NCBI GenBank assembly: GCA_963737905.1
Contig: CAVTUQ010000009.1
Location: 32,001-96,000, forward strand
DNA from: an uncultured delta proteobacterium
GTDB taxonomy: Bacteria; Desulfobacterota; Binatia; UBA9968
Direction of reading: 5' to 3'
Length of the DNA stretch: 64,000 bases
In this document: in pieces, positions 1 to 64,000 of the stretch
How the letters are laid out: every line of letters begins with the position of its first letter
Position numbering within the stretch: the first letter of the stretch is position 1
Position numbers and translations under genes: made by a program
The notes under the pieces: model-generated
What the model saw: only the letters and a program-made list of their open reading frames with translations
Databases searched by the model: none
Told to the model about the DNA's origin: nothing

Positions 1-202
1 TAAGAAATCCTTCAGCAGCCGCTCTGATAGAATCGGTGGGCACACCTGTTTTTTGGATAGGGAAAAGCCCGGGGACCACCCTCCCGCCGGAAGTAATTCC
101 TTTGAATGGCTCCGCCACCGCCTTGAGCGCATTTTCGACGTAGCCTGCAGGGCCGCCGCCCATGCGCAGCGCCCGCTTGGGTGAGGTCTTGGTGGCTGTC
201 AT
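1..202 (-). CDS. DUF3500-family protein, N-terminal part (runs off window edge)
   Basis: Not in ORF track; frame from ATG 202 reads MTATKTSPKRALRMGGGPAGYVENALKAVAEPFKGITSGGRVVPGLFPIQKTGVPTDSIRAAAEGFL, resembling DUF3500 N-termini. Confidence 0.55.
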   Translation of the reverse strand, partial: MTATKTSPKRALRMGGGPAGYVENALKAVAEPFKGITSGGRVVPGLFPIQKTGVPTDSIRAAAEGFL

Positions 203-316
203 CGTAAGTAGTTCCCGGACCGTGGATCGATTCAAAGGGGAGAAGGAATCGCACGATCACTCAAACGAGTTTGCAATCGATAACCACCTATCGAAATGCT
301 AACTTGGAAACCGATC

Positions 317-826
317 TCAGTTATATTCGGTGCCCGGCAGTGGATTCTCGACAGCCTCTTCAAGAGTGGTGGCCCGTTTCCATTCATTTGCCGGACGGCT
401 TTTGCCGTCGGTACCGATCTGGTCCATGGAAGCGTAGATCTCGATCTTATAGCCGTCCGGATCGTAGAACTCTAGGCCCGGATTACCCCCCGGGCCCCGG
501 CGGCCCTCGTAGAAGATTTTTACCCCTTTGGAGCGAAGGAAATCACGAATCTTGAACAGCTCTGCAACGGTCGCTACCTCAAGGGCCATATGATCAAAAC
601 CCACTTGGCCGTGTTTGGGCAATTCGTTTTTCTCTTTGGCTTGAAGCAACGCAACCGTATGGTGATCGGTCGCATTGCGGAAAAACATCATGCCAATTTC
701 GTTTCGGTCGGAGAATTTGAAGCCCATAATCTCCGTCCAGAACTTGCTGCTGCGCTCGATGTCGCTGACGCTCAGAACCACGTGTCCGATCTTCTTGATC
801 TTGATGGGAGATTTTTCTTCCGCCAT
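317..826 (-). CDS. VOC/glyoxalase superfamily protein (extradiol dioxygenase-like)
   Basis: IGHVVL, DHHTVAL, FDHMAL and FYDPDGYKIE motifs; AGGAGG SD upstream. Confidence 0.85.
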   Translation of the reverse strand: MAEEKSPIKIKKIGHVVLSVSDIERSSKFWTEIMGFKFSDRNEIGMMFFRNATDHHTVALLQAKEKNELPKHGQVGFDHMALEVATVAELFKIRDFLRSKGVKIFYEGRRGPGGNPGLEFYDPDGYKIEIYASMDQIGTDGKSRPANEWKRATTLEEAVENPLPGTEYN

Positions 827-886
827 AAGTTCCTCCTTTGCTGGATCTTTGTTAAACTCATGAGTTAGAAAGCCACCGGTTTATGT

Positions 887-921
887 CCCTCACCTCTCTC
901 TCCTCCGCTAAGGGGAGAGAG
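887..921. repeat. REP-like palindrome CCCTCACCTCTCTCTCCT..AGGGGAGAGAG
   Basis: Pyrimidine/purine inverted repeat in intergenic DNA; similar core at 10132-10167. Confidence 0.5.
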
Positions 922-1161
922 AACTAGGATAAGAGGACAGACTGAAAATCGGTCGGCATTGGCTACCTGAACTAGCCGGTTGTCTATCATGGAAACGGCA
1001 CCAAGGCAATTTCTTAACGGTGTTGATTAGGTAGAATGAGTCGGGTATACGGAGACCCACAGGTGGCGCGGCAGGCCGGTGGGTCAACGTCGGCCATTTC
1101 AAAGACCCTGCCGCGAGGTTGATTCCACCTAGTCAACAACGTCCGAATTACGCTCACAGAG

Positions 1162-1656
1162 ATGTTTCGTCGTGTTGATCTTCCCGCGCGGGTCCCTGGA
1201 AAATTGTTGCTGCACAGCATGCCGGGCCGCTTTGAAACGATCGAGAGGGCTTGGCAACAGGTGAAGAGCGACGCGGTCGGCTCGATCGTCTGTTTAGCCG
1301 AACAATACGAAATCCGCCTGAAATCCGCCGCCTACGCAGAAGCCCTGGAAGGCGGGAATGTTCCCTGTTCCGTGCTGTCTTTGGAAATTCGTGAGGGCGG
1401 CGTGCCCGAAGACCGGGATGGCTTCTGGACGCTCGCGAATGCGGTCGCGAATCGATTGGAATCGGGGGAAGCGGTGCTGGTTCATTGCGCGGGCGGGCTC
1501 GGCCGCACGGCCATGCTTGCGATCGCTGTGTTAATGGTGTTGGGGGAACCGATGAACGAGGCGGAAAGCGCGGTTTCGCGAGCGGGATCTATGGTGGAGA
1601 CAATGCCGCAAATCGAAATGCTTTCCTGGTGCGCGACACGGGCTTCGCTCAAATGA
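1162..1656 (+). CDS. Dual-specificity/protein-tyrosine phosphatase
   Basis: Catalytic HCAGGLGRT (CX5R) loop and VET..Q motif. Confidence 0.88.
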   Translation: MFRRVDLPARVPGKLLLHSMPGRFETIERAWQQVKSDAVGSIVCLAEQYEIRLKSAAYAEALEGGNVPCSVLSLEIREGGVPEDRDGFWTLANAVANRLESGEAVLVHCAGGLGRTAMLAIAVLMVLGEPMNEAESAVSRAGSMVETMPQIEMLSWCATRASLK

Positions 1657-1753
1657 GGAATGGGTCGATGCGACTCATCGCCGAAAGTTTCATTCGCCGC
1701 AGCTGAGCCATGCTCCTTCTTGACCTCCATGCGTGTGACTTAAGGGATCTCAT

Positions 1754-2245
1754 CTGAATATTCTCGATCAGTTCTTAGGTAAGGAGGCAGGGAATCTCGT
1801 TCAGTTCATAAAATATGCGATCAGTGGGGGCATAGCCACGGCAGCTCACATATTGGTCTTTCATCTCGCCGCGTGGAAATTATTTTTCGCTTTACAGGCC
1901 AACGATTGGTTCGCAAGACTGTTGAAGCTGCCGATTCAAAAGTTGGACAACACCACGCGGTCACGAAATTCCATGAAGGCAAACGGCGTGGCGTTCGTCA
2001 TTTCAAACTTGGTGGCGTATTTGATCAACATTTATTGGGTGTTTGTTCCCGGCCGTTATCCCTGGGTCGTGGAAATCCTTTTATTTTATCTTGTTTCAGG
2101 TGTCGCCATCGTGATTGGCACCGGATTCATGGGTTTTCTGATCCGACGTTTCGGCATGCTGACAACGTATGCTTTCGGCGCCAACATTTTTACCGCTATC
2201 ATGATTAATTACGCGATGCGCAAGTTCTTCATTTTCAACGGATAG
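1754..2245 (+). CDS. GtrA-family membrane protein
   Basis: QFIKYAISGGIAT, YLINIYWVF and NYAMRKFFIF GtrA motifs; frame open back to CTG 1754 (ORF track starts at TTG 1853). Confidence 0.8.
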   Translation: MNILDQFLGKEAGNLVQFIKYAISGGIATAAHILVFHLAAWKLFFALQANDWFARLLKLPIQKLDNTTRSRNSMKANGVAFVISNLVAYLINIYWVFVPGRYPWVVEILLFYLVSGVAIVIGTGFMGFLIRRFGMLTTYAFGANIFTAIMINYAMRKFFIFNG

Positions 2246-2271
2246 AAAATTCGGCACTACAACTCAACAAA

Positions 2272-3720
2272 CTAGGGTAGCTTGGCGACGTTCCACCCGC
2301 CGCCCAGCGCTTTGATCAAAAGCACGCTGGCATTGAGGCGGTTCCCAAGTATATTGATGGAAGTCCTTTCGTTGTTGAGCGCCGCCGTCTGAGCGATGAT
2401 GACCTGAAGATAGCTGGTAATCCCGGCTTTGTACTGGTTGCCGACTACGGTGACGGTTTGCTGCGCGGCGTTTACGGCTGCATCCTGGACTTGGGCTTCG
2501 CTTTCGAGAATCCGCAGCGCTGCGAGGTTATCTTCAACCTCTTGGAATGCGGTTAACACGGTCTCGCGGTAAGAGGCCACGCTGCCATCATAGACCCCAC
2601 GAGCCTGTTCCGTCAGCCCCGCGCGCAGGCCGCCGTCAAAAACAGTCTCCGAAATGGCTGGTCCCGCTGACCAGAGACGGCTTGGCGCCGAGATCCACTG
2701 GCTCAGGCTGGTACTTTGAAAACCACCGGTGGCATGCAGCGAAACCGTAGGATAGTAGGCCGCGAGGGCTGCCCCGATCTGAGCGTTGGCAGCGGCAACC
2801 TGCCGCTCGGCGGCGGCGATGTCGGGTCGGCGCTCAAGGACTTCCGATGGGACGCCTACCGGAATCGGCGGCGGCACTATAGTCATAGCTAGTGGTGCCG
2901 CAGGAATGGAAACCACGGAGGCGGGTTTGCCGATTAGCAGCGCGATGGCATGCTCGAACTGCGCGCGCTGCACGCCCACATCGATGGCTTGCGCCTGGGT
3001 GGTCTTGAGCTGGGTCTCGGCCTGGAGCACGTCCGCCCTCGATACGACACCGCTGGCGTATCGATTGTTGGTCAAGTCCAGCGATTTTTGAAAGTCCGCG
3101 GCGGACGCGTCGAGGAGCTGCTTCTGTGTATCGAGAGTTCGCAGCTGAAAATAATCTTGTGCCAGTTCGATCTGAGCGCTCAGCCGCGCGGTTTCCAGAT
3201 CCGCCGCGCTCGCCTGGGCGCCGGCTTGGCTGGATTCCACAAGGCGACGGATCCGACCCCAGACATCTATTTCCCAAGAAGCATCGACGGCCATTGCAAA
3301 TAGTGTAGGTGCCGTCCTCCCGGAGGAGCTGTTACTGATTCTAGTCTTCGTGGACTGACTGGAGTTATTCAGGCTAGCGCCGATGGTCACCGTTGGAAAG
3401 TAGGCCGCTCGGGCTTGCTGGACGAGCGCACGCGCCTGGCGGTACTGCGCTTCCGCAAGAGCCACGTTTTGATTGGAGACATCCACCTGTTCTTCGAAGG
3501 CGTTTAATTGGGGATCGTCGAACATCTCCCACCAGTTGCCGCGGAGAGTCGCGTCTTTGGGTTGCGCCACTTGCCAGCCTGTGTTTTCCCTGAAAGCATC
3601 GGGCACTTCGACGGTGGGCTTCACATAGTTCGGACCGACTGTGCAGCCAGCAAGCCAGCCAAAACTGATCGTCGCCAACGCCAGGAGAAAGGGCTGAACT
3701 ATTTTCGTTAAGTGACGCAT
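2272..3720 (-). CDS. RND efflux outer-membrane lipoprotein, NodT/OprM family
   Basis: Lipobox LAGC-TVGPNY, WEIDVWGRIRR, RRPDIAAAE, KALGGGW. Confidence 0.93.
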   Translation of the reverse strand: MRHLTKIVQPFLLALATISFGWLAGCTVGPNYVKPTVEVPDAFRENTGWQVAQPKDATLRGNWWEMFDDPQLNAFEEQVDVSNQNVALAEAQYRQARALVQQARAAYFPTVTIGASLNNSSQSTKTRISNSSSGRTAPTLFAMAVDASWEIDVWGRIRRLVESSQAGAQASAADLETARLSAQIELAQDYFQLRTLDTQKQLLDASAADFQKSLDLTNNRYASGVVSRADVLQAETQLKTTQAQAIDVGVQRAQFEHAIALLIGKPASVVSIPAAPLAMTIVPPPIPVGVPSEVLERRPDIAAAERQVAAANAQIGAALAAYYPTVSLHATGGFQSTSLSQWISAPSRLWSAGPAISETVFDGGLRAGLTEQARGVYDGSVASYRETVLTAFQEVEDNLAALRILESEAQVQDAAVNAAQQTVTVVGNQYKAGITSYLQVIIAQTAALNNERTSINILGNRLNASVLLIKALGGGWNVAKLP

Positions 3721-3756
3721 GAATTCGTTGTATTCAGTCGCCTCGCTTGCAGAAGC

Positions 3757-3783
3757 AGTTCAAAACGTTCAAGCCGTTCAAAG
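3757..3783. repeat. 9-bp tandem repeat (CGTTCAANN x3)
   Basis: agttcaaaa cgttcaagc cgttcaaag in the mdtC-OMF spacer, flanked by cgcctcgct direct repeats. Confidence 0.75.
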
Positions 3784-3839
3784 CGCGCCTCGCTCAGTCT
3801 TTTTGAGCTGCCTGCGAAACAGAAGGTTTCGGCGACCTG

Positions 3840-6800
3840 TCAATCAGCCTCTTGCATGATTGGTCTGGTCAGCCGTGCCCGTCGGCGCTGGAACCAAAGA
3901 CGGCGGCGATCGAGGTAGAGATACATCACCGGGGTCGTGTAAAGCGTCAGCAGCTGACTGAAGATCAGCCCTCCGACGATGGCGATCCCCAACGGCCGCC
4001 GCAATTCTGACCCTACTCCCAATCCCAGCGCCAGCGGCAGCGCTCCCAAGAGTGCCGCCATCGTCGTCATCATGATCGGCCGGAAGCGCAGCAGGCAGGC
4101 CTGGTAAATCGCCTCCACAGAGCTTTTCCCCGCGGTGCGCTCGGCCTCGAGCGCGAAATCGATCATCATGATCGCGTTTTTCTTGACGATGCCGATCAGC
4201 AAGATAATGCCGATCAGCGCGATGACGCTCAGTTCGGTGCGGCATAAGAGCAGCGCAAGCAGCGCGCCTACGCCTGCCGAAGGCAAGGTGGACAGAATTG
4301 TGATCGGATGAATCATACTCTCGTAAAGAACGCCGAGCACGATGTAGACCGTCAGTAGCGCGGCGGCGATAAGCAGCGGTTCGCTCGCTAATGATGCTTG
4401 GAAGGCTTGGGCGGTTCCCTGGAAGCTGCCGTGGATGTTCGCCGGCAGGCCGATCTGGCGCTCGGCTTCATCGACCGCTGCTACCGCGTCGCCCAGCGCC
4501 AACCCGGGCTGTAAATTGAACGATAGCGTGACGGCGGGAAACTGTCCCTGGTGTGTCACGACGAGCGGGGCAGTGGAAGGCTCATAATGCGTGAAGGTGC
4601 TCAAAGGGACCTGAGCGCCGCTCAGTGTTTTCACGTAAATGTGTTTTAGACTGTCAGGGCTTTGCCAGAATTGGGGGTCCACCTCCAGCACGACATGGTA
4701 CTGATTGAGCTGCGTGTACATGGTCGATACCTGTCGCTGGCCGAAGGCGTCGTAAAGTGTGTTGTCGATCATTTGTGTCGAAATCCCGAGCCTTGCGGCG
4801 GTAGCTCGGTCGATGACCAAGCCCGCCTGGAGTCCCTTATTTTGTTGATTGCTGTTAACGTCGAGCAACCCGCGCACGGTTTTGAGCTTCTGGAGCATGC
4901 GTGGACCCCATACGAGGAGGTCGTGCACGTTGTCGCTCTGCAACGTGTATTGGTATTGCGCGTTCGTCATGCGGCCGCCCACACGCAAGTCCTGCACCGG
5001 CTGAAGGTAGAGGGTGACCGCGGGAATACGAGCAAGCTTTTGACGCAAGCGCGCAATGACCTGCTCGGCGTTGATCTTGCGTTCTGCCAGAGGCTTCAAA
5101 GTGAGAAACATATTGCCCGTGTTCAAGGGCCTACCGCCAAATCCGCCGCCATTAAAGGCCATGACGGAATCCACCGCTGGGTCCTCCACAACCGTCTCCG
5201 CCAACTGCGTGATTCGGCTCCGCATTTCCTGAAAGGAAATGTCCTGATCGCCCTGGATCGATCCGTTGATCCGGCCTGTGTCCTGCTGGGGAAAGAAGCC
5301 CTTCGGGATTTTCACGTAGAGAAAGACGGTCGCTCCCATCGTCAGGAGCGTCACCAGAAGGATCAGCGGTTGATGCTTGAGCACCCAGGTGAGGGAGGAC
5401 TCATATTTGCCGAGGATCCACTGGAACACGCGCTCACTGGCCTGGTACAGCCGCCCGTGGTTCTCTTGATCGTGGGACCGTAGCAGCCGCGCGCACATCA
5501 TCGGTGTGGTCGTCAAAGACACCAGCAACGAGACGCCGATGGCCAACGACAGGGTGACGGCGAACTCACGAAAAAGGCGGCCGACAATGCCGCCCATCAT
5601 CAGGATCGGGATGAAGACCGCCACCAACGACAAGCTGATCGAGATCACGGTAAAACCGATTTCCTTGGCGCCGAGTAATGCCGCCTCCAGCGGGGCCATT
5701 CCCTGCTCCAGGTGGCGGGTGATATTTTCGATAACGACGATGGCGTCGTCGACGACGAATCCGGTGCCGATGGTGAGCGCCATGAGCGATAGATTGTCCA
5801 GGCTATAGCCGAACAGATACATGCCGCCGAACGTGCCGATGAGAGAGATCGGCACAGCGACGCTCGGGATGATCGTCGACCGCACACTGCGTAAGAAAAG
5901 AAAAACCACGAGAATGACCAGTACGATAGAGATCAACAACGTGATTTGCACATCGTGGACCGAAGCGCGAATCGTTGTGGTGGCGTTTAAGACTACGGAG
6001 AGTTTAATGGTCGGAGGGATGGAAGCGCGAAATGATGGCAGCAAGGCGAGGACGCGGTCGACGGTGTCGATGATATTTGCGCCCGGTTGACGATAGACGA
6101 CGAGCAAAACGGCGGGTTTTCCGTTCGCGAGACCCCCCGTGCGAATATCCTCCACCGAGTCGGTGACGGTGGCGACATCAGCGAGGCGCACCGCTCCACC
6201 GTTCCGGTAGGTGACAACCAGCGGCCGATAAGCATCGGCTTTCAGCAATTGGTCGGTAGCGCTGAGCGACCAGGTGTGGCTTCCATCCGCGAGAGAGCCT
6301 TTGGGGCGGTTAGCATTGGCGCTGCTCAGAACCGCCCGCAGATCTTCCAGACCGAGTCCATAGTGATTTAAGATTGTCGGGTTGGCATCGACCCGGACCG
6401 CCGGGAGCGCCCCGCCGCCGACATCCACTTGACCGACGCCTTTTACTTCCGAAAGTTTCTGCTGCAGGATGGAAGAGGCAATATCGTACATCCGAGCTTT
6501 TTCGACTAGGTCAGAAGTCAGGGCAAGCATCAGAATTGGCGCGTCGGCGGGATTGACTTTCTTGTAGGAAGGATTGCTCGGCAGATTGCTTGGCAGTTGG
6601 CCCCGGGCAGCGTTGATCGCAGCCTGGACGTCCCGAGCCGCCGCGTCGATATTCCGATTTAAGTCGAATTGCAAAACAATGGCCGTCGAGCCGATGGAGC
6701 TTGACGAGGTCATTTCGGTGACGCCGGCGATACGTCCGAATTGGCGTTCCAGCGGCGTTGCGACGGAAGAGGCCATGGTCTCGGGGCTCGCGCCCGGGAG

Positions 6801-6950
6801 CTTCGCCTGAACATTGATGGTGGGAAATTCCACCTGAGGCAAAGGGGAAACCGGGAGAAAGCGATAAGCTACGGCGCCCGCAAGTCCCACCGCCACGGTC
6901 AACAGCGTTGTAGCGACCGGTCTTCTAATGAACGGCGCCGAGATACTCAT
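3840..6950 (-). CDS. mdtC: Multidrug efflux RND permease MdtC
   Basis: 1036 aa; [41 protein letters not shown]; follows mdtB. Confidence 0.9.
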
Positions 6951-9900
6951 GAGCCCGCCTCCGGTTGAAGTTGCGGCTCGCGGCGTTTAGCGCGAAACCG
7001 GGCCAGGCGTTTGGCCAGACGATCGAATGCGAGATAGATCACCGGCGTCGTGTATAGTGTGAGCAGTTGGCTCAAGATCAAGCCGCCGATAATGGAGATT
7101 CCCAACGGGCGGCGCAACTCCGCTCCCATTCCCGTGCCCAGTGCCAAGGGCACGCCACCGAGGAGGGCTGCCATCGTTGTCATGAGGATCGGCCGAAAGC
7201 GCAGCAGGCACGCTTGATAGATGGCGTCCAAGGGGGTTTTTCCTTCCCGGCGCTCAAGGTCGAGAGCGAAGTCGATCATCATAATGGCATTTTTTTTCAC
7301 GATGCCGATCAGCAGAATGATGCCGATCAGCGCGATGACACTGAAATCGGTCCTGCAGATCATCAGCGCGAGCAGCGCGCCGACTCCGGCTGAGGGCAAG
7401 GTCGAGAGAATCGTGATCGGGTGAATATAGCTTTCGTAGAGCACACCGAGGACGATGTAGACGGTCACGAGCGCCGCCAGAATCAAGAATGGCTCGTTAA
7501 CCAGGGAGGCCTGAAACGCTTGCGCCGTTCCTTGAAAGCTGGCCTGAATGCTCGCGGGCAGAACGAGCTCTTGCTTGACCTGGTTGACTGCGGCCACTCC
7601 GTCGCCGAGTGAAGTGCCGGGCGCGAGATTAAACGACACAGTGACTGCCGGAAATTGCCCTTGATGGTTCACTGTAAGCGGAGCACTGCTGGATTCCAGG
7701 CGCGTGAAGGCGCTGAGCGGCACGGTCCCACCCGTACTCGATTGAACGTAGAGATGGCTTAAATCCTGTGGATCTTTTCTAAAATCAGGCTGGGTTTCCA
7801 ACACGACGTGGTACTGATTCAATTGCGTAAATATCGTCGACACCTGGCGTTGCCCGAACGCGTCATAAAGCGTGTTATCGAGCGTCTGTGGCGAAATGCC
7901 GAGCCGGGAAGCTGTCGCGCGATCAATGACAAGGCGCGTCTGGAGCCCTCGGTTCTGCTGGTCGTTAGCCACGTCGCGGAGCATCGGCAGCGACTGGAGC
8001 TTTTGCATAAACCGCGGAACCCACACCGTAAGCTCACTTACGTCGGCATCTTCGAGACTGTACTGAAATTGGGTCCGGCTCACCCGGTCTTCCACCGTCA
8101 AATCCTGAACCGGCTGCATGAAGAGCGTGATGCCATCGACCTTCGCAAGCTGTGGCTGCAGGCGACGAATGATGTCGCTGGCGCTGATCCGCCGCACTTC
8201 GATGGGCTTTAGATTGATCTGGATGCGACCGCTGTTCAGCGTTGTGTTGGTACCGTCGACGCCGATAAAAGAAGACAGGCTTTCGACCGCCGGATCCTGC
8301 AGGATTACGCGCGCCAACGCCTGTTGCCGATCGGCCATGGCGGTGAAGGAGATGCTCTGAGGAGCCTCGGAGACTCCGAGGATGACGCCGGTATCTTGTA
8401 CCGGGAAAAAGCCCTTAGGAATAAAAATGTAGAGTAGCACGGTGCAAACAAGCGTCGCCGCGGCGACCCATAGGGTCGCGGTCTGATGCTCAAAGACCCA
8501 GGTGAGCGTCCGGCCGTAGAATGCGATTACCGACTGAAATGCCCTGTCCGAGGCCCGGTAAAAGCGGCTCTGCTCCGACTCGGGCTTATGTCGCAGCAGT
8601 TTGGCACACATCACGGGCGTGAGCGTCAGCGATACGACCGCAGAGACTAAAATGGTCACGCTGAGGGTAACGGCAAACTCTCGGAACAGGCGTCCGACAA
8701 TGTCGCCCATGAAAAGTAGCGGGATTAAAACCGCGATCAAGGATACGGTGAGCGAGACGATGGTGAATCCTATTTGCTCTGAGCCTTTGAGCGCCGCTTC
8801 GAGCGGCGAGTCGCCTTCCTCGATGTAGCGCATGATGTTTTCGATCATCACGATGGCGTCATCGACCACGAAACCGGTGGAAATGGTAAGCGCCATCAGC
8901 GAGAGGTTGTTCAGGCTGTAGCCGAGCAGGAGCATGACGCCGAAAGTGCCCACGATGGATAGCGGCACGGCGATGCTCGGGATCACGGTGGCGGAAAGCG
9001 TACGGAGAAAGAGGAAAATCACCATGACCACCAACGCGACGGTGAGCATCAGCTCGAACTGCACGTCGCTGACCGAAGCTCGAATCGTCGTCGTGCGGTC
9101 AGTCAGAATCGATAGATCGACTGAGGACGGCAGCGAACTTTTGAGTTGCGGCAGGAGATTCTTTATGCGGTTCACGACGGTGATGATATTGGCGCCCGGC
9201 TGCCGTTGGATGTTGACGATGACCGCAGGCACCTGATTCATCCACGCTGCTTGTTTGACGTTTTCGACATCGTCGATGACCGTGGCGACATCTGAAAGAT
9301 GCACGGGCGCGCCGTTGCGGTAGGCGATGACCAGCGGGCGGTATTGGTCGCTTGACAAGAGCTGATCGTTGGCAGCGATGGTGTAAGCCTGATGGGGACC
9401 GTCGAAGTTTCCTTTGGCCTGGTTGACATTCGCCTGCGCGATGGCCGTTCGCAGGTCTTCCATCGTGAGGCCGTACGATGAAAGCGCCGTCGGGTTCGCC
9501 TGAATACGCACCGCCGGCTTCTGGCCGCCGCTGATGCTCACCAAACCGACGCCGGAGAGCTGTGAGATCTTCTGGGCCAGCCGGGTATCGGCCAGATCTT
9601 CGATTTTGGGAAGCGGCAGCGTCTTTGACGTCAGGGCGAGCGTTAAGACTGGGGCGTCGGCCGGGTTGGTCTTGCTGTAGATCGGGGGATTGGGCAGATC
9701 CGCAGGTAAAAACGTTGATGCAGCGTTGATGGCGGCCTGCACCTCTTGCTCCGCTACGTCGATGTTGAGATCCAGGCTGAATTGTAACGTGATGACCGAG
9801 CTACCGTCGGAACTGGTGGAAGTCATCTGGTTCAAACCCGGGACTTGGCCGAACTGGCGCTCCAGCGGCGCCGTGATGGACGACGCCATCACATCGGGGC

Positions 9901-10063
9901 TTGCGCCGGGATAGAAGGTGACGACCTGGATCGTCGGATAGTCTACCTCCGGCAGCGCCGACACCGGCAGCTGCTTGTAGGCAACCGCTCCAACCAGCAG
10001 CAAACCTGCCATCAATAACGAGGTCGCAATCGGTCTGAGGATAAAGGGTCGAGAGGGATTCAT
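6947..10063 (-). CDS. mdtB: Multidrug efflux RND permease MdtB
   Basis: 1038 aa; [34 protein letters not shown]; ATGA overlap with mdtC. Confidence 0.92.
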
Positions 10064-10081
10064 ATTAGTCTGCGCTTCGCG

Positions 10082-10202
10082 CGTTCAAGTCGTTCAAACC
10101 GTTCCAAACGTTCAAATCGTTTAGAACTTCGTCCCCCGATTCGCGCGGGGGAGGAAAGCGGCGGGGGTTTGAACGTCTTGAACGATTTAAACGTTTTGAA
10201 CC
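10082..10202. repeat. Palindromic 9-mer array: CGTTCAANN x5, central hairpin, inverted NNTTGAACG x4
   Basis: Read directly in the mdtA-mdtB spacer. Confidence 0.85.
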
Positions 10203-10212
10203 TCCTTCATTT

Positions 10213-11389
10213 TTACGAACCCGAGCTTTGCGACCCCTGCAAAGCAACTTTTGCTCCGGGTTGAAGCTTGTCGACTCCGTCGGTCACGACGACCTCTCCC
10301 GCAGTAAGGCCGCGCGCGATTGCCGTCTGGTCCCTCTCGGTTCCTTGGACCTCGACGTTGCGGGCCTCCACCGTATTATCCGGTTTAACAACGTACACGA
10401 ACGCCGACTCCGCGACTGTGTTGGATCGCAGCGTTCGGAACGAGAACTGCGTTGTGGATCGTATCCAGCAGCAGACGCGCATTGACGAACTGATTCGGGA
10501 AGAGGGTAGTGTTCGTGTTCTGAAAGAGCGCCTTGAGCTTGACCGTACCCGTCGTCGGATCGATCTGGTTGTCGATCGTCAGCAGCGATCCCGAGGCAAG
10601 CTTGTGCTTCAGATCGCGGTCGTAAGCTTCCGCCGGCAGCGGGTGCCCTGCTCGCATCTGCTGTTGCACCTGAGGAAGGCTGTCCTCGGAGATCGCGAAG
10701 ATCACGGCGATCGGGTCCATCTGGGTAATGACAAGCAATCCGTTCGTGTCGGAGGCGTGCACGATGTTGCCCGGATCCACAAGACGGAGTCCCACCCGGC
10801 CGGTAATCGGCGCTGTGATGTGGCAATAGGTGAGCTGCAACCTGGCGTTATCGATCTGTCCCTGATCGACTTTGACGGCGCCTTCGTACTGGCGCACGAG
10901 CGATTCCTGAGTGGCTAATTGTTGCTGGGGGATTGAATCCTGACTAAGTAGCACCTGATAGCGCTCGAGGTCGACCTGAGCGTTCTTGAGCAATGCCTGA
11001 TCTTTTGCCATTTGGCCTTCGGCCTGCGTTAACTGCACTTGGAACGGGCGCGAGTCGATTTCGGCGAGCAAATCGCCACTGTGAACAACATCGCCTTCCT
11101 TGAAGGAGACCTTCATCAGCTGGCCGTCAACGCGGCTTTTAACCGTCACGGTGTTGAGTGGCGTCACCGTGCCAAGGCCGGAGAGATAAACAGGCATATC
11201 ACCGGCTTTGGCCTTCGCGGCCACCACTGAAACGGGGCGCGCGCCGAAGTTTTGACGCTGGCGAGCAGCCGGCGAATCCGCGTCACCCGGTTTCACAAAA
11301 TAGACGTAGGTTCCCACTCCTAAAAAAGCTATGCCGATCACTCCGATCCAGTAGCGCTTGTGCCCGATGGTAAAACCGTGTCCTGGCAT
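10213..11389 (-). pseudogene. mdtA: MdtA membrane-fusion protein, frameshifted near 10408-10415 (or sequencing error)
   Basis: ORF 10385-11389 has MFP motifs (VTVKSRVDGQL, ITAPITGRVGLRLVDPGN, FPNQFVN); the expected C-terminus SAFVYVVKPDNTV...VVTDGVDKLQPG continues in another frame to stop 10213. Confidence 0.85.
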
Positions 11390-11531
11390 ATCTTTATTCT
11401 CTCCTAGTGCGTAGCAAACGTTGCGCCCTTCGAGCCGGTGAGCGTAAACGCCCGCAACGAATTCCGTCGATCACCGCTATCTAGGCTTTTCGGTGTAACT
11501 GCTGTTGCTGAAAAACCGTTTCCATCTTCTT

Positions 11532-12230
11532 TCACTCATCGGCCTTTACACCGCCAGGAACTTCTCGTGGCGTTTTCTTGCAGAGGCCCTCGAGCGCTAA
11601 AAGAGAAAATTTCGTAATATGTTCGGTCAGTCTCTCGACTTCTCTGGAGTCATATCGCTGTTCGGGGTACAGCCGAGTGATCACTGGTCGTGCACGCCGA
11701 TAATAGACACATTGACTCACAACGCTGAGGGCGCTCAAGCGAACAACCTCATCGTCTGCCGCTGGACCGAGCAGTTCCCGGACGATGGAAGACAGCTCCT
11801 GGTGGAGTGGACGGGCGCCTTCTTCGACAAGCATATCAAGAGCACGTGTCGGTTCGATCATCTCTCGCATCATGATCTTTGTATGCCAGCCCGGTCGCCC
11901 TTCATCGAAGATGCGAAGCAACAGCGACCGAACATAGACGCGGAATTTCTCTTCGGGGGTGGCCGCTGGGTTTACGCCGAGATTGGGTGGATATTTCTCC
12001 GCAGTCGCTCTGTGCACTGAGCGGAGGACCGCCATATAAAGTCCCTCTTTGTCACCAAAATGGTAATTGACGGCAGCAATATTGGCTCTGGCTTTTTCGC
12101 AGATCTGCCTCACCGTGGCTGCGCGATAACCGTGCTCGGCGAAAATCTCACCGGCGGCCTCTAAGAGACGCTTTTCCGTCCCGGAAACCAAATTTGCAGT
12201 TTTCGTTTCGTTCTCGAACATACGTTTCAA
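11532..12230 (-). CDS. TetR-family regulator, CecR/YbiH-like
   Basis: HTH ATVRQICEKARANIAAVNYHFGDKEGLY; heads the efflux operon; start may be ATG 12221. Confidence 0.88.
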   Translation of the reverse strand: MKRMFENETKTANLVSGTEKRLLEAAGEIFAEHGYRAATVRQICEKARANIAAVNYHFGDKEGLYMAVLRSVHRATAEKYPPNLGVNPAATPEEKFRVYVRSLLLRIFDEGRPGWHTKIMMREMIEPTRALDMLVEEGARPLHQELSSIVRELLGPAADDEVVRLSALSVVSQCVYYRRARPVITRLYPEQRYDSREVERLTEHITKFSLLALEGLCKKTPREVPGGVKADE

Positions 12231-12239
12231 GCAATTGTA
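12214..12239 (-). promoter_or_regulatory. Putative -10 box (TACAAT) and imperfect palindromic TetR operator
   Basis: TACAAT at 12239-12234; TTGAAACGTATGTTCGA overlaps the TetR start. Confidence 0.4.
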
Positions 12240-12381
12240 TTAGAGTCCACAAACATCTTGATGGTGCTCCTGCTCTTGCACCTGGTCATAAAAAACTCGA
12301 CGATGTCACCCGAATTGGGGAACGTGACAGCACCCAATCAAGCCGATGGCTTGTTGGATGACTCAAGTAGGGACTAAAAAA

Positions 12382-12903
12382 TCAGAGATTAAGAACCGGA
12401 GAGAAGTTGTGATTCAAGCGGTTGGAGTCAATCAACGAATGCTGTACGAAACAGATTCTATAATCTGTGGCAACGAGTTGGGGTGATGGGGGAACCTCGC
12501 CAATTTGCTGTGGACGCTCGGCCATCGGGCCTTGCTCTTTCACCACCAGACCCCTTCTGAGGTTATCTCGTTCAGCCCTGCCGAGAACTCGGCGCAGCGC
12601 GTGATCATAGGTAATATATTTCGCCACCCCAGTGGAGAAATGTCTGTACGTCGCGAAGCTGCCGGACAGGAACACCAGGGCAACAACAAAGATCATCCCG
12701 CGCGTGATTCGCCTTTGCCTAAGATCGCTCATAACCAATGATAATATGCTAGACCCCGCTGGTACAATGTCAAGCTCGCAATAACCATGAGTGCACATTT
12801 TAGGATCACATATAGCCATTTCAGTGGCCCTTCTTGCCTCGTATTTCCGACAGATCATGCGCTGTGACAGAAATGTGTAGATGGTGTGGCTTTCTTGTAA
12901 CAT
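12382..12903 (-). CDS. Hypothetical protein (real start probably internal, near MIFVVALV)
   Basis: ORF with hydrophobic signal-like stretch; ends SPVLNL. Confidence 0.35.
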   Translation of the reverse strand: MLQESHTIYTFLSQRMICRKYEARRATEMAICDPKMCTHGYCELDIVPAGSSILSLVMSDLRQRRITRGMIFVVALVFLSGSFATYRHFSTGVAKYITYDHALRRVLGRAERDNLRRGLVVKEQGPMAERPQQIGEVPPSPQLVATDYRICFVQHSLIDSNRLNHNFSPVLNL

Positions 12904-13058
12904 CGCCGCGGTTTTTCTTCGCCGTCATCAAGAACTTCAACGGCAATTCCAAGTTTCCGGGCTTCATCAGCGCAGACCTCACACACTTTCATGTCTATTA
13001 TGTCAGTATGGACCCGGTATTTCGCCTCTTTGCCTGTCAAGCATCGTTGGCATTCCAT
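12855..13058 (-). CDS. Small Cys-rich (CxxC...CxxC) hypothetical protein
   Basis: MECQRC...VCEVC; AAGGAG SD upstream. Confidence 0.6.
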   Translation of the reverse strand: MECQRCLTGKEAKYRVHTDIIDMKVCEVCADEARKLGIAVEVLDDGEEKPRRCYKKATPSTHFCHSA

Positions 13059-13299
13059 TGCCGATCTCCTTAAAAGCTATGTGTCGCTGCAACTTTTTCT
13101 CCTTGTACTCGTACTGACTCGGACCTGCTCGGCCCTTACACTGGAGGATTTGTTGCGTTTTTCGGAAATAACGCAGCCGCTTTTGGAACCAAGTTTGCTG
13201 TGGCCAGTCCCAATTTTGCCTCGGGAGTCTATCTCCGTCATACGCACCTCTGTTCACTTTGCTTTGAAGAAAAATTAGCTGCCAGTAGCTCATGAGCAT
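13003..13299 (-). CDS. Hypothetical protein
   Basis: AAGGAG SD before ATG 13299, downstream of a sigma54-type promoter; frame ambiguous (alternative 54-aa ORF from ATG 13241). Confidence 0.3.
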   Translation of the reverse strand: MLMSYWQLIFLQSKVNRGAYDGDRLPRQNWDWPQQTWFQKRLRYFRKTQQILQCKGRAGPSQYEYKEKKLQRHIAFKEIGNGMPTMLDRQRGEIPGPY

Positions 13300-13323
13300 T
13301 TTCTCCTTTCGAAATATGGGAAG

Positions 13324-13339
13324 GGCAAGAACAATGCCA
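13324..13339 (-). promoter_or_regulatory. Sigma54 -24/-12 promoter
   Basis: TGGCATTGTTCTTGCC (GG-N10-GC). Confidence 0.65.
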
Positions 13340-13751
13340 GGAAACTGAAGAATTTGACTTAGCCCGGAACGAAAGTGCAATGAATGACATGCCGCTTGCG
13401 GAACGAATCAAATGAGTGCCGAAGACTCGAAGAACTCCACTCCACTTCTCTCCTCGCTACGATTTGATCCGTCGTGGCCGTCGGATGGGCAGTGTCGGCT
13501 ACGGCGGGCGCGATTGCAGACAGCCAGCTTGAAATATTATCGTTCGCGGCAATAAACCATAGCTCGGCGCCTGCCGCATCGATCGTGACCGAAAGACTTC
13601 AGAGTCGTTATTCACTCGGGCAACGGTTTTCAGAGTCCCGAGGTTGCAGCGTTCTCGATTGCGGCCAAATGCATCGACGCATGCAATTAGCCTCACCTAG
13701 TTAGTCGGCGGCTAACAGGACACGCCGCAATGAATTCACAGGAGTATTTGT

Positions 13752-13767
13752 TGGCACACGCCCTGCT
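13752..13767 (+). promoter_or_regulatory. Sigma54 -24/-12 promoter
   Basis: TGGCACACGCCCTGCT. Confidence 0.6.
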
Positions 13768-14036
13768 AATTAGCGGTCAATAAAGATGAAAAGGAAACGA
13801 GGTGGCAAAGGTGAAAAGACTGACTTTGTTGGCGGCGGCATAGTTTAGACGCCGCCGGTGATATTCCGTCGGCTCTGTCGGCTCGCACAACGCTCCAGCT
13901 GCACCGCTCTTTATCCGACGCCGGCAATCGCCGATTGCACAAGAGCAGAAAAGGGACTATTTTTTACGAGCGGCATTTGTAAATCTCGTGATACGCCGAG
14001 ACGTCTTAATTAAGTGAGATTTGGGGAAGGAAATTT

Positions 14037-14459
14037 ATGAAAAGGTATGTGTTGGTGAGTCTTTTGGCGTTGCTCCTGATTCCTTCGTACAGCTTTGCGC
14101 GTGGTTGGGGCTACGGAGGTTACGGTTATCGGGGCTACGGAGGTTATTGGGGTGGCGCCGTGGCTGCCGGGGTGTTGGGAGGCTTTGCTACCGGCGCCGT
14201 TCTCGGCGCGTTTGCGCCGTGGCCCGGCTACTATCCGGCGCCTGCTTACTATGGCCCTTGGGGATATCCCTATTATTCCTATCCCGGTCCCTATTATCAG
14301 CCTGCCCCTGTAGTCGTGCAGCAGCCTGGACCTGTCTATCAGCAAGCTCAACCACAGTACTGGTACTGGTGCGATAATCCTCAGGGGTACTACCCCTACG
14401 TCCAAAACTGTCCGTCCATCTGGAAGCAGGTGGTCCCGCAAACTGCACCTAACAGGTAG
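14037..14459 (+). CDS. Secreted Gly/Tyr/Pro-rich protein with C-terminal WYxC..GYYPYV..C..W motif
   Basis: Signal peptide (SFA); shares C-terminal motif with 25236-25679. Confidence 0.75.
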   Translation: MKRYVLVSLLALLLIPSYSFARGWGYGGYGYRGYGGYWGGAVAAGVLGGFATGAVLGAFAPWPGYYPAPAYYGPWGYPYYSYPGPYYQPAPVVVQQPGPVYQQAQPQYWYWCDNPQGYYPYVQNCPSIWKQVVPQTAPNR

Positions 14460-14665
14460 CAGGGGAGGAAGCGTTAGGAGCTTTGATGGGGAGCTGTAGG
14501 TTTGTGAGTAGAGTGGAGAGCGAATCACGTTTCATGAATTCTGGATTCATAACGCAAGAAGAGTTTTCGTCAGATCTATGTCTACGCGGAAAGCTCTGCC
14601 CAGGTTACAGCGGCTCTCCTAGTAAGAAAACGACGAAGACTCTCGAGTTCGGAGAAGCCCGCGAT

Positions 14666-14908
14666 CTACCGCCATGCGTGCGTTGCCCAATCAATCAAAC
14701 CAACTGGCAGCCGCCAGCTCGCCTTCATGGTTGTAGAGCTCCTAATAATCGGCAGACCTTTCGGTGGTCGGATCGTTATAAACGGCCACGATCCCGGCAT
14801 CTCCGCACCGTCACTGGTTTCCAGAGGCTCCGCTGCTGCGTCGGCAAAAAAAAATAACTGACTGACAAGTGCCAATAGGGCAAAACATTTTTCAATCTTG
14901 ATAGTCAT
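14666..14908 (-). CDS. Small hypothetical secreted protein
   Basis: Signal-peptide-like N-terminus; directly downstream of tatA. Confidence 0.4.
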   Translation of the reverse strand: MTIKIEKCFALLALVSQLFFFADAAAEPLETSDGAEMPGSWPFITIRPPKGLPIIRSSTTMKASWRLPVGLIDWATHAWR

Positions 14909-14921
14909 GGCCTAAATTGTT

Positions 14922-15089
14922 TCATTTATTCTGCCTATTTTCGGAGTCAGGTCCCGTCAAGGCTTTTTTGAAGCCGCGGAGCGTTTCTCCAATCGATTTT
15001 CCTACTTCGGGAAGCTTTCCCGGGCCAAATAGGACAAGCACGATGATGAAAATGACCAGCAGTTCCGGAAGACCGATATCGCCCAGCAT
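14922..15089 (-). CDS. tatA: Twin-arginine translocase TatA/TatE subunit
   Basis: Below ORF-track cutoff; MLGDIGLPELLVIFIIVLVLFGPGKLPEVGKSIGETLRGFKKA (55 aa). Confidence 0.92.
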   Translation of the reverse strand: MLGDIGLPELLVIFIIVLVLFGPGKLPEVGKSIGETLRGFKKALTGPDSENRQNK

Positions 15090-15091
15090 CG

Positions 15092-16588
15092 CTATTCTTC
15101 TTTCCGCAGTGCGAGGAACATCGTGTTGTCTTGGCGCTGTACCAAGAAGAGAACGCTCTTGCTCTGTGGGGTGCTTTCCACCGCCTTTCTATAGTCAGAC
15201 ACGTCTCGTATCGGCTTGCGATTGATTTCGCGGATGATATCGCCGGCTTGCAAGCCCGCTTCGTCGCCGACGCTGTCCGGCGCTACTGCGGTGATCACGA
15301 CTCCGCGCGTACTGTCTAGACCGAGGCTTTCGGCAACGGCAGGGGTAATTTGCTCCACTGTAAGTCCCAGGTCTCCTTTCTCGGTAGTCGCAGCCGCCAC
15401 TTCCTCTTCCTTCATTTTTTCGATGGTAACAGGAAGCGTCGTTTCCTTTTTGTCGCGGAGGACCTCGAGGGAGACGGTCTTACCCACCGGCGTGCCGGCC
15501 ACTAAAAAGGGCAGGTCATTAGCGTTGTTGATTTCTTTGCCCTGGTATCCGACGATGACATCTCCGGCCTTCATCCCAGCACGGTCTGCAGGACTGTTAT
15601 GTACGACGCTGCTAACCAGCGCCCCCTTCACCGTTTCTAGGCCTAGCGAAGCAGCAAGGTCCGGGGTCATACCTTGGATCGACACGCCAAGCCAGCCGCG
15701 CGTTACCTTTCCAGCGCTCTCGAGCTGGGGCAACAGTTCCTTGACCAGGTTGATCGGGATAGCAAAGCCGATACCGATATTCCCTCCCGACTCACTGAAG
15801 ATGGCACTGTCGATACCGACGACCTCGCCCCGCAAATTAATCAGCGGTCCGCCTGAATTGCCGGGATTTATGGAGGCGTCGGTCTGAATGAAATGGTCAT
15901 AGGGACCCGCTCCGATTTGTCTATCTTTGGCGCTGACGATACCCGAGGTCACGGTGTTGTCGAGACCAAAGGGATTGCCGATCGCCATAACCCATTCTCC
16001 CACCTCAAGCCGGTCCGAATCTCCTAGTTGAGCTGTGGGAAGATCTTGAGCGCTAATCTTAACGAGAGCGATATCTGTTTTCTGGTCCTTTCCTACTACT
16101 TTCCCACTAAATTCCCTGCCATCCGACAGCCTAACGGTGATCTTATCGGCGTTATCCACCACGTGATAGTTCGTCAGGATCAGCCCATTTTGCTGGAGGA
16201 TAAAACCGGAGCCAAGGCTCCTCTGTTTGAATTGTCCCCGAGGGGAAGGAGATCCAAAGAATCTTTTCGAGAATTCACCGAATGGATCGTTTTGATCAGG
16301 AGAATCCTGAGCGTCCACCCCTTTTGTGATCTGGGTCGTCGAGATATTTACAACCTCGGGCTTGAGTTTCTTCGCCAAGGCAACGAAGTCGGGGAGTCCT
16401 TGCGCTGCCGCTATCGGCTGGGGCTTCTGAACCGCAGCATTGCGAAAAGGATAGAGAGCCTCGATGCGCGAAAATCCACCATGACTGGTGCTCACTCCTA
16501 CTCCCAAACCTATAAGCAAGAACATCAAACTCAATGCGGCCACCGCATAACCCCATGGTCTGTTCTGCTTGTGTATCAACAGCTTCAT
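15092..16588 (-). CDS. degP: DegP/DegQ (HtrA) periplasmic serine protease with two PDZ domains
   Basis: LGSGF, LTNYHVV, TDIAL, QTDASINPGNSGGPL. Confidence 0.93.
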   Translation of the reverse strand: MKLLIHKQNRPWGYAVAALSLMFLLIGLGVGVSTSHGGFSRIEALYPFRNAAVQKPQPIAAAQGLPDFVALAKKLKPEVVNISTTQITKGVDAQDSPDQNDPFGEFSKRFFGSPSPRGQFKQRSLGSGFILQQNGLILTNYHVVDNADKITVRLSDGREFSGKVVGKDQKTDIALVKISAQDLPTAQLGDSDRLEVGEWVMAIGNPFGLDNTVTSGIVSAKDRQIGAGPYDHFIQTDASINPGNSGGPLINLRGEVVGIDSAIFSESGGNIGIGFAIPINLVKELLPQLESAGKVTRGWLGVSIQGMTPDLAASLGLETVKGALVSSVVHNSPADRAGMKAGDVIVGYQGKEINNANDLPFLVAGTPVGKTVSLEVLRDKKETTLPVTIEKMKEEEVAAATTEKGDLGLTVEQITPAVAESLGLDSTRGVVITAVAPDSVGDEAGLQAGDIIREINRKPIRDVSDYRKAVESTPQSKSVLFLVQRQDNTMFLALRKEE

Positions 16589-16755
16589 TTGCTTTTCTCC
16601 TCATAAACCGCACGTAAACCGTAAAAACCTTGTCCTCAGATTTTCAAGACGCTTTCAGGATACTGTCCTTCAACGCCCCTCCTGTCTGCCGTCATTTTCG
16701 TTGCTCCGAATACACGGTCGACGAATCCGAAAACTTCACCGCTAAGAGACATATC

Positions 16756-16771
16756 AGCAAAACTTGCGCCA
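16756..16771 (-). promoter_or_regulatory. Sigma54 promoter upstream of degP
   Basis: TGGCGCAAGTTTTGCT. Confidence 0.7.
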
Positions 16772-16944
16772 CGGATTGGCGTTCACATTGACCGGGCGAG
16801 CCATTCGTTTAAAAGGTGTGTGTAACTATGTGACTCATCAAAAACCTAGAAGTGTGGCCAAACGGCAAAATGGCAGGGCAAACTGTCTCAGTCTTGTGAA
16901 CTCCCATGAGCTCTGCGAAGCGGCAGCCCAGTGTTTTTGTAGAA

Positions 16945-16960
16945 TGGCATCCCTCTTGCT
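16945..16960 (+). promoter_or_regulatory. Sigma54 promoter
   Basis: TGGCATCCCTCTTGCT, 40 nt before ATG 17001. Confidence 0.7.
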
Positions 16961-17000
16961 CAATTGCGAAAAACAGCAAAGAAAGAAAGGAGGTGAAATC

Positions 17001-17324
17001 ATGAAGAAGCTCAAAGCAAACTGGTCGATACTGCTCGTAGTCGGTGTTCTCGGAATAAGTGGTGCCGCCGTTGCCGCTGATGGTGTGGTGATTCAAGGGG
17101 AACTAAACCCGGGAAGTTATTGTCACGAGAAGTTTCCGGCGATGCGCACGCGCACCCTAGACGATAATCAACCCCAGCTGAAAGACTCAGGCACCGGAGA
17201 CGTAATCGACTACTATGGGCCGTGTGACGAGGATCCTGCGGGAGCAGATCAGATCGTGGCTCAAAAACTCGAACAGCAACACCACATGGAAGGGTCTAAA
17301 GGCGGAGAAAATGGTCGCTTTTGA
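17001..17324 (+). CDS. Small secreted protein with YCHxKFP...DxIDxYGPCxEDP motif
   Basis: AGGAGGT SD, signal peptide; paralogue at 26028-26341. Confidence 0.8.
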   Translation: MKKLKANWSILLVVGVLGISGAAVAADGVVIQGELNPGSYCHEKFPAMRTRTLDDNQPQLKDSGTGDVIDYYGPCDEDPAGADQIVAQKLEQQHHMEGSKGGENGRF

Positions 17325-17461
17325 TTGAAGGGGCGAGGCGCTTGGTGACCCATGACGCCAGCTCGGCGGTGGAGGAGAGGTGTCCCTCTCCTCATACCGT
17401 TGGTCTATTGGTTTTTGACAGAGTGACGGTTCACAAGTGGACACAAAGGGAGGCAAAATCC

Positions 17462-17923
17462 ATGAACAAGATTGCAATTGGAAGCGTTGGTTTATTTCTT
17501 TTAGGCGCGAGTCCTGTTTTCGCGAATTCCGTAACGGATTCAGTTTTGCAGCCCGAAGTGCAAACTTACAACGGTATTCCGTATATGAGTGGTGGGTTTG
17601 GATTGGAAGAGCGGACCGAACTGCGGGCGATGAGTAAAAGCGATAACTTGGAGCTCAGTTTCGCGCTCAAAAATAAGGATTATTTGAGCGGCGCTGACGT
17701 TCTTGTTAAAAACGATCAAGGTAAAGACATCCTCAAAGCGGTGTCCGATGGTCCATTGTTTTTTACAAAGCTTCCAGCGGGAAAATACACGATCGAAGCA
17801 ACGGCGGAGGGCCGAACCAAAGAGCAGGTAGCCCAAGTGCCGGCCAAGGGTCAGACGCGAATCTATTTTGCGTGGAGGGAATCGAACCAGCGGCCCGCAA
17901 CTCAAAGTTTGGCAAAGAAGTGA
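17462..17923 (+). CDS. Secreted carboxypeptidase-regulatory-like domain protein
   Basis: Signal peptide; PYMSGGFGLEER and DGPLFFTKLPAGKYTIEA. Confidence 0.75.
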   Translation: MNKIAIGSVGLFLLGASPVFANSVTDSVLQPEVQTYNGIPYMSGGFGLEERTELRAMSKSDNLELSFALKNKDYLSGADVLVKNDQGKDILKAVSDGPLFFTKLPAGKYTIEATAEGRTKEQVAQVPAKGQTRIYFAWRESNQRPATQSLAKK

Positions 17924-18346
17924 TCCTTGCATTCTGATTCTTTCGAGCAGGGGCCAGGAAAATTTCCGGTCCCTGCATTCTTTTTATAACCACAAGCACT
18001 AAGTGACTGACAGCTTGACTCGGGTCATGAAAGATACCTGGCTCCGGCTAGAAGCAGGGGAGCTGCGGTGCGTTGGACCCAGCGCTTGAGCCCGAGGGGT
18101 TTCACGAACATGTTGACCGCCATTTCATAGGGATAGTAGCTCCTAGCAAGAAGCCTCCAGCGCTGCGGTTCTTATGCCACGGCTCTAGCGATATACTTCT
18201 CGCTAAATAGCTTCCATCTGACGGTCCAGAAGTCATAGAGCCATTCCCACACAAGCTTGAGGCAAATTGGCTCTCCTGCCACACATCTTTGCCACGCTGC
18301 GCTCATCCAGAATGTTTTGATCAGCGAAAACTTCGTGAATGTTCTA

Positions 18347-18362
18347 TGGCATTCTTCTTGCG
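18347..18362 (+). promoter_or_regulatory. Sigma54 promoter
   Basis: TGGCATTCTTCTTGCG. Confidence 0.65.
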
Positions 18363-18404
18363 CTGTCTGCGGAGATTCCGTGCAGCATAAAATAAGGAGA
18401 ATCT

Positions 18405-18683
18405 ATGGCAGAACAAGCAAAAGTCGTTTCAATGGAACTTGAACAAAGACAGGCCCTACCTGAGTGCTCGTGGGACGAACTCAGCGAGCCAGGAACCTAT
18501 GTGGATAAAGAAACGGGAGATATTTATCGAATTCCCAAGGCGCTAATTCAAGAAGCAGCCCCGTTGATTCGCAGGGCGGGCTTACGGACGGCCAGACTTG
18601 TTCAGCTTAGTAAAAATCCTTTTATGACGAATTTTGTGGCCCGGATTACGTGTGCCGAGCATAGCATCAAATCCAACTTTTAG
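18405..18683 (+). CDS. Hypothetical protein (WDELSEPGTYV..TGDIYRIP)
   Basis: AAGGAG SD, sigma54-type promoter upstream. Confidence 0.65.
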   Translation: MAEQAKVVSMELEQRQALPECSWDELSEPGTYVDKETGDIYRIPKALIQEAAPLIRRAGLRTARLVQLSKNPFMTNFVARITCAEHSIKSNF

Positions 18684-18761
18684 TTCTTCACCGGGCGGGA
18701 CCCACGCCCTGGTTTCTACGGATTATTTAAGGGACGCTTCGCCGCCCTTTCCGGCCGATAC

Positions 18762-19178
18762 CTATTTAGATCGACAAGGGTGGGAGCTTTGTCGATCCGA
18801 AGAGTTCGAGTTTGCCTCTTTGATGGAGCCGCCCAAAGCTCTCGCGACCGTCTCGAGGAGACGCTCTGCGGCGAAGGGTTTGGACAAAAGTGGCACGCCG
18901 AGGTTTTGGGTTCTCTTCTGCAAGGCCTCGTCGGCAAAGGCAGAAATCAAAATGATCTTCGCTTGCGGATTATCCCTTTTGAGATCTTCAATGAGCTCTG
19001 TTCCTAGGACCAGCGGCATTCGCTCATCGAGAATAAAAAGGTCATAGGACTCGTAAAGCGACTTCTCGTATCCCGAGAGCCCGTCCGTGGTCCACACCAC
19101 TTGCATCCCTTTATTCTCCAGAACCTCGGCCAAAAGCTGACAGAAGGTCTCGTCGTCATCTACGATCAGAACACGCAC
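18762..19178 (-). CDS. Single-domain response regulator (receiver)
   Basis: VLIVDDD, FILDERMP, ISAF, SKPF; GTG start 19178 with GGAGG SD. Confidence 0.85.
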   Translation of the reverse strand: MRVLIVDDDETFCQLLAEVLENKGMQVVWTTDGLSGYEKSLYESYDLFILDERMPLVLGTELIEDLKRDNPQAKIILISAFADEALQKRTQNLGVPLLSKPFAAERLLETVARALGGSIKEANSNSSDRQSSHPCRSK

Positions 19179-19324
19179 TATCTGCCTCCCCTCTTTGTGT
19201 GAGAGCAAGAAAGATGCCGCCAGGCAATTTAGCGAGAGGCTTTCTGCGGACTTCTTCTCGGGTTTATGGGGCATAGGACCTCCACGCGGCTGCGGCGATG
19301 CTGCAGAAACAGGGGGCATTTGCC

Positions 19325-20719
19325 TCAGCCTTGCTTGAAAAACGGTTCGATTTTAAAGCGAGCGAGCATACGGTATAAAGAGCGCCGGTCGATATTCAGA
19401 GCTCTCGCGCTGCGGGACACGTTTCCCTGATTGTGTTTGAGGACATGAAGCACATAGCGCTTTTTAACCTCCTCCAAAGTCGGCGTATCGGGAAAAAGAA
19501 ATTGTTCATTCTGAGAGTTGATTTGAAAAGACTTTGCAGCCTCGTGATCACGTACCGCCTCCGGCAAATCGTCCGGCGTCAGTATCGATTGATAAGAGAG
19601 AGCGACCGCCTGCTCGATGGCATTTTCCAGTTCGCGAATATTTCCCGGCCAGCTATAGGCGGAGAGCAACTCCATCGCCTTGTCGGAGATGGCGGTTATG
19701 GATTTGGCGCTTTCTTGGCTGTAGTGCTGTAGAAAATGGCGGGCCAAAAGCGGGATGTCTTCCACTCGCTCCCGCAGAGGCGGGAGATGGATGGCGACCA
19801 CATCCAGACGGTAATATAAGTCTTGGCGAAAATTCCCTTTACTGACTGCTTCAGCTAAGTTGTGATTCGTGGCAGCAACAACCCGAACGTCTACCTTTAC
19901 CCAATCTTTGCCGCCGACGCGTCGGATCTCATGCTCTTGGAGGACGCGCAGGAGGCGAGCCTGCATGTTTGAGCTGATGCCGCCGATTTCGTCGAGAAAG
20001 CAAGTACCGCCTTGAGCTTCCTCAAAAACTCCTTTTTTGTCTGCCAGCGCTCCGGTAAAGGCGCCCCGCACATGGCCGAAGAGTTCACTTTCGAGAATCG
20101 TCTCGGTCAACGCCCCACAATCCACCGCTACAAAGGGGCGGTTGGCCCGCGGACTGTGCTGGTGAATCGCTCGAGCAATTAGTTCCTTGCCTGTTCCACT
20201 TTCGCCGAGAATAAGCGCGGTGCTTTTCGTCGGCGCGACCCGGGCTACGGTTTTATAGACTTCCAGCATGGCCGGACTCTTGCCAATGATCTTGCCGAGC
20301 TGCTGCGGGTTCTCCTCGTCCCCGCCGTTGCCCGTTTCCGCGCGCCGCTGCAATGCCCGCTGGGCTAATGCCCGCGATACCGTCTTTTTTAGCTCCGCCA
20401 AGTTCATAGGCTTCGAGATGAAGTCAAATGCGCCCTCGTGAATAGCCTCGACGGCGGTTTCAATGGATCCAAACGCGGTCATCACAATGATCGGCAACCA
20501 GGGATATTTTTCATGAACGATGCGGGTTACTTCCAAGCCTGATGTCCCCGGCATCCGGACGTCGATGATCAGCAAATCGGGCGTCTCTTCATGCAACCGC
20601 GAAAGCGCCACTTCCCCCGAGGTTGCTTGTTCCACCTGGAATCCTTCCGATTCCAATGTTTCGGCAAAAAGCTGGCAACTCACTACATCGTCGTCAGCAA
20701 TCAAAATATGCGCGCTCAT
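19325..20719 (-). CDS. Sigma54-dependent response regulator (NtrC/AtoC family)
   Basis: Receiver, GESGTGKE, ESELFGHVRGAFTGA, WPGNIRELEN, Fis-type HTH. Confidence 0.95.
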   Translation of the reverse strand: MSAHILIADDDVVSCQLFAETLESEGFQVEQATSGEVALSRLHEETPDLLIIDVRMPGTSGLEVTRIVHEKYPWLPIIVMTAFGSIETAVEAIHEGAFDFISKPMNLAELKKTVSRALAQRALQRRAETGNGGDEENPQQLGKIIGKSPAMLEVYKTVARVAPTKSTALILGESGTGKELIARAIHQHSPRANRPFVAVDCGALTETILESELFGHVRGAFTGALADKKGVFEEAQGGTCFLDEIGGISSNMQARLLRVLQEHEIRRVGGKDWVKVDVRVVAATNHNLAEAVSKGNFRQDLYYRLDVVAIHLPPLRERVEDIPLLARHFLQHYSQESAKSITAISDKAMELLSAYSWPGNIRELENAIEQAVALSYQSILTPDDLPEAVRDHEAAKSFQINSQNEQFLFPDTPTLEEVKKRYVLHVLKHNQGNVSRSARALNIDRRSLYRMLARFKIEPFFKQG

Positions 20720-21915
20720 TCGGGTCCCTCGCTTAGGCCAGACTCTGTTGATCTCTCATCGCTTGGCAGATAGATCCGTACAGACGTGCCCTTTCCCACC
20801 TCACTTTTAATATCGATAGTGCCGCCGTGGGCCTTGACTATTTCCTGGCAGACCACCAGCCCCAGTCCGGTTCCCTTGCCGAACGGCTTGGTGGTCACGA
20901 AAAGGTCGAAAATTTTCGGCAGCAACTCCGCCGGTATTCCCGCGCCATTGTCCGTGATCTCTATATGGATCCCTGGACGTTTAGCCTCCGAAGCCGTGCT
21001 GGCGCGGGCGGCAATCTTCAAGCGGCCCCCTTCCTTGCTCGCGTTCATTGCGTTGTCGAGTACATTGATTAACACCCGTTCCAGCGAAGCGTCGTCTCCC
21101 CAAAGCATAGGAAGTGGCTCGGCCAACTCCGTCGTGACCTGCACTCCGTTTTGCTGGAAAATCGGGTTCAGTAAGAGGAGGGTCTCTCCCACCAGATCCT
21201 TCATATTGATCTGGCGCTTACGGGGAGAACCGCGTGTGTGAGAGAGGTAGTGTTGAATGATGCCTTCCATCCGTTGAACCTGGGTCTCAATAGTGTTGAG
21301 GCGGCGCCGCGCGCCTTCCGACAACGGCTCCTGAGCTAGCAGCTGGGTGTAGCCCAGCACGGAGTTCAACGGCGTGCCCAACTCATGGGCAATGGTTCCG
21401 GTCATGCGTCCAAGGGCGGCAAGCCGTTCCACTCGCCCCATCTCTTGCTGGACACCCCAGAGTTCGTTTTCGGCTCGCTTGCGCTCGACGATTTCGGCCC
21501 GCAACGATGCGTTGGCTTCGGCCAACTCCGCGGTCCGTTCTTGAACCCGTTCTTCTAACTCCGCATGCGCTTTACGCAATGCCTCTTCCGCGCGCTTTCG
21601 GGCTGCGGTCAGGTAACTGGTGATCGCGGCTACACCCGAAAATACGGTGAGACGCATAAAAGCCTGCCAATTGTAGTCGATGGAGTAAATCGGGGAGATA
21701 AAGAAATAGTCGAGAAACAAAGCGGAAAGGATCGTGGCGATCAACCCTGCTCCCAGACCGCCATACCATGCACTTACCATTACAGCGGCGAAGAACAGTG
21801 TGAAGTGACTCGGATCGGCGCGATACGGTAATAGCGACGCCAGAGCGAAGGCCAGCCCCACGCTTGCAATCGAAATCGCATACCGCATTACGGGGGGGCG
21901 GTTCTCAATCAGCAT
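20716..21915 (-). CDS. Membrane sensor histidine kinase (DUF4118-like TM region, HisKA, HATPase)
   Basis: AHELGTPL, NVLDNAM, DNGAGIP, GTGLGL; ORF open to 22062, likely start ATG 21915. Confidence 0.92.
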   Translation of the reverse strand: MLIENRPPVMRYAISIASVGLAFALASLLPYRADPSHFTLFFAAVMVSAWYGGLGAGLIATILSALFLDYFFISPIYSIDYNWQAFMRLTVFSGVAAITSYLTAARKRAEEALRKAHAELEERVQERTAELAEANASLRAEIVERKRAENELWGVQQEMGRVERLAALGRMTGTIAHELGTPLNSVLGYTQLLAQEPLSEGARRRLNTIETQVQRMEGIIQHYLSHTRGSPRKRQINMKDLVGETLLLLNPIFQQNGVQVTTELAEPLPMLWGDDASLERVLINVLDNAMNASKEGGRLKIAARASTASEAKRPGIHIEITDNGAGIPAELLPKIFDLFVTTKPFGKGTGLGLVVCQEIVKAHGGTIDIKSEVGKGTSVRIYLPSDERSTESGLSEGPE

Positions 21916-22283
21916 ACGACCGCACCGCTTGAGAAAGGTGTGCTTGCCAATAGCTGAAAGAAGCATCTGAATCACGAGAAATAAACGTCCGAACTTTTGG
22001 GCGTGGTGAAAGATCGTCAGATGGCGATGTGTTCCAGTACGACCTCCATGCCACCCCGTCACTCAATGTGGCTTCTTTCACTTTCACAAATTTCGTTCCA
22101 ATCCTAGCAACGGAAGTAATCTCGCTATTCTCAGCATCTTCAACGTCTACTTCAAAGAATTGGCCGGTGCAATAATGCCACACTTGCCACGCATTTCTGC
22201 CTCAAGTAATGCTCATTCTTGCCTCAACGGTTGCGGCCAAGAAAATTTCTCTTGCCACGGCGAGCTTCAATCCTTAGAAAGGA

Positions 22284-22299
22284 TGGCACAAAGATTGCC
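22284..22299 (+). promoter_or_regulatory. Sigma54 promoter
   Basis: TGGCACAAAGATTGCC. Confidence 0.7.
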
Positions 22300-22360
22300 C
22301 CGCCGAAGAGATCATCATGCTCAGAGAACTATTGATCATGGTGATTTTTAAGGAGGAGTG

Positions 22361-22564
22361 ATGAAGAATTCTAAAACAATTCGAGTACAAACAACTTTAG
22401 GCGAGCTTATCACGGTTTTGTGTGAAGAGACCCAAAATCTCTTTAACTTTAAAAGCAGCGAGAGGCAGCTGGTCGTTGCGTATATCTTGAATGATTTAAT
22501 AAGGAAGCCGGCTTATATAAGGCACAGGACGCGACCCAAAATAGGGGAGAGGAGCCAAGGGTAA
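22361..22564 (+). CDS. Small hypothetical protein (TTLGELI...VVAYILNDL)
   Basis: AAGGAGG SD and upstream sigma54-type promoter. Confidence 0.6.
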   Translation: MKNSKTIRVQTTLGELITVLCEETQNLFNFKSSERQLVVAYILNDLIRKPAYIRHRTRPKIGERSQG

Positions 22565-22952
22565 TGGAACGCAACCGAATAGGCGTCCAATGCGGTGGTT
22601 TTGGAAACTTGATCTCTGACCCGAACAAATGCAAACGGCATCTTTCCGGCGGCGTAAAAACGTGGATCTCTCATGGCCAATGCGGCGGTTTGAAAACTGG
22701 GAATAAACGTAGAGGTCCTCGCGGCGTGCTGGAGTCGGCAGAGCGCACGGGTGTGAGAAGCACAGAATAGGGCATTTTGCCGCGCTTTTTTGCCTTTGGG
22801 TCACACTTAGGTGTGAGTCTCAGTAAAGTTCTGGCTTCAGTTTTGATGGAATCGTTTTTTAGACCTTTGGCCGTTGCCCTTTTTCATTGTTGCCCTTCTT
22901 TTATTTCTGCTGCGAAAACCGAAGCCACGGAGCTCCGCCATCGTTTCGTTGC

Positions 22953-22968
22953 CGGCACTGATTTTGCG
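22953..22968 (+). promoter_or_regulatory. Sigma54 promoter upstream of mlaC-like gene
   Basis: CGGCACTGATTTTGCG. Confidence 0.6.
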
Positions 22969-22994
22969 CTCCCTTTCCTTCACGGAAGCGAGAC

Positions 22995-23591
22995 GTGAAA
23001 TCTAAACTCATAGCTTGCTTTACTGGAATTTTTATTTTATCGGTTCCCTCTTTGCTCTGGGCGGGTAAGCCGATGGATGAGATCCGTGTTGCCGTAACCA
23101 AGGCAATCCAGATCCTTAAAGAGCCCGAGATGAAGTCTAACCATCAAAGCAAAGAGATCGACGGACAAGTAGAGAAAATAATCGATCCTGTCTTTGACTT
23201 TAGGGAGATGGCAAAGCGCTCGCTCGGGATACACTGGAGAGATCTTACGCCTGAAGAGCGACAAGAATTTGTCCCCCTCTTTAAGGATTTTCTCGCGAAA
23301 GTTTACTTTGCCCGGATCGGATCCTATAACGGTGAGAAAGTCCGCTTTACCGGCGAAACCGTGGGGACCAACTACGCTGAAGTCGATACCCAGGTGATTA
23401 GGAGAAATGGCGATCAGATTCCTGTCGTCTATATGGTGAAACGCACAGATAGCGATTGGAAGGTCTATGACGTTATCGTGGACAACATCAGCATTGATAA
23501 CAACTATCGGTCTCAGTTCGACCGGGTGATTTCTAGGTCTTCTTACCAAGAACTCGTGAAACGGATCAAACAAAAAGTAGACGCGAGCTGA
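22995..23591 (+). CDS. mlaC: MlaC/Ttg2D phospholipid-binding periplasmic protein
   Basis: FDFREMAKRSLGIHW and WKVYDVIVDNISIDNNYRSQF. Confidence 0.88.
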   Translation: MKSKLIACFTGIFILSVPSLLWAGKPMDEIRVAVTKAIQILKEPEMKSNHQSKEIDGQVEKIIDPVFDFREMAKRSLGIHWRDLTPEERQEFVPLFKDFLAKVYFARIGSYNGEKVRFTGETVGTNYAEVDTQVIRRNGDQIPVVYMVKRTDSDWKVYDVIVDNISIDNNYRSQFDRVISRSSYQELVKRIKQKVDAS

Positions 23592-23799
23592 TCGCAATAA
23601 AAAAGCCCAGCACCCGGTATCTGTTGTTCCGTATGACGTGTTTATTGAGCGCGTTGATGGTGATGGCGCCGCGGGTTCGCAGCCAACCAGATAGTTAGTG
23701 CGAGACTTGATCATCCCTACCTAACCTCCGTAATACGATCAAAGTCCTAACTATTAGTTAGAAGCAGGCGAGGCCAGCAGCCCTGTAGCGACGTTCACC

Positions 23800-24438
23800 T
23801 CACTTCAACTTGGCCGGCACCGAGAACGGCTTGCTCGCATCCACCACGAACATGATCAGGGCGGTCAGATCGGTCGTGCCGGCGTTGAAGACTTGCATCG
23901 GCATGCCGGCCGGATGTCCATTCATCGAGTGGCCGGCCTCGACATAATCGACACCATGCGGAGTCCTTTGGCCCAGCCGGCCGGCGACCACGTAGAAGGC
24001 TTCGGAGCCCGGATGGGAATGCACCGGTGTCTTAGCCTCGGGCGGTCCGGACCCGTAGTTGAGGCGCAGCAGATACTCGGGCGCGGTGATCGCCGGCACG
24101 GGGCCGATCTCGGCGACCTTGCTGCCGCCGGGCGTCGAGGCGTCCTTGGGACCCAGCGTGACCACCCAGATCTTGCCGGCGACTTCAGCAATCAGGGCCG
24201 TCGTCGTCTCATACCGCACCGAATCCGGGTTCCACCCGTCGGGACCCACGGCGGCTTTCGCATCCGCAAGCGTGGGGAAATTCTCGACCCGCCAGTAGAG
24301 CGGGCCGGTCGGAAGTTGCTTGATCTTCTTCTGCGCGACCGGCTTGACGACATATTGCTGCTGTGTCGCCGCCGGCGACGGCAATGACCATAACATCGAA
24401 GCTAAAACCACGATCATACCGGTGAGAATCCGTTTCAT
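23800..24438 (-). CDS. Secreted cupin-domain protein
   Basis: Signal peptide; TPVHSHPGSEAFYV cupin motif. Confidence 0.8.
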   Translation of the reverse strand: MKRILTGMIVVLASMLWSLPSPAATQQQYVVKPVAQKKIKQLPTGPLYWRVENFPTLADAKAAVGPDGWNPDSVRYETTTALIAEVAGKIWVVTLGPKDASTPGGSKVAEIGPVPAITAPEYLLRLNYGSGPPEAKTPVHSHPGSEAFYVVAGRLGQRTPHGVDYVEAGHSMNGHPAGMPMQVFNAGTTDLTALIMFVVDASKPFSVPAKLK

Positions 24439-24491
24439 GGGGACGCCTCCGTTCCGTGGGTTGCTTGAAGCTTTCGATTACCGGAATGGCG

Positions 24492-24507
24492 AGCAAAGTT
24501 CTTGCCA
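24492..24507 (-). promoter_or_regulatory. Sigma54 promoter upstream of cupin gene
   Basis: TGGCAAGAACTTTGCT. Confidence 0.65.
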
Positions 24508-24726
24508 AGAACCACTGGACTGGAACACGAGAGTTTCCCGGATTTTTTCCTCAAAGAGGGAAGACGACTAGGCAGCCAGTGTGAGGCACAATTGCAGGAA
24601 AAGAGCCAGTTTGCCTCGCTGCGCGTTTAAACACAGCGGTTAGGTTTGACGATGCCACCCATAGCTTCTCGGCGAAGAAAAAAAGTACATTCTCTGCCAT
24701 CAAGAAAAAGAGAATACAAACGACGA

Positions 24727-25215
24727 TCATGGTCGTGGTGGTGTCGAAAGAGGAGAGGGGAGAGGTGGCGGCGCGTAAGCAGCGGGGAAGCCTGGAATCT
24801 GGTTGCCCTTGGCGTACATGCACTGCTCGTAGGCGATGTCGTAGCGTCGCTGGATAGTCCACGAGGCGCCATAGCCCGCGTTGGCGCCCACCGCGCTACC
24901 TGTAAGTAAGCCGGTCCCGGCACCCACAGCGGCTCCCGGTCCCGGACTACCAAAGGCTGCGCCGATCGCTCCACCTGCTGCGGCCCCCAGAGCGGTGCCG
25001 GCAGCAGCCCCAGTGATCGTGCTATTCTGCGTCGCCTGTTGTGGAGAAATCCCAACCTGTTGCTCGGCGTAATGCCGGCACAGAGTCTCTTCGCCTACGA
25101 AAAGATCGAAGGGCTTTCCGGGCGCAGGCATCACTGCAACGCTTGGCCCCAAGGGTAACTCAGCACAACCGGCGAGAAAAACTAAGCCCCAGATCAAAAT
25201 GGCATTGAGTCGCAT
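24727..25215 (-). CDS. Glycine-zipper lipoprotein (YMGG-like)
   Basis: Lipobox LAGC; GAAAGTALGAAAGGAIG; YEQCMYAKGNQIP. Confidence 0.8.
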   Translation of the reverse strand: MRLNAILIWGLVFLAGCAELPLGPSVAVMPAPGKPFDLFVGEETLCRHYAEQQVGISPQQATQNSTITGAAAGTALGAAAGGAIGAAFGSPGPGAAVGAGTGLLTGSAVGANAGYGASWTIQRRYDIAYEQCMYAKGNQIPGFPAAYAPPPLPSPLSTPPRP

Positions 25216-25235
25216 CGGGGTGCCTACTCCACCAT

Positions 25236-25679
25236 TTATCTGGGTGGGGGCGGTGGAGTCGGAGCGGTCGGTGCAGGGCTAGGAGTTGCCGGGACTGCTT
25301 TCCAACCGCTGGCGCACTCAGGGACATACGGATAATAGCCCGCAGGTCGATCGCAATAATACCAAGTTGGAGGCAAGGCTTGAGGTTGAGCAGGGGGCGA
25401 GGAGGGAACCTGTACAACTACAGGAGGAGTGTAAGGGTTTGGATAGGGATAAACCGGTGCCGGATACCAGTACCATGCACCGCCCACGATCCACCACCAA
25501 CCCAGCCGACTGCCGTGCCAGCCGTGATACCAGCGGCCGCCGCGCCAGACGACGATATCGTGCTGATGAAAATGCTCAATGCCGCCCCGCCAGACAGGTC
25601 CAGGTCGCGCCTGACCAAGGGCAGGCAGTGCTCCAGCCAAGAATACAACAGACAGCAGAGCCAAAATCGTTTTCCTCAT
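25236..25679 (-). CDS. Secreted Trp/Pro-rich protein with WYYC..GYYPYV..C..W motif
   Basis: Signal peptide, AAGGAG SD; shares C-terminal motif with 14037-14459. Confidence 0.75.
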   Translation of the reverse strand: MRKTILALLSVVFLAGALPALGQARPGPVWRGGIEHFHQHDIVVWRGGRWYHGWHGSRLGWWWIVGGAWYWYPAPVYPYPNPYTPPVVVQVPSSPPAQPQALPPTWYYCDRPAGYYPYVPECASGWKAVPATPSPAPTAPTPPPPPR

Positions 25680-25952
25680 TGTGATGCTCCTTTGGAGGAT
25701 TCACAGAAGCGTATTCACTTTCTTGCAAGCTCGGAATGAGCAACGATCATACCAATGAGCTCACGATCTGGATGCGGGGTAATGGTAGAGATAAAAAAAT
25801 TCTCGTGAGGCGAGCAACAACGCCCCATTGTCTACACATTGTTGCCTCACTCTGTCGCAAAAAGTCGGTTGCGGCCACTGCCGAGCGACTACACGAAAAG
25901 AATTTTTCAACACTGGCCTTTCGACCGAAACACGAGCTTCGCTTTCATTTGT

Positions 25953-25968
25953 TGGCCTCTACATTGCT
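25953..25968 (+). promoter_or_regulatory. Sigma54 promoter
   Basis: TGGCCTCTACATTGCT. Confidence 0.6.
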
Positions 25969-26027
25969 TAATGTCTTTATTGAAATGTTTCATACCGCAG
26001 CATGTGACGTAGATAGCGGAGGTAGTT

Positions 26028-26341
26028 ATGAAGACAATGATAAAGATCGCAAGGATGTCTTTGGCGGCGTTGCTTTTCATCGGCTCAGTTGAGGCGAGTA
26101 ACACTTTGGCGGCGGACAAGGTAACAAACCCCAAGGGATTCTCCTCAAAGAAGAGGTTACACCCGGCAGTTACTGCCACATGAAGTTTCCTTCGATAACT
26201 GCTGGCACATTACCAGGGGATCATCCAGTCTTAGGCCAATCCGACATAATCGACTTCTACGGGCCATGTAACGAGGATCCTCTTGGCAAGGACCAGGTTC
26301 ACGACCAGAGACTTCGAAGCTCTGATCGGCAGTCTCACTAG
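26028..26341 (+). pseudogene. Frameshifted paralogue of the YCHxKFP secreted protein (17001-17324)
   Basis: GGAGGT SD, MKTMIKIARMSLAALLFIG... then shift near 26126-26137 into PGSYCHMKFP...DIIDFYGPCNEDPLGKDQ. Confidence 0.8.
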
Positions 26342-26568
26342 ATGAGTACTGCGTAGTTTTTTCCACGTGGCGCACATAAGACACCGAAGGTGTCTTACAT
26401 CCATGGACGGAGTGCGTAAGGATGCCGTTGGGATCAGCACGACAAAGCCTCAGCCGCTAGCCATCTGGTAGTCCGAAGGGCCTTCACGAGATTGCGCAGC
26501 ATCCACGTAAAAGCGAAATTCTTGGGCGCCGGTCCTTGGATTGAAATATAAATCTGTTTTCGCCTTTC

Positions 26569-26584
26569 TGGCTTGATAATTGCT
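26569..26584 (+). promoter_or_regulatory. Sigma54 promoter
   Basis: TGGCTTGATAATTGCT. Confidence 0.55.
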
Positions 26585-26599
26585 CAAAGGTTTTCCGAG

Positions 26600-27583
26600 A
26601 TGTTTTTCAAAACCTCTCCTGAAACGGGCGTTCCCAATCGTTGCGGAATCATATTGGCTGCAGGGGAGGGGAATCGGCTTCGCCCGTTCGTCGAAAAACT
26701 GCGGGGCTGCGCGCTTCCTAAACAGTATGTCAATTTCATTGGCAAGCGTTCTATGCTCGAGCATACTTTTTCCAGAGCACATAAAATGATTCCGGCAGAA
26801 CGATTGTTCACCGTCGTGAGCCAGAGTCACCTGCGGCACCCGGAGGTCGCGCGGCAGCTCTCGACCTGGCCGATGCGCTGTATTGTCCAACAACCCGCCA
26901 ACCGAGACACCGGTCCAGGCCTTCTTTTGCCGCTCGCGCATCTGTACAAGCGGTATCCAGAGTCTACCGTCGTTGTTTTTCCCTCCGACCATTTCGTATT
27001 GGAGGAAGATCTCTTTATGGCCTATGTGGATCAAGCGTTTCGCGTTGTCGAGCAGGATCCGGCCAAGGTTGTGTTGTTAGGAATCCATCCAAGCGAAGCA
27101 GAACCGGAATACGGCTATATCGTGCCGGGAAAAAAACTCTGCGGTTCGTTGGCATCGGACACGCGTGAGGTTTGCCGATTCATTGAAAAGCCCGATCGAG
27201 ATGTCGCTCGAGATCTCGTTTCGCGCGGAGGATTGTGGAACACCCTGGTCATGGTTTTTAGAGCTAAGACATTTCTCAACGCGGTTTCGAGGATTGCCCC
27301 ACTGCTTTACAGTTCCTTTGAGCGGATTCGGCGAGCGGTCGGAACACCGTCGGTAGGGGATTTGGTGAGACAGGTTTATCAGGAAATCTATCCGGTGAAT
27401 CTGTCAAAAGGATTGCTTGAGCGGCTCCCGCTGGAACGGCCACCGGCGCTATGTGTGTTGCCCGTTCGGGGCATCCACTGGAGCGACTGGGGATCGGCGC
27501 CGCGCATCCTCCATGTACTAGAAAACAACGGCTACGCGGGTCGTCTCAATGGAGTAGGTGAAAAAAGCCGTTCTATGGTGTGA
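26600..27583 (+). CDS. Mannose-1-phosphate guanylyltransferase-like NTP transferase
   Basis: ILAAGEGNRL, PKQY, QPANRDTGPG, FPSDH, FIEKP, WSDWGS. Confidence 0.85.
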   Translation: MFFKTSPETGVPNRCGIILAAGEGNRLRPFVEKLRGCALPKQYVNFIGKRSMLEHTFSRAHKMIPAERLFTVVSQSHLRHPEVARQLSTWPMRCIVQQPANRDTGPGLLLPLAHLYKRYPESTVVVFPSDHFVLEEDLFMAYVDQAFRVVEQDPAKVVLLGIHPSEAEPEYGYIVPGKKLCGSLASDTREVCRFIEKPDRDVARDLVSRGGLWNTLVMVFRAKTFLNAVSRIAPLLYSSFERIRRAVGTPSVGDLVRQVYQEIYPVNLSKGLLERLPLERPPALCVLPVRGIHWSDWGSAPRILHVLENNGYAGRLNGVGEKSRSMV

Positions 27584-27736
27584 CAAGACGTAGGGCCACA
27601 AACAATCAGGCAGACCCTCATAACCCAATCTGGAAATCGCGTCGAGACGACTGGAGCAGCGCTGCAATTTGGGAAGCGGAGTTAATCTAGCCGGCGGTGG
27701 CCGGCACGAAAGTGAAAGGGATAAGCGGCCGGGGGA

Positions 27737-28069
27737 CTATTTTTTCGTCAAGCTTGTCACGGCTCCCCAGACGATGCCGGCGAGCCCGATGATTCCAAGT
27801 ATCATTCCCACCGCCGGGATGAAAAAGAAAAGACCTGTACCGAGAACACATAAGCCGAGACCCGCGGGGAGCGGATTCATGGGACGTCGCACCGCGCGCT
27901 GGATGGCTCGGTCACTGGTTCCCATGGAAATCAGCTCTTGATCCAATAGCGCCGAAGCGAGTTCCTTGAGCTGTTCTTGCCTTTCAGGATCGGCGCTTTG
28001 CACAACCTCCCCCAGCTCTCGGACCAATTGTTCGATTTCTGTCTCCAGATTCTCTTGAGTTGCGGCCAT
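27737..28069 (-). CDS. Hypothetical membrane protein
   Basis: N-terminal helical region plus two C-terminal TM segments; GAGGAG SD; downstream of ftsH. Confidence 0.65.
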   Translation of the reverse strand: MAATQENLETEIEQLVRELGEVVQSADPERQEQLKELASALLDQELISMGTSDRAIQRAVRRPMNPLPAGLGLCVLGTGLFFFIPAVGMILGIIGLAGIVWGAVTSLTKK

Positions 28070-28109
28070 AACTTGATTCTCCTCAACCTTAGCCCCTTTA
28101 ATCTTGGAT

Positions 28110-30056
28110 CTATTGAGGGCGGGGACCCAGTATCTCCGCGAGCATAGACTGGCCGACAGTCTCTTCCTGCAACAAAGCTTTCACCAGGCAGTCTAATTTA
28201 TCACGTGCGCTTGTCAACAATTCGTAAACAGCCTTGTGACGCTCCTCCAGCAAGCGCTGGACCTCCTGATCGATCTTCGCAGCTGTGGCCTCGCTGTACT
28301 CCCGCCCCTGAGAAAGATCGTAGCCCAAAAACGGCTGATGATCGTCTGTTTTAAATGCCACTAGACCGAGGCTTCCCATGCCCCAACGAGTTACCATCCG
28401 CCGTGCTAAACCGGTGGCCTCGATCAAATCGTTTTCCGCGCCCGTCGTGATATCTCCAATGGCGATCTCCTCGGCCGTCCGGCCTCCGAGCATCACTGCC
28501 AATCGGGCCATCAAGTAGGTCACGCTGTAGTTGTAGTGATCGTCGCTCGGCAACTGTTCGGTGACGCCCAGGGCGCGGCCGTGCGGAACAATGGTTACTT
28601 TATGCACCGGATCAGCAGCCGGAGTGAGCCACGCTGCCAGAGCGTGTCCGGATTCGTGATAGGCGACGATTCGCCGGTCGTGTGGGTCGACCAAAGCGGG
28701 TCGCTCTCCACCGAGGAGCACTTTGTCTTGGGCTTCTTCGAAGTCAATCATCGTCACTTCAGCGCGATTATTCCGGGCGGCGAGCAAGGCGGCCTCGTTG
28801 CACAGGTTCGCCAGGTCCGCGCCGCTAAAGCCCGTAGTGCTACGAGCGATGGTTGACAAATCAACCTCCGTGGACAAGCGGAGGTTTCGAGTGTGGATCC
28901 GGAGGATTCCCTCCCGACCCTTGCGGTCCGGAAGTCCGACAACGACCTGGCGGTCAAAGCGGCCTGGGCGAAGCAGCGCCGGATCAAGCACGTCGGGCCG
29001 GTTCGTGGCTGCCAGGATGATGACTTCGTGGCGCGCATCGAAACCGTCCATTTCCACCAATAGCTGGTTGAGGGTCTGCTCGCGCTCGTCGTTGCCTCTG
29101 CCTATGCCGGCGCCCCGGTGCCGGCCCACGGCATCGAGTTCGTCAATGAATACGATGGAAGGCGCCGCGGCCTTCGCCTGATTGAACAGGTCGCGTACGC
29201 GGCTCGCCCCGACACCGACAAACATCTCGACGAATTCAGACGCGCTGAGGCTGAGAAAAGGGACGCCCGCTTCACCGGCGACTGCCCTGGCCAGGAGCGT
29301 TTTTCCTGTCCCTGGCGGTCCAACCAACAGAACACCCCGAGGAATACGCGCGCCAACGTTGTGATACTTCAGCGGATGACGTAGAAAGTCCACTTCTTCT
29401 TGCAAATCCGACTTGGCTTCGTCGGCGCCCGCCACATCATCAAAGGTAATCCTCGATTGATCCTCGTTATAACGACGGGCTTTACTGCGCCCGAGGCCAA
29501 AGAGTCCAGCTTGATTCTGGCTGGCTTTCATTCCCATCCACCAAAAAACTCCCACAAGCAGTAACATGGGAAACCAATTCGAAAGTAACTCGATTAACCA
29601 ACCGCCGGGAGGATGCGCGACATCCACGCTTACTTGATGCGATTCCAGAGTGGACATGAGGTTGGGGTCCCCGACGGCTGCGGGATAAGTGGTTCGAAAT
29701 CCGGTGTAAGTCGTCGGGGCAGCATCAGGGTTTACCGCCGGTACAGTTTGCGGGTTCGGTGGAACCGGTAATGCTCTGGGCTGGCGAGCTTCGGGCCAAA
29801 CGAGCGGCTTCACAAATGAACCCGTGATTTCATCGCCGACGATGTGAACATTTGCCACGTTGCCCGACCGCACTTGAGCTACGAAGGCGGTATAGGGAAT
29901 GTTGACTTCAGGATGGGCCTTGGGCCAGAGCACAACCACATACCAGACCGTGAAGAAGATCACGATGAGGATCCAGAGAATAAACTCACGCCATGGAGAT
30001 GGCGCCGGCTCCTGCTGCCCTGAATTCTTTGCCGGTTGCGGAGGTTGATTAGCCAT
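28110..30056 (-). CDS. ftsH: ATP-dependent zinc metalloprotease FtsH
   Basis: Two TM segments, [28 protein letters not shown]. Confidence 0.96.
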
Positions 30057-30133
30057 GAGATTGCATGGTGCCTTACAGCGGCTGCCCCAGATTCAGCACC
30101 TTGATCATTACTTCAAGGTCTAGTTGTTACTGG

Positions 30134-30149
30134 CGCAAATAGCATGCCC
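30134..30149 (-). promoter_or_regulatory. Sigma54 promoter upstream of ftsH
   Basis: GGGCATGCTATTTGCG. Confidence 0.6.
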
Positions 30150-30458
30150 GTTTGAAGGCAGCAAAAGTAGGTGTTTAACAGGCCGTCGAAAAGTCGAGTG
30201 GCAACAAAGCCACACCTCCGCTCACATTTTTGCCACAGACGACGATCCGTGATCTGTGGTGCGAGAACTCGATCCGCCGGACGACGCCGATCGCCATGCC
30301 GCGTCTATTCATTTCTCTGACGACGTCTCGCCCAAAGAAATGACCCTTGCGCGGTGAATCTAGGTTTGGATGTCACCAAAGGTTTTGCAGTTGGCTTCCC
30401 GACAGGAGAATTGTAAAAATTGAGGACTTAACTCGCTTGCGCCGGGGATACATCAAAC

Positions 30459-31700
30459 GTGGTTAGCAAGAAAAGCATAGTAGAAGAACGACCGCCTTTT
30501 AACACGGGTCAATCCAACCCTCACGCGGGGCCTTTTTGGCTCCAGTTGGAGCCTGTTGCTTTCTTGGCGGTGATCTTTTTCATCAATTTCATCGCGAGAA
30601 TCATCCTCTCGCCACTGCTGCCGACTATCGAAAAGGAACTGGAGATCAGTCACGGCCAGGCGGGATCCTTCTTCTTTTTGATCTCGGCGGGCTATGTGAT
30701 CGGACTCCTAGGGTCGGGATTTCTAGCGTCCCGCTCGAGTCACAAAATCACCATCGTGACTTCTACTGCCGGGGTTGGATTGGCGCTCCTGGGAATTTCC
30801 ATTGTGAGCAGCTTGTGGACAATGCGTCTTGGACTCTTCAGCTTGGGATTTGCCGGCGGCCTTTACATTCCCTCGGCGATTGCAACCATTACGTCGTTGA
30901 TCGAGCGACCGCATTGGGGGAAAGCCATTGCCGTCCATGAACTGGCCCCCAACCTTGCTTTTTTTGCCGGTCCGTTTCTTGCCACCCTATTTCTTAGCTG
31001 GTCGACGTGGCGCTCGGCGTTGAGCTTTCTCGGCGTGGCCTCGCTCATCGCGAGTTTCGCGTATCTTCGCTTTGGCCGAGGAGGAGAGTTTGCCGGGGAA
31101 TCGCCGGCGTCGGATGCGTTTGGTCTGCTCGTTCGCTCGGCTTCTTTCTGGATCATGGCCGCGCTGTTTGGCTTGGGCGTGAGCTCCACAATCGGTGTTT
31201 ATGCCATGCTGCCACTCTACCTTGTGAACGAGCGGCAAGTCGATCCGAGCTGGGCCAACATGGTGGTTGCCGTTTCGAGGTCCTATGGGCCGATTCTGGG
31301 GGTTCTTGGGGGTTGGGTGTCGGACCGCTTGGGTCCAAAGCAGACGATGATTATGAGTTTGAGTTTCACCGGAATCGCAACCCTGCTGTTGGGCTTGGCT
31401 TCAGGCGTTTGGATTAGCATGGTGGTTTTGTTTCAACCGCTGCTCGCCGTTTGGTTTTTCCCCGCGGCGTTTGCCGCCCTTGCCGCTACTACTCCGCGTG
31501 CCGCGCGTAATCTCGCGGTGGCCTTTACGATTCCTTGCGGTTATTTGATCGGTGGCGGGGCTATCCCCACTTTCATCGGCATCATGGGCGACACCGGCTC
31601 CTTTGCCCTCGGCTTTATTGTGACGGGAATTCTCATTTTATCAGGCGGCACTTTGGCATTGTTATTAAGGTTACCGGCAAATGACGAGAAGCCGCTCTGA
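30459..31700 (+). CDS. MFS transporter
   Basis: About 12 hydrophobic segments; GWVSDRLGPK motif. Confidence 0.88.
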   Translation: MVSKKSIVEERPPFNTGQSNPHAGPFWLQLEPVAFLAVIFFINFIARIILSPLLPTIEKELEISHGQAGSFFFLISAGYVIGLLGSGFLASRSSHKITIVTSTAGVGLALLGISIVSSLWTMRLGLFSLGFAGGLYIPSAIATITSLIERPHWGKAIAVHELAPNLAFFAGPFLATLFLSWSTWRSALSFLGVASLIASFAYLRFGRGGEFAGESPASDAFGLLVRSASFWIMAALFGLGVSSTIGVYAMLPLYLVNERQVDPSWANMVVAVSRSYGPILGVLGGWVSDRLGPKQTMIMSLSFTGIATLLLGLASGVWISMVVLFQPLLAVWFFPAAFAALAATTPRAARNLAVAFTIPCGYLIGGGAIPTFIGIMGDTGSFALGFIVTGILILSGGTLALLLRLPANDEKPL

Positions 31701-31745
31701 AGCGTGGTTGTCATCGACACGCGCGCTGGTCTATAAGATTGGTCT

Positions 31746-32501
31746 ATGATGACCGTACAAGAATTCGCGGCGAAAATCAGAGAAAGTGACGAGATCGTCG
31801 TTTTCACCGGTGCGGGAATCAGCACGGAATCAGGAATTCCGGATTTTCGTAGTCCCGGGGGGCTCTGGACACGCTATAGGCCGGTCACTTTCCAGGAATA
31901 CATGAGCAGCGAAGCGGCCCGTATTGAGGCCTGGAAAAGAAGGTTAGAAACTTACGAGACGCACAAAAACGCCAGGCCTAACATCGGCCATCATTTCGTC
32001 CAGTCCCTTGACCAGAAGGGCAAGCTTATCGGTCTCATTACGCAGAATATTGACGGGCTGCACAGCGATGCGGGGCTTGCCGATGAAAAGATTGTCGAGC
32101 TGCACGGCACAAATCGTAGGATTATTTGTCTGAAGTGCGACAAATCCTTCGATCCGGACGAAGTCATTAAACAGCTGGTGGGGGATTTTTCGTCTCCCAG
32201 GTGCGACGCGTGCGGCGGCATTCTTAAAGCGGCGACTATTTCCTTCGGCCAGGCGATGCCTGAGGCTGCGATGCGTCGAGCGCAAGAGTGGACCGAACAG
32301 GCGGCTCTCTTTATGGTCATGGGATCGTCGTTGCAGGTGCAGCCGGCTGCCTCTTTCCCGGTCCTCGCCAAGCGTAACGGTGCGTTGTTGGCGATCATTA
32401 ACCGCGAGCTGACGCCGCTGGATGAGTATGCGGACTTTGTCCATCACGGCGCCATTGGAGAGTTTTGCGGTCGATTTGGCGAGATGATCGCCGATGGTTG
32501 A
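31746..32501 (+). CDS. cobB: NAD-dependent protein deacylase (Sir2/CobB)
   Basis: TGAGISTESGIPDFRSPGG, TQNIDGLH, ELHG, two CxxC, GSSLQVQPAA. Confidence 0.93.
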   Translation: MMTVQEFAAKIRESDEIVVFTGAGISTESGIPDFRSPGGLWTRYRPVTFQEYMSSEAARIEAWKRRLETYETHKNARPNIGHHFVQSLDQKGKLIGLITQNIDGLHSDAGLADEKIVELHGTNRRIICLKCDKSFDPDEVIKQLVGDFSSPRCDACGGILKAATISFGQAMPEAAMRRAQEWTEQAALFMVMGSSLQVQPAASFPVLAKRNGALLAIINRELTPLDEYADFVHHGAIGEFCGRFGEMIADG

Positions 32502-32517
32502 TCCAGTGTGAGAACGA

Positions 32518-32583
32518 ATTAATCGCAAAGAACACATAAACACATAGAAATTCTTTTTGACCTTTGTGCTCTTTATGGTTAAT
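32518..32583. repeat. Imperfect palindrome built of degenerate ~9-mer units
   Basis: aatcgcaaagaacacataa...tttgtgctctttatggtt between cobB and the amidohydrolase gene. Confidence 0.5.
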
Positions 32584-32627
32584 CAGAAACTCTTTTGGCG
32601 TTAAAGCGTATGACTCAGGAGGGCAGT

Positions 32628-33632
32628 ATGGCTGAGAGGAAAATGGTCGATGCTGACGGTCATATCCGAGAGATTGAAAGCGATATTTTTGAATATCTAC
32701 CGGAGCATTACAAGCGACGTCGCGACGCCGTCCTTTACTTTCCGCTGCTGCCGCACCACGGTTGGCACCGCCAGGCGGGCAGTGGGGGAATGGGCGCAGC
32801 GTTCTTAATTCCTACCCTCGAAGACTGGCAAAAGGCGTTGAACCAGGGCAACATCGAGGCGGCGGTGGTGTATCCCACGCGCTTCATGCACATCGGTCAG
32901 GTCGGTATGGTCGATTTCGCCGTCGATCTGAGCCGAGCCTACAACGACTATCTGTACGATCGTTTCCTGTGTCACGAATCGCGGCTCAAGGGAATCGCCG
33001 TGCTGCCATTGCAGGACGTCGCTGCTGCGGTAACGGAGCTGCGCCGGGCAGTGAAAGACTACGGCATGGTGGGCGGTCTTTTGCCCGCTGACGGATTGCC
33101 TCGGCCCTTGGGTCATCAGGACTTCTACCCTCTCTACGAAGAGGCGAGTCGCTTGGGCTGCATGATGGCGGTTCACTCGCAAAACTCGCTGCGCAACAAC
33201 GATCTCTTTCTGTGGCGCCACGAAGCAGCGACCTTGGCCCATGTCTGGCCACAGATGCGCCAGTTCACCAACCTCATGTTTTCCGGCGTGCTAGGAAAAT
33301 TGGCTGATCTGAGAATCGCGTTTTTGGAGGCCGGCTGCGGCTGGGTACCATACTTACTAAGCAAGATGGAGCCGCGCATGGGAGAGCTGTTGCGGCCATC
33401 GAAGCTTATAGAGCGGGGCCAGATTTACTTCCAGTGCGGCGAAGAGATGACCACCAGCCGTGATCTTGAGCTACTCGGGGACGATTGTCTGTTTTGGGCC
33501 TCGGATTTTCCCCACGAGGGAATCGTGGATATGGCCAAAGCAGTGACAGAGTTTCTGGAGCGCGAAGATATCCCTGAAGCGTCGAAACGCAAGATCAGTT
33601 ACGACAATTCCAAAAAGCTTTATGGGCTCTAA
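32628..33632 (+). CDS. Amidohydrolase-2 family protein
   Basis: DADGH, AYNDYL, FLEAGCGW, WASDFPH. Confidence 0.88.
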   Translation: MAERKMVDADGHIREIESDIFEYLPEHYKRRRDAVLYFPLLPHHGWHRQAGSGGMGAAFLIPTLEDWQKALNQGNIEAAVVYPTRFMHIGQVGMVDFAVDLSRAYNDYLYDRFLCHESRLKGIAVLPLQDVAAAVTELRRAVKDYGMVGGLLPADGLPRPLGHQDFYPLYEEASRLGCMMAVHSQNSLRNNDLFLWRHEAATLAHVWPQMRQFTNLMFSGVLGKLADLRIAFLEAGCGWVPYLLSKMEPRMGELLRPSKLIERGQIYFQCGEEMTTSRDLELLGDDCLFWASDFPHEGIVDMAKAVTEFLEREDIPEASKRKISYDNSKKLYGL

Positions 33633-33665
33633 AAACCCCCTTTGTCAGCCGATTGTTTAGAAAAA

Positions 33666-34046
33666 TTAGAAAACTGCGATCACCTCTATTTGAAACAAAA
33701 ACTGGCCCCGCAGGTCTGCTTTGAGTGCGTGGCGCGCGGGCCGATCGTGTTCGTCGGGAAACATCTTCAGCCATGCCTTGTTGACCGAATCACGCAGGTT
33801 TTCTTCCCTGAGATAGACCGTCATGTGGGCGATGTTGTCGGGTGTGCCACCGGCCTGTTCCATGAAAAGCCTCAAATTGCGAAACATTGCTTCTGCCTGC
33901 TCGTCTGGATCCGGGGAAAGCACGCCCGTCTTGGCGTCTTTGCCGGAGATCGCTGAAGAAAAGACCATATTGCCGATCACGGTGCCGTTGGGAATCGGTG
34001 CGCCATGTTCCATTCCTTCGATATGAATGCTTTTTCTTTTCGCCAT
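33666..34046 (-). CDS. RidA/YjgF family protein
   Basis: HGAPIP, SSAISG, FPDEHDRPARH; start ATG 34046. Confidence 0.8.
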   Translation of the reverse strand: MAKRKSIHIEGMEHGAPIPNGTVIGNMVFSSAISGKDAKTGVLSPDPDEQAEAMFRNLRLFMEQAGGTPDNIAHMTVYLREENLRDSVNKAWLKMFPDEHDRPARHALKADLRGQFLFQIEVIAVF

Positions 34047-34169
34047 GCCGAGCCTCCAGGGTCGTTTCAAATCCATATCATGTTGATAAGCGCGGTGTCT
34101 ACGCTTACCAATATACAGGTGATGATGGCAACTCGGCGCCGCATTGAAAGAATGGGCCCAAGGATCTAA

Positions 34170-34451
34170 ATGATGTCTATGAAAGATAAAAAATTTCCAA
34201 GGCGGAGGTTTCAACTCCATTGGGGCGGCGGCTGGATCACGGAAGAGGCCCGCTCAAAGACACAGTACCACGAGCCGTCGATTCAGCTCCTGTCGTTCGA
34301 TTCGGGAGAGCGGTCCATACGGTTTTGTTATTATCATGACGGCTTTTACCAAGGGGGCCCGCTGATCCTTAGCGAATCGCACCTCGCCGGCTTGCGGCGA
34401 GAAATCCGCAAGAACAAGAACATTCATGCCCTGCTAAAAAAACTAGTCTGA
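34170..34451 (+). CDS. Hypothetical protein
   Basis: 93-aa ORF filling the gap between neighbours; no motif recognised. Confidence 0.55.
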   Translation: MMSMKDKKFPRRRFQLHWGGGWITEEARSKTQYHEPSIQLLSFDSGERSIRFCYYHDGFYQGGPLILSESHLAGLRREIRKNKNIHALLKKLV

Positions 34452-34513
34452 CCGGGATGGATAGAATGAATGGTTTCGAGTTGATACGCGCCGACGTTGA
34501 GTCGGGAGGAGAG

Positions 34514-36256
34514 TCAGTTTTGCCCAATCCGTGTTGCCGCGGCTTTGGGGATGAAGCCGGGGGGCCGACCGTGTTTAGACCGAATTTCCAACCAGCCGTC
34601 CCGGCTGTCGACCACATTAACTTGTGTTCCGGGTTCAATATTTGCGATGAGCTGGGCGTCGGCTCTCGGGGCGCTAAAGACCCGCGTTGTCTGTGTGATT
34701 TCGTAGCTTTCCCAAGTCGCTGAGGAAGGCTTGACACTGGCCGTCGTGGCCCTCTCTGAGGCTTTCGCGATTCTTGAATCAACGGGCGACGCTGGGGGAA
34801 TCACGGGTGCGACTCTAATCGGTTTGTCTAAAGAGTGGTCGTCCTTACTCTGTGATTCTGCTGGTTTGGGTTGTGACTCCAGGTTGGCGGCGGTGGAGAC
34901 ACCTGACGAGTTCCGCATAGCCTTGAAGTTCGACGTCCGTTCTTTTGACGTGGGGGAGGCAGGCTGCGTAGCTGAAGATTCTGGTTCCGAATCCTTTCCT
35001 AGATAACCGGCCGCAAGAACTCCACCCACTACCAACACGGCCATTGCTCCCGTAAAAATCCCGAAGCGGCGTTTCTTCGCCTTTAACTCTGGTCGAGAAA
35101 GTTCGCTTGCCACCGGCGTTCCATTGGCCGCGGCGGTGGTCAAGTTTGCTGCATGCTGATGCTGCGGTTCAGCAGAAATCCCATTTGTCTTGTCAAAACT
35201 ATCATTGTGGATGGAGTGTAGCTCCGAGGCGGGTGGTCCGAAGGGAGTTCGTTCGACGATGTCCAAGTGAGCTGTTTCTGTAGACTCTTTCTCCCTCAAC
35301 TCAAGGATGCTGTGAGGATCGTGGGGAATCGTATTGGGTGGCTCCGGCTGGTGGGTATGTTCCGGAGCGACGTCCAGAAGCTCGCTTATCGATACGATCT
35401 CGTCCTGAATCAGACGGTCTTGCTCGCTGACCTTTGCCTGTTTCGATCGCAACTCCTCAAGTCGCTGGCGGAGTATTATCAATCGCTCTACTTGAAGCTG
35501 ATTCCGGTTTGTTAGTTTTTGCTGGTGCTGGGAGTTCTCTTCCCGGAGTCGGAGATTGGTTTCGCTCAATTCATGATGGCGCTGTTGCATGTCCGAAAGC
35601 TGCGTTTGAGTCGCTTCCAATGCTTTTTGTTTTTCCTGCTCGGCGGCGAGCGCATTCTGTAGTTGCACGGCACTGACTTCGAGGCTTCTTTGGAGTTCCT
35701 CGAACGCGTTCTGGCCGGGTTCGGGGTCGGCGATCTGAACTGGAACGCTCTCCAAGTCTCGAACCTTGGCTTGACTGGCCTCAAGTTGTTCCTTCAGAAT
35801 CGCGATTTCTTGATCCTTTCGCGAGTCCCGGCTCGCATCGTCGGAATGCGGATCGCTCGATTCTGACGGTGTTTTTAACGTCGCAAGTTCTGCCTGCAAC
35901 CGCTCACGCTCCCAGCGCAGCTCGGTGACTTCTGATTCCTTGCTATTGAGATGCGCACGAAGAGTTTCCAGCTGTTCCAACCTACTCTCGTTAGCCTCGA
36001 GTTTCTTTGATAGAGACGAAACTTCCAGCAAGAGCTCTTCGTTTCGAGCGACGAGTTCTACCGATGCTCCGTTTTCTTGTGGCAGAGTATCGGTTAGGGC
36101 GTTGGAAATTCCCGGTACCGCAACGTCCGCGAGTTTGTTCTTGACTTCCTCCAATTCCTGGCGCTTTTTCTTGAGTTCTCGTTCCGAGGCAACCAGAAAG
36201 ATTCCCAATAAACCAATTGCCGCGCCGGCGACTATCCAGATAAACATGGTATCCAT
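34514..36256 (-). CDS. Membrane-anchored coiled-coil protein with C-terminal SH3b domain
   Basis: N-terminal TM, long heptad-rich region, second TM, then WLEIRSKHGRPPGFIP. Confidence 0.8.
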   Translation of the reverse strand: MDTMFIWIVAGAAIGLLGIFLVASERELKKKRQELEEVKNKLADVAVPGISNALTDTLPQENGASVELVARNEELLLEVSSLSKKLEANESRLEQLETLRAHLNSKESEVTELRWERERLQAELATLKTPSESSDPHSDDASRDSRKDQEIAILKEQLEASQAKVRDLESVPVQIADPEPGQNAFEELQRSLEVSAVQLQNALAAEQEKQKALEATQTQLSDMQQRHHELSETNLRLREENSQHQQKLTNRNQLQVERLIILRQRLEELRSKQAKVSEQDRLIQDEIVSISELLDVAPEHTHQPEPPNTIPHDPHSILELREKESTETAHLDIVERTPFGPPASELHSIHNDSFDKTNGISAEPQHQHAANLTTAAANGTPVASELSRPELKAKKRRFGIFTGAMAVLVVGGVLAAGYLGKDSEPESSATQPASPTSKERTSNFKAMRNSSGVSTAANLESQPKPAESQSKDDHSLDKPIRVAPVIPPASPVDSRIAKASERATTASVKPSSATWESYEITQTTRVFSAPRADAQLIANIEPGTQVNVVDSRDGWLEIRSKHGRPPGFIPKAAATRIGQN

Positions 36257-36385
36257 CTTTTTTCTCCTAACAGAAGTCCCCTACAATTGGACTTCTCGTC
36301 ATTTCCGAAATGTTTTTTTGGAAACAGGGCTTCTTGCTATATCGGAGTCATTGGAAAGGCTTGATAATACCTTTACTCCAAATTA

Positions 36386-36401
36386 CGCCAAAAATGTGCC
36401 A
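36386..36401 (-). promoter_or_regulatory. Possible sigma54 promoter
   Basis: TGGCACATTTTTGGCG upstream of 36256. Confidence 0.45.
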
Positions 36402-36715
36402 AGCTGACGACGGCTGGCCTGAGCCGCCTAAGGAATTGATTCTGAAAGCTTTTTTATGTTCCCGCCGCCTGTATTTCGAGGCCGGAAATTAGGTTTTTTA
36501 TGAACAAAATCGTGAATACGGAGCAAAATTGTAGGCGTTCTGTAAGTGGCTGCGGGTAGGAGTCGCAAGTCCTTTCAAACTGAGAGATAGCCGAATCCGT
36601 TTAGGGTAACGAGGAGCAAACACGTCATTTCGACCGACTCAGGAATGGCGGACTCTATGAAAAAGTTTCAGACCTCGATGTACCCCTTGTTAAAGTTATA
36701 GCGCCGCGCCTAGGC

Positions 36716-37270
36716 CTACTGGTTTTCAACAGGCTTTGCGATGCTCGCTTCCACGTATCCGGGCTTGTTGCCGCGTCTGGACTCGACTTTTAACCATCCT
36801 TTCTCTTCGGCCGCGACGTTGATCTTTGTGCCCTTTTTTATCTCCGCCACCACCGGGTAGTGAAGCCCTGGTCCGCTGTGCACTTGGGTATCGGCCAGGC
36901 TTTCGTATTTGCCTTCTACGGGCATCGCGGATGATTCGTGTTTCTCATCGCTGCTGCTGGGTTCGACCGACGCGAATTCGATGTAGCCCGGGGCGTTGCC
37001 TTTCTTGGAGACAATGAGGACCCAATCGCCATCCCGTCCAACTACTTGGACCTTGGCATCGCGCCTGATCTCCGCGATAGCTCGAAACTGAGGTCCAGGC
37101 CCGGTACGCACCTTGATGTTCTCTCTGGTCACGTAGGGACGGATTTGGGCGTTGAGGTCGGGAAGATCCTTCGAATCGACTGCTTCCTTTTGCTTTTCCC
37201 TACAACTCAATAAACCCAATAAAATCACAAGGATAAAAGGGTACATCCATAATTTCCAATATTGAGCCAT
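36716..37270 (-). CDS. Lipoprotein with two SH3b domains
   Basis: LLSC lipobox; VRTGPG and VHSGPG repeats; GGAGGAG SD before ATG 37270. Confidence 0.8.
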   Translation of the reverse strand: MAQYWKLWMYPFILVILLGLLSCREKQKEAVDSKDLPDLNAQIRPYVTRENIKVRTGPGPQFRAIAEIRRDAKVQVVGRDGDWVLIVSKKGNAPGYIEFASVEPSSSDEKHESSAMPVEGKYESLADTQVHSGPGLHYPVVAEIKKGTKINVAAEEKGWLKVESRRGNKPGYVEASIAKPVENQ

Positions 37271-37635
37271 GTTCTCCTCCCTATTCCAATGAAAAAGGAG
37301 CTGTATTATAACATGCTCCGCGATTTGGGTGTTCTTGGCGGGGACGGCCGATCGCGTATTAGCCCTGCCCGGATTGTTCACTGGCAAGCAACGATCAAGA
37401 GACGAGCCCTCCGGATCGAAGGCAATAAGTCTATGTCTCGAGGCGGCCTGCAAACCTAGTTCTGGAGCAGATAGCTGGGAAGCAATTCGGCGAAGTGCCA
37501 AGCACCCCAATCGTCATTGAAGCTGTTCGTCCCTATGCCTTCGGTCCTCCATGCTCATCTCTTGATCGACACGTGTCGTGGTTTTCATCGGAGCATGAAT
37601 AATCCGGAGCTAGTAAATGGTTGGAGACCAGGAAA

Positions 37636-38055
37636 TCAGTGTATCTGTTTCCAAACCTTGGCCAGGCTGTCGCCGTAGACGCTCAGATCCCACTCGCAGA
37701 AGTATCCGAAGGGTGTCGTCCGGACTGTATAAGCGTTTTCGCGGAGCCGCTGCGCGACCGACTCGATAAGCGCCTGGGCGAAATCAGGGGAGGCGGTCTC
37801 ACCGCCGAGATGGGCGAAGGAGTGGATGACGATGTTTTTAAATTTTCTTTTGTTGGCAAGCCACTTGATGTGCTTTAGTGATTGCCGCAGAAGGGAAGGC
37901 TTTTCCCCTGTTTCTTCGTCGGACTTTTCGGCGTGGATGAAGATAACCACCGCATCCGCGACTTGCTCTTCCACATCCTGATCCGCCATCTCGGGCAGGG
38001 TCTTGGAGTGGGTCTTCCAACGAAAGCGTTTCGCATGGAAACAAAGAAGCTTCAT
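37636..38055 (-). CDS. Free-standing archaeal-type threonyl-tRNA synthetase editing domain
   Basis: MKLLCFHA, IHSFAHLG and TPFGYF match tRNA-Thr_ED motifs as recalled. Confidence 0.75.
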   Translation of the reverse strand: MKLLCFHAKRFRWKTHSKTLPEMADQDVEEQVADAVVIFIHAEKSDEETGEKPSLLRQSLKHIKWLANKRKFKNIVIHSFAHLGGETASPDFAQALIESVAQRLRENAYTVRTTPFGYFCEWDLSVYGDSLAKVWKQIH

Positions 38056-38062
38056 GCCGAGA

Positions 38063-38641
38063 TCAGTAATAGTCCAGGAAGTTCTTCAGTAGCTTTTTCC
38101 CCTCGTAGGTGAGAATCGATTCGGGATGGAATTGCACACCTTCAACCGGGTAGCGTTTGTGTCGCACTCCCATAATGACGTTGTCGGCAGCATGGGCGCT
38201 GATGCTCAGTTCGGCCGGAAGACGCTCGGGATTGATGACCAGGGAGTGATAGCGCATGGCAGCGAAGGGATTTTTGATTGAGCGAAAGATTGTCTGCGAA
38301 TCGTGACTCACGTCCGAAACTTTGCCGTGCATGATCGACGGGGCGCGAATGATCTCTCCGCCAAAAGCAGCGCCAATACATTGGTGGCCGAGACAGACGC
38401 CTAGAATCGGTGTTTTTTCAGCAAAGCGTGAAATCACGTCACAAGAGATTCCTGCCTCTTTAGGCGTGCAGGGACCTGGCGAGATGACAATTTTCTCCGG
38501 TCTCATGCGTTCGATATCACCAAGAGTGACCTTGTTGTTGCGAAAGACTTCGACTTTTGTCCCCAGCTCGCCGAGGTAGTGATAGAGGTTGTAAGTGAAA
38601 GAGTCGTAGTTGTCGATCAGCAGGATCACTTCTTTCTCCAC
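38063..38641 (-). CDS. trpG: Anthranilate synthase component II (glutamine amidotransferase)
   Basis: IDNYDSFTYNL, SPGPCTP, LGVCLGHQ, QFHPES. Confidence 0.93.
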   Translation of the reverse strand: MEKEVILLIDNYDSFTYNLYHYLGELGTKVEVFRNNKVTLGDIERMRPEKIVISPGPCTPKEAGISCDVISRFAEKTPILGVCLGHQCIGAAFGGEIIRAPSIMHGKVSDVSHDSQTIFRSIKNPFAAMRYHSLVINPERLPAELSISAHAADNVIMGVRHKRYPVEGVQFHPESILTYEGKKLLKNFLDYY

Positions 38642-40113
38642 TGCTCAGCCAGGTCCACGGCCTTCAGCATCGCGCGGGCCTTGTTCAATGTCTCTTGATA
38701 CTCCAGGTCGGGATCGGAATCCGCGACAATTCCCGCGCCGGCGTTAATGAAGACTTTCCTTCCTTTCATGACGATCGTTCGGATGACGATGCAAGTGTCG
38801 AGATTGCCGTTGTAACCGAAGTAGCCGATGGCGCCAGCGTACAGCCCGCGCTTCTCCGGTTCCAATTCGCTGATAATTTGCATGGCACGGATCTTCGGCG
38901 CACCGGATACGGTGCCGGCCGGAAACGCGGACACAAACAGATCAAACGGAGTCTTACCAGCGGCCAGCTTTCCGCGGACGTTGGAAACGATGTGGATGAC
39001 ATGCGAATAGCGCTCGATGGCCATTAGCTCGTTGACTTCCACCGAGCCTATTTCGGCGACACGGCCGACGTCGTTTCGGCCCAAGTCTACGAGCATGATG
39101 TGCTCCGCACACTCTTTAGGATCCGCCAAGAGATCGGCCTCAAGCTCCCGCTCTTCCGCCGGGGTGGCGCCTCTCCGACGGGTGCCGGCGATGGGACGAA
39201 GCTCAATGGTGTCGCCGGTCAGGCGGACCATGGTTTCTGGTGAAGAGCCGATAACGCGAAGGTCTTCGAGTTCCAGGTAGAACATATACGGCGACGGATT
39301 GATAAACCGCAGAGCCCGATAGATCTCGAACGGGTCACTCGCCGTCTCGGTCTCGAGTCTTTGACAGAGGACGACCTGAATAATGTCTCCCGCCTTAATA
39401 TAGTCCTTGGCCCGAATGACGGCATGCCGAAACTTTTCTCGCGTCAGATTGGAGCGAAATCTTCTATCTCCTTGCTCTTGACTCAAGTCTCGTGGCTCGA
39501 TCCCTCTGGGCGTTTTTTGTAACGAGGAGATCACCTTGCGGATGCGTTGGCTTGCCTGATCATAAGCCCGTCGAAGGTTTTTTCGTTGGTTCACTCGGAC
39601 GTTGTCGATCACTTTGATCGTATGTTTTAGATTATCGAAAGCCACGACGCTTTGAACGAAAATAAAAAAGATCTCTGGCATGGCCAAAGAATCTTTTTGA
39701 CCGTCGAAAATTTCATGGAATTGTTCCACAGCATTATAGGCCACATAGCCGAGAGCGCCGCCGAAGAATGGAGGGACACCGGGTACAGTGACTGGCCGGC
39801 AGCCTCTCAGGAGATTCTCCAGAGATTTGAGCGGCGATTCTGAAGTGAAGCTTGTCTTTTTGCCATTTTCGATGATTTCGACGTGAGTCCCCCGGGCTTT
39901 AAAGACTCGCTGGGGGCGTGTTCCTAGAAAGGAGTAACGAGCCCAGCGTTCGCTTCCTTCCACGCTTTCAAGCAAAAAAGAGTAATCGTCACGTTCAAGC
40001 CGTTTGAAGAAGGAAAGCGGAGTCTCCAGGTCCATAAGCAATTCCTGATACACGGGGATCAGGTTACCCTTGTGGGCAAATCGGCAAAATTCTTTAAAGC
40101 TCGGTCGAATCAT
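38626..40113 (-). CDS. trpE: Anthranilate synthase component I
   Basis: LLESVEG, NPSPYM, EHIMLVDLGRND, FPAGTVSGAPK. Confidence 0.95.
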   Translation of the reverse strand: MIRPSFKEFCRFAHKGNLIPVYQELLMDLETPLSFFKRLERDDYSFLLESVEGSERWARYSFLGTRPQRVFKARGTHVEIIENGKKTSFTSESPLKSLENLLRGCRPVTVPGVPPFFGGALGYVAYNAVEQFHEIFDGQKDSLAMPEIFFIFVQSVVAFDNLKHTIKVIDNVRVNQRKNLRRAYDQASQRIRKVISSLQKTPRGIEPRDLSQEQGDRRFRSNLTREKFRHAVIRAKDYIKAGDIIQVVLCQRLETETASDPFEIYRALRFINPSPYMFYLELEDLRVIGSSPETMVRLTGDTIELRPIAGTRRRGATPAEERELEADLLADPKECAEHIMLVDLGRNDVGRVAEIGSVEVNELMAIERYSHVIHIVSNVRGKLAAGKTPFDLFVSAFPAGTVSGAPKIRAMQIISELEPEKRGLYAGAIGYFGYNGNLDTCIVIRTIVMKGRKVFINAGAGIVADSDPDLEYQETLNKARAMLKAVDLAEQWRKK

Positions 40114-40132
40114 CCTTCTATAAGCAAACTAC

Positions 40133-40169
40133 AAAGAAAAAGGGCCATAAGTTTTCACCTATGGCCCTT
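40133..40169 (-). terminator. trp attenuator terminator hairpin
   Basis: AAGGGCCATA-loop-TATGGCCCTT followed by a U-tract, 20 nt upstream of trpE. Confidence 0.8.
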
Positions 40170-40202
40170 CCTCATTCACGCCAACGAATAAATTGACTGG
40201 AA

Positions 40203-40283
40203 TTAGCCACGGCGCCGACGCTGCAGCAGGTTCCAGCGCCACCAACCTAAAGCTAACCTTCCGTTCTCCAGCCGATTATCCAC
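40203..40283 (-). CDS. trpL: Putative trp leader peptide
   Basis: GTG-started MDNRLENGRLALGWWRWNLLQRRRRG with WWRW just upstream of the terminator. Confidence 0.7.
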   Translation of the reverse strand: MDNRLENGRLALGWWRWNLLQRRRRG

Positions 40284-40608
40284 GGTGGTATTTTGCCTTA
40301 TCTGTTCAGGTGGGTCAAGGCTCCTTTCAAAACAGAAGTCTGAAAGTCGCAAGGGTGGTTGTGTTTGGTCTAAGTAATTGATGAATATTGAGAGCCATTC
40401 GGACATTGAGGAAAGTCCATTACCATCACAGGCGCCGGATTTGTTTACCTCGGAACAGCAAAGTAAGAATCGATTTTGAGGGGGCCACAGGCATGGCAAC
40501 CACTATTTGACAACTGTCGCGAGCTAAGTTAAAACGCCTTTTTGCAATGACCCTGATTCTTTAATGGACAGGCAGATTCCAACGTAAGTCGTTCATCCAG
40601 GAGGAGAG

Positions 40609-41388
40609 ATGGTTAGGCGCGAGAAATCCAATTATACGATTCAATCCGTTTCTCATGCTCTCGATGTCATGGAGCAGTTCAACGGGAACGTCGATGAGAT
40701 CGGCGTTACCGAACTCAGCAAACGGTTGAAACTACACAAGAACAATGTTTTCCGCTTGCTCGCTACGCTTGAAGCGCGCGGCTATATCGAACAGAACAAG
40801 ATTACCGAGAATTATCGACTGGGTCTAAAGTGTCTGCAACTCGGACAGACCTTCATCCATCAGTTAGGTTTATTACTGCAAGCGCGGTCAACATTGGAGG
40901 ATTTGGTTAAGCTAACGAAGGAGAGCGCTTTTGTCGCGATCCGGAAAGGCGCCGCGATTGTTCCTTTGGAGTTTGTCGAACCCGCTCGTCCCGCACGCGT
41001 CGTTTCGTTTCTAGGAACGGCTTTACCGTCTCATTGTACGGCCGCCGGAAAAGTTTATCTCGTCTTCGAGTCTGAAGGTGGTTTGAGCCAAGCGCTTCCA
41101 GAGCGCTTGGACCGCTACACGGAAAACACGATCACGGACCACCAACTCCTCACCGAACAATTGCGAAATGTTAGTGAAACCGGCTATGCCATCGACCAAG
41201 GAGAGTTTTCGGAGGATATCAGCTCTGTAGCTGTGCCCGTTCGTGATTATACCCGAACCCTCGTCGGAGCGCTGGGTATTGCCGGCCCCGGCCATCGTCT
41301 ATCGGGTGAGACCACCAAGCAGGATATTGCCTCTAAACTGCTCCTCGCAGGAAGCGAGTTGTCAAAACGATTGGGTTATTCTGAATGA
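40609..41388 (+). CDS. IclR-family transcriptional regulator
   Basis: HTH IGVTELSKRL, HCTAAGK, GYAIDQGE..SVAVPV. Confidence 0.93.
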   Translation: MVRREKSNYTIQSVSHALDVMEQFNGNVDEIGVTELSKRLKLHKNNVFRLLATLEARGYIEQNKITENYRLGLKCLQLGQTFIHQLGLLLQARSTLEDLVKLTKESAFVAIRKGAAIVPLEFVEPARPARVVSFLGTALPSHCTAAGKVYLVFESEGGLSQALPERLDRYTENTITDHQLLTEQLRNVSETGYAIDQGEFSEDISSVAVPVRDYTRTLVGALGIAGPGHRLSGETTKQDIASKLLLAGSELSKRLGYSE

Positions 41389-41595
41389 TTGCGTTTGGTG
41401 GCCAGACCAAACGTGACCTTCGTCCCGGCAAAGTTGCTCCCCGCTGTAAGATTACTCAAGATAAAATCCCGTCTCTGACCGCAAAATTTTGTTGCCGGAG
41501 TGATGCATCGCGGTGCACCGCTGGTTCGGAGACCGGATGTGACCCCGCCTTTATTTTTGACAAACTGATACAAGTGCGAATAAGTAAGTCGAGGA

Positions 41596-43614
41596 ATGGA
41601 GGTCCATGAGACCGGGATGCTAACGAGTATAGAAAAGGTACTTTTCATCTTACTTGCTGCAGGATCACTTTACTACGGCGGAATAAGATTTTATGACATT
41701 TATAGGGCCATTGCTCGGGGCAGACCTGATTCTCGTCTCGATCATCTCGGCCAGCGCATTGTGCGCGCGCTGTGGATCGTCTTCACCCAGCAATCCGTGT
41801 TTAAGACGCGGCCGATTGTTTCCCTCCTTCACGCGTTGATTTTCTACGGGTTTGTCTTTTATTTTTTGGTTAACCTTGTTGATCTGTTCGAGGGCTTTCT
41901 GTCTTTTAATGCGCGCGGAGGCTTGTGGGGGCCGTTTAATTTGTTGGCGGATCTCCTGACCGCGAGCGTTTTGATCGGGATGATCGGTCTCCTTATTCGT
42001 CGATTCTTTATTCGTCCCAAGGACTTCGCCTTCCCGCCCAACGTGCCTTTGCAACCCGAGGCTCGGGTTGGGATCCTTGGCGACTCTTCGATTGTGGCAG
42101 GCTTCATCCTTTTTCACGTCGGCAGCCGGCTCATGTTTCAGGCGACCCAACAGGCTCGCGAGGGCGCGGATGTTTTCCATCCGGTGAGCTCGCTCGTTGC
42201 CGGGATTTTTTTCGGCATGAGTCCCAGCGCTGTCGAGGTTCTGAACCATTTTTTTTGGTGGGGGGCCCTGGGTTCGATTCTCATCTTCATACCCTATTTC
42301 CCGCGTTCCAAGCATATCCATCTCTTCATGGCCCCGATCAACCTCGCGTTGAAGAGGGAGAACCCGGGAGTCTTGCAGCCGATGGATTTCGAAAACGAGG
42401 AGGTCTTCGGCGCCGCCAAATTGGAGGAGTTTACATGGCCCCGATTGCTGGATGCCTACAGTTGCATCATGTGCAATCGCTGCCAGGATGTTTGCCCGGC
42501 CACGAATACCGGTAAAGCGCTTAGCCCGGCGGCAATTTTAATCAATGAGCGTTATGAGCTGAACAAGCTCTTTCCCAATTTTTCCGCTGGGCAAGAGAGC
42601 CCGCGGCCACTGCTTGATTTCGCGCTCAGTGAAGAGGCGGCATGGGCCTGCACGACGTGCAACGCCTGCATCGAAGTATGCCCTGTGGGGAACGAGCAGA
42701 TGCTTCATATTATCGATGTCCGGCGCGAACGGGTGCTGGCCGCTGCGGAGTTTCCCAACGGGCTCAAAAATAGTTTTAACCATATGGAGCGAGCGGGTAA
42801 CCCTTGGGGCATTTCAGCCGATGAGCGACTCGTTTGGGCCAAGGGTTTGCCTTTTCCAGTGCCGACCATCGAACAAAATTCCGATCCGGATGTGCTCTAC
42901 TGGGTTGGCTGCGCGGCGGCGTTTGATCCCCGGGCGCAGAAGATCGCCCGAAGTTTAGCTGAAATCTTGAATTCCGCCGGCCTAAACTGGGCTGTGCTGG
43001 GCAGAGAGGAAAAATGCACCGGTGACCTGGCACGTCGCACGGGCAACGAATATCTTTTTGCTCAAATGGCGACAGAAAACGTGGCGGCTTTGGACGCAGT
43101 GAAACCCAAAGTTATCGTCACGACTTGTCCGCATTGCTTTCACACCATCGGCAATGAATACCCGCAGTTTGGCGGTAACTATGTGATGAAGCACCACACA
43201 GAATTTATCAATGAGCTGATCCGAGACGGCAGGCTCAAGGTCGCTGCCAACGCCGGCGGTTCCGTGACCTATCACGATCCCTGTTATTTGGGCCGCCATA
43301 ATGGCATCTTCGATCAGCCCCGCGCCCTGATCCACTCCACCGGCGCTCGATTAACGGAGCCTACGCGCTCCCGGAACAACAGCTTTTGCTGCGGGGCCGG
43401 AGGTGGACAGTTTTGGAAAGATGAAGAGAAAGGCACCGAGCGGGTCAGCACAAACCGCTACCGTGAGTTGAAACAGACCGGGGCGAAGACAGTGGCGACC
43501 GGCTGTCCATTTTGCATGCGGATGATCACGGAAGAGACGGCAAAAGAAGAGCCGGAAACGGCCATGGAAGTTTTAGATATTGCCGAGCTCGTCGCAAAGA
43601 ACCTGCAAAAGTAA
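41596..43614 (+). CDS. Membrane Fe-S oxidoreductase (FadF/HdrD-like, 2x4Fe-4S plus CCG domains)
   Basis: TM N-terminus; CIMCNRCQDVCP, CTTCNACIEVCP, YHDPCYLGR, CCGAGGG. Confidence 0.9.
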   Translation: MEVHETGMLTSIEKVLFILLAAGSLYYGGIRFYDIYRAIARGRPDSRLDHLGQRIVRALWIVFTQQSVFKTRPIVSLLHALIFYGFVFYFLVNLVDLFEGFLSFNARGGLWGPFNLLADLLTASVLIGMIGLLIRRFFIRPKDFAFPPNVPLQPEARVGILGDSSIVAGFILFHVGSRLMFQATQQAREGADVFHPVSSLVAGIFFGMSPSAVEVLNHFFWWGALGSILIFIPYFPRSKHIHLFMAPINLALKRENPGVLQPMDFENEEVFGAAKLEEFTWPRLLDAYSCIMCNRCQDVCPATNTGKALSPAAILINERYELNKLFPNFSAGQESPRPLLDFALSEEAAWACTTCNACIEVCPVGNEQMLHIIDVRRERVLAAAEFPNGLKNSFNHMERAGNPWGISADERLVWAKGLPFPVPTIEQNSDPDVLYWVGCAAAFDPRAQKIARSLAEILNSAGLNWAVLGREEKCTGDLARRTGNEYLFAQMATENVAALDAVKPKVIVTTCPHCFHTIGNEYPQFGGNYVMKHHTEFINELIRDGRLKVAANAGGSVTYHDPCYLGRHNGIFDQPRALIHSTGARLTEPTRSRNNSFCCGAGGGQFWKDEEKGTERVSTNRYRELKQTGAKTVATGCPFCMRMITEETAKEEPETAMEVLDIAELVAKNLQK

Positions 43615-43615
43615 T

Positions 43616-44080
43616 ATGAGGGTTCGAAGCAGACTTCTCTTTCTGACTTTGCTGGGGATTCTGCTCCACGCCACCGCTTGCCAGGCGCAACCTCAAGTCA
43701 CTATCGTCACAGGAGGAGGTCAAAAGCTGACTTTTCAGGTCGAAGTCGCGGATACGCCCGCCAAGCGAGAGTTGGGGCTGCAATATCGGCGCGATCTCGC
43801 TCCGGATCGCGGTATGATTTTCCTATTTCCAAGCGAATCCGAGCATTCCTTCTGGATGAAGAACACACCCATTCCGCTGGATATGATTTTCATCAATAGG
43901 GATGGAAAAATTGTCGGAATCGTAGAGCAAGCGGTTCCATTCTCAACGGATTCGCGTTCCGTACCGGGTGCCAGTCAGTTCGTACTCGAGATAAATGGCG
44001 GGCTTTCCAAGCGCCACGGAATCAAAGCCGGCGATTCAGTACAGTTCCAGGCTCTCTCGCCGGAAAGCATTAAACAATAG
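43616..44080 (+). CDS. DUF192 family protein
   Basis: VEVADT, GMIFLF, FWMKNTPIPLDMIF, VLEINGG. Confidence 0.9.
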   Translation: MRVRSRLLFLTLLGILLHATACQAQPQVTIVTGGGQKLTFQVEVADTPAKRELGLQYRRDLAPDRGMIFLFPSESEHSFWMKNTPIPLDMIFINRDGKIVGIVEQAVPFSTDSRSVPGASQFVLEINGGLSKRHGIKAGDSVQFQALSPESIKQ

Positions 44081-44136
44081 AAACATAAAAAGAGATGCTA
44101 CTGCTGGCCCCTCTTTTAAGAGGCTATTTCGGGTGA

Positions 44137-45204
44137 TCAGATCTCACGGAAGAAGTAGGGTCTGACGGGTTCGAGCTTTTGTTCGTAAGAATCGGGATAC
44201 AAGAACCACAGGGTTGCCGCCAGGCTGCTGAGCAAGGAGTTCCCATCCTGTGGCGTAAAACAGGTTCCGATAATTTCTTTGTCGCCTCTCATTGCCAGGC
44301 TCTGGGTCACGATAACCGTCTGGTTCAGAATCCGCCCAAACAGCCCGTGGTCGCGCCCAAAGGAGAAGACCGAAGCCGAGGACTTCTTGTTCGTGAGCGC
44401 CACCCGGCCGTTCGACTCGAAGCGGCGCATCAACTCGTCTTTGTTTATCCCGCGGCGAAGCTTCAGATTGAAATGAATGGTATGCATGTATTGGGTGTTC
44501 AGTTTTAACGCCGACGAGTAGATGTTCAAGCTCAATCCCAGCGTCTTAAATAGGTAGTGCGCGTCCCGTCCTTGATGGGTGCCGAATTCAACATCATCAT
44601 GTTTCCCGGCCTCCGGCGCAGGGATAAACTCGCCTTCTTGGCTCAAATCATTGGCCCGCCGCATGCAGACGAAGCGCCCTTCCTCGAGGTTATCTTCTTT
44701 TTCCGGTCCTAAGGCGACCGTGTCGATGAGCACTGCGAGATTGTGCGTGTTACAACTGACGACTTGGATAAAATCGTCCTTGCCTTTGACCAGTGCCTTG
44801 TCATTGATGCCGCGGGCGTACATCTTGCCGAAGCCATATTCGCTCCCTTGGGCGACGAACCCACGGCCATTGCCGGCGTACTTGTCGTAGAGTTTTTTCT
44901 TGTTTTCATTGCCCACGGGAGTACAGTCGATAATGACGCTGGCCCGATTAATGGCTTCTTCGGCTTCGAAGGTCGGTTCCATTCCCATATCGATAAACTT
45001 CTGCCGCCTCTCCTTGTCGACGCAGAGCTTGGCGCCCTTACTTCCCAAGACATGGACCTTCGAACGATCGGTGACCAAGGGGGTGCGCTTGTGGAATGTG
45101 ACTTCGTCGAGACCGAACTGTTCCCGGAACGTCGAAAGAATTCCGATCAACGGCTCTCCGATGGTTCCGGTTCCCACGACGTGCACGATCTTTTTCTGAG
45201 CCAT
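44137..45204 (-). CDS. Archaeal-type (class II) GAPDH-like dehydrogenase
   Basis: VHVVGTGTIG Rossmann motif, IIDCTP, QVVSCNTH catalytic Cys motif. Confidence 0.6.
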   Translation of the reverse strand: MAQKKIVHVVGTGTIGEPLIGILSTFREQFGLDEVTFHKRTPLVTDRSKVHVLGSKGAKLCVDKERRQKFIDMGMEPTFEAEEAINRASVIIDCTPVGNENKKKLYDKYAGNGRGFVAQGSEYGFGKMYARGINDKALVKGKDDFIQVVSCNTHNLAVLIDTVALGPEKEDNLEEGRFVCMRRANDLSQEGEFIPAPEAGKHDDVEFGTHQGRDAHYLFKTLGLSLNIYSSALKLNTQYMHTIHFNLKLRRGINKDELMRRFESNGRVALTNKKSSASVFSFGRDHGLFGRILNQTVIVTQSLAMRGDKEIIGTCFTPQDGNSLLSSLAATLWFLYPDSYEQKLEPVRPYFFREI

Positions 45205-45378
45205 AGTCCCCACCTGCAATTTGATGAGCGGATTCTAACCCAAGACCTGTTTACGATCAACAGATAACTTGTCCAATGGGCCTCATCTTTCGCCATCTGG
45301 AGATTTTCTTAGCCGTACCGGCAATCGTCTTTAAGAGCAGCGACTTATATGGTAAAACTTCCAGTAAGGGGGAAGCAT

Positions 45379-46827
45379 ATGGCCGAAGAAATCCTTCCTG
45401 CAGAATCTTTTTTCAACCGTAATTTTGGCATTGGCAGCGGAGATCTCGAAAAAGTCCTTGCCACCGCTTTAGGCCGGAAAGCCGACTATGCGGATCTCTA
45501 CTTTGAGTATCGGAGGAACGAGGGTATCGGCCTGGAGGAGGGGCTGGTTAAAAACTGTTCTCAGTCCACCGCCAATGGAGTCGGCGTGCGCGTTTTGGCA
45601 GAGACAAAAACCGGCTATGCGTATACCGACGACATCACCATTGAAAACCTGGAACTGGCGGCGCGTACTGCGCAATACATCGCTCAAAACCAGCAATCTC
45701 AGTTGCCGGTTTCGGTGGGCCAGTCGCCGAGCGCGGCTCACGATCTCTACCCGATCAAAGTTCCGGTCAATGATATCGCTCTGGACCAGAAGGTGGCTTT
45801 GCTTTATGAGATCGACAAATACGCGCGAGGTCGAGATGCCCGGATCAAAAATGTCTTTGTCTCCCTCGCCAGCGAGTACAAAGTTATTCTGGTCGCTTCT
45901 TCCCAGGGTTTAGTCGTGGGAGACATTCAGCCGCTAACGCGCCTCAACGTCACGTGTATCGCCGAGGAAAACGGCGAGCGGCAGGTCGGGAGCTTTGGTG
46001 GTGGTGGCCGGGTGGAGTTCGGATTTTTCATCGATGCGAAGGACTACGAGCGGTACGCGCGGGAAGCGGTCCGGCAGGCCATTCTGAACTTGAGCGCGAA
46101 GGATGCGCCCGCGGGCTCGATGGACGTGGTTCTGGGCCCGGGCTGGCCGGGCATTCTTCTCCATGAGGCGATCGGGCACGGGCTCGAGGGTGACTTCAAT
46201 CGCAAGCAGACTTCAGCTTTCAGTGGCCGGATCGGTCAACGGGTCGCGTCCGAGCTGTGTACCGTGGTTGACGATGGTACGATTCCTTCGCGCCGCGGCT
46301 CCATGAATGTCGACGACGAGGGCACACCGACCCACCGAACGGTTCTCATCGAGAATGGTATTCTCAAGGGGTATCTCCAAGATCGCCTTAACGCGCAGCT
46401 CATGAGGATGCCTTTAACGGGCAACGGGCGACGGGAGAGTTATGCTCACATTCCGATGCCGCGCATGACCAATACTTTTATGCTGGCGGGTCAAAGCGAA
46501 CCTGAAGATATTCTTCGATCGGTCAAGAAAGGACTGTACGCGGTTTCGTTCGGGGGCGGTCAGGTCGATATCACCAATGGAAAGTTCGTTTTCTCCGCCA
46601 GTGAAGCTTATTTGATCGAAGACGGTAAAGTCACAGACCCGGTGAAGGGAGCTACGTTGATCGGCAATGGACCGGACGTTCTTACCCGAGTTTCTAGCGT
46701 AGGCTCGGATCTAAAGCTGGACGAGGGTATCGGAACGTGCGGCAAGGACGGCCAATCCGTGCCTGTCGGAGTCGGGCTTCCGACGATCAAGATTGATGGC
46801 CTCACCGTGGGCGGCACGAGGGCATGA
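45379..46827 (+). CDS. tldD: Metalloprotease TldD
   Basis: GILLHEAIGHGLEGDFNRK, PMPRMTNT, TCGKDGQSVPV. Confidence 0.95.
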   Translation: MAEEILPAESFFNRNFGIGSGDLEKVLATALGRKADYADLYFEYRRNEGIGLEEGLVKNCSQSTANGVGVRVLAETKTGYAYTDDITIENLELAARTAQYIAQNQQSQLPVSVGQSPSAAHDLYPIKVPVNDIALDQKVALLYEIDKYARGRDARIKNVFVSLASEYKVILVASSQGLVVGDIQPLTRLNVTCIAEENGERQVGSFGGGGRVEFGFFIDAKDYERYAREAVRQAILNLSAKDAPAGSMDVVLGPGWPGILLHEAIGHGLEGDFNRKQTSAFSGRIGQRVASELCTVVDDGTIPSRRGSMNVDDEGTPTHRTVLIENGILKGYLQDRLNAQLMRMPLTGNGRRESYAHIPMPRMTNTFMLAGQSEPEDILRSVKKGLYAVSFGGGQVDITNGKFVFSASEAYLIEDGKVTDPVKGATLIGNGPDVLTRVSSVGSDLKLDEGIGTCGKDGQSVPVGVGLPTIKIDGLTVGGTRA

Positions 46828-46834
46828 CGAATAT

Positions 46835-46950
46835 CGTTCAAAACGTTCAAGCGGTTCAAGACGTTCAAGCCGTTCAAGATGTTCAAGCCGTTGTTCCGAT
46901 CGAACAGTTTGAACGAATTGAACGCTTTGAACGACTTGAACGAGTTGGAG
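46835..46950. repeat. Palindromic 9-mer array: CGTTCAANN x6, short hairpin, inverted x4-5
   Basis: Fills almost the whole tldD-pmbA spacer. Confidence 0.9.
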
Positions 46951-46954
46951 GGAT

Positions 46955-48310
46955 ATGGACCGACTGGAATTAAGCCAGGATTTGGGGCGGGACATCCTCG
47001 CCATGGCAAAGTCTCAGGGTGCTTCCCAGAGCGACGTTGTCATGGTGGAGAGTGACTCGTTTTTTGTAACGGTGCGGCTGGGCGAAGTGGAGAAAATCAG
47101 CCAGGCTCAGGAAAAACGCCTGGGTCTTCGCTTGTTTTTCGGCTCCAGCTCGGCTTCGGCGTCAACCTCCGATATCTCCAAAAAATCGGTTGGCCGTTTG
47201 GTGGAAGATACCACCCGAATGGCCCGGGCCACGGCCCAAGATCCGCACAGCGGGCTGCCGGCGGCCGAAGATCTTGCCCGCGAGATTCCCGAGCTGGATC
47301 TATTGGACGGCGGTGCTCGAACAATCTCCGTCGAAGAAAAAATTCAAATGGCGTTGGCGGCGGAAAAAACCGCCCTGGAGTATGACCCACGGATCACCAA
47401 CTGCGAGGGTGGGGAGTTCTCGAATCAGTTCGGGCGGGTCATCTATGTCAACAGTCAGGGCTTTTCCGGCGAGTACGAGGGTTCAACGTTCGGTCACTCG
47501 GTGGCGCCGGTTGCCGCGCAGAACGGCACTATGCAGCGGGACTATTGGTATTCATCGAATCGGAAATTCTCCAGGCTGGAGTCGCCCAAAAAGGTCGGCG
47601 AAAAAGCGGCGCAGCGCGTGTTGAGGCGACTGGGTGCGAAAAAAGTCAAAACCTGTGAAGTTCCCATAGTCTTTGATCCGGAGATAGCCGCTTCTCTGCT
47701 ACGGAATTTATCATCCGCTATTTCCGGTTATTCATTGTACAAGGGCGCATCGTTTCTGGTGGATAAACTTGGAGCCCAAATCGCTTCGGACTCCGTCACG
47801 GTGATTGACGATGGAACCATTCCGGCCGCGCTGGGCTCCAGGCCCTTCGATGCCGAGGGACTACCAACGACAAAGAAAATCATCGTCGAAAAAGGGCGCC
47901 TCCAGAGTTATCTCTTGGACACTTACAGCGGCAGAAAATTGGGAATCGCGTCCACGGGTAATGCTTCACGTTCAGTGGGAGAACCGCCGGGCGTGGCGCC
48001 GTCGAATTTCTATTTGACTCCGGGGGTACACTCTGCCGACGAAATTATCGGCTCGGTGAAGCAAGGTTTCTACGTCACCGAGCTGATCGGCTTCGGAGTT
48101 AATATGGTGACCGGCGACTATTCCCGCGGCGCGAGCGGTCTCTGGATTGAAAACGGAGAGCTGAGCTATCCGGTGGAAGAGGTGACGATCGCCGGTAATC
48201 TCAAGGAGATGTTTCAAAATATCGAGATGGTGGGCGCTGATCTTGAAATGCGCGGTAGAATCGCGGCGCCAACCATCAAGATTTCTCAAATGACCGTAGC
48301 GGGAGATTAG
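46955..48310 (+). CDS. pmbA: PmbA/TldE protein
   Basis: MQRDYWYS, FDAEG, TGDYSRGASGLWIENGE, TIAGNLK. Confidence 0.92.
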   Translation: MDRLELSQDLGRDILAMAKSQGASQSDVVMVESDSFFVTVRLGEVEKISQAQEKRLGLRLFFGSSSASASTSDISKKSVGRLVEDTTRMARATAQDPHSGLPAAEDLAREIPELDLLDGGARTISVEEKIQMALAAEKTALEYDPRITNCEGGEFSNQFGRVIYVNSQGFSGEYEGSTFGHSVAPVAAQNGTMQRDYWYSSNRKFSRLESPKKVGEKAAQRVLRRLGAKKVKTCEVPIVFDPEIAASLLRNLSSAISGYSLYKGASFLVDKLGAQIASDSVTVIDDGTIPAALGSRPFDAEGLPTTKKIIVEKGRLQSYLLDTYSGRKLGIASTGNASRSVGEPPGVAPSNFYLTPGVHSADEIIGSVKQGFYVTELIGFGVNMVTGDYSRGASGLWIENGELSYPVEEVTIAGNLKEMFQNIEMVGADLEMRGRIAAPTIKISQMTVAGD

Positions 48311-48322
48311 CTACAAAAAAAC

Positions 48323-48386
48323 CGAGGCTTGAAGATCGAGGATCGAAGATTGCAATTCTCCATCCTCGATTCTCCATCTTCGGTCC
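48323..48386. repeat. Palindromic 7-mer array (CGARGAT x~4 / ATCYTCS x~4)
   Basis: gaagatcgaggatcgaagat...catcctcgattctccatcttc between convergent genes. Confidence 0.7.
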
Positions 48387-48388
48387 TT

Positions 48389-48598
48389 TCAGAGCACCTT
48401 AAATCCTGCTTTTAACACTGCACGCAAAAAGTCATCGATGTGAGACTGGCTGGAATCAAAATCGATAACCGCTACACTGCGCTCCAGATTGAAATCGACA
48501 CGATCCACGCCGGGGACGCTTTGAAGCGCTTGCCTCAGAACCGGCAGATTCTCGGATGTCAGGTTTTCAACGGAAATGATGGCAGTCTTTGTTGGCAT
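48389..48598 (-). CDS. HMA-fold small protein lacking the CxxC motif
   Basis: ALQSVPGVDRVDFNLE..AVIDFD..AVLKAGF pattern; contains no Cys. Confidence 0.65.
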   Translation of the reverse strand: MPTKTAIISVENLTSENLPVLRQALQSVPGVDRVDFNLERSVAVIDFDSSQSHIDDFLRAVLKAGFKVL

Positions 48599-48775
48599 GT
48601 TTCAGGATCGCCTTTTTGGAATCTGACAGAACCCTCTCTTCGTTTCAACAACAATAAAAGTCTTGACGTCGGCTAAGGGTCGTTTCGCCCCGCTCTTTAG
48701 CGGTTTAGAAATTATCGGCCAAAACTTCAGCCAAAATTTTGTTGACAGCGAGATTGTTCCTATGCAAAAGATAGC

Positions 48776-49020
48776 CACGGCTTAGCGGAATCGTTGGCGA
48801 GCCGTGCCTTTCTGGACCTCGTTCCGCTAGAGAAGGGACGACGCGGAGATCAAGAGTTTTATCGCGTCTTCCAATGGTGATTTTGTGATTTGCTTTAACT
48901 ATCCCACCTCGCACGGCCGTTCAGTCAACTGACCATGGATGAGAACGTGTAGCCCGTCAAGGACGGCGGTGGCAACTGGGTGTGGTAAGTCCCCGACTCA
49001 ATCACGCCCAACACCTTGCC
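48776..49020 (+). promoter_or_regulatory. Structured 5' leader, candidate cis-regulatory RNA
   Basis: Interleaved pairings 48776-82/48800-06 and 48783-90/48822-29, further hairpins, and a long stem at 48971-49020 abutting the SD; TTGACA at 48742. Confidence 0.4.
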
Positions 49021-49036
49021 GGAGGGAGGGTTCAAC

Positions 49037-50887
49037 ATGAAATTTCGAATCATCGGCCACGTTTTTGTACTGCTTTGCATCGCGGCCTCTGCCGGAGTCA
49101 CCCTTCTCAAGCTCTCTCCCGCTGCCGATCACAACGATCCCAATGCCGTCAACTCGATCTTCTCGGACATCGATGTCAGCGCTGCCGACCTTTACGATAT
49201 CTTCGGATGGCCAGCGGACGACACGACCGGCGGGGAAAAGGTCGTGATCGCGCTCACTTTCGCCTCGGTTCCCAAGGCCGGCGTCTTTGATTCCGACATG
49301 TTGTACCGCATTCTAGTCAGTCCGACTCCACGGGTTGCGCCGCAGCTCAAAGATGATGACGGTCTGGAAGTGGTGCTAAAGTATTTCGAAGCGATCAAGA
49401 CCAACTATGCGAGCCTCAAGCCGGAGGAAGTCCGGGTCACGGTCGATAAGGATGGCCGGGCGAAAATTAATTTTATCGGCTTTCCCGGTGGCAGCTTTGT
49501 CAAGGTCATCGACACCAATAAAGTTACTACGATCGACACGCCAGACGGCAACTCGCTCCAAGCTTATATCGGTGGCCGCGACGATGCGTTTTTTAACGAT
49601 CTGCCCGGCTTTTTCCGTTCCATCAACTATGCGCCGCAGTTCTATGACGTTCCTCACACAATGACGGATACCCGCGAGCTGAAGATACCCAAAACTCTGA
49701 TCGAATTGGAAGGCAACAAACTATTCAATTTTGACCCCGCCAATCCCAAGCACGGCCAGGGAGTCAAGCTCAAACTGCCGGCAGGCCCGCTCACGTGGAG
49801 CGGCAACAAATATTTCAAGGACAATAACGGCAATTACCGCTTTGTATACAGCGGAAAGGACGCGCAAGCCGGCAGAAACATCAATGCGATCATTCTCGAA
49901 ATGCCTCTGGCTTTTCTTACGAAATCGCCGGACGTGGACCGCATCGTCAACACGTGGGGCGAGAGCTGGGTCCTCAAGGCCGCTCATAAAATCGAAACGA
50001 TCCCCGATGACCGCGCCCCGGTCAAGGGACCCTTCCTGCTTCAGTATCCGTGGCTTGTCGGGGGCATCGCGATCTTGCTTGGCGCGCTGCTGATCCTTCT
50101 TGGGTTCAGAGCCTTGTCGCAACGCTCCGCCAACTCCTGGGCCAGGCCCGCCAGCCGCTTTATTCTGGGCATTGTGCTCGTGGTCTTGGGCGCGGGCTAC
50201 GGCATCATCGTCGGTAAGTTTGCCGCCCAGAAGCCCGAACTCGCGCGGCCCGAGTACCAACTCGACGACGAGTTGAAAAGATACAAGCTTGTCGATACCG
50301 ACGGCCAGGCTTTCGCCGATGCCGGTTTGAGCGAGCGGGAGGATGACCGGCAATTGGGGGCGTTCAATTTCTGGCTCGCGCCCCACTTCATCACCCGGCT
50401 CGCCCATTTGGGGTGGGGCTTCGGACCGTCGATCACCGCGTTGGGACTACGTACTTCCTTCGATCATGACAACTCTCCGATTTCCGTATACAAGACATAC
50501 GCTTCGCCGATAGAGGCTTTTCCGCGGGTCAAGAAAGTCGTGCTCCAGCAACTGAACATGCCGGACGACACGTGGAACAAAAAGAAGCTAAACATTCCGC
50601 TGCGGCGTGGCGTGGAGATCTTCATACCCAACGTCAACGCCATCGACATGGATACGACCGGCACGTGGCCGTTCGGGCGGCGCCCGGAGGATCAGGTCGC
50701 CACCCGGTTTCTCTCGTTGTTTCTCGATATGAAAGCGGAGATCAACGGCAAGCGCTACAACGTCGAAACGCTGGGGGATCAGTCTTTGTGGGATCACGCG
50801 CCAGTCGAGCCGAAGACGCCGCCCAATCCACTGAAAAACGACAAGGAATTTCTCAAGCAGTTTCCTTATCTGGCGGAGCCGTGGTGA
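49037..50887 (+). CDS. DUF4331-like exported protein with internal TM hairpin
   Basis: Signal peptide, ADHNDP, GGRDDAFFND, NINAIILEMP, PFGRRPEDQV, FPYLAEPW. Confidence 0.7.
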   Translation: MKFRIIGHVFVLLCIAASAGVTLLKLSPAADHNDPNAVNSIFSDIDVSAADLYDIFGWPADDTTGGEKVVIALTFASVPKAGVFDSDMLYRILVSPTPRVAPQLKDDDGLEVVLKYFEAIKTNYASLKPEEVRVTVDKDGRAKINFIGFPGGSFVKVIDTNKVTTIDTPDGNSLQAYIGGRDDAFFNDLPGFFRSINYAPQFYDVPHTMTDTRELKIPKTLIELEGNKLFNFDPANPKHGQGVKLKLPAGPLTWSGNKYFKDNNGNYRFVYSGKDAQAGRNINAIILEMPLAFLTKSPDVDRIVNTWGESWVLKAAHKIETIPDDRAPVKGPFLLQYPWLVGGIAILLGALLILLGFRALSQRSANSWARPASRFILGIVLVVLGAGYGIIVGKFAAQKPELARPEYQLDDELKRYKLVDTDGQAFADAGLSEREDDRQLGAFNFWLAPHFITRLAHLGWGFGPSITALGLRTSFDHDNSPISVYKTYASPIEAFPRVKKVVLQQLNMPDDTWNKKKLNIPLRRGVEIFIPNVNAIDMDTTGTWPFGRRPEDQVATRFLSLFLDMKAEINGKRYNVETLGDQSLWDHAPVEPKTPPNPLKNDKEFLKQFPYLAEPW

Positions 50888-50923
50888 GGCTTTCGGGGCG
50901 GAGAAAACCCTGCGTACAGGACG

Positions 50924-52192
50924 GTGATGCCAATGCGATTGTTCAAGCCGATGCTAATCCTAGTGGCGGCGGTCTGTTTGTCGTTTCCCTTGACCAGTCT
51001 GAGCCACCGCAAACCAAGCCCACTGACGGACTATGAGCTCGAGCTGGCGCAAATCGAAAAGGACATCGCTGAGATCGAAGGCGACGTATTTACCCCTCCG
51101 GTCGATATCGACAAGGGCCTCAAATTTCTGCACCGCATGTATCACCGCGTCCAGCTCACCGGCGGTGTGGCCGATGTGCAAGCGATGGAGCCCGCTATCG
51201 ATCGCGCGCTCCGGGAGCTCGGACCCTTGACGGGTCTCTACCTTCTCAAGGCCAATCTCGATTTCAAGCTTCATCGGCTGAAGCAAGCCGACCAGGACAT
51301 CGCGGCGCTTTCCCGGTTCGCGGGCGATGCGCGAATCGTGGCCCTAAAAGCCGGCATCGACTTTCAACGGGGCCGATACGAAGCCTCAAAAATGGGTTAC
51401 CTGAGCGCGGTCGAAAAAAACTCCACCTGGGATAATCTTGCTCGGCTCGCCTATGGGTTAGGGAAGTTCGGTGATGTCGATCTCGCCGACCGCCTGTACC
51501 GTCAGGCGGAAGAGGACATCTCGGTCAAGGAGATGCGCGCGTACGCCTGGGTGGAGTTGCAAAGGGGACTGTTGGATTTGAACCGGGGCCGCTATGACGA
51601 AGCGATGGGCCATTACCGGCAGGCCGGGAAGGCGTATTCCGGTTACTGGCTGGTCGATGAGCACATGGCGGAGCTTTTGGGCGCGACCAAAAAGTTCGAC
51701 GCGGCGGCGGCGCTTTACGAGTCGGTGGTCGCGCGTGCGCCGCTGCCGGAGCTTCAGCAGCGGCTCGGCGATCTCTACGTGTTCATGGGCAAGCCCGAAC
51801 AGGCAAGACCGTGGCACGACAAGGCGTTGGCGGGCTATCTCGATTCTGCGGCGCGCGGCGAGGTCAACTACTATCATCATCTCGCCGGATTTTATGCCGA
51901 CGTGCGCGGGGATGGCGCCGAGGCGGTTAAATGGGCAGAGAAAGACCTCGCGCTGCGCCCCCACTTCGCCACCCAGGACGCGCTGGCTTGGGCGTTGTAT
52001 CGCGCCGGCCGCTTCGAAGAAGCGCGTAACGTAAGCCGTGAAGCGCTTTCGTCCGGCGTAAAGGACGCGCACCTTTTCTTCCACGCCGCGATGATCCATC
52101 TGGCGGCCGGAAAAACCGACGAGGGCAAACAGCTTCTAAAGAAAGCCGGGGAGATCAACCCCGGCTACGAGAATTTTCATGCGCATCGCTGA
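50924..52192 (+). CDS. Exported TPR-repeat protein
   Basis: Signal peptide; helical repeats, DALAWALYRAG, FFHAAMI. Confidence 0.8.
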   Translation: MMPMRLFKPMLILVAAVCLSFPLTSLSHRKPSPLTDYELELAQIEKDIAEIEGDVFTPPVDIDKGLKFLHRMYHRVQLTGGVADVQAMEPAIDRALRELGPLTGLYLLKANLDFKLHRLKQADQDIAALSRFAGDARIVALKAGIDFQRGRYEASKMGYLSAVEKNSTWDNLARLAYGLGKFGDVDLADRLYRQAEEDISVKEMRAYAWVELQRGLLDLNRGRYDEAMGHYRQAGKAYSGYWLVDEHMAELLGATKKFDAAAALYESVVARAPLPELQQRLGDLYVFMGKPEQARPWHDKALAGYLDSAARGEVNYYHHLAGFYADVRGDGAEAVKWAEKDLALRPHFATQDALAWALYRAGRFEEARNVSREALSSGVKDAHLFFHAAMIHLAAGKTDEGKQLLKKAGEINPGYENFHAHR

Positions 52193-53300
52193 ACGATTGA
52201 AGCTGTTTTTAATTTGCCTCTTCGTCTGGGCGGCCGTAGCGCCGCGCATCGCGACGGCGCATCCAGTGGCGCAAGGCGCGCTGGAGATCGTCGTACTTCC
52301 GGAACGAGTTAGCATGACCGCCCGGGTATCTATGGAAGAAGTGATCGTCGCCGAAGCTTACGTCGGGCGGAAAAACGCTTCGGCCCTGGAGATGGTGCAC
52401 GCGCACGGCGCGTATCTGCTCGCGCATTTCCGCGTCGCGGCGGATGGGCGGTTGCTCGACGGGCGCGTGGTCAAAGTTCCCGAACAAGCCAACGGCCGCC
52501 CGAGCTACCAGCTCGAATACCGGCTCGCGGGCGGCGCGCCCGGGCAAGTTGCGTTGGAACAGGACGTGCTGCGCGAGTTCGAGTTCGCGCCGGGCAATCC
52601 ATGGGAGGCGAGTTACGTGGTGCGTGTCCGGCGGGATGGCGGACCTGCGGTTGAGGGCTTGTTGTTGAGTTCCAAGCAGCCACTCATTCTCGATTTGAAC
52701 CGGATAACGTCCGGCATCGATAAAGCGCGGATGGTGAAGGAATACATTCATCATGGGATCATGCACATCCTGTCGGGTTATGATCATCTCCTCTTCATCG
52801 CCGCGCTGGCGCTGGCTGTCGCGACCTTGTGGGACCTGGTCAAAGTCATCAGCGCCTTTACGCTTGCCCACTCGATCACGCTCACGCTCTCAGTGCTGAA
52901 CGTCGTCAGGCTGCCGGAAAATATCGTCGAACCGATGATCGCGGCGAGCATCGTGTTCGTCGCCCTTCAGAACGTGATCGTGCCCGAGCGCAGCCGCGGC
53001 GCCGGCAGACTTTGTGTCGCTTTCTTTTTCGGTCTTTTCCACGGCCTCGGCTTCGCGGGTGGTCTACTCAGCGCGATGGAAGGAATGGCCGGTTTGGCGG
53101 TGGGTCTGGCCATCGCTGCGTTCAGCGCAGGGGTCGAGATCGGTCATCAAGTGGTCGTTCTCCCGATTTTTTGCGCTCTAAAAATGATGCGCGAGCGGAT
53201 GTCTCAGCAGTCGGCTTCAATTCCCGAACGTGTGCTGCGGTACGGTTCCGCCGGGATTTGTGCGGCCGGTATGTTCTACTTGGTTGCAGCGTTGCATTGA
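52179..53300 (+). CDS. HupE/UreJ-family membrane protein with N-terminal exported domain
   Basis: GIMHILSGYDHLLF, SAFTLAHSITL, FGLFHGLGFA, GVEIGH. Confidence 0.88.
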   Translation: MRIAERLKLFLICLFVWAAVAPRIATAHPVAQGALEIVVLPERVSMTARVSMEEVIVAEAYVGRKNASALEMVHAHGAYLLAHFRVAADGRLLDGRVVKVPEQANGRPSYQLEYRLAGGAPGQVALEQDVLREFEFAPGNPWEASYVVRVRRDGGPAVEGLLLSSKQPLILDLNRITSGIDKARMVKEYIHHGIMHILSGYDHLLFIAALALAVATLWDLVKVISAFTLAHSITLTLSVLNVVRLPENIVEPMIAASIVFVALQNVIVPERSRGAGRLCVAFFFGLFHGLGFAGGLLSAMEGMAGLAVGLAIAAFSAGVEIGHQVVVLPIFCALKMMRERMSQQSASIPERVLRYGSAGICAAGMFYLVAALH

Positions 53301-53360
53301 GATTACCGGCAAAGTTACCCAGCAACGGCTGCCGAACGGACGGAGCGGTAAGGAGGAAGA

Positions 53361-56087
53361 ATGAGCAGGAAAGATTGTTGTGTCGGAATATTGATGCTGC
53401 TCTGCGCGATCATCCTCGCGAGTTGCGGAGATCGGCCGAAGCCGGGCACCGTAGTGGACGAGGCCAAGAAGGCAGGGCTGACGGCCAAGGACCTGCCGGG
53501 ATCGGACGACGACTACCTGCGTGCCATGGATCGCGGCCTGGATGAAGAGGCGGTGCACAAAGCTCTGCCCTTCCTGTCCAAGGAAGAGGCCTGGAAGTCT
53601 TATAACCGAGGCCGCAACAACTGGGTCGTCTGGACGGCAGGCAACGACACGCTCTGGGATTACTTGGCCAACAACGCCTTCGGCGCCTTCGATCTATTGA
53701 AGATTGTCTCCTCCCATCCGGGGATCAGGTATTGCGGCAACAAAACCCCCGTGTACGGCTACGGCGGCAAGGGCGATTACGCCAAAGACCAGCAGTCCGA
53801 ATACGGCAAGGAGAAATCTTCTCCGGCACCGTATCCGCCGGGTTACTACGCTTACGACGAAGATGACGAGTGCAAGGGCGACGACCGCCAATTCTACGAA
53901 GTCTCCCGCGAGAACCGGTGGAAATATCTCGGCCTGGTCAACGAACCGGGCCTCCAACAGTGGGACCCCAAGGGCTGCGACTGGAAGAACGACAAGAAGA
54001 CCGATGACGAACCGTACGGCAAGTGCGGCGACCCCAATCGTTTCGGCCTCTGGCTGGACAAGCGCGTCGGCGCTCCCGACCCGTTCGAGGATGAGAAGAA
54101 ATATCCGGGCGTGAAAGTCGGAGCGCGTGGGAAGACCGTTCCGGCCGGCTCCTACTACGGCTATGCGAGCGGCGTCGTCGGACTACGACTCTTTCCCAAT
54201 CCCGCTTTCGACGAAGCGGCCAAAAAGAAATGGGATCCGATCAGGTACTACACCGACCCGGATTACTACAGCGACAAAAACCTGGTGCGCCCGTATCGGG
54301 TCGGGATGTCCTGCGGCTTTTGCCACGTCGGTCCAAGCCCCACCGAACCTCCCAAAGATCCCGAGAATCCGGAATGGAAGAACCTCAACTCCAACCCCGG
54401 CGCGCAGTACTTCTGGCTGGACAGAATCTTTTTCTGGAATCCGTATAAGCGGCACGAGAACTTCATCTACCAACTCTTCCACACTTCGCTTCCGGGGTCG
54501 CTCGACACCTCCCTCGTTTCTAGCGATAACATCAATAACCCGCGCACGATGAACGCCGTCTACAGCATCGCGGCACGTCTAAAGATGGCCGAGTTTCACC
54601 CGGAAAAATTGACCGGTGGCGAGCGCAACAACAGGCAGTTCAACGACTTCGACAGAACCAAAGTTCTCTCAAAATACTTCATACCACCGGACACCGTCCT
54701 CGCGCCTCACGTTCTAAAAGACGGCGCCGATTCGGTCGGCGTACTCGGAGCTTTGAACCGCGTGTACATCAACATCGGCCTTTTTAGCGAGGAATGGCTG
54801 CTCCATTTCAAGCCGCTGATCGGGAACCTCCCCGGAAAGAGGATCACGCCCATCGAGATCGCCGTACTGGAGAAGAATTCCACTTACTGGAACGCCAACG
54901 TGACGCAGACTCCCGATCTGGCGCTGTTTTTCCTCGCGAGCGCCCGGCCCGATTACTTGAAAGAAGCGGCTGGCGGCAAGGACTATCTCACCACGGATCA
55001 AAAAAAGCTCAATCACGGCAAGATCGTCTTTGCCGAGAACTGCGCGCGTTGCCACTCGGGGAAACAGCCACCGCCACCGCCCGAAATCGACTATGCAAAG
55101 TGCGGCGGTCCCGGTTACCTAGATTGCTGGAACCGCTACTGGAGCTGGACCAAGACGGAAGCGTTCAAGAAGCAGATGCGCGAGATCGTCATGCGCGACG
55201 ATTTTCTGGAAGACAATTTCCTCTCCACCGAGCTTCGCGTTCCCGTCACCTTGCTCCAGACTAACGCGTGCAGCCCGCTTGCGACCAACGGTCTCAGAGG
55301 AGACATATGGGACAACTTCACCTCCACGACCTACAAGGAGCTGACTGCCGTCGGCAAATTCACCGTCCACAAACCCAAGACGGGCGAGGCCTGGGAGTAC
55401 GACATGCCCGGCAAAGGGCGCGGGTACACCCGCCCCGCGTCGTTGATCAGCCTGTGGTCGACGGCGCCGTACTTGCTCAATAACGCTGTTGGACCTTTCT
55501 ACGGAGAACCCAGCGTCGAGGCGCGCATGGCGTCTTTCAACGAATCGATCCAGCAGATGCTCTGGCCGGAAAAGCGCCAGAAGGACTCGCTTCTGGGAGA
55601 CAAAGTCCCCGGCTACATGCAGCGCACGACGACGAGAAGTTACCTGAGAGTTGCGTGGGGATACTTGCCGGGGCAATTCGCGGCGTTTATGGACTGGCTT
55701 AGCGGCTGGCTCCCCTGGCTCTTTGGCCAAACCGGGCTTGAGATCGGCCCGATCCCCAAGGGAACGCCGGTCGGCCTCCTGGCCAACTTGCCATTGGTGT
55801 CTGAGAGCGAGCGTCCGGAAGACCGAGTGGCGTATGCCGAAAAGGTGATTGATTTGCTGAAAAAGGCCGGCAAGGATTTGAAGTCTCTGCCAGCCAATGC
55901 GACCGACGAGCAGGCGCGCGAGATCTTCGCCGGCGTCGGAGATCAGTTGCTAAAGCTCAGTAAGTGCCCCGACTTCGTTGTCAACCGCGGCCATTATTTC
56001 GGCACCAGTTATTTCAAGGATAAAGACGAGCCGGGACTCAGCGACGATGACAAGTGGGCGCTGATCGAGTTTTTGAAAACATTCTAG
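53361..56087 (+). CDS. Large di-haem cytochrome c lipoprotein (CCP/MauG/RoxA-like)
   Basis: LASC lipobox; CGFCH and CARCH; LWSTAPYLLNN; C-terminal LIEFLKTF. Confidence 0.8.
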   Translation: MSRKDCCVGILMLLCAIILASCGDRPKPGTVVDEAKKAGLTAKDLPGSDDDYLRAMDRGLDEEAVHKALPFLSKEEAWKSYNRGRNNWVVWTAGNDTLWDYLANNAFGAFDLLKIVSSHPGIRYCGNKTPVYGYGGKGDYAKDQQSEYGKEKSSPAPYPPGYYAYDEDDECKGDDRQFYEVSRENRWKYLGLVNEPGLQQWDPKGCDWKNDKKTDDEPYGKCGDPNRFGLWLDKRVGAPDPFEDEKKYPGVKVGARGKTVPAGSYYGYASGVVGLRLFPNPAFDEAAKKKWDPIRYYTDPDYYSDKNLVRPYRVGMSCGFCHVGPSPTEPPKDPENPEWKNLNSNPGAQYFWLDRIFFWNPYKRHENFIYQLFHTSLPGSLDTSLVSSDNINNPRTMNAVYSIAARLKMAEFHPEKLTGGERNNRQFNDFDRTKVLSKYFIPPDTVLAPHVLKDGADSVGVLGALNRVYINIGLFSEEWLLHFKPLIGNLPGKRITPIEIAVLEKNSTYWNANVTQTPDLALFFLASARPDYLKEAAGGKDYLTTDQKKLNHGKIVFAENCARCHSGKQPPPPPEIDYAKCGGPGYLDCWNRYWSWTKTEAFKKQMREIVMRDDFLEDNFLSTELRVPVTLLQTNACSPLATNGLRGDIWDNFTSTTYKELTAVGKFTVHKPKTGEAWEYDMPGKGRGYTRPASLISLWSTAPYLLNNAVGPFYGEPSVEARMASFNESIQQMLWPEKRQKDSLLGDKVPGYMQRTTTRSYLRVAWGYLPGQFAAFMDWLSGWLPWLFGQTGLEIGPIPKGTPVGLLANLPLVSESERPEDRVAYAEKVIDLLKKAGKDLKSLPANATDEQAREIFAGVGDQLLKLSKCPDFVVNRGHYFGTSYFKDKDEPGLSDDDKWALIEFLKTF

Positions 56088-56123
56088 CTCGATGTGCAAC
56101 TACGACGTGAAAGGAAATCACGG

Positions 56124-57308
56124 ATGAAAAAGACAGCCCTATTCTTTCTCGGTCTCGTGCTACTTCTCTTTCCGGCAGCCATCAAGAGTTCGGATCACGC
56201 CGATCCGATCAATCTTGAAGTGTTGGAATCCGGCATCACCGACCTCTTCGCCTTTCCGGACGGTGACCAGATGATCGTCATCCTCAATACCCGGCGGGCT
56301 CTGACCGCGCCGCCGCCGTACCAACTCGAGCCTTTCGAGTTCGCGATCTTCATGGACCTTCACACCCAAGTCACTGTCGACAACGCCGAGGAGCGCGCGC
56401 GCTACGGCGGTTCGATCGCCAACCCCGAAGGCATCAAACCCGACGTCACGATAAAAATCCGCCTCAAGAACGACGTCACGTTGAACAGCATCCAGTACCA
56501 AGGTCTGGAAAACACCAATGGCATCAAGCTGTTCACCGGCGTGCGCGACGACCCATTCATTTTCCCGCGCTTTTTCAAGCGCAACACGATTGCAATGGTG
56601 CTGAGCATCCCGTTCTCCGCGTTCCCCCAGGACCAGCGGGACTGGATACTGTGGGCGACCTCGACGCGGCTAAAGGACGGCGTGCAGATCGACCACGTCG
56701 GCCGGTCTAATCGTTCGCAGCAGGGCCGGTTTGATTTCTTAAACACGCTGCCGCCGAGCCAGCACGTGGCGGCGATCAAGGCGTATAACCAAACCAGGGT
56801 GCGAATCGAGAAGTCCCTGATGGAATACTTGCCGCCGCTCGTGAACGGGTTTCAACCGTTATTTAAAATTCGCTCCTACGACTATTTCCCCGACGTGATG
56901 ATCTACACCAAGCAATATCCGATTGGATTTCCTAACGGACGGACGTTGACCGACGACGTCGCGCTGTTGACTTGCGAGCAGGGGGACTGCCCGCTGGTCG
57001 AGAGCGCCTATGTTGACAGCCCGCAGTGGCCGCGCGCGACGGTCAATGACAAGCCGTTCCTGAAAGAGTTTCCCTATCTCGCAGAGAAGTGGGAAGAAAG
57101 TGAAATAGCGCCGAAGCCGGCAGAGCCTGTCGGTGTTTTCAGCGCGCTGGCGGCGGCCTGGGACACCGGGAAATTCTTTACCGAAGCGACCGCGAACTGC
57201 TGCACGCCGGTCAAGAGAACTGCGATTGCGGCGATCATTCTGGTGCTCCTGATAATACCGATATTGGTCTGGCTGATTACTCGATGGCGTCGCCGGGTGA
57301 AAACCTGA
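56124..57308 (+). CDS. DUF4331-like exported protein with C-terminal TM anchor
   Basis: SSDHADP, ITDLFAF, GVRDDPF, GFPNGRTLTDDV, FPYLAEKW. Confidence 0.75.
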   Translation: MKKTALFFLGLVLLLFPAAIKSSDHADPINLEVLESGITDLFAFPDGDQMIVILNTRRALTAPPPYQLEPFEFAIFMDLHTQVTVDNAEERARYGGSIANPEGIKPDVTIKIRLKNDVTLNSIQYQGLENTNGIKLFTGVRDDPFIFPRFFKRNTIAMVLSIPFSAFPQDQRDWILWATSTRLKDGVQIDHVGRSNRSQQGRFDFLNTLPPSQHVAAIKAYNQTRVRIEKSLMEYLPPLVNGFQPLFKIRSYDYFPDVMIYTKQYPIGFPNGRTLTDDVALLTCEQGDCPLVESAYVDSPQWPRATVNDKPFLKEFPYLAEKWEESEIAPKPAEPVGVFSALAAAWDTGKFFTEATANCCTPVKRTAIAAIILVLLIIPILVWLITRWRRRVKT

Positions 57309-57338
57309 TCACGCGATCGTCTTTAGGGAGCGGAAGTT

Positions 57339-58412
57339 ATGGATGCGGAGTTTTTCGGGATTGAAGGAATCACCGATGAAGATCGCGCCTATCAAGGCTC
57401 GCGGTTCTCGGAGGTGCAGGGCGTGCTCTTTGCCAATCCTTACCAGAAAGTTTGGGGCCGCGCCGGCGAGCCCCCGTTGCCCGTCTACGAAGTGACGCTC
57501 GGCAGCGTTTTGCGCGGCGTCCTGCCGTTCGGCGAGCCGTATCTGTTTCGGAAGGCCACCGAGCGTGCCGTCGATTCGCACGCCGATTTGCGTTGGGGCC
57601 CCGACCGCAAGGGTTATCGCCGCCTGCTTCATCCGAACGGTATATGTCTTACGGGCTTTTGGGAGATCACCGAAGAGAATCCATATTCGGGTTACTTCCA
57701 AAAAGGCAGCCGGGCGCTGGCGATCGGACGCTATTCCACCTGCTGCACGGAAACGCGGCGCGGCCATGCGCGCTCGCTGTCGTTGGTGGGGAAGCTCTAT
57801 CCCACCACTGACCCGAAGCACTTAGAGCCGTTTCACACCGCCAACTTCATCACCCAGCAGGATATCGGCGGTGACTATAGCGACTATATCAACGACGCGG
57901 AAGTGCGCAACGCTCCCGACACCCGCCTCTGGCGCCGGGGGGGCGCCGTGCCGGTTCTGCTGGTGACGGGCGCGGTGTTTCAGCGCGTCGATAAGCAACC
58001 TTCGCAGCGCCAGCTGTATCAGATCGCCGAGCTTGGCAAGCCGAAGGACGCGCCCACGCGCGCGCCGGAGTTCATGCGCCTGTTGGTCGCGCCGGAGCAG
58101 CCCAGGATCGAAGGCGCAGCGTTAGATTTTCGCGACGAGATCATGGCGCAGATTTTCGATAAGGGCGATCCGAAGCCAAAGCGCACGCTCACCTTCAACA
58201 TCGAAGTGACCGACGAGGGATCGACGCGCGGATTGCCGTTCTTCCAGCGACGCTCGTTCAAGAATTGGCGCCGCATCGGAAGAATGGTCTTCGATAACGC
58301 CGTCGCCTCTTACAACGGTGATTTCGTCATCCACTTTAGCCATCCCACCTGGCGCAACGATCGCAACGACCCCTCGACCACCGCCCGCGTCGGCGGGCGT
58401 AAAGTGCGCTGA
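57339..58412 (+). CDS. Catalase-related haem protein (short, catalase-like fold)
   Basis: RRLLHPNGICLTG, IGRYS, SLSLVGKLY and ANFITQ resemble the catalase distal-His/beta-barrel motifs. Confidence 0.55.
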   Translation: MDAEFFGIEGITDEDRAYQGSRFSEVQGVLFANPYQKVWGRAGEPPLPVYEVTLGSVLRGVLPFGEPYLFRKATERAVDSHADLRWGPDRKGYRRLLHPNGICLTGFWEITEENPYSGYFQKGSRALAIGRYSTCCTETRRGHARSLSLVGKLYPTTDPKHLEPFHTANFITQQDIGGDYSDYINDAEVRNAPDTRLWRRGGAVPVLLVTGAVFQRVDKQPSQRQLYQIAELGKPKDAPTRAPEFMRLLVAPEQPRIEGAALDFRDEIMAQIFDKGDPKPKRTLTFNIEVTDEGSTRGLPFFQRRSFKNWRRIGRMVFDNAVASYNGDFVIHFSHPTWRNDRNDPSTTARVGGRKVR

Positions 58413-58460
58413 CGTTGCGGCCTTCGAACGGTGACGAAGAAGATGCGAACGAGGTGAACT

Positions 58461-60344
58461 ATGAACTCAGGAACTAACGGACAGAGTGATTTTGAATACA
58501 TCGTGGTCGGCTCGGGCGCCGGCGGCGGAACCGTCGCGGCGCGATTGGCAGAGGCCGGGCACAAAGTGCTCGTACTGGAAGCGGGCGGCGACCCGTACAA
58601 ACTGAAGGGCGGTGTGCGGTGGGACCCGAAAAGAATCAGCTTGCCGGACGATTATGACGTTCCGTGTTTCCACGGTATCTCCACCGAGAGTGACGCGATC
58701 CGCTGGGACTTCTGGGTGCGTCACTACAGCAACGATCAGCAGCAGCAGAAAGACCCCAAGCATCGCGACATCAACGGAGAGCCCAGGATACTCTATCCAC
58801 GAGCCGGGGGCTTGGGAGGCTGCACGACGCACAACGCCATGATTACGGTCTACCCCCACAACAAGGATTGGGAAGATCTCGCCGATCTGACGGGCGATCC
58901 TTCGTGGAAGGCGGAGAACATGCGCAAGTATTATCAGCGCATGGAGAACTGTCATTATCGAAGGTTTCCGTGGCGGTGGATATACAAACTCTTTGGCTGG
59001 AATCCCATACGTCATGGCTACGACGGCTGGCTCTCCACAGAAGTCGCGGTTCCGGTTGAGGCGCTGAAGAAAGATAAACGACTCGTGGAGGTGATTGTAA
59101 AATCGGCCAAAGCCGCGGCAAAGAGTGTTGAGATGCCCGTCAAGCGTGTCTGGTGGTCCTTGCTCGGCCGGCTCGACCCGAACGACTGGCGCTTGGTGAA
59201 CGATAACGCGGTCGGAATTCGGCTGCCGCCTTTGGCCACGTATCGGCGCCGTCGCAACGGCACACGGGAATTTTTGCTGGATGTCCAAAAGAGATATCCG
59301 GGCAATCTGACCATAGAGCTTAACGCTCTTGCAACCAAAGTGTTGTTCGATGGGAAGAATCGAGCGGTCGGCGTCGAGTATCTCAAGGGCGAGAGGCTGT
59401 ACCGGGCCCACTGCGATCCCAGTGATCAGCCGAGCGAAGAAAAGTCGGTCCGGGCAACGCGCGAAGTGATCCTCGCAGGCGGCGCCTTCAACACGCCGCA
59501 GCTTTTGATGCTTTCCGGAATTGGGCCGAAGGACGAGCTGAAGAAACACGGCATCGATGTTCGCGTCGGTCTTCCCGGCGTGGGACGAAATCTCCAGGAC
59601 CGCTACGAGGTCGGCGTCGTCAACCGGATGAAAACAGACTGGACTGTCCTTAAAGACGCCATGTTCGATACGAGTGACCCACAGTTCCAAGATTGGAAGG
59701 GAAGCCAACGCGGCGTCTACATCACCAACGGGGCGGTCATCGCTGTCATCAAAAAGTCGGACAAGTCGCGCCCGCTACCCGATCTCTTCTGCTTCGCGCT
59801 GGTGGGTAAGTTTCGCGGCTACGAGCCGAACTATTCGCAGGAGATCGTCCTTCACCACAACTATCTCACCTGGGCGGTTTTGAAGGCGCATACGAACAAC
59901 ACCGGAGGCACAGTCGCTTTGAAATCCGCCGACCCACGCGAAACGCCCGAAATTAATTTCCACTACTTCGAAGAAGGGACGGGCAAATGGGAAGAAGACG
60001 TCGAGTCGGTGGTCGGTGGCATCAAGTTTGTCCGCGCGATCAACTCACACGTCCAGGATGTTTTCGAGGAAGAAGAGGCGCCGGACCAGGAGGAGCGAAA
60101 GGATCTGGCTCAATTCGTAAAGGATAACGCCTGGGGCCATCACGCCTCCTGTACTTGCAAGATCGGGCGCCAAGACGATCCGATGGCGGTCCTCGACGGC
60201 AATTTTCGAGTGTATGGGACCGAGGGCCTGCGCGTGGTCGATGCCTCCGTGTTTCCAAGGATCCCGGGATTTTTCATCGTTACTTCGGTTTACATGATCG
60301 CGGAAAAGGCGGCCGACGTGATTCTCGCCGATGCGAGAAGATAA
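58461..60344 (+). CDS. GMC oxidoreductase (FAD-dependent)
   Basis: VVGSGAGGG, LGGCTTHNAM, TPQLLMLSGIG, HHASCTCKIG, LRVVDASVFP. Confidence 0.93.
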   Translation: MNSGTNGQSDFEYIVVGSGAGGGTVAARLAEAGHKVLVLEAGGDPYKLKGGVRWDPKRISLPDDYDVPCFHGISTESDAIRWDFWVRHYSNDQQQQKDPKHRDINGEPRILYPRAGGLGGCTTHNAMITVYPHNKDWEDLADLTGDPSWKAENMRKYYQRMENCHYRRFPWRWIYKLFGWNPIRHGYDGWLSTEVAVPVEALKKDKRLVEVIVKSAKAAAKSVEMPVKRVWWSLLGRLDPNDWRLVNDNAVGIRLPPLATYRRRRNGTREFLLDVQKRYPGNLTIELNALATKVLFDGKNRAVGVEYLKGERLYRAHCDPSDQPSEEKSVRATREVILAGGAFNTPQLLMLSGIGPKDELKKHGIDVRVGLPGVGRNLQDRYEVGVVNRMKTDWTVLKDAMFDTSDPQFQDWKGSQRGVYITNGAVIAVIKKSDKSRPLPDLFCFALVGKFRGYEPNYSQEIVLHHNYLTWAVLKAHTNNTGGTVALKSADPRETPEINFHYFEEGTGKWEEDVESVVGGIKFVRAINSHVQDVFEEEEAPDQEERKDLAQFVKDNAWGHHASCTCKIGRQDDPMAVLDGNFRVYGTEGLRVVDASVFPRIPGFFIVTSVYMIAEKAADVILADARR

Positions 60345-60410
60345 GGAGATTCGGCGATTCCTGGTGCGTACAAAAATTTTTTACGCTGGTCGGCCTGCCT
60401 AAATGCGGAA

Positions 60411-63298
60411 TTGTTTTACCTGCCGGTGCTGAGCAGGCCGGTCCCTTGTCTCATAGTGGCCGCGATGCTCTCCTTTGGAGGATGCGCCGGCAAGCCGGGG
60501 GATTTGATCGCTTGCGGCAAAGTCGCATGGAGTGGGTTTCGCAAGGTTGCCGACGACCGAGCCGAGCGGTTCCTGGGCAAGGTCAAAGAGGAGACCGCCC
60601 GCTGCCGCGGCGGTGAGAAAGCCGTTGAGTCACGGGGCCTGCCATGGGTCGACTGGCAGAATTACTGGGCAACGGGCGACATCGCTAGCAAAGGACCGGA
60701 GCCGCTCTGGAAGCTCGGGCACCTGAGCCCCAACGGCCGTGGCATCGACGGTGCGCTGCTCGATCTCGAATATCAGCGCATGGAGTTGATCAAATTCAAC
60801 CTCTTCGACAACAGCGGGACCTACAAAGATTACGTGCGCGGCCGCGACGGCTTCGAGGTGCTGCGCTGAAGATTTGGGACGAGATGCGGTTGCCCAAAGA
60901 CCATCCGCATTATGCAGCCGTCGGCGGCGATGGCCAGCAGCTCTGCCGGGGCGAGTTGATTCGCTTCCGCAACCTGACCGGAATTTGCAACGATATCAGA
61001 AATCCGCTCATGGGCTCGGCCGATCAGCCGTTCGCGCGCAACGTTCAATTCGAGGTCACCTTCCCGGATTTGGGCCAAAACTTGTATGCGCGAAACCGGC
61101 ACGGCGATCGCCTGGGGCTGTTGAAGCCAGACCCGCAGGTGATCAGCCGCAAGCTCTTCACGCGCGCCCAATCGCATCCTGAAAAATGCCGCGCGGGGCA
61201 CGGGCTTCCAGGTGATTCGGCCCAGGCGGAATGCGATTACAAGAAAGCGCCGTTCTTCAACGTGCTGGCGGCCTTCTGGATCCAGTTCATGACGCACGAT
61301 TGGTTCTCGCACTTGGAGGAAGGGCACAACTCGCCTGAGATGATGACGGTGGGCTGTGCGTCGCAGCGGATCGGGGATATCGAGCAGCCGTTGAATCCGC
61401 AGCAAGTTGCAAAATTGGGCTGCCGTCCCGGAGATCGGATGGACAAGAGCTATGTGAGTGAGGTCGGCGAACCTTCAAAGTTCACTCATCAGGGAAGGGA
61501 GTATCTGAATCGTGCGTACAAGACCACCCGCAATACCGTTACGGCATGGTGGGACGCCTCGCAAATTTACGGATGGGATGAGGCCTCGCGGCAGCGCGTC
61601 AAGCGCGATCCCAGCGATCCGGCGAAATTGCTAATGCTATCGACACGCTCCGGCGAAGCGCAAGGCTACCTTCCGGTGTTCGGCGCTTCCGATCCAATCA
61701 ATCCCCAGTGGGCCGGACAGGAAGCGACGGCCTTCCCGGACAACTGGACGATCGGCCTGAGTTTTTTTCACAATGTCTTCGCCCGCGAGCACAACCAGTT
61801 TGTCGATGAGTTCAGAAAACGCGTTGCGGATAAGCCGGATGAAGACTCGGGCCTGCGCAATCCGGCGCGGCCGGATGAGAAGATTCCCTATAAGAATGTG
61901 ACGGCGGACGAACTTTTTGAAATCGCTCGGCTCGTCGTCGCCGCAGAGATCGCCAAGATTCACACCCTCGAATGGACGCCGCAGTTGCTTTATGATGAGC
62001 CGCTCCACCTGGCGATGAACGCCAATTGGCACGGACTGTTTCGCGGTAAGGACTTGGTCCAGGCAGCGCTAGAGAAAATCATCGCCAACAGCTTCAGCCA
62101 ATCAAAAGACCCAAAGAAAGCCGGCAAGTGGTACTCGGTCTTCGCATCGGGCCCCGGAATCTTCGGCCTCGGCAGTCGCGTGTATACGGACGACGCGATC
62201 TTTGCGAAATACGACCCAAAAAAAACCGATATCTGGAGCCTGAAAAACCCCGATCACGTCAATGGCGGGACCAATCACTTCGGCTCGCCATTCAACTTTC
62301 CGGAAGAGTTCATCACGGTGTACCGGCTGCATGCGATGGTTCCCGATCTGATCGAATATCGCGAGTCGGGGAAATATCCGAACGTGATCCTTAACAAGAT
62401 CCCGGTGGTAGACACCTTTCGCGGCCGCGCCACCACGGCGATGCGGAAGCGCGGGCTGGCGAACTGGGCGCTCTCTATGGGGCGCCAGCGACTGGGGGTG
62501 CTCACGCTGCAGAACCATCCACAGTTCCTGCAGAACCTGGAACTGCCCCGGCTGCACAGCGCGACGGGGAAGATCGATGTGGCGGCGCTCGACATTATCC
62601 GCGACCGCGAGCGGGGCGTGCCGCGCTTTAATGAATTTCGCCGCCAGTACGGTCTCAGGCAACTGACGAGCTTCGACGATTTCGTCGACCGGCGGCTGCC
62701 CAAGGACTCCCCCGAGCTGGCGGAACAGGAACGATTGATGGGTATCCTGCGGGAGGTGTACGGTCAGCACAAATGTGACGCTTCGAAAATTATCACTACG
62801 GCGCAGGTGAACGACGACGAGAAGCATACGCCGATCAACGACTGCCTGGGACACGCCGACGGAAGCCTGGTGGACAACATCGAAGATGTCGATACGGTCG
62901 TCGGTTGGCTCGCGGAGTTTCCCAGGCCGCACGGTTTCGCGATTTCCGAAACTCAATTTCAGGTTTTTATCCTCAATGCGTCACGCCGGCTCTTTAGCGA
63001 CCGGTTTTTTACTTCGAGCTTTCGCCCGGAGTTTTACAGCCACCTCGGTGTGAAGTGGATCAATGAAAACGGCCCTGACGGTGTAATCAAGGAGAAGAAC
63101 AAGTCGAACGGTCGTGAGGTCGAGATCTCGCCATTGAAACGAGTCTTGCTGCGAACCATTCCGGAGTTGGCGCCGGAGCTCGCACCTGTCGTGAACGCGT
63201 TCGACCCGTGGGCCCGCGATCGTGGCGAGTACTATTCGTTAAACTGGAGGCCCCGCCCTGGAGCTGAGTCAGATCAGGTGTTCAGAGTTTTGCAATGA
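60411..63298 (+). CDS. Haem peroxidase-cyclooxygenase family lipoprotein, alpha-dioxygenase-like; frameshift near 60857
   Basis: ORFs 60411-60869 and 60884-63298 join if one G is added (FEGAALKIWDEMRLP); WIQFMTHDW, EEFITVYRLH, RDRERGVPRFNEFRR, GFAISET..ASRRLFSDRFFT. Confidence 0.85.
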
Positions 63299-63477
63299 GT
63301 CGCCGCGTCTGCCAACTGTCGGGGGTCATGGGCCGTCGCTCGAGTGGCCGAAAAGACTCATCAGCGCCATTTATAACGCCAAAGACTCTATAGCTCAGGC
63401 AACAATTCGCAAAGCCGCCAAGTCAGATGCGTCAATGATCTTCAATCGGTTCTCCGCGTCACGTAATTCACGCACCC

Positions 63478-64000
63478 ATGACATCGATTCCCGCTGAGCT
63501 TTACGCGTTGGTGAACGCGTTCTTGTTTGCGCTGCACAATATGTTCACCAAAAAGGCGCTCCGTTACTCGAACCCGGCCACCGCCGTGATCAGCGGTCTC
63601 TTGATCAATATTATTTTTCTCTGGGGTCTCTCTGTCTTGTTCGCGCCGTTGTCGTCTTTGACCAGGGCTTCGATTTTGATCTTTGCGGCGGTTGGCCTGT
63701 TTCAGCCCGGGCTCACGCGCTTGCTTAGTTATAAAGGCATCGACGCCCTCGGTGTGGCGATTACCGATCCGATCCGAGCGACTACACCGCTGTTCAGCGC
63801 TATGATGGCGATCATTTTCCTCGGCGAAAAACTCACACTGCCGATCGTGGTTGCTACTTTGATGATTGTGGCGGGTATTACGCTGTTGTCGTGGCGTAGC
63901 GGTTCGATGAAACTCGCCGGGTCGGCGGTTTTTCTGTGGTACCCGATCGCAGCGTCGGCACTGGCGGGCGCTACTCAAGTCGTTCGCAAGGTCGGTCTGG
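63478..64000 (+). CDS. EamA/DMT family transporter (runs off window edge)
   Basis: Not in ORF track; MTSIPAELYALVNAFLFALHN...GLFQPGLTR...TPLFSAMMAIIFLGEKLT. Confidence 0.85.
   Translation, partial: MTSIPAELYALVNAFLFALHNMFTKKALRYSNPATAVISGLLINIIFLWGLSVLFAPLSSLTRASILIFAAVGLFQPGLTRLLSYKGIDALGVAITDPIRATTPLFSAMMAIIFLGEKLTLPIVVATLMIVAGITLLSWRSGSMKLAGSAVFLWYPIAASALAGATQVVRKVGL

Follow-up and report, generated by a model that had tools for sequence, protein, structure and literature searches.

Eight genes in the 64-kb stretch of DNA analysed here (the window) probably oxidise fatty acids across the cell envelope. Their conserved core is a pair of genes, encoding a di-haem c-type lipoprotein (g4) and a GMC flavoprotein (g7), which is tightly linked across phyla, is usually accompanied by DUF4331 and TPR genes, and is near-obligate in genomes carrying the catalase-fold protein g6. 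The more specific reading, an envelope-spanning fatty-acid oxygenation system of the oxylipin type that is undescribed in the literature searched, we hold at somewhat under even odds (about 45%). The original prediction knew of no described pathway with such an architecture, and none was found; DUF4331 (PF14224) is unmentioned in the literature searched.

The eight ORFs lie on the + strand at positions 49016/49037–63298 and encode, in order, a DUF4331 protein (g1), a TPR protein (g2), a HupE_UreJ_2 protein (g3), g4, a second DUF4331 protein (g5), g6, g7 and an alpha-dioxygenase-like protein (g8). The domain calls made beforehand for all eight were confirmed, mostly by Pfam matches, that of g4 by its two CXXCH motifs and that of g6 by fold alone. 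Intergenic gaps from g1 to g8 are 36, −14, 60, 6, 30, 48 and 66–81 nt, the negative value being the 14-nt overlap of g2 and g3, which bears out the expected run of co-oriented, closely spaced genes. The longest g1 ORF begins with TTG at 49016, and an ATG at 49037 is preceded by GGAGGGAGG. Promoter-like sites (7 against 5.9 expected) and terminator-like sites (20 against 19.5) occur at chance level, so a single transcript is neither shown nor excluded by them. Contigs from one RNA library cover g6, the GMC gene and the GMC/g8 junction with 0–2 mismatches, which is weak support, since DNA carry-over is possible. Judged by eye from the translations, g1, g2, g3 and g5 have signal peptides, g4 (..ILASC) and g8 (..SFGGC) have lipoboxes, and g6 and g7 have neither. 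The six export signals first reported can thus be reached only by counting an out-of-frame N-terminal piece of g8. Since g6 and the GMC protein lack export signals, the system is not purely one of the envelope, as first labelled.

Same-strand clusters with most of these families are present in MAGs labelled Syntrophobacteraceae, Binatia, Rokubacteria and Acidobacteriota. Locus L004 reads g1-g2-g3-g4-g5-g6-S8-GMC-DOX, where S8 is a protease, and L003 reads HupE-g4-g5-g6-GMC; L038 (Binatia) has g4-GMC-unknown ORF-g6-S8-alpha-DOX-type, L009 (Rokubacteria) TPR-HupE-DUF4331-g4-GMC-..-alpha-DOX-type and L088 (Acidobacteriota) DUF4331-TPR-g4-GMC-patatin-g6-S8, each on one strand. Across 50 genomes bearing g6, g4 was found in 46 and one g7 ortholog in 44; in 41 of the latter, g4 and g7 lie no more than 10 kb apart. 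Among 151 Acidobacteriota, g6 occurred in three and g4 in seven, with g4 in 3/3 g6-positive genomes against 4/148 g6-negative ones; 41 relatives of the window's genome yielded g6 in two and g4 in 13. PF14224 was present in 39/50 g6-bearing genomes and 0/14 controls, and within 10 kb of g4 in 23/46 genomes. Distances were computed manually, taking contig number to equal the ordinal in the record name, which agreed at L004, L006, L007, L009 and L038.

The proposal of a coherent gene set co-occurring across phyla was therefore sustained by the neighbourhoods, whereas that of eight genes as a conserved unit was not: the recurrent part is g4 plus GMC, often with DUF4331 and TPR genes. Around it are variable additions, namely patatin lipases, alpha-dioxygenase-type haem enzymes, one lipoxygenase, the S8 protease and HupE_UreJ_2. 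The window's lineage has HupE_UreJ_2 and the alpha-dioxygenase and lacks the genes for patatin and the S8 protease that other versions carry. That unrelated modules came together by chance in this lineage and share no function is highly improbable. The context of g6 does vary (Calvin-cycle genes at L079, an alpha/beta-hydrolase and defence genes at L066), only 12/50 genomes have g6 no further than 16 kb from g4, and accessory gene order and content differ between phyla. Against chance stand the genome-level co-occurrence of g6 and g4 (46/50 versus the 4/148 above), the close neighbourhood of g4 and GMC, natural fusions of DUF4331 and g6 domains, and the re-assembly of the same families, variously ordered, in four or more phyla.

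The main part of g8 (60884–63298, +) is an alpha-dioxygenase-type haem domain of the peroxidase-cyclooxygenase superfamily (PF03098, An_peroxidase, 4.2e-70). Its best solved relative is rice fatty acid alpha-oxidase 4kvj (3e-58), and 4hhr also matches (2.1e-50). It contains the motifs WIQFMTHDW, VYRLH, RDRERGVPRFNEFRR and ASRRL..DRFFTS, which in a g8 ortholog align with their rice alpha-DOX counterparts, and both g8 and the L038 enzyme retain the catalytic motifs, including the Tyr-x-x-His and the carboxylate Arg pair. In this assembly g8 is interrupted by a one-base frameshift near 60856. The ORF at 60411–60869 (+), which encodes a lipoprotein signal and a ~130-aa domain out of frame with the remainder, matches residues 19–141 of the intact 960-aa ortholog P0271 of L004 (63% identity, 1e-53); in contigs from runs X1, X4 and X9, which come from three other studies, a single additional C after 60856 brings the two parts into one frame. 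An alpha-dioxygenase or peroxidase occurs in only 11/50 g6-bearing genomes and, being missing from 39/50, is not essential to the core. Of the 11 genomes with an An_peroxidase, six have it no more than 10 kb from GMC, g4 or g6.

Lipid genes recur beside the core. Patatin genes adjoin it in at least nine genomes (G042, G043, G049, G066, G082, G085, G089, G090 and G151), although patatin is common anyway, with at least one gene in 50/50 genomes (several copies each) and in 8/14 controls, so part of this adjacency, which derives from the matches listed, may be chance. At L089, GMC-g4 adjoins genes for a lipoxygenase (6.5e-58), a second An_peroxidase and an alpha-DOX-type enzyme. The lipases concerned are patatin and alpha/beta-hydrolase types, and the fatty-acid dioxygenases are of the alpha-DOX type apart from the one lipoxygenase. 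These neighbours strengthen the earlier suggestion of O2- and peroxide-dependent chemistry on lipids, and since the core recurs beside them in many soil bacteria, the cluster probably oxidises fatty acids.

The same genes could be read as peroxide and lipid-peroxide defence and repair, in which GMC, g4, g6 and the variable haem peroxidases would clear H2O2 or lipid hydroperoxides from either side of the membrane and patatin would excise damaged acyl chains, with no signalling or catabolic product. Consistent with this are the four haem peroxidase-type kinds at the core (the g6 fold, An_peroxidase, DyP-like at L086 and L089, and di-haem g4), the adjoining patatin and the aerobic soil bacteria that carry the genes, according to record titles and soil runs. 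We nevertheless consider defence unlikely: alpha-DOX motifs and lipoxygenase typify makers rather than removers of hydroperoxides, a GMC oxidase would add peroxide, and the window's genome already encodes a standard large catalase.

The lipoprotein g4 (53361–56087, +; 908 aa) belongs to a Pfam-less family of 800–900 aa with at least 6438 homologs, none of which has a functional name. Two CXXCH motifs (C318-x-x-C321-H322 and C561-x-x-C564-H565) are invariant in 23/23 aligned homologs and lie 243 residues apart, compared with 245 in PA2077 and 235 in PA2078 in the available portion of the source (PMC4496055). The proposed RoxA/MauG-type identity found weak evidence only: an NF040606 match, a weak one to cytochrome c peroxidase that scores 37.8 bits where the cut-off is 150, together with Atlas look-alike clusters that include RoxA-like_Cyt-c (score 0.95, 23% of members; 0.92, 100%). 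A motif resembling the MauG signature has, by eye, Leu where MauG has His. A 23-sequence profile of g4 matched no RoxA, MauG or peroxidase in the PDB, there was no CCP_MauG Pfam match, and a structure search with the poor predicted model (pLDDT 48.6) found nothing.

Its partner g7 (58461–60344, +) matches GMC_oxred_N (4e-23) and GMC_oxred_C (8.6e-27). Among solved structures, those closest to it are unspecific alcohol and choline oxidases, with choline dehydrogenase 9lq0 nearest (1.5e-44), and orthologs begin directly at the FAD-binding motif, with no export signal, in 7/7 aligned. The feeding of peroxidases by GMC oxidases is known from fungi, and some bacteria oxidise Mn(II) with animal-haem peroxidases. 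By such precedents, the cluster might be an extracellular or periplasmic oxidant generator that attacks insoluble polymers or minerals (polyisoprenoids as RoxA does, humic or lignin-like matter, Mn(II)), with GMC as the H2O2 source for the haem enzymes. The RoxA-like look-alikes of g4, a large secreted-type S8 protease accompanying the cluster in L004, L038 and L088, and the soil habitat all agree with this. We regard it as very unlikely, however, given a GMC protein without an export signal, the fatty-acid carboxylate-binding Arg pair in g8, haem enzymes that are lipoproteins or membrane-tethered rather than secreted, and lipases and a lipoxygenase that point to acyl lipids.

The 357-aa g6 (57339–58412, +), from a Pfam-less family without a signal peptide, has at least 3237 homologs across phyla at 68–90% identity. 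It had been called catalase-like, which stands at the level of fold but not of sequence, where no Pfam, NCBIfam or PDB match was found. Its predicted model (pLDDT 88.2, pTM 0.90) has as best Foldseek matches coral AOS-LOX 3dy5, the Mycobacterium avium catalase-related protein 3e4w and cAOS 1u5u; VIA gave Z-scores of 11–12 over 184–206 residues and 180 chains at Z of at least 8, and among the matches listed 50/50 are catalases or catalase-related proteins. In a weak hhalign alignment with catalase (E 0.041, probability 1.3%), H98 would correspond to the distal His, R131-x-S133 to VRFS and K152 to the Lys of RGFAVK. Y325, which occupies the proximal-ligand position of catalase, is not conserved within the family, and secreted relatives have Asp/Glu-x-Cys there. 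Among 150 representatives listed, the g6 domain is C-terminal in 13 proteins of 699–1061 aa, eight of which give sub-threshold DUF4331 matches; residues 21–441 of one, P0128, its N-terminal half, align with g5 (39% identity, 8e-48). In this natural fusion, membrane helices connect a DUF4331 domain of the g5 type with the g6 domain, and the predicted topology places the latter in the cytoplasm.

The short-type DUF4331 protein g5 (56094–57308, +; PF14224 9.8e-8, 32.1 bits) is exported, carries ..SSDHADP at its N-terminus and ends in a membrane anchor, a helix followed by RWRRRVKT. The long type (about 520–620 aa), g1 (49037–50887, +; PF14224 2.8e-10, 40.4 bits, above cut-off), is also exported, with a mature N-terminus of ..ADHNDP, and has an extra stretch of ~75 aa with two hydrophobic helices that is missing in 4/4 aligned orthologs (L004, L084, L006 and L007). 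Orthologs of g1 adjoin TPR genes in these four loci and in L088. The exported TPR protein g2 (50924–52192, +) has 17 TPR-type Pfam matches; its counterpart adjoins the long DUF4331 gene in L004, L006, L007 and L088, and in L009 sits at the 5′ end of the cluster, directly before HupE_UreJ_2. The membrane protein g3 (52179–53300, +; PF13795, HupE_UreJ_2, 7.6e-38) has an N-terminal periplasmic part. Its family is present in 31/50 g6-bearing genomes and 0/14 controls, adjoining DUF4331 genes in nine genomes and g4 in only 2/50.

Metal delivery, a role first suggested for the DUF4331/TPR/HupE module, is a candidate function. A divergent HMA-like ORF lies just upstream of the cluster and, with HupE_UreJ_2, points to metals rather than lipids. 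HupE/UreJ proteins are Ni/Co permeases, and in MbnH/MbnP a di-haem enzyme modifies a periplasmic partner. On these precedents the cluster could serve metal or cofactor acquisition and metalloprotein maturation: DUF4331 proteins would bind metal or haem in the periplasm and partner the HupE-like permease, g4 would, like MauG or MbnH, oxidatively mature a partner such as DUF4331, and the oxidases would be clients. The nine adjacencies of HupE_UreJ_2 and DUF4331 (six with canonical full-length DUF4331, away from g4), the D-H-x-D-P start and invariant Asp-rich motifs shared by both DUF4331 paralogs in alignments, and the HMA-like ORF accord with this. It is quite unlikely all the same, as HupE_UreJ_2 is rarely beside g4 and is absent from 19/50 g6 genomes, the DUF4331 profile matched no solved metal-binding protein, no metal-sensing riboswitch was found and no metal regulator gene seen in 48000–64000, and the tight g4-GMC pairing, lipases and dioxygenases are left unexplained.

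We favour fatty-acid oxygenation, in which one conserved multi-protein system on both sides of the inner membrane would use O2 and peroxide to oxidise acyl lipids, whether fatty acids or others. On the periplasmic side, g8, a lipoprotein, would work as alpha-dioxygenases do and convert free fatty acids to 2-hydroperoxides and aldehydes of shorter chain length. The same hydrophobic compounds may be substrates of g4, acting as a large, monomeric oxygenase or peroxidase with two haems; the model for this role comes from Pseudomonas aeruginosa, with its periplasmic di-haem oleate 10S-dioxygenase and diol synthase. The DUF4331, TPR and HupE-like proteins would bind or pass substrate, metal or cofactor at the membrane. 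Nostoc punctiforme offers a precedent for a dioxygenase with a catalase-related partner, namely its 10S-DOX and hydroperoxide lyase, as described in the accessible part of PMC13049297; that pair is a simple tandem, whereas here g6 is predicted to be cytoplasmic and g8 periplasmic, so the two cannot form such a tandem. At the cytoplasmic face, g6, tethered via g5, would convert a hydroperoxide or use H2O2 at a catalase-type haem pocket. The alcohol, hydroxy acid or aldehyde hydrate that results would be oxidised by the GMC enzyme, a possible source of the peroxide.

The eight genes all lie on the + strand of the window: g1 (DUF4331) at 49037-50887, g2 (TPR) at 50924-52192, g3 (HupE_UreJ_2) at 52179-53300, overlapping g2 by 14 nt, g4 (di-haem c lipoprotein) at 53361-56087, g5 (DUF4331) at 56094-57308, g6 (catalase-fold protein) at 57339-58412, g7 (GMC flavoprotein) at 58461-60344, and g8 (alpha-dioxygenase-like, DOX), which is split over two frames at 60411-60869 and 60884-63298. 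The ATG of g1 follows a Shine-Dalgarno-like stretch, GGAGGGAGG, with open reading frame fill from 49016. Gaps between the genes are 6-81 nt, bearing out the original prediction of eight co-oriented, closely spaced genes; Pfam and NCBIfam likewise agree with its calls for DUF4331 (g1, g5), TPR, HupE_UreJ_2 and GMC. The six export signals it had proposed are also present, as signal peptides in g1, g2, g3 and g5 and lipoboxes in g4 and in the out-of-frame first ORF of g8, while g6 and g7 have neither; signal peptides, lipoboxes and membrane helices were all called by eye. Scans for consensus promoters and terminators stayed at chance level across the cluster, and Rfam gave no credible RNA between 48000 and 64000 (one chance-level match, E 0.97). 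Contigs from one RNA library (sequencing run X19) match, at 0-2 mismatches, g6, the GMC gene and the GMC/g8 junction (60252-60440); they are a weak hint of transcription, since DNA carry-over is possible, and RNA-library contigs span 8 of 30 bins, with the uncovered parts uninformative.

Directly upstream, the same strand carries a pair of metallopeptidase genes, TldD/PmbA (45349-48310), an arrangement seen in none of the other annotated loci, and an EamA transporter gene is found downstream. Between pmbA and g1, a 69-aa ORF on the - strand (48389-48598), divergent from the cluster, matches the heavy-metal-associated (HMA) domain at 1.1e-6 over profile positions 17-62 only, without the usual N-terminal CxxC metal site. 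The source genome is a metagenome-assembled genome (MAG) of 46 contigs, 87% complete and 6.7% contaminated.

Conservation was assessed from the distribution of g6. In contigs representing one genome per species, 207 stretches encoded g6, of which 80 were kept (68-90% identity); counts refer to the 50 of these with long flanks, whose coordinates were compared by hand. Distances assume that contig number equals the ordinal in the record name, which agreed at every locus checked. The co-occurrence that had been predicted held for g4, present in 46/50 genomes, and for the g4-g7 pair: a single g7 ortholog (45-84% identity) was found in 44/50, on the same contig and within 10 kb of g4 in 41 of the 44. 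It did not extend to the dioxygenase, as An_peroxidase domains occurred in 11/50 (4 g8 orthologs and 7 more distant proteins; 6 of the 11 genomes have one no more than 10 kb from GMC, g4 or g6), nor to placement of HupE_UreJ_2, which was present in 31/50 versus 0/14 controls, with g4 as its neighbour in 2 genomes and a DUF4331 gene in 9. The DUF4331 model PF14224 matched in 39/50 versus 0/14 controls, within 10 kb of g4 in at least 23/46, a minimum given how weakly these subtypes score against the model. Patatin was present in 50/50 versus 8/14 controls and adjoined the core pair in at least 9 genomes, L088 included, and g6 itself lay within 16 kb of g4 in 12/50. In an Acidobacteriota background set of 151 genomes (150 drawn evenly plus the centre genome), g6 was found in 3 and g4 in 7, with g4 in 3/3 g6-positive versus 4/148 g6-negative genomes. 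Against these counts, with the loose placement of g6 on one side and the tight g4-g7 pairing on the other, we rate chance juxtaposition of the genes as close to negligible. We take the g4-GMC pair to be the hub of the system; g6 hardly occurs without it, and lineages differ in the partners recruited to it.

Both members of the pair were characterised by profile and structure searches. Two CXXCH motifs are invariant in 23/23 g4 homologues, and the family, with at least 6438 homologues in the searched collection, has no Pfam model or name. The rubber oxygenase RoxA and the MauG-type enzymes, which oxidise proteins or hydrophobic compounds, are large di-haem c-type proteins like g4. The proposal that g4 is of this type is weakly supported: the two CXXCH motifs and Atlas look-alike clusters carrying PF21419 (RoxA-like_Cyt-c), a lead only, favour it, but family models and solved members did not match. 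There was no PF03150 (CCP_MauG) match in Pfam; the match to NF040606 ('di-heme-cytochrome C peroxidase') was weak and sub-threshold (37.8 bits, cut-off 150); PF21419 reached E 0.048 in a single paralog; HMMER found no match to the solved RoxA and MauG sequences; and the g4 profile retrieved from the PDB only the haem motif of small cytochromes, at E 0.026 or worse. Comparison with the RoxA/MauG fold is uninformative because the g4 model is poor (pLDDT 48.6), and Foldseek finds nothing from it (best E 1.3).

One of the closest known systems is the oleate-diol synthase of Pseudomonas aeruginosa, PA2077/PA2078, described in the accessible part of PMC4496055 as 'fatty acid di-haem cytochrome c peroxidases', periplasmic and monomer-sized proteins of >60 kDa that act on fatty acids and their hydroperoxides. 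Set against that same text, the spacing of the CXXCH motifs is similar (243 residues in g4, 245 in PA2077 and 235 in PA2078), whereas the His of the MauG-type motif is replaced by Leu in g4 (PMC4496055). In contrast to the Pseudomonas enzymes, g4 is a lipoprotein of 800-930 aa, lacks a Pfam CCP_MauG or PDB RoxA profile match and is paired with a GMC flavoprotein (<10 kb in 41/44 genomes). We know of no GMC flavoprotein in the PA2077/PA2078 system. The g7 protein itself has both GMC domains (PF00732, 4e-23; PF05199, 8.6e-27), with GSGAGGG and WGHHAS, the active-site His pair, invariant in 7/7 orthologs, and reaches the cut-off of neither the choline dehydrogenase nor the MftG model. Selenocysteine, considered for four GMC orthologs flagged with one internal TGA, was rejected, the TGA being the normal C-terminal stop in all four.

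The g6 family is equally anonymous. No Pfam match was obtained even at E 10 (PF00199 included), no NCBIfam match, and no PDB sequence match at E 1, with no detectable relation to solved catalase-related proteins. At least 3237 homologues were found at E ≤0.001, the best 120 of which share 72-89% identity, with 'hypothetical protein' as the only source label present among them. Carriers among the 80 loci kept include MAGs labelled Acidobacteriota, Alphaproteobacteria, Rokubacteria/Methylomirabilota, Binatia, Planctomycetota, Gammaproteobacteria and Deltaproteobacteria, as well as Methylocapsa aurea. Identities of 68-90% between phyla point to strong constraint combined with horizontal spread, and the patchy distribution, with g6 in 2/41 relatives of the window's genome, suggests horizontal transfer; g4 was found in 13/41 of the same relatives (12/40 without the unpublished G012). 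In the Nitrosomonas communis MAG (L066), g6 is adjoined at 12764-15664 by a SIR2-TIR protein and a STAND NTPase, which look like a defence island, and then by an integrase; g6 may lie there in a mobile region.

A model of g6 built from 26 sequences (pLDDT 88.2, pTM 0.90) has a catalase core. The best Foldseek matches were the coral AOS-LOX 3dy5, the Mycobacterium avium protein 3e4w and the coral allene-oxide synthase cAOS 1u5u (E 2.4e-4 to 6.7e-4, probability 0.99-1.0). By VIA, 180 chains aligned at Z ≥8, and all 50 entries listed were catalases or catalase-related proteins, at Z 11.1-12.0 with rmsd 3.2-4.8 over 182-206 residues. The catalase-like assignment of the original prediction therefore holds for the fold but not for the sequence, which gave neither PF00199 nor a PDB match. 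H98 is kept in at least 90% of the 26 sequences, and R131 and S133 are invariant; in a weak hhalign alignment to the genome's own catalase (E 0.041, probability 1.3%), H98 falls on the distal His of RVVH, R131-x-S133 on VRFS and K152 on the Lys of RGFAVK. At the expected proximal position, A-S-Y325-N-G-D resembles the catalase F-S-Y-x-D, although Y325 is not conserved in the family, being replaced in P0135, P0151 and a secreted subgroup.

That subgroup comprises distant signal-peptide relatives of 310-330 aa (P0235, P0237, P0240, P0241, P0243, P0256, P0262, P0264 and P0267) in which AS[DE]xCD takes the place of A-S-Y-N-G-D. They may represent a secreted subfamily with Cys near the expected haem ligand, and the catalase-fold family may include members with Cys instead of Tyr as the ligand.

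Fatty-acid hydroperoxides are the substrates of the coral AOS-LOX and of the 33-kDa catalase-related protein of M. avium, both of them small proteins with a catalase core. Against these (3dy5, 1u5u and 3e4w), g6 shows an identity of 11-15%; VIA scores them level with ordinary catalases (Z 11.1-12.0), and the proximal Tyr varies within the g6 family. That family is also marked by an invariant Cys103 and by H332-F-x-H335, and we know of no counterpart to either. An alternative in which the cluster is a peroxide or lipid-peroxide defence system we consider unlikely.

Fusion proteins link g6 to DUF4331. Among the best 150 of 800 representatives, 13, with lengths of 699-1061 aa, have a C-terminal g6 domain, and 8 of the 13 have sub-threshold DUF4331 matches (20.3-26.7 bits). 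In P0128, residues 21-441 align with g5 at 39% identity (8e-48). The linker, read by eye, comprises three helices in P0128 and one in P0129, followed by basic residues, a topology that would leave DUF4331 external and the g6 domain cytoplasmic. The C-terminus of g5 likewise consists of a membrane helix and a positively charged tail, and the fusions lead us to regard g5 and g6 of the window as a probable split form of one transmembrane protein. PF14224 scores 40.4 bits for g1 and 32.1 bits for g5 (cut-off 27), these matches being partial, over positions 152-234 and 364-419 of the 421-position model; Atlas places g5 in DUF4331 clusters at 0.93-0.97, and a DUF4331 profile gave no useful match in the PDB (best E 0.66). 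At window about 50030-50260, g1 has some 75 aa, including two hydrophobic helices, that 4/4 aligned orthologs (L004, L084, L006, L007) lack; this insertion could be a lineage-specific membrane anchor or an assembly artefact.

HupE/UreJ proteins are Ni/Co permeases. The g3 product matches the related Pfam family HupE_UreJ_2 (PF13795; 130.1 bits, cut-off 24.5), and its mature N-terminus starts with His; PF13795 is, however, a separate family, linked to DUF4331 genes, and g3 has an extra periplasmic N-terminal region of about 185 aa. We know of no characterised member of PF13795. The DUF4331-HupE link is the foundation of another account, a metal/cofactor uptake and maturation system; with HupE_UreJ_2 next to g4 in two of the 50 genomes, it appears to us distinctly unlikely.

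The g8 product is an An_peroxidase (PF03098, 4.2e-70), and its assignment as alpha-dioxygenase-like is confirmed: its closest solved relatives are the plant alpha-dioxygenases from rice (4kvj, 3e-58) and Arabidopsis (4hhr, 2.1e-50), followed by lactoperoxidase (8e-7), and the motifs WIQFMTHDW (distal His), VYRLH (Tyr-x-x-His) and ASRRL..DRFFTS (Arg pair) are kept. We take the Tyr-x-x-His, with its proximal His, to be catalytic and the Arg pair to bind the carboxylate. In P0271, the intact 960-aa ortholog from the Syntrophobacteraceae-labelled locus L004, the distal-His, Tyr-x-x-His and Arg-Arg motifs align onto their rice counterparts. Plant and cyanobacterial alpha-dioxygenases, CalDOX and LepDOX (PMC8720084) among them, share the domain and all four catalytic motifs with g8. 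At its N-terminus g8 is longer, by a lipoprotein signal and a domain of about 130 aa; the alpha-DOX-type enzymes of Binatia and Rokubacteria bear an N-terminal TPR and membrane segment instead. The chemistry to be expected of g8 would run from a fatty acid through the 2-hydroperoxide to the one-carbon-shorter aldehyde.

In the window, g8 is not intact. Its first ORF (60411-60869) corresponds to residues 19-141 of P0271 (1e-53), so the gene is frameshifted just before 60869. One extra C behind 60856, in contigs of three DNA runs from three studies, joins the frames (depth 8.06 of 12.4 in X1, 10.5 of 10.5 in X4 and 4.11 of 4.11 in X9), nearly all the longest listed pieces of these contigs being ≥98% like the window. 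The break is therefore an assembly error or rare variant, and no property of the population.

Gene order and content differ between loci. L004 has g1-g2-g3-g4-g5-g6-S8 protease (1164 aa)-GMC-DOX, and L003 has HupE-g4-g5-g6-GMC. Binatia locus L038 reads g4-GMC-unknown-g6-S8-TPR/alpha-DOX type-FMN reductase, and Rokubacteria locus L009 TPR-HupE-DUF4331-g4-GMC, followed at some remove by the TPR/alpha-DOX type. An Acidobacteriota locus drawn at random (L088) has a MerR/TPR regulator followed by DUF4331-TPR-g4-GMC-patatin-g6-S8, while in Acidobacteriaceae (L006, L007) g6, patatin, TPR-DUF4331 and GMC all lie within 10 kb. Methylocapsa aurea (L083) has DUF4331-g4-GMC with TPR and patatin adjoining and g6 on another scaffold, and L084 has patatin-g4-GMC-DUF4331. 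In a second Nitrosomonas communis MAG locus (L089), patatin, An_peroxidase, lipoxygenase and an alpha-DOX-type gene stand back to back with GMC-g4; the row at L089:2889-9326 comprises the 535-aa An_peroxidase, the 555-aa lipoxygenase and the 1012-aa alpha-DOX-type gene.

On the other side of GMC-g4 in L089 (15139-19196) lie a 434-aa ORF without assignment, a DyP-like ORF and a 403-aa ORF. The first two of these also precede g4-GMC in L086, from the window's own genus, where the order is DyP-like gene, then the pair. An oxidant generator for polymer or Mn oxidation, to which the RoxA-like look-alikes of g4 would point, strikes us as very unlikely, with patatin and lipoxygenase genes found next to g4-GMC.

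An S8 subtilase (N-terminal domain) of 1160-1200 aa follows g6 in three phyla (L004:9601-13095, L038:7535-11020, L088:1640-5251). The window's cluster lacks it, and a search of the surrounding genome with the L004 protein gave no ortholog; that genome being 87% complete, its absence there is not established. The 401-aa membrane-anchored ORF between GMC and g6 in L038 (5176-6381), in the place of g5, was considered as catalase-like and rejected, with no PDB or Pfam match and no hhalign relation to g6.

Depending on the lineage, the hub has gained lipases, DyP-like proteins, a lipoxygenase or alpha-DOX-type enzymes of two kinds. Patatin, lipoxygenase and alpha-DOX share no substrates other than free fatty acids and acyl lipids; from this and from two precedents we propose a pathway for fatty-acid oxygenation whose steps are divided between the two sides of the membrane. 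One precedent is the Pseudomonas system; the other, in Nostoc punctiforme, is a linoleate 10S-dioxygenase with a catalase-related 10S-hydroperoxide lyase (Brash et al. 2014, as summarised in the accessible part of PMC13049297). As in the window, a fatty-acid dioxygenase of the peroxidase-cyclooxygenase superfamily and a small catalase-fold protein are there encoded by separate genes (PMC13049297). The two systems differ in that no sequence kinship between g6 and Pfam Catalase could be detected; g6 is also far more widespread than the dioxygenase (DOX in 11/50 g6 genomes), is fused to DUF4331 and not linked to DOX, and would lie on the opposite side of the membrane from the lipoprotein DOX. In the pathway that we favour, g8 and g4 would oxygenate fatty acids in the periplasm, g6 and GMC would finish the chemistry at the cytoplasmic face, and DUF4331, TPR and HupE_UreJ_2 would handle binding or transfer in the envelope. 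What the data show is that the genes form one set with ties to lipid enzymes; the mechanism beyond this we infer, and we give the reading as a whole a probability of roughly 0.45.

The enzyme superfamilies and the two-gene precedents are already known. A literature search over about 8.4 million full texts found no mention of 'DUF4331' or 'PF14224', the literature matches listed (titles and abstracts) included no relevant description of clusters combining GMC and di-haem cytochromes, and no published description was found of the core pair, the g6 family, the DUF4331-g6 fusion or the whole architecture. A bolder claim, which we hold as tentative and somewhat unlikely, is that this is a previously unrecognised bacterial machine, widespread in soil bacteria from at least five phyla, in which g4, a g6 wired through the membrane to DUF4331, DUF4331 itself and GMC carry out coupled lipid oxidation on both faces of the inner membrane. 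It might serve oxylipin signalling or lipid remodelling in bacteria, with alpha-DOX, lipoxygenase and DyP as exchangeable dioxygenases at its front end.

Both g4 and g6 represent large families without a Pfam model or name, and DUF4331 is a third family, one with no mention in the full texts searched. A function common to them would put an annotation on thousands of soil-genome proteins now called 'hypothetical'. The g5-g6 fusions offer a rare testable case of a periplasmic domain putatively coupled through the membrane to a cytoplasmic catalase-fold domain. Known bacterial cases of oxylipin-type chemistry are, to our knowledge, largely those of cyanobacteria and Pseudomonas aeruginosa. Should the lipid reading hold, such chemistry would be common in soil bacteria, and the cluster would provide novel haem- and flavin-based catalysts for fatty aldehydes and hydroxy acids.

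Follow-up and report, generated by a model that had tools for sequence, protein, structure and literature searches.

Does a bacterial locus with the motifs of plant fatty-acid alpha-dioxygenases (alpha-DOX) encode an exported enzyme of that family, and is its gene whole? Alpha-dioxygenases are enzymes of plant defence and development and biocatalysts for fragrance aldehydes. The locus lies at positions 60411-63298 of the window, i.e. the whole 64,000-nucleotide stretch of DNA that was analysed, and the initial annotation read it as a single gene for a lipoprotein with alpha-DOX signatures. The analysis described here points to a protein of ~955 aa, probably a Sec-exported, lipid-anchored b-haem enzyme of the fatty-acid alpha-dioxygenase (PIOX-like) branch of the peroxidase-cyclooxygenase superfamily. 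In the assembly, one base missing at 60852-60856 splits the gene for this protein in two.

One gene in two reading frames

The single-gene reading overlooked a break in the frame. The two pieces and the site that divides them are:

60411..60869, forward strand: 5′ piece in frame A, 152 codons, TTG start at 60411 and TGA stop at 60867-60869
60852..60856, forward strand: frameshift site (frame A into frame B), TTCGA, 5 nt in place of the two codons (6 nt) of relatives
60884..63298, forward strand: 3′ piece in frame B, 804 codons from the first ATG, matching Pfam PF03098 and PDB 4kvj

The lipobox piece (152 aa) and the haem-domain piece (804 aa) occupy different frames, and 60411-63298 is not one open reading frame (ORF). 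The 5′ piece, for which GTG 60426 is an alternative start, encodes the signal peptide with its lipobox and the beginning of an expanded alpha-DOX base domain. The 3′ piece encodes the catalytic domain (An_peroxidase / alpha-DOX), which is interrupted by five large insertions and extended at the C-terminus; its frame is already open from 60689 and overlaps frame A over 60689-60869. The conserved motifs GRDG and GAA(L/V)K are separated by two codons (6 nt) in full-length homologues and by 5 nt in the window gene. The premature TGA at 60867-60869 results from this frameshift; as assembled, no exported full-length enzyme can therefore be made, and an annotation pipeline would call two genes or a pseudogene.

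The coding sequence, broken in the window assembly, is intact in 80/80 related loci, where tblastn placed the 5′ piece immediately before the haem domain and in frame with it. Homologues are 940-990 aa long, and the open frames in the genomes of relatives span 942-964 aa. Near-identical contigs from 3/3 covering runs (three studies; run X13 did not cover the frameshift site and is outside this count) carry an extra C after 60856, which restores a single frame. Both window pieces are otherwise free of stops, and an intact homologue, P0003, is 88% identical. Either the base is absent from the assembly only, or the strain has a dead copy while closely related populations carry the intact gene.

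The chance that the deletion is real, and the strain with the window gene carries a true pseudogene, is put at a little under even. The break is present in the assembled sequence and does not fall inside a homopolymer run. Elsewhere in the window 49 ORFs were scanned, 27 of them with Pfam matches; none of these 27 was evidently split, which gives no sign of an assembly riddled with indels. Four shared substitutions within 1.1 kb set the window apart from all three covering runs; it therefore represents a distinct lineage, which could have its own mutation. The DOX gene is also patchy, being found in 8/18 genomes of the same family, as expected of a dispensable gene. Against a pseudogene, the frame is intact in all three near-identical populations, and the genome was binned from a metagenome (87% complete, 6.7% contamination), a source in which single-base consensus errors do occur. 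With the two pieces otherwise stop-free and 88% identical to the intact homologue, any inactivation would be very recent. Programmed -1 ribosomal frameshifting, which would join both frames and has in its favour the -1 direction of the shift from frame A to frame B and their overlap, is rejected as extremely improbable: 60840-60869 lacks a slippery X XXY YYZ heptamer, the frame is continuous in 80/80 relatives, and the near-identical contigs merely have one base more.

Family, fold and active-site residues

The proposed kinship with alpha-DOX was borne out at the levels of sequence and fold. Pfam An_peroxidase (PF03098) matches the 3′ piece with an E value of 4.2e-70. A phmmer search of PDB sequences returned rice alpha-DOX 4kvj at 3e-58 (200 bits) and Arabidopsis alpha-DOX at 2e-50, and lactoperoxidase at only 8e-7; no COX entry matched at 1e-3 or better. 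No NCBIfam model matched P0003. The 200 bits between the window protein and plant alpha-DOX are spread over five stretches, making it the most divergent kind of homologue compared; three short-form bacterial representatives reach 292-360 bits in one stretch each.

An AF2 model of P0003 (pTM 0.81, pLDDT 71) is only moderately confident, with pLDDT <50 at residues 629-646, including the stacking Phe before the Tyr motif. In a Foldseek search with this model, four alpha-DOX entries were the top 4 of 327 (E ~1e-29) and all others were at 1e-13 or weaker, with COX at 1e-12. Superposition on known alpha-DOX structures had been suggested as a check, and alpha-DOX was indeed the nearest fold: VIA aligned 569/611 residues of the model with rice alpha-DOX (Z 25.9, rmsd 2.9 Å, 32% identity), against 489 residues with myeloperoxidase (MPO; Z 22.4, 14% identity) and Z 19-20.6 with 18-21% identity for COX. 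By phmmer, Foldseek and VIA alike, the protein was closer to alpha-DOX than to COX-type enzymes, and the clustering with classical peroxidases that would have spoken against the family was not seen for the solved peroxidases and COX. On sequence and modelled fold, the intact protein (~955 aa) belongs to the alpha-dioxygenase (PIOX-like) branch of the animal haem peroxidases, with alpha-DOX as its nearest solved relative and the catalytic and carboxylate-binding residues kept.

All the motifs quoted by the initial annotation were found at their mapped coordinates, and the Pfam and rice alpha-DOX scores are far above chance. Numbering of the residues below follows the 804-aa ORF:

60759..60809, forward strand: helix LDLEYQRMELIKFNLFD in the 5′ piece, with Leu at 60765-60767 and Arg at 60777-60779
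61277..61303, forward strand: WIQFMTHDW, with the predicted distal haem His, H138, aligned with rice H157
61541..61573, forward strand: TAWWDASQIYG, a motif quoted earlier
61949..61978, forward strand: IAKIHTLEWT, with H360, W364 and T365 at rice H311, W315 and T316
62303..62332, forward strand: EEFITVYRLH, with F476, Y480 and H483 at rice F375, Y379 and H382
62600..62644, forward strand: RDRERGVPRFNEFRR, a motif quoted earlier
62933..63013, forward strand: GFAISET...FQVFILNASRRL...DRFFT, with F692, F695, I696, A699 and R701/R702 at rice F549, F552, I553, A556 and R558/R559

In rice alpha-DOX, H157 is described as the distal and H382 as the proximal haem His, Y379 as the catalytic Tyr, and F375 and F552 as stacking Phe residues (PMC8720084). 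H311 and R559 bind the carboxylate, T316 positions the C-alpha, and the set from F549 to R559 comprises the fatty-acid channel and the carboxylate-binding Arg (PMC8720084). The window protein is identical to the rice enzyme at H157, H311, W315, T316, A331, F375, Y379, H382, F549, F552, I553, A556 and R558/R559, and has Leu in place of M325. The column of the catalytic Tyr is marked by the Y379F entry 4kvl, which shows F exactly there. All those active-site positions are invariant or >=90% conserved in 45 relatives, and the counterparts of the His pair (the distal one being H307 of P0003), the catalytic Tyr, the stacking Phe, H360, W364, T365 and R702 are invariant among them. Rice alpha-DOX also has two channel-entrance residues, L53 and R57 (PMC8720084), whose probable counterparts are the Leu and Arg of helix LDLEYQRMELIKFNLFD. 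This alignment is transitive: P0254, a short-form homologue of the cyanobacterial type, aligns end to end with rice alpha-DOX, and its L17/R21 align with L130/R134 of P0003. The Arg column holds Arg in 21/21 residues present (22 aligned rows, 1 gapped).

In trees built from only the best 150 PIOX-like representatives (cut-off 211 bits), the window protein falls in a clade of proteins of ~955 aa, here termed long-form (99% SH-aLRT), apart from the cyanobacterial type, which has its own clade (99%). The long-form clade sits on a long stem branch. Plant alpha-DOX (~200 bits, just under the cut-off), diol synthase, 10S-DOX and COX lie outside these trees. The outgroup was the genome's own classical peroxidase, a second An_peroxidase on contig C38 (571 aa, distal FIDHD, proximal FRFGHS), whose very long branch (length 10) makes the root unreliable.

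Predicted export, chemistry and gene neighbourhood

The 5′ piece carries the element on which the predicted location depends:

60468..60485, forward strand: lipobox LSFGGC after a hydrophobic stretch; the lipid-modified Cys would be 60483-60485

The claim of an SFGGC lipobox was correct, and a lipoprotein signal is conserved across the family. Of 45 aligned relatives, 96% have the lipobox Cys (C36 of P0003). By pattern match only, 107/117 full-length homologues have a lipobox-like motif; few of these motifs (3/107) read FGGC, with Phe at -3 as in the window protein. Such conservation of an N-terminal lipoprotein signal supports export. Ten further Cys columns, conserved in >=87% of rows, lie as five pairs of neighbours, a pattern suggestive of disulfides. 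Both the extra N-terminal region and the large insertions reported earlier are real. Residue 55 onward of the P0003 model aligns to residue 22 onward of the rice alpha-DOX chain (VIA): for the most part, the N-terminal region is the base domain of alpha-DOX itself in expanded form and not a separate added module. In P0003, 15 segments totalling 318 aa are missing from >=75% of 12 short-form relatives; four of them are confined to the ~955-aa clade. These ~318 inserted residues could reshape the channel.

The likeliest chemistry, judged from the conserved residues and by analogy with characterised enzymes, would be alpha-oxygenation of fatty acids in the cell envelope. The protein would be exported by a Sec-type lipoprotein signal and then lipid-anchored on its N-terminal Cys. 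By analogy with plant and cyanobacterial alpha-DOX, peroxide would oxidise a haem held between the distal and proximal His, and the oxidised haem would turn the conserved Tyr into a radical. The conserved His/Arg pair would grip a free fatty acid by its carboxylate, and the Tyr radical would take a hydrogen from C-2 of this acid. Addition of O2 would give the 2-hydroperoxy acid, which may break down to the C(n-1) aldehyde and CO2 or be reduced to the 2-hydroxy acid. The reaction would take place in the cell envelope and not in the cytoplasm. The putative products, 2-hydroperoxy acids and C(n-1) aldehydes, are deduced from conserved residues only.

The same fold and radical mechanism might instead act on another substrate or with another regiochemistry, e.g. 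on a different carboxylate-bearing envelope lipid (hydroxy-fatty acids, lipid A-derived or N-acyl compounds) or by attack away from C-2. This is considered unlikely, at about one chance in a handful. Divergence of the protein speaks for it: the clade is separate and well supported on its long stem, the ~318 inserted residues include four clade-specific segments, the lipobox implies an envelope location, and the plant enzymes are only distantly similar. However, the counterparts of H311 and R559, which hold the carboxylate beside the Tyr, and of T316 at the C-alpha are identical and invariant across the clade, as are six further channel residues. Alpha-oxygenation of fatty acids remains the preferred reading. 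Three genes upstream of the DOX gene in the window are:

53361..56087, forward strand: lipoprotein-like di-haem cytochrome c, 908 aa, two CxxCH haem-c motifs
57339..58412, forward strand: 357-aa protein of a large family, no Pfam model
58461..60344, forward strand: GMC-family FAD oxidoreductase, 627 aa, Pfam GMC_oxred_N/C, 66 nt upstream of the DOX gene

No signal peptide was seen in the GMC oxidoreductase, whose gene is also directly upstream of the DOX gene in relative G016. The 908-aa protein weakly resembles di-haem cytochrome c peroxidase (NF040606 at 1.3e-9, below the cut-off), and its gene shares the DOX contig in relatives G005, G014, G015 and G016. The 357-aa protein is probably a small catalase-fold haem protein, judging from its model; that model is poor (pLDDT 51.7), so its catalase-fold matches (Z 7.2-9.3) are a lead only. 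For 26 members of its family there was no Pfam match at E <=10, bar one unrelated match at 0.25, and a profile search of PDB sequences was likewise empty at E <=1. The 357-aa protein shows no BLASTP similarity to a 408-aa catalase-like neighbour in locus L050, and among 31 related genomes its gene occurs only in the window's own.

A conserved operon is rejected as a general feature. Near the DOX gene, the GMC gene was found in 8/80 loci, the cytochrome c gene in 6/80, the 357-aa gene in 1/80 and DUF4331 in 0/80. Only a minority of loci have the recurring trio of di-haem cytochrome c, GMC flavoprotein and DOX. The commonest neighbour cluster is in 17/80 loci, and several listed clusters look like antisense-frame artefacts. 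No conserved aldehyde- or hydroperoxide-handling partner stood beside the DOX gene in the 80 loci. Promoter-like sites (5, against 2.8 ± 1.7 in shuffled sequence) and terminator-like sites (15, against 13.4 ± 3.7) were uninformative on operon structure.

A wider and rather doubtful proposal is that of an envelope fatty-acid alpha-oxidation or oxylipin system in soil and sediment bacteria, including supposed anaerobes, with partners in some lineages. These partners would be the di-haem cytochrome c peroxidase-like lipoprotein, the GMC flavoprotein and catalase-fold haem proteins. Such a system would convert free fatty acids at the cell surface to aldehydes or 2-hydroxy acids, and might serve signalling, the detoxification of membrane-active fatty acids, or the consumption of O2 and peroxide. 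If true, it would be a periplasmic bacterial lipid-oxidation pathway without a described counterpart.

Less probable again, at roughly the one-in-ten level, is that the protein is mainly a haem peroxidase, one that consumes periplasmic H2O2 or organic hydroperoxides, or oxidises small substrates, and not a dioxygenase. Some loci do have peroxide-related haem neighbours (di-haem cytochrome c peroxidase-like and catalase-fold proteins), the Pfam assignment stops at the general An_peroxidase family, relatives are named 'peroxidase family protein' by their sources, and the folds of MPO and LPO still reach Z 21-22. However, alpha-DOX is much closer in sequence and fold than any solved peroxidase, and the Tyr and the carboxylate-binding His/Arg, dispensable for a plain peroxidase, are invariant.

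Distribution and comparison with known systems

The long-form clade is found in at least 573 species-level genomes from many phyla, with proteins 60-80% identical across phyla. Named hosts include Syntrophus gentianae, Smithellaceae and Desulfobulbaceae, from groups regarded as strict anaerobes; such hosts are odd for an O2-dependent enzyme. Paludibaculum fermentans and Methyloterricola oryzae, like S. gentianae, are cultured species with a copy. One paper presents CsDOX, CalDOX and LepDOX as the first alpha-DOXs from prokaryotes (PMC9305512), and a 2026 preprint still names no other prokaryotic ones. The literature search found no published assay of the long-form clade or of any non-cyanobacterial bacterial alpha-DOX homologue. 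In the literature found, the prokaryotic alpha-DOXs characterised are three, all cyanobacterial and of the short cytoplasmic type, and the long-form clade is a large bacterial alpha-DOX-like subfamily with no characterised member. The window gene represents this much larger, strongly conserved subfamily, which keeps a complete alpha-DOX active site. If active, its members would make fatty-acid alpha-oxidation a common envelope function in soil, sediment, nitrifying or methane-cycling bacteria, and would be a fresh source of secreted, disulfide-stabilised alpha-DOX scaffolds.

The best solved match is plant alpha-DOX (rice OsaDOX 4KVJ/4KVK/4KVL; Arabidopsis alpha-DOX1 4HHR/4HHS). It has in common with the long-form protein both haem His, the Tyr in YRxH, the carboxylate His/Arg, the Thr, the stacking Phe and most channel residues, and the N-terminal base domains also match. 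The differences are considerable: the long-form protein has ~955 aa against ~620-640 aa, with identity of only 24-32%, ~318 inserted residues and five conserved Cys pairs, and it is bacterial and predicted to be extracytoplasmic. It has a predicted cleavable lipoprotein signal, whereas plant alpha-DOX binds membranes monotopically.

Cyanobacterial alpha-DOX shares the PIOX-like family and the catalytic residues with the long-form protein. A Calothrix brevissima homologue matches P0003 at 3e-82, and identity of the cyanobacterial type to P0003 is 30% over 759 columns, 231 of them gaps. This type, represented by P0254, is ~580 aa long and nearer to plant alpha-DOX (360 bits, one stretch). The relatives of P0254 are named Nostoc, Calothrix, Leptolyngbyaceae and Cyanothece; from these genus names, CsDOX, CalDOX and LepDOX would lie in its clade. 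COX, cyanobacterial 10S-DOX and fungal linoleate diol synthases belong to the same superfamily and follow the same Tyr-radical haem dioxygenase logic. COX stands further from the long-form protein, its sequence match falling below the 1e-3 threshold and its Foldseek value trailing that of alpha-DOX (1e-12 against 1e-29), and the carboxylate-binding His/Arg beside the Tyr are described as an alpha-DOX feature (PMC8720084). Myeloperoxidase, lactoperoxidase and DdPoxA have the An_peroxidase haem fold in common with the long-form protein, at 14-20% identity and with fewer residues aligned.

The split gene and its missing base

The alpha-dioxygenase-like lipoprotein (DOX) gene at 60411-63298 had been read in the initial annotation as one ORF. 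Every motif quoted there was located in the sequence; the single ORF was not, and the region holds two pieces in different frames.

Pieces of the DOX gene
60411 (TTG) to 60867-60869 (TGA), + strand: frame A piece, 152 codons
60884 (first ATG) to 63298, + strand: frame B piece, 804 codons, open from 60689

The frame A product has a hydrophobic N-terminus ending in LSFGGC and gave no match in a Pfam search, and the 804-aa product is matched by Pfam An_peroxidase (E 4.2e-70). Homologues were sought among 5.8 billion clustered proteins; 7999 candidates were scored and 2909 reached E 0.001 or better, the best 120 of which are 72-88% identical and mostly 940-990 aa long. The five homologues inspected (P0003, P0005, P0041, P0115 and P0121) start with a lipoprotein-type signal and are uninterrupted across the region where the frame changes in the window. 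Two residues separate GRDG from GAA(L/V)K in these proteins, against only 5 nt (TTCGA, 60852-60856) in the window. In tblastn comparison of 80 related loci, the N-terminal piece lies directly 5' of the catalytic piece, in the same frame and with a stop-free junction, in all 80. Genomes related to the window's encode DOX frames of 942-964 aa unless contig ends cut them, and two DOX matches in different frames occur among them in the window's genome only.

Logan contigs from four public sequencing runs, each from a different study, were compared with window positions 60300-61400. All three runs covering the site (X1, X5 and X8) have one more C after 60856, and this base brings the two frames back together; the site lies outside the coverage of the fourth, X13. 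The 152-aa and 804-aa pieces thus belong to a single gene interrupted by the absence of one base. With no slippery heptamer at the site, programmed frameshifting is hardly a credible alternative. The long pieces from X1, X5 and X8 each carry 4 to 6 further differences from the window, and four substitutions are common to all three, so the window represents a separate lineage. The source genome is a metagenome bin (87% complete, 6.7% contamination), and the 27 Pfam-matched ORFs among the 49 scanned elsewhere in the window showed no other split gene. That the base is truly missing from the organism and not only from the assembly, leaving this copy dead, is given slightly under an even chance, a question apart from that of enzyme function.

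Fold, active site and long-form features

By sequence, the nearest solved structures are those of rice alpha-dioxygenase, 4kvj/4kvk (E 3e-58, 200 bits) and the Y379F entry 4kvl (E 1.1e-57), together with Arabidopsis alpha-dioxygenase 4hhr/4hhs (E 2e-50). The next solved match is a lactoperoxidase-like protein (E 8e-7), and no cyclooxygenase was found in this search at E 1e-3 or better. A structure model was made from a 45-sequence alignment for the intact homologue P0003, which is 88% identical to the window protein, and not for the window's own copy (pTM 0.81, mean pLDDT 71.3). Foldseek placed four alpha-DOX entries on top (E about 1e-29, target TM 0.73-0.76), with other haem peroxidases and COX-2 all at 1e-13 or weaker. 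Superposition on alpha-DOX structures, proposed in the initial annotation as a check, was carried out with VIA-align; rice alpha-DOX aligned best (Z 25.9, rmsd 2.9 A, 569 of 611 residues, 32% identity), against Z 22.4 for myeloperoxidase (489 aligned, 14% identity) and Z 19-20.6 for COX. The alpha-DOX alignment begins at model residue 55 (chain residue 22), so much of the "extra" N-terminus is an enlarged alpha-DOX base domain, a domain outside the span of the Pfam model.

Excerpts of PMC8720084 assign roles to residues of rice alpha-DOX: the catalytic Tyr is Y379, against which F375 and F552 stack; the haem ligands are H157 (distal) and H382 (proximal); the fatty-acid carboxylate is bound by H311 and R559, and C-alpha is positioned by T316; the channel is lined by L53, R57, W315, M325, A331, F549, I553 and A556. 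In the sequence alignment with the rice enzyme the PDB chain index equals this numbering plus 3, an offset fixed by the F that the Y379F entry has in the Tyr column. The window residues H138, H360, W364, T365, A380, F476, Y480, H483, F692, F695, I696, A699 and R701/R702 (804-aa numbering) are identical to their rice counterparts, and M325 is replaced by L374. Across the 45-sequence alignment, in which the more distant 829-960-aa forms are included, every aligned active-site and channel position is either invariant or conserved to 90% or more. The catalytic and carboxylate-binding residues are thus present and conserved, and the family assignment is borne out by sequence, fold and residues. In the 5' piece, a Leu (60765-60767) and an invariant Arg (60777-60779) appear to match rice L53 and R57 when aligned transitively by way of P0254, the representative of the cyanobacterial type. 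Should that correspondence hold, the 804-aa ORF by itself would be missing not only the export signal but also a portion of the substrate channel.

The large insertions described earlier are real: compared with 12 short-form representatives, P0003 has 15 inserted segments (318 residues altogether), and segments 329-336, 601-631, 796-831 and 900-919 are absent from the intermediate 829-930-aa forms too. The export signal also stands, with a lipobox-like motif inside the first 70 residues of 107 of 117 full-length homologues; of the other ten, some read as N-terminally truncated and some have variants (LDGC, LEGC). Ten Cys columns, the lipobox Cys not counted, keep the Cys in 87% of rows or more and pair as neighbours (P0003 46/76, 190/204, 271/286, 327/349 and 800/823), a pattern that suggests a disulfide-bonded extracytoplasmic protein.

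Gene neighbourhood and distribution

The upstream neighbours share the DOX strand, with gaps of 6-66 nt.

Upstream neighbours of the DOX gene
53361-56087, + strand: lipoprotein-like protein, 908 aa, with lipobox ILASC and two CxxCH haem-c motifs (sequence)
56094-57308, + strand: DUF4331 protein (domain match)
57339-58412, + strand: 357-aa protein of no known family (ORF)
58461-60344, + strand: GMC flavoprotein (domain match)

The product of 53361-56087 weakly resembles di-haem cytochrome c peroxidase (NF040606, E 1.3e-9, below cut-off). Across the 80 loci, which were kept from the matches listed and are 59-80% identical to the window protein, 8 have GMC as a neighbour and 6 have cytochrome c; the 357-aa protein turns up once and DUF4331 never, and the commonest neighbour cluster reaches 17 at most. 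The trio of cytochrome c, GMC and DOX recurs in 6 of the 80 distant loci, including L005 (the closest named locus, Methylomirabilales) and several betaproteobacterial ones. Among 31 genomes of the window's order, cytochrome c occurs in 10, one of them a weak match (G012); it shares a contig with DOX in G005, G014, G015 and G016, the last with a GMC gene directly 5' of DOX. The DUF4331 pair at 49016-50887 and 56094-57308 (+) brackets a TPR protein, a HupE/UreJ_2 membrane protein and the cytochrome c, and 49016-57308 could form an envelope cluster of its own, related to metals or redox, in which the oxygenase genes are lodged.

The 357-aa protein was rejected as a conserved DOX partner, being found in one of the 31 related genomes, the window's own. 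Its family comprises 3237 matches without a Pfam model, nearly all exactly 357 aa, at 73-89% identity, with invariant R95-x-x-H98 and S324-Y325-x-x-D328 motifs, which we take to resemble the distal and proximal motifs of catalases. The structure model is poor (pLDDT 51.7); against 48,161 chains its six best matches are all catalase-fold proteins, led by chanoclavine synthase (Z 9.3) and a 33-kDa M. avium catalase-related protein (7.8), with two catalases and coral allene oxide synthase (Z 7.2) also among them. In the ESM Atlas, 8 of its 30 nearest clusters fall in "catalase family" sets. This possible catalase-fold likeness is a lead, not a finding.

Recurrent minority neighbours of DOX in other phyla (L070:4688-5737, L070:8606-9967, L050:4844-7378) include a protein with a Tle1-like phospholipase domain (6 of 80 loci), an FAD_binding_4/ALO oxidase (8 of 80) and a 408-aa protein (14 of 80) that looks catalase-like by 28 of its 30 nearest ESM Atlas clusters and is adjoined by a 433-aa protein without known family (13 of 80).

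Elsewhere in the window, a free-standing 139-aa protein at 37639-38055 (-) matches the whole PF08915 domain (E 4e-39), the "archaea-specific" threonyl-tRNA synthetase editing domain, here in an apparently bacterial genome. A complete RND efflux locus at 2275-12230 (-) holds an outer-membrane factor, a membrane-fusion protein, a TetR/CecR-type regulator and two tandem pumps.

Tandem pumps of the RND efflux locus
3843-6950, - strand: full-length AcrB-type pump
6950-10063, - strand: full-length AcrB-type pump

The genome collection gave at least 599 pattern matches, at least 573 of them encoding a DOX relative. Among the matches listed, the 80 loci come from Methylomirabilales/NC10, Rokubacteria, Binatia, Nitrospirota including Manganitrophus, Desulfobacterota, Gemmatimonadota, Acidobacteriota, Beta- and Gammaproteobacteria and others. 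Within the order the distribution is patchy: DOX occurs in 9 of the 31 genomes, the window's own included (8 of 18 others of the same family, none of 12 from two other families). Copies in the same-genus genomes G001 and G002 are 61-76% identical to P0003, against 88% for the window's copy. Taken with the family's 59-80% identity across phyla, this fits horizontal transfer or old paralogy combined with unusually strong constraint.

Probable function and comparison with known enzymes

The product is probably an alpha-dioxygenase held by a lipid anchor outside the cytoplasm and acting on free fatty acids by the plant mechanism, a reading favoured by the complete, invariant active site and the fold. 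Points that count against it are the large insertions, a weak model at residues 629-646 beside the Tyr motif, the lack of a conserved downstream enzyme, and presence in hosts some of which are presumably strict anaerobes. A different carboxylate substrate or regiochemistry is unlikely, and a plain peroxidase role is quite improbable. The exported alpha-dioxygenase proposed initially is supported in part: family, residues and export signal hold, the activity is a prediction, and the gene is broken as assembled.

A search of 1.84 billion cluster representatives gave 2247 relatives with E 0.001 or better, of which 476 reach 1e-30 or better. Trees were built with FastTree (71 rows) and as an IQ-TREE quick tree of a hand-picked subset (51 rows); all representatives shorter than 540 aa were dropped, as were 10 of the 76 of at least 540 aa, judged fragments or chimeras by motif table. 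Both trees group the window protein with proteins of about 955-971 aa (support 100), a clade nested in an 829-971-aa long-form clade (support 100 and 99). A second An_peroxidase of the window's genome (L003:1345-3060, contig C38 of G000, -, 571 aa) has classical-type motifs (distal FIDHD, proximal FRFGHS), is unrelated to the alpha-DOX branch and, as outgroup, has a branch of very great length.

Plant alpha-DOX is clearly matched better by three short-form representatives (360, 327 and 292 bits, one stretch each) than by the window protein, whose 200 bits are spread over five stretches. Cyanobacterial-type P0254 falls in a supported clade different from that of the window protein; the names borne by its nearest relatives are Nostoc, Calothrix brevissima, Rivularia, Leptolyngbyaceae, Cyanothece and Moorena, with Nitrosomonas aestuarii in addition. 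A homologue from Calothrix shares 30% identity with P0003 over 759 columns, 231 of them gaps. CsDOX, CalDOX and LepDOX are termed the first prokaryotic alpha-DOXs in an excerpt of PMC9305512. Those three cyanobacterial enzymes are the only prokaryotic ones named in excerpts of a 2026 preprint (10.64898/2026.07.30.741946), and cyanobacterial 10S-DOX is the sole bacterial enzyme discussed in excerpts of a 2026 COX/LDS-branch review (PMC13049297). Full-text searches of a literature set with only a minority of subscription journals brought up no description of a periplasmic or lipoprotein alpha-DOX. Bacterial membership in the alpha-DOX family is therefore already known; the addition here is the long lipoprotein form, a separate clade that is very widespread and, in the literature searched, uncharacterised.
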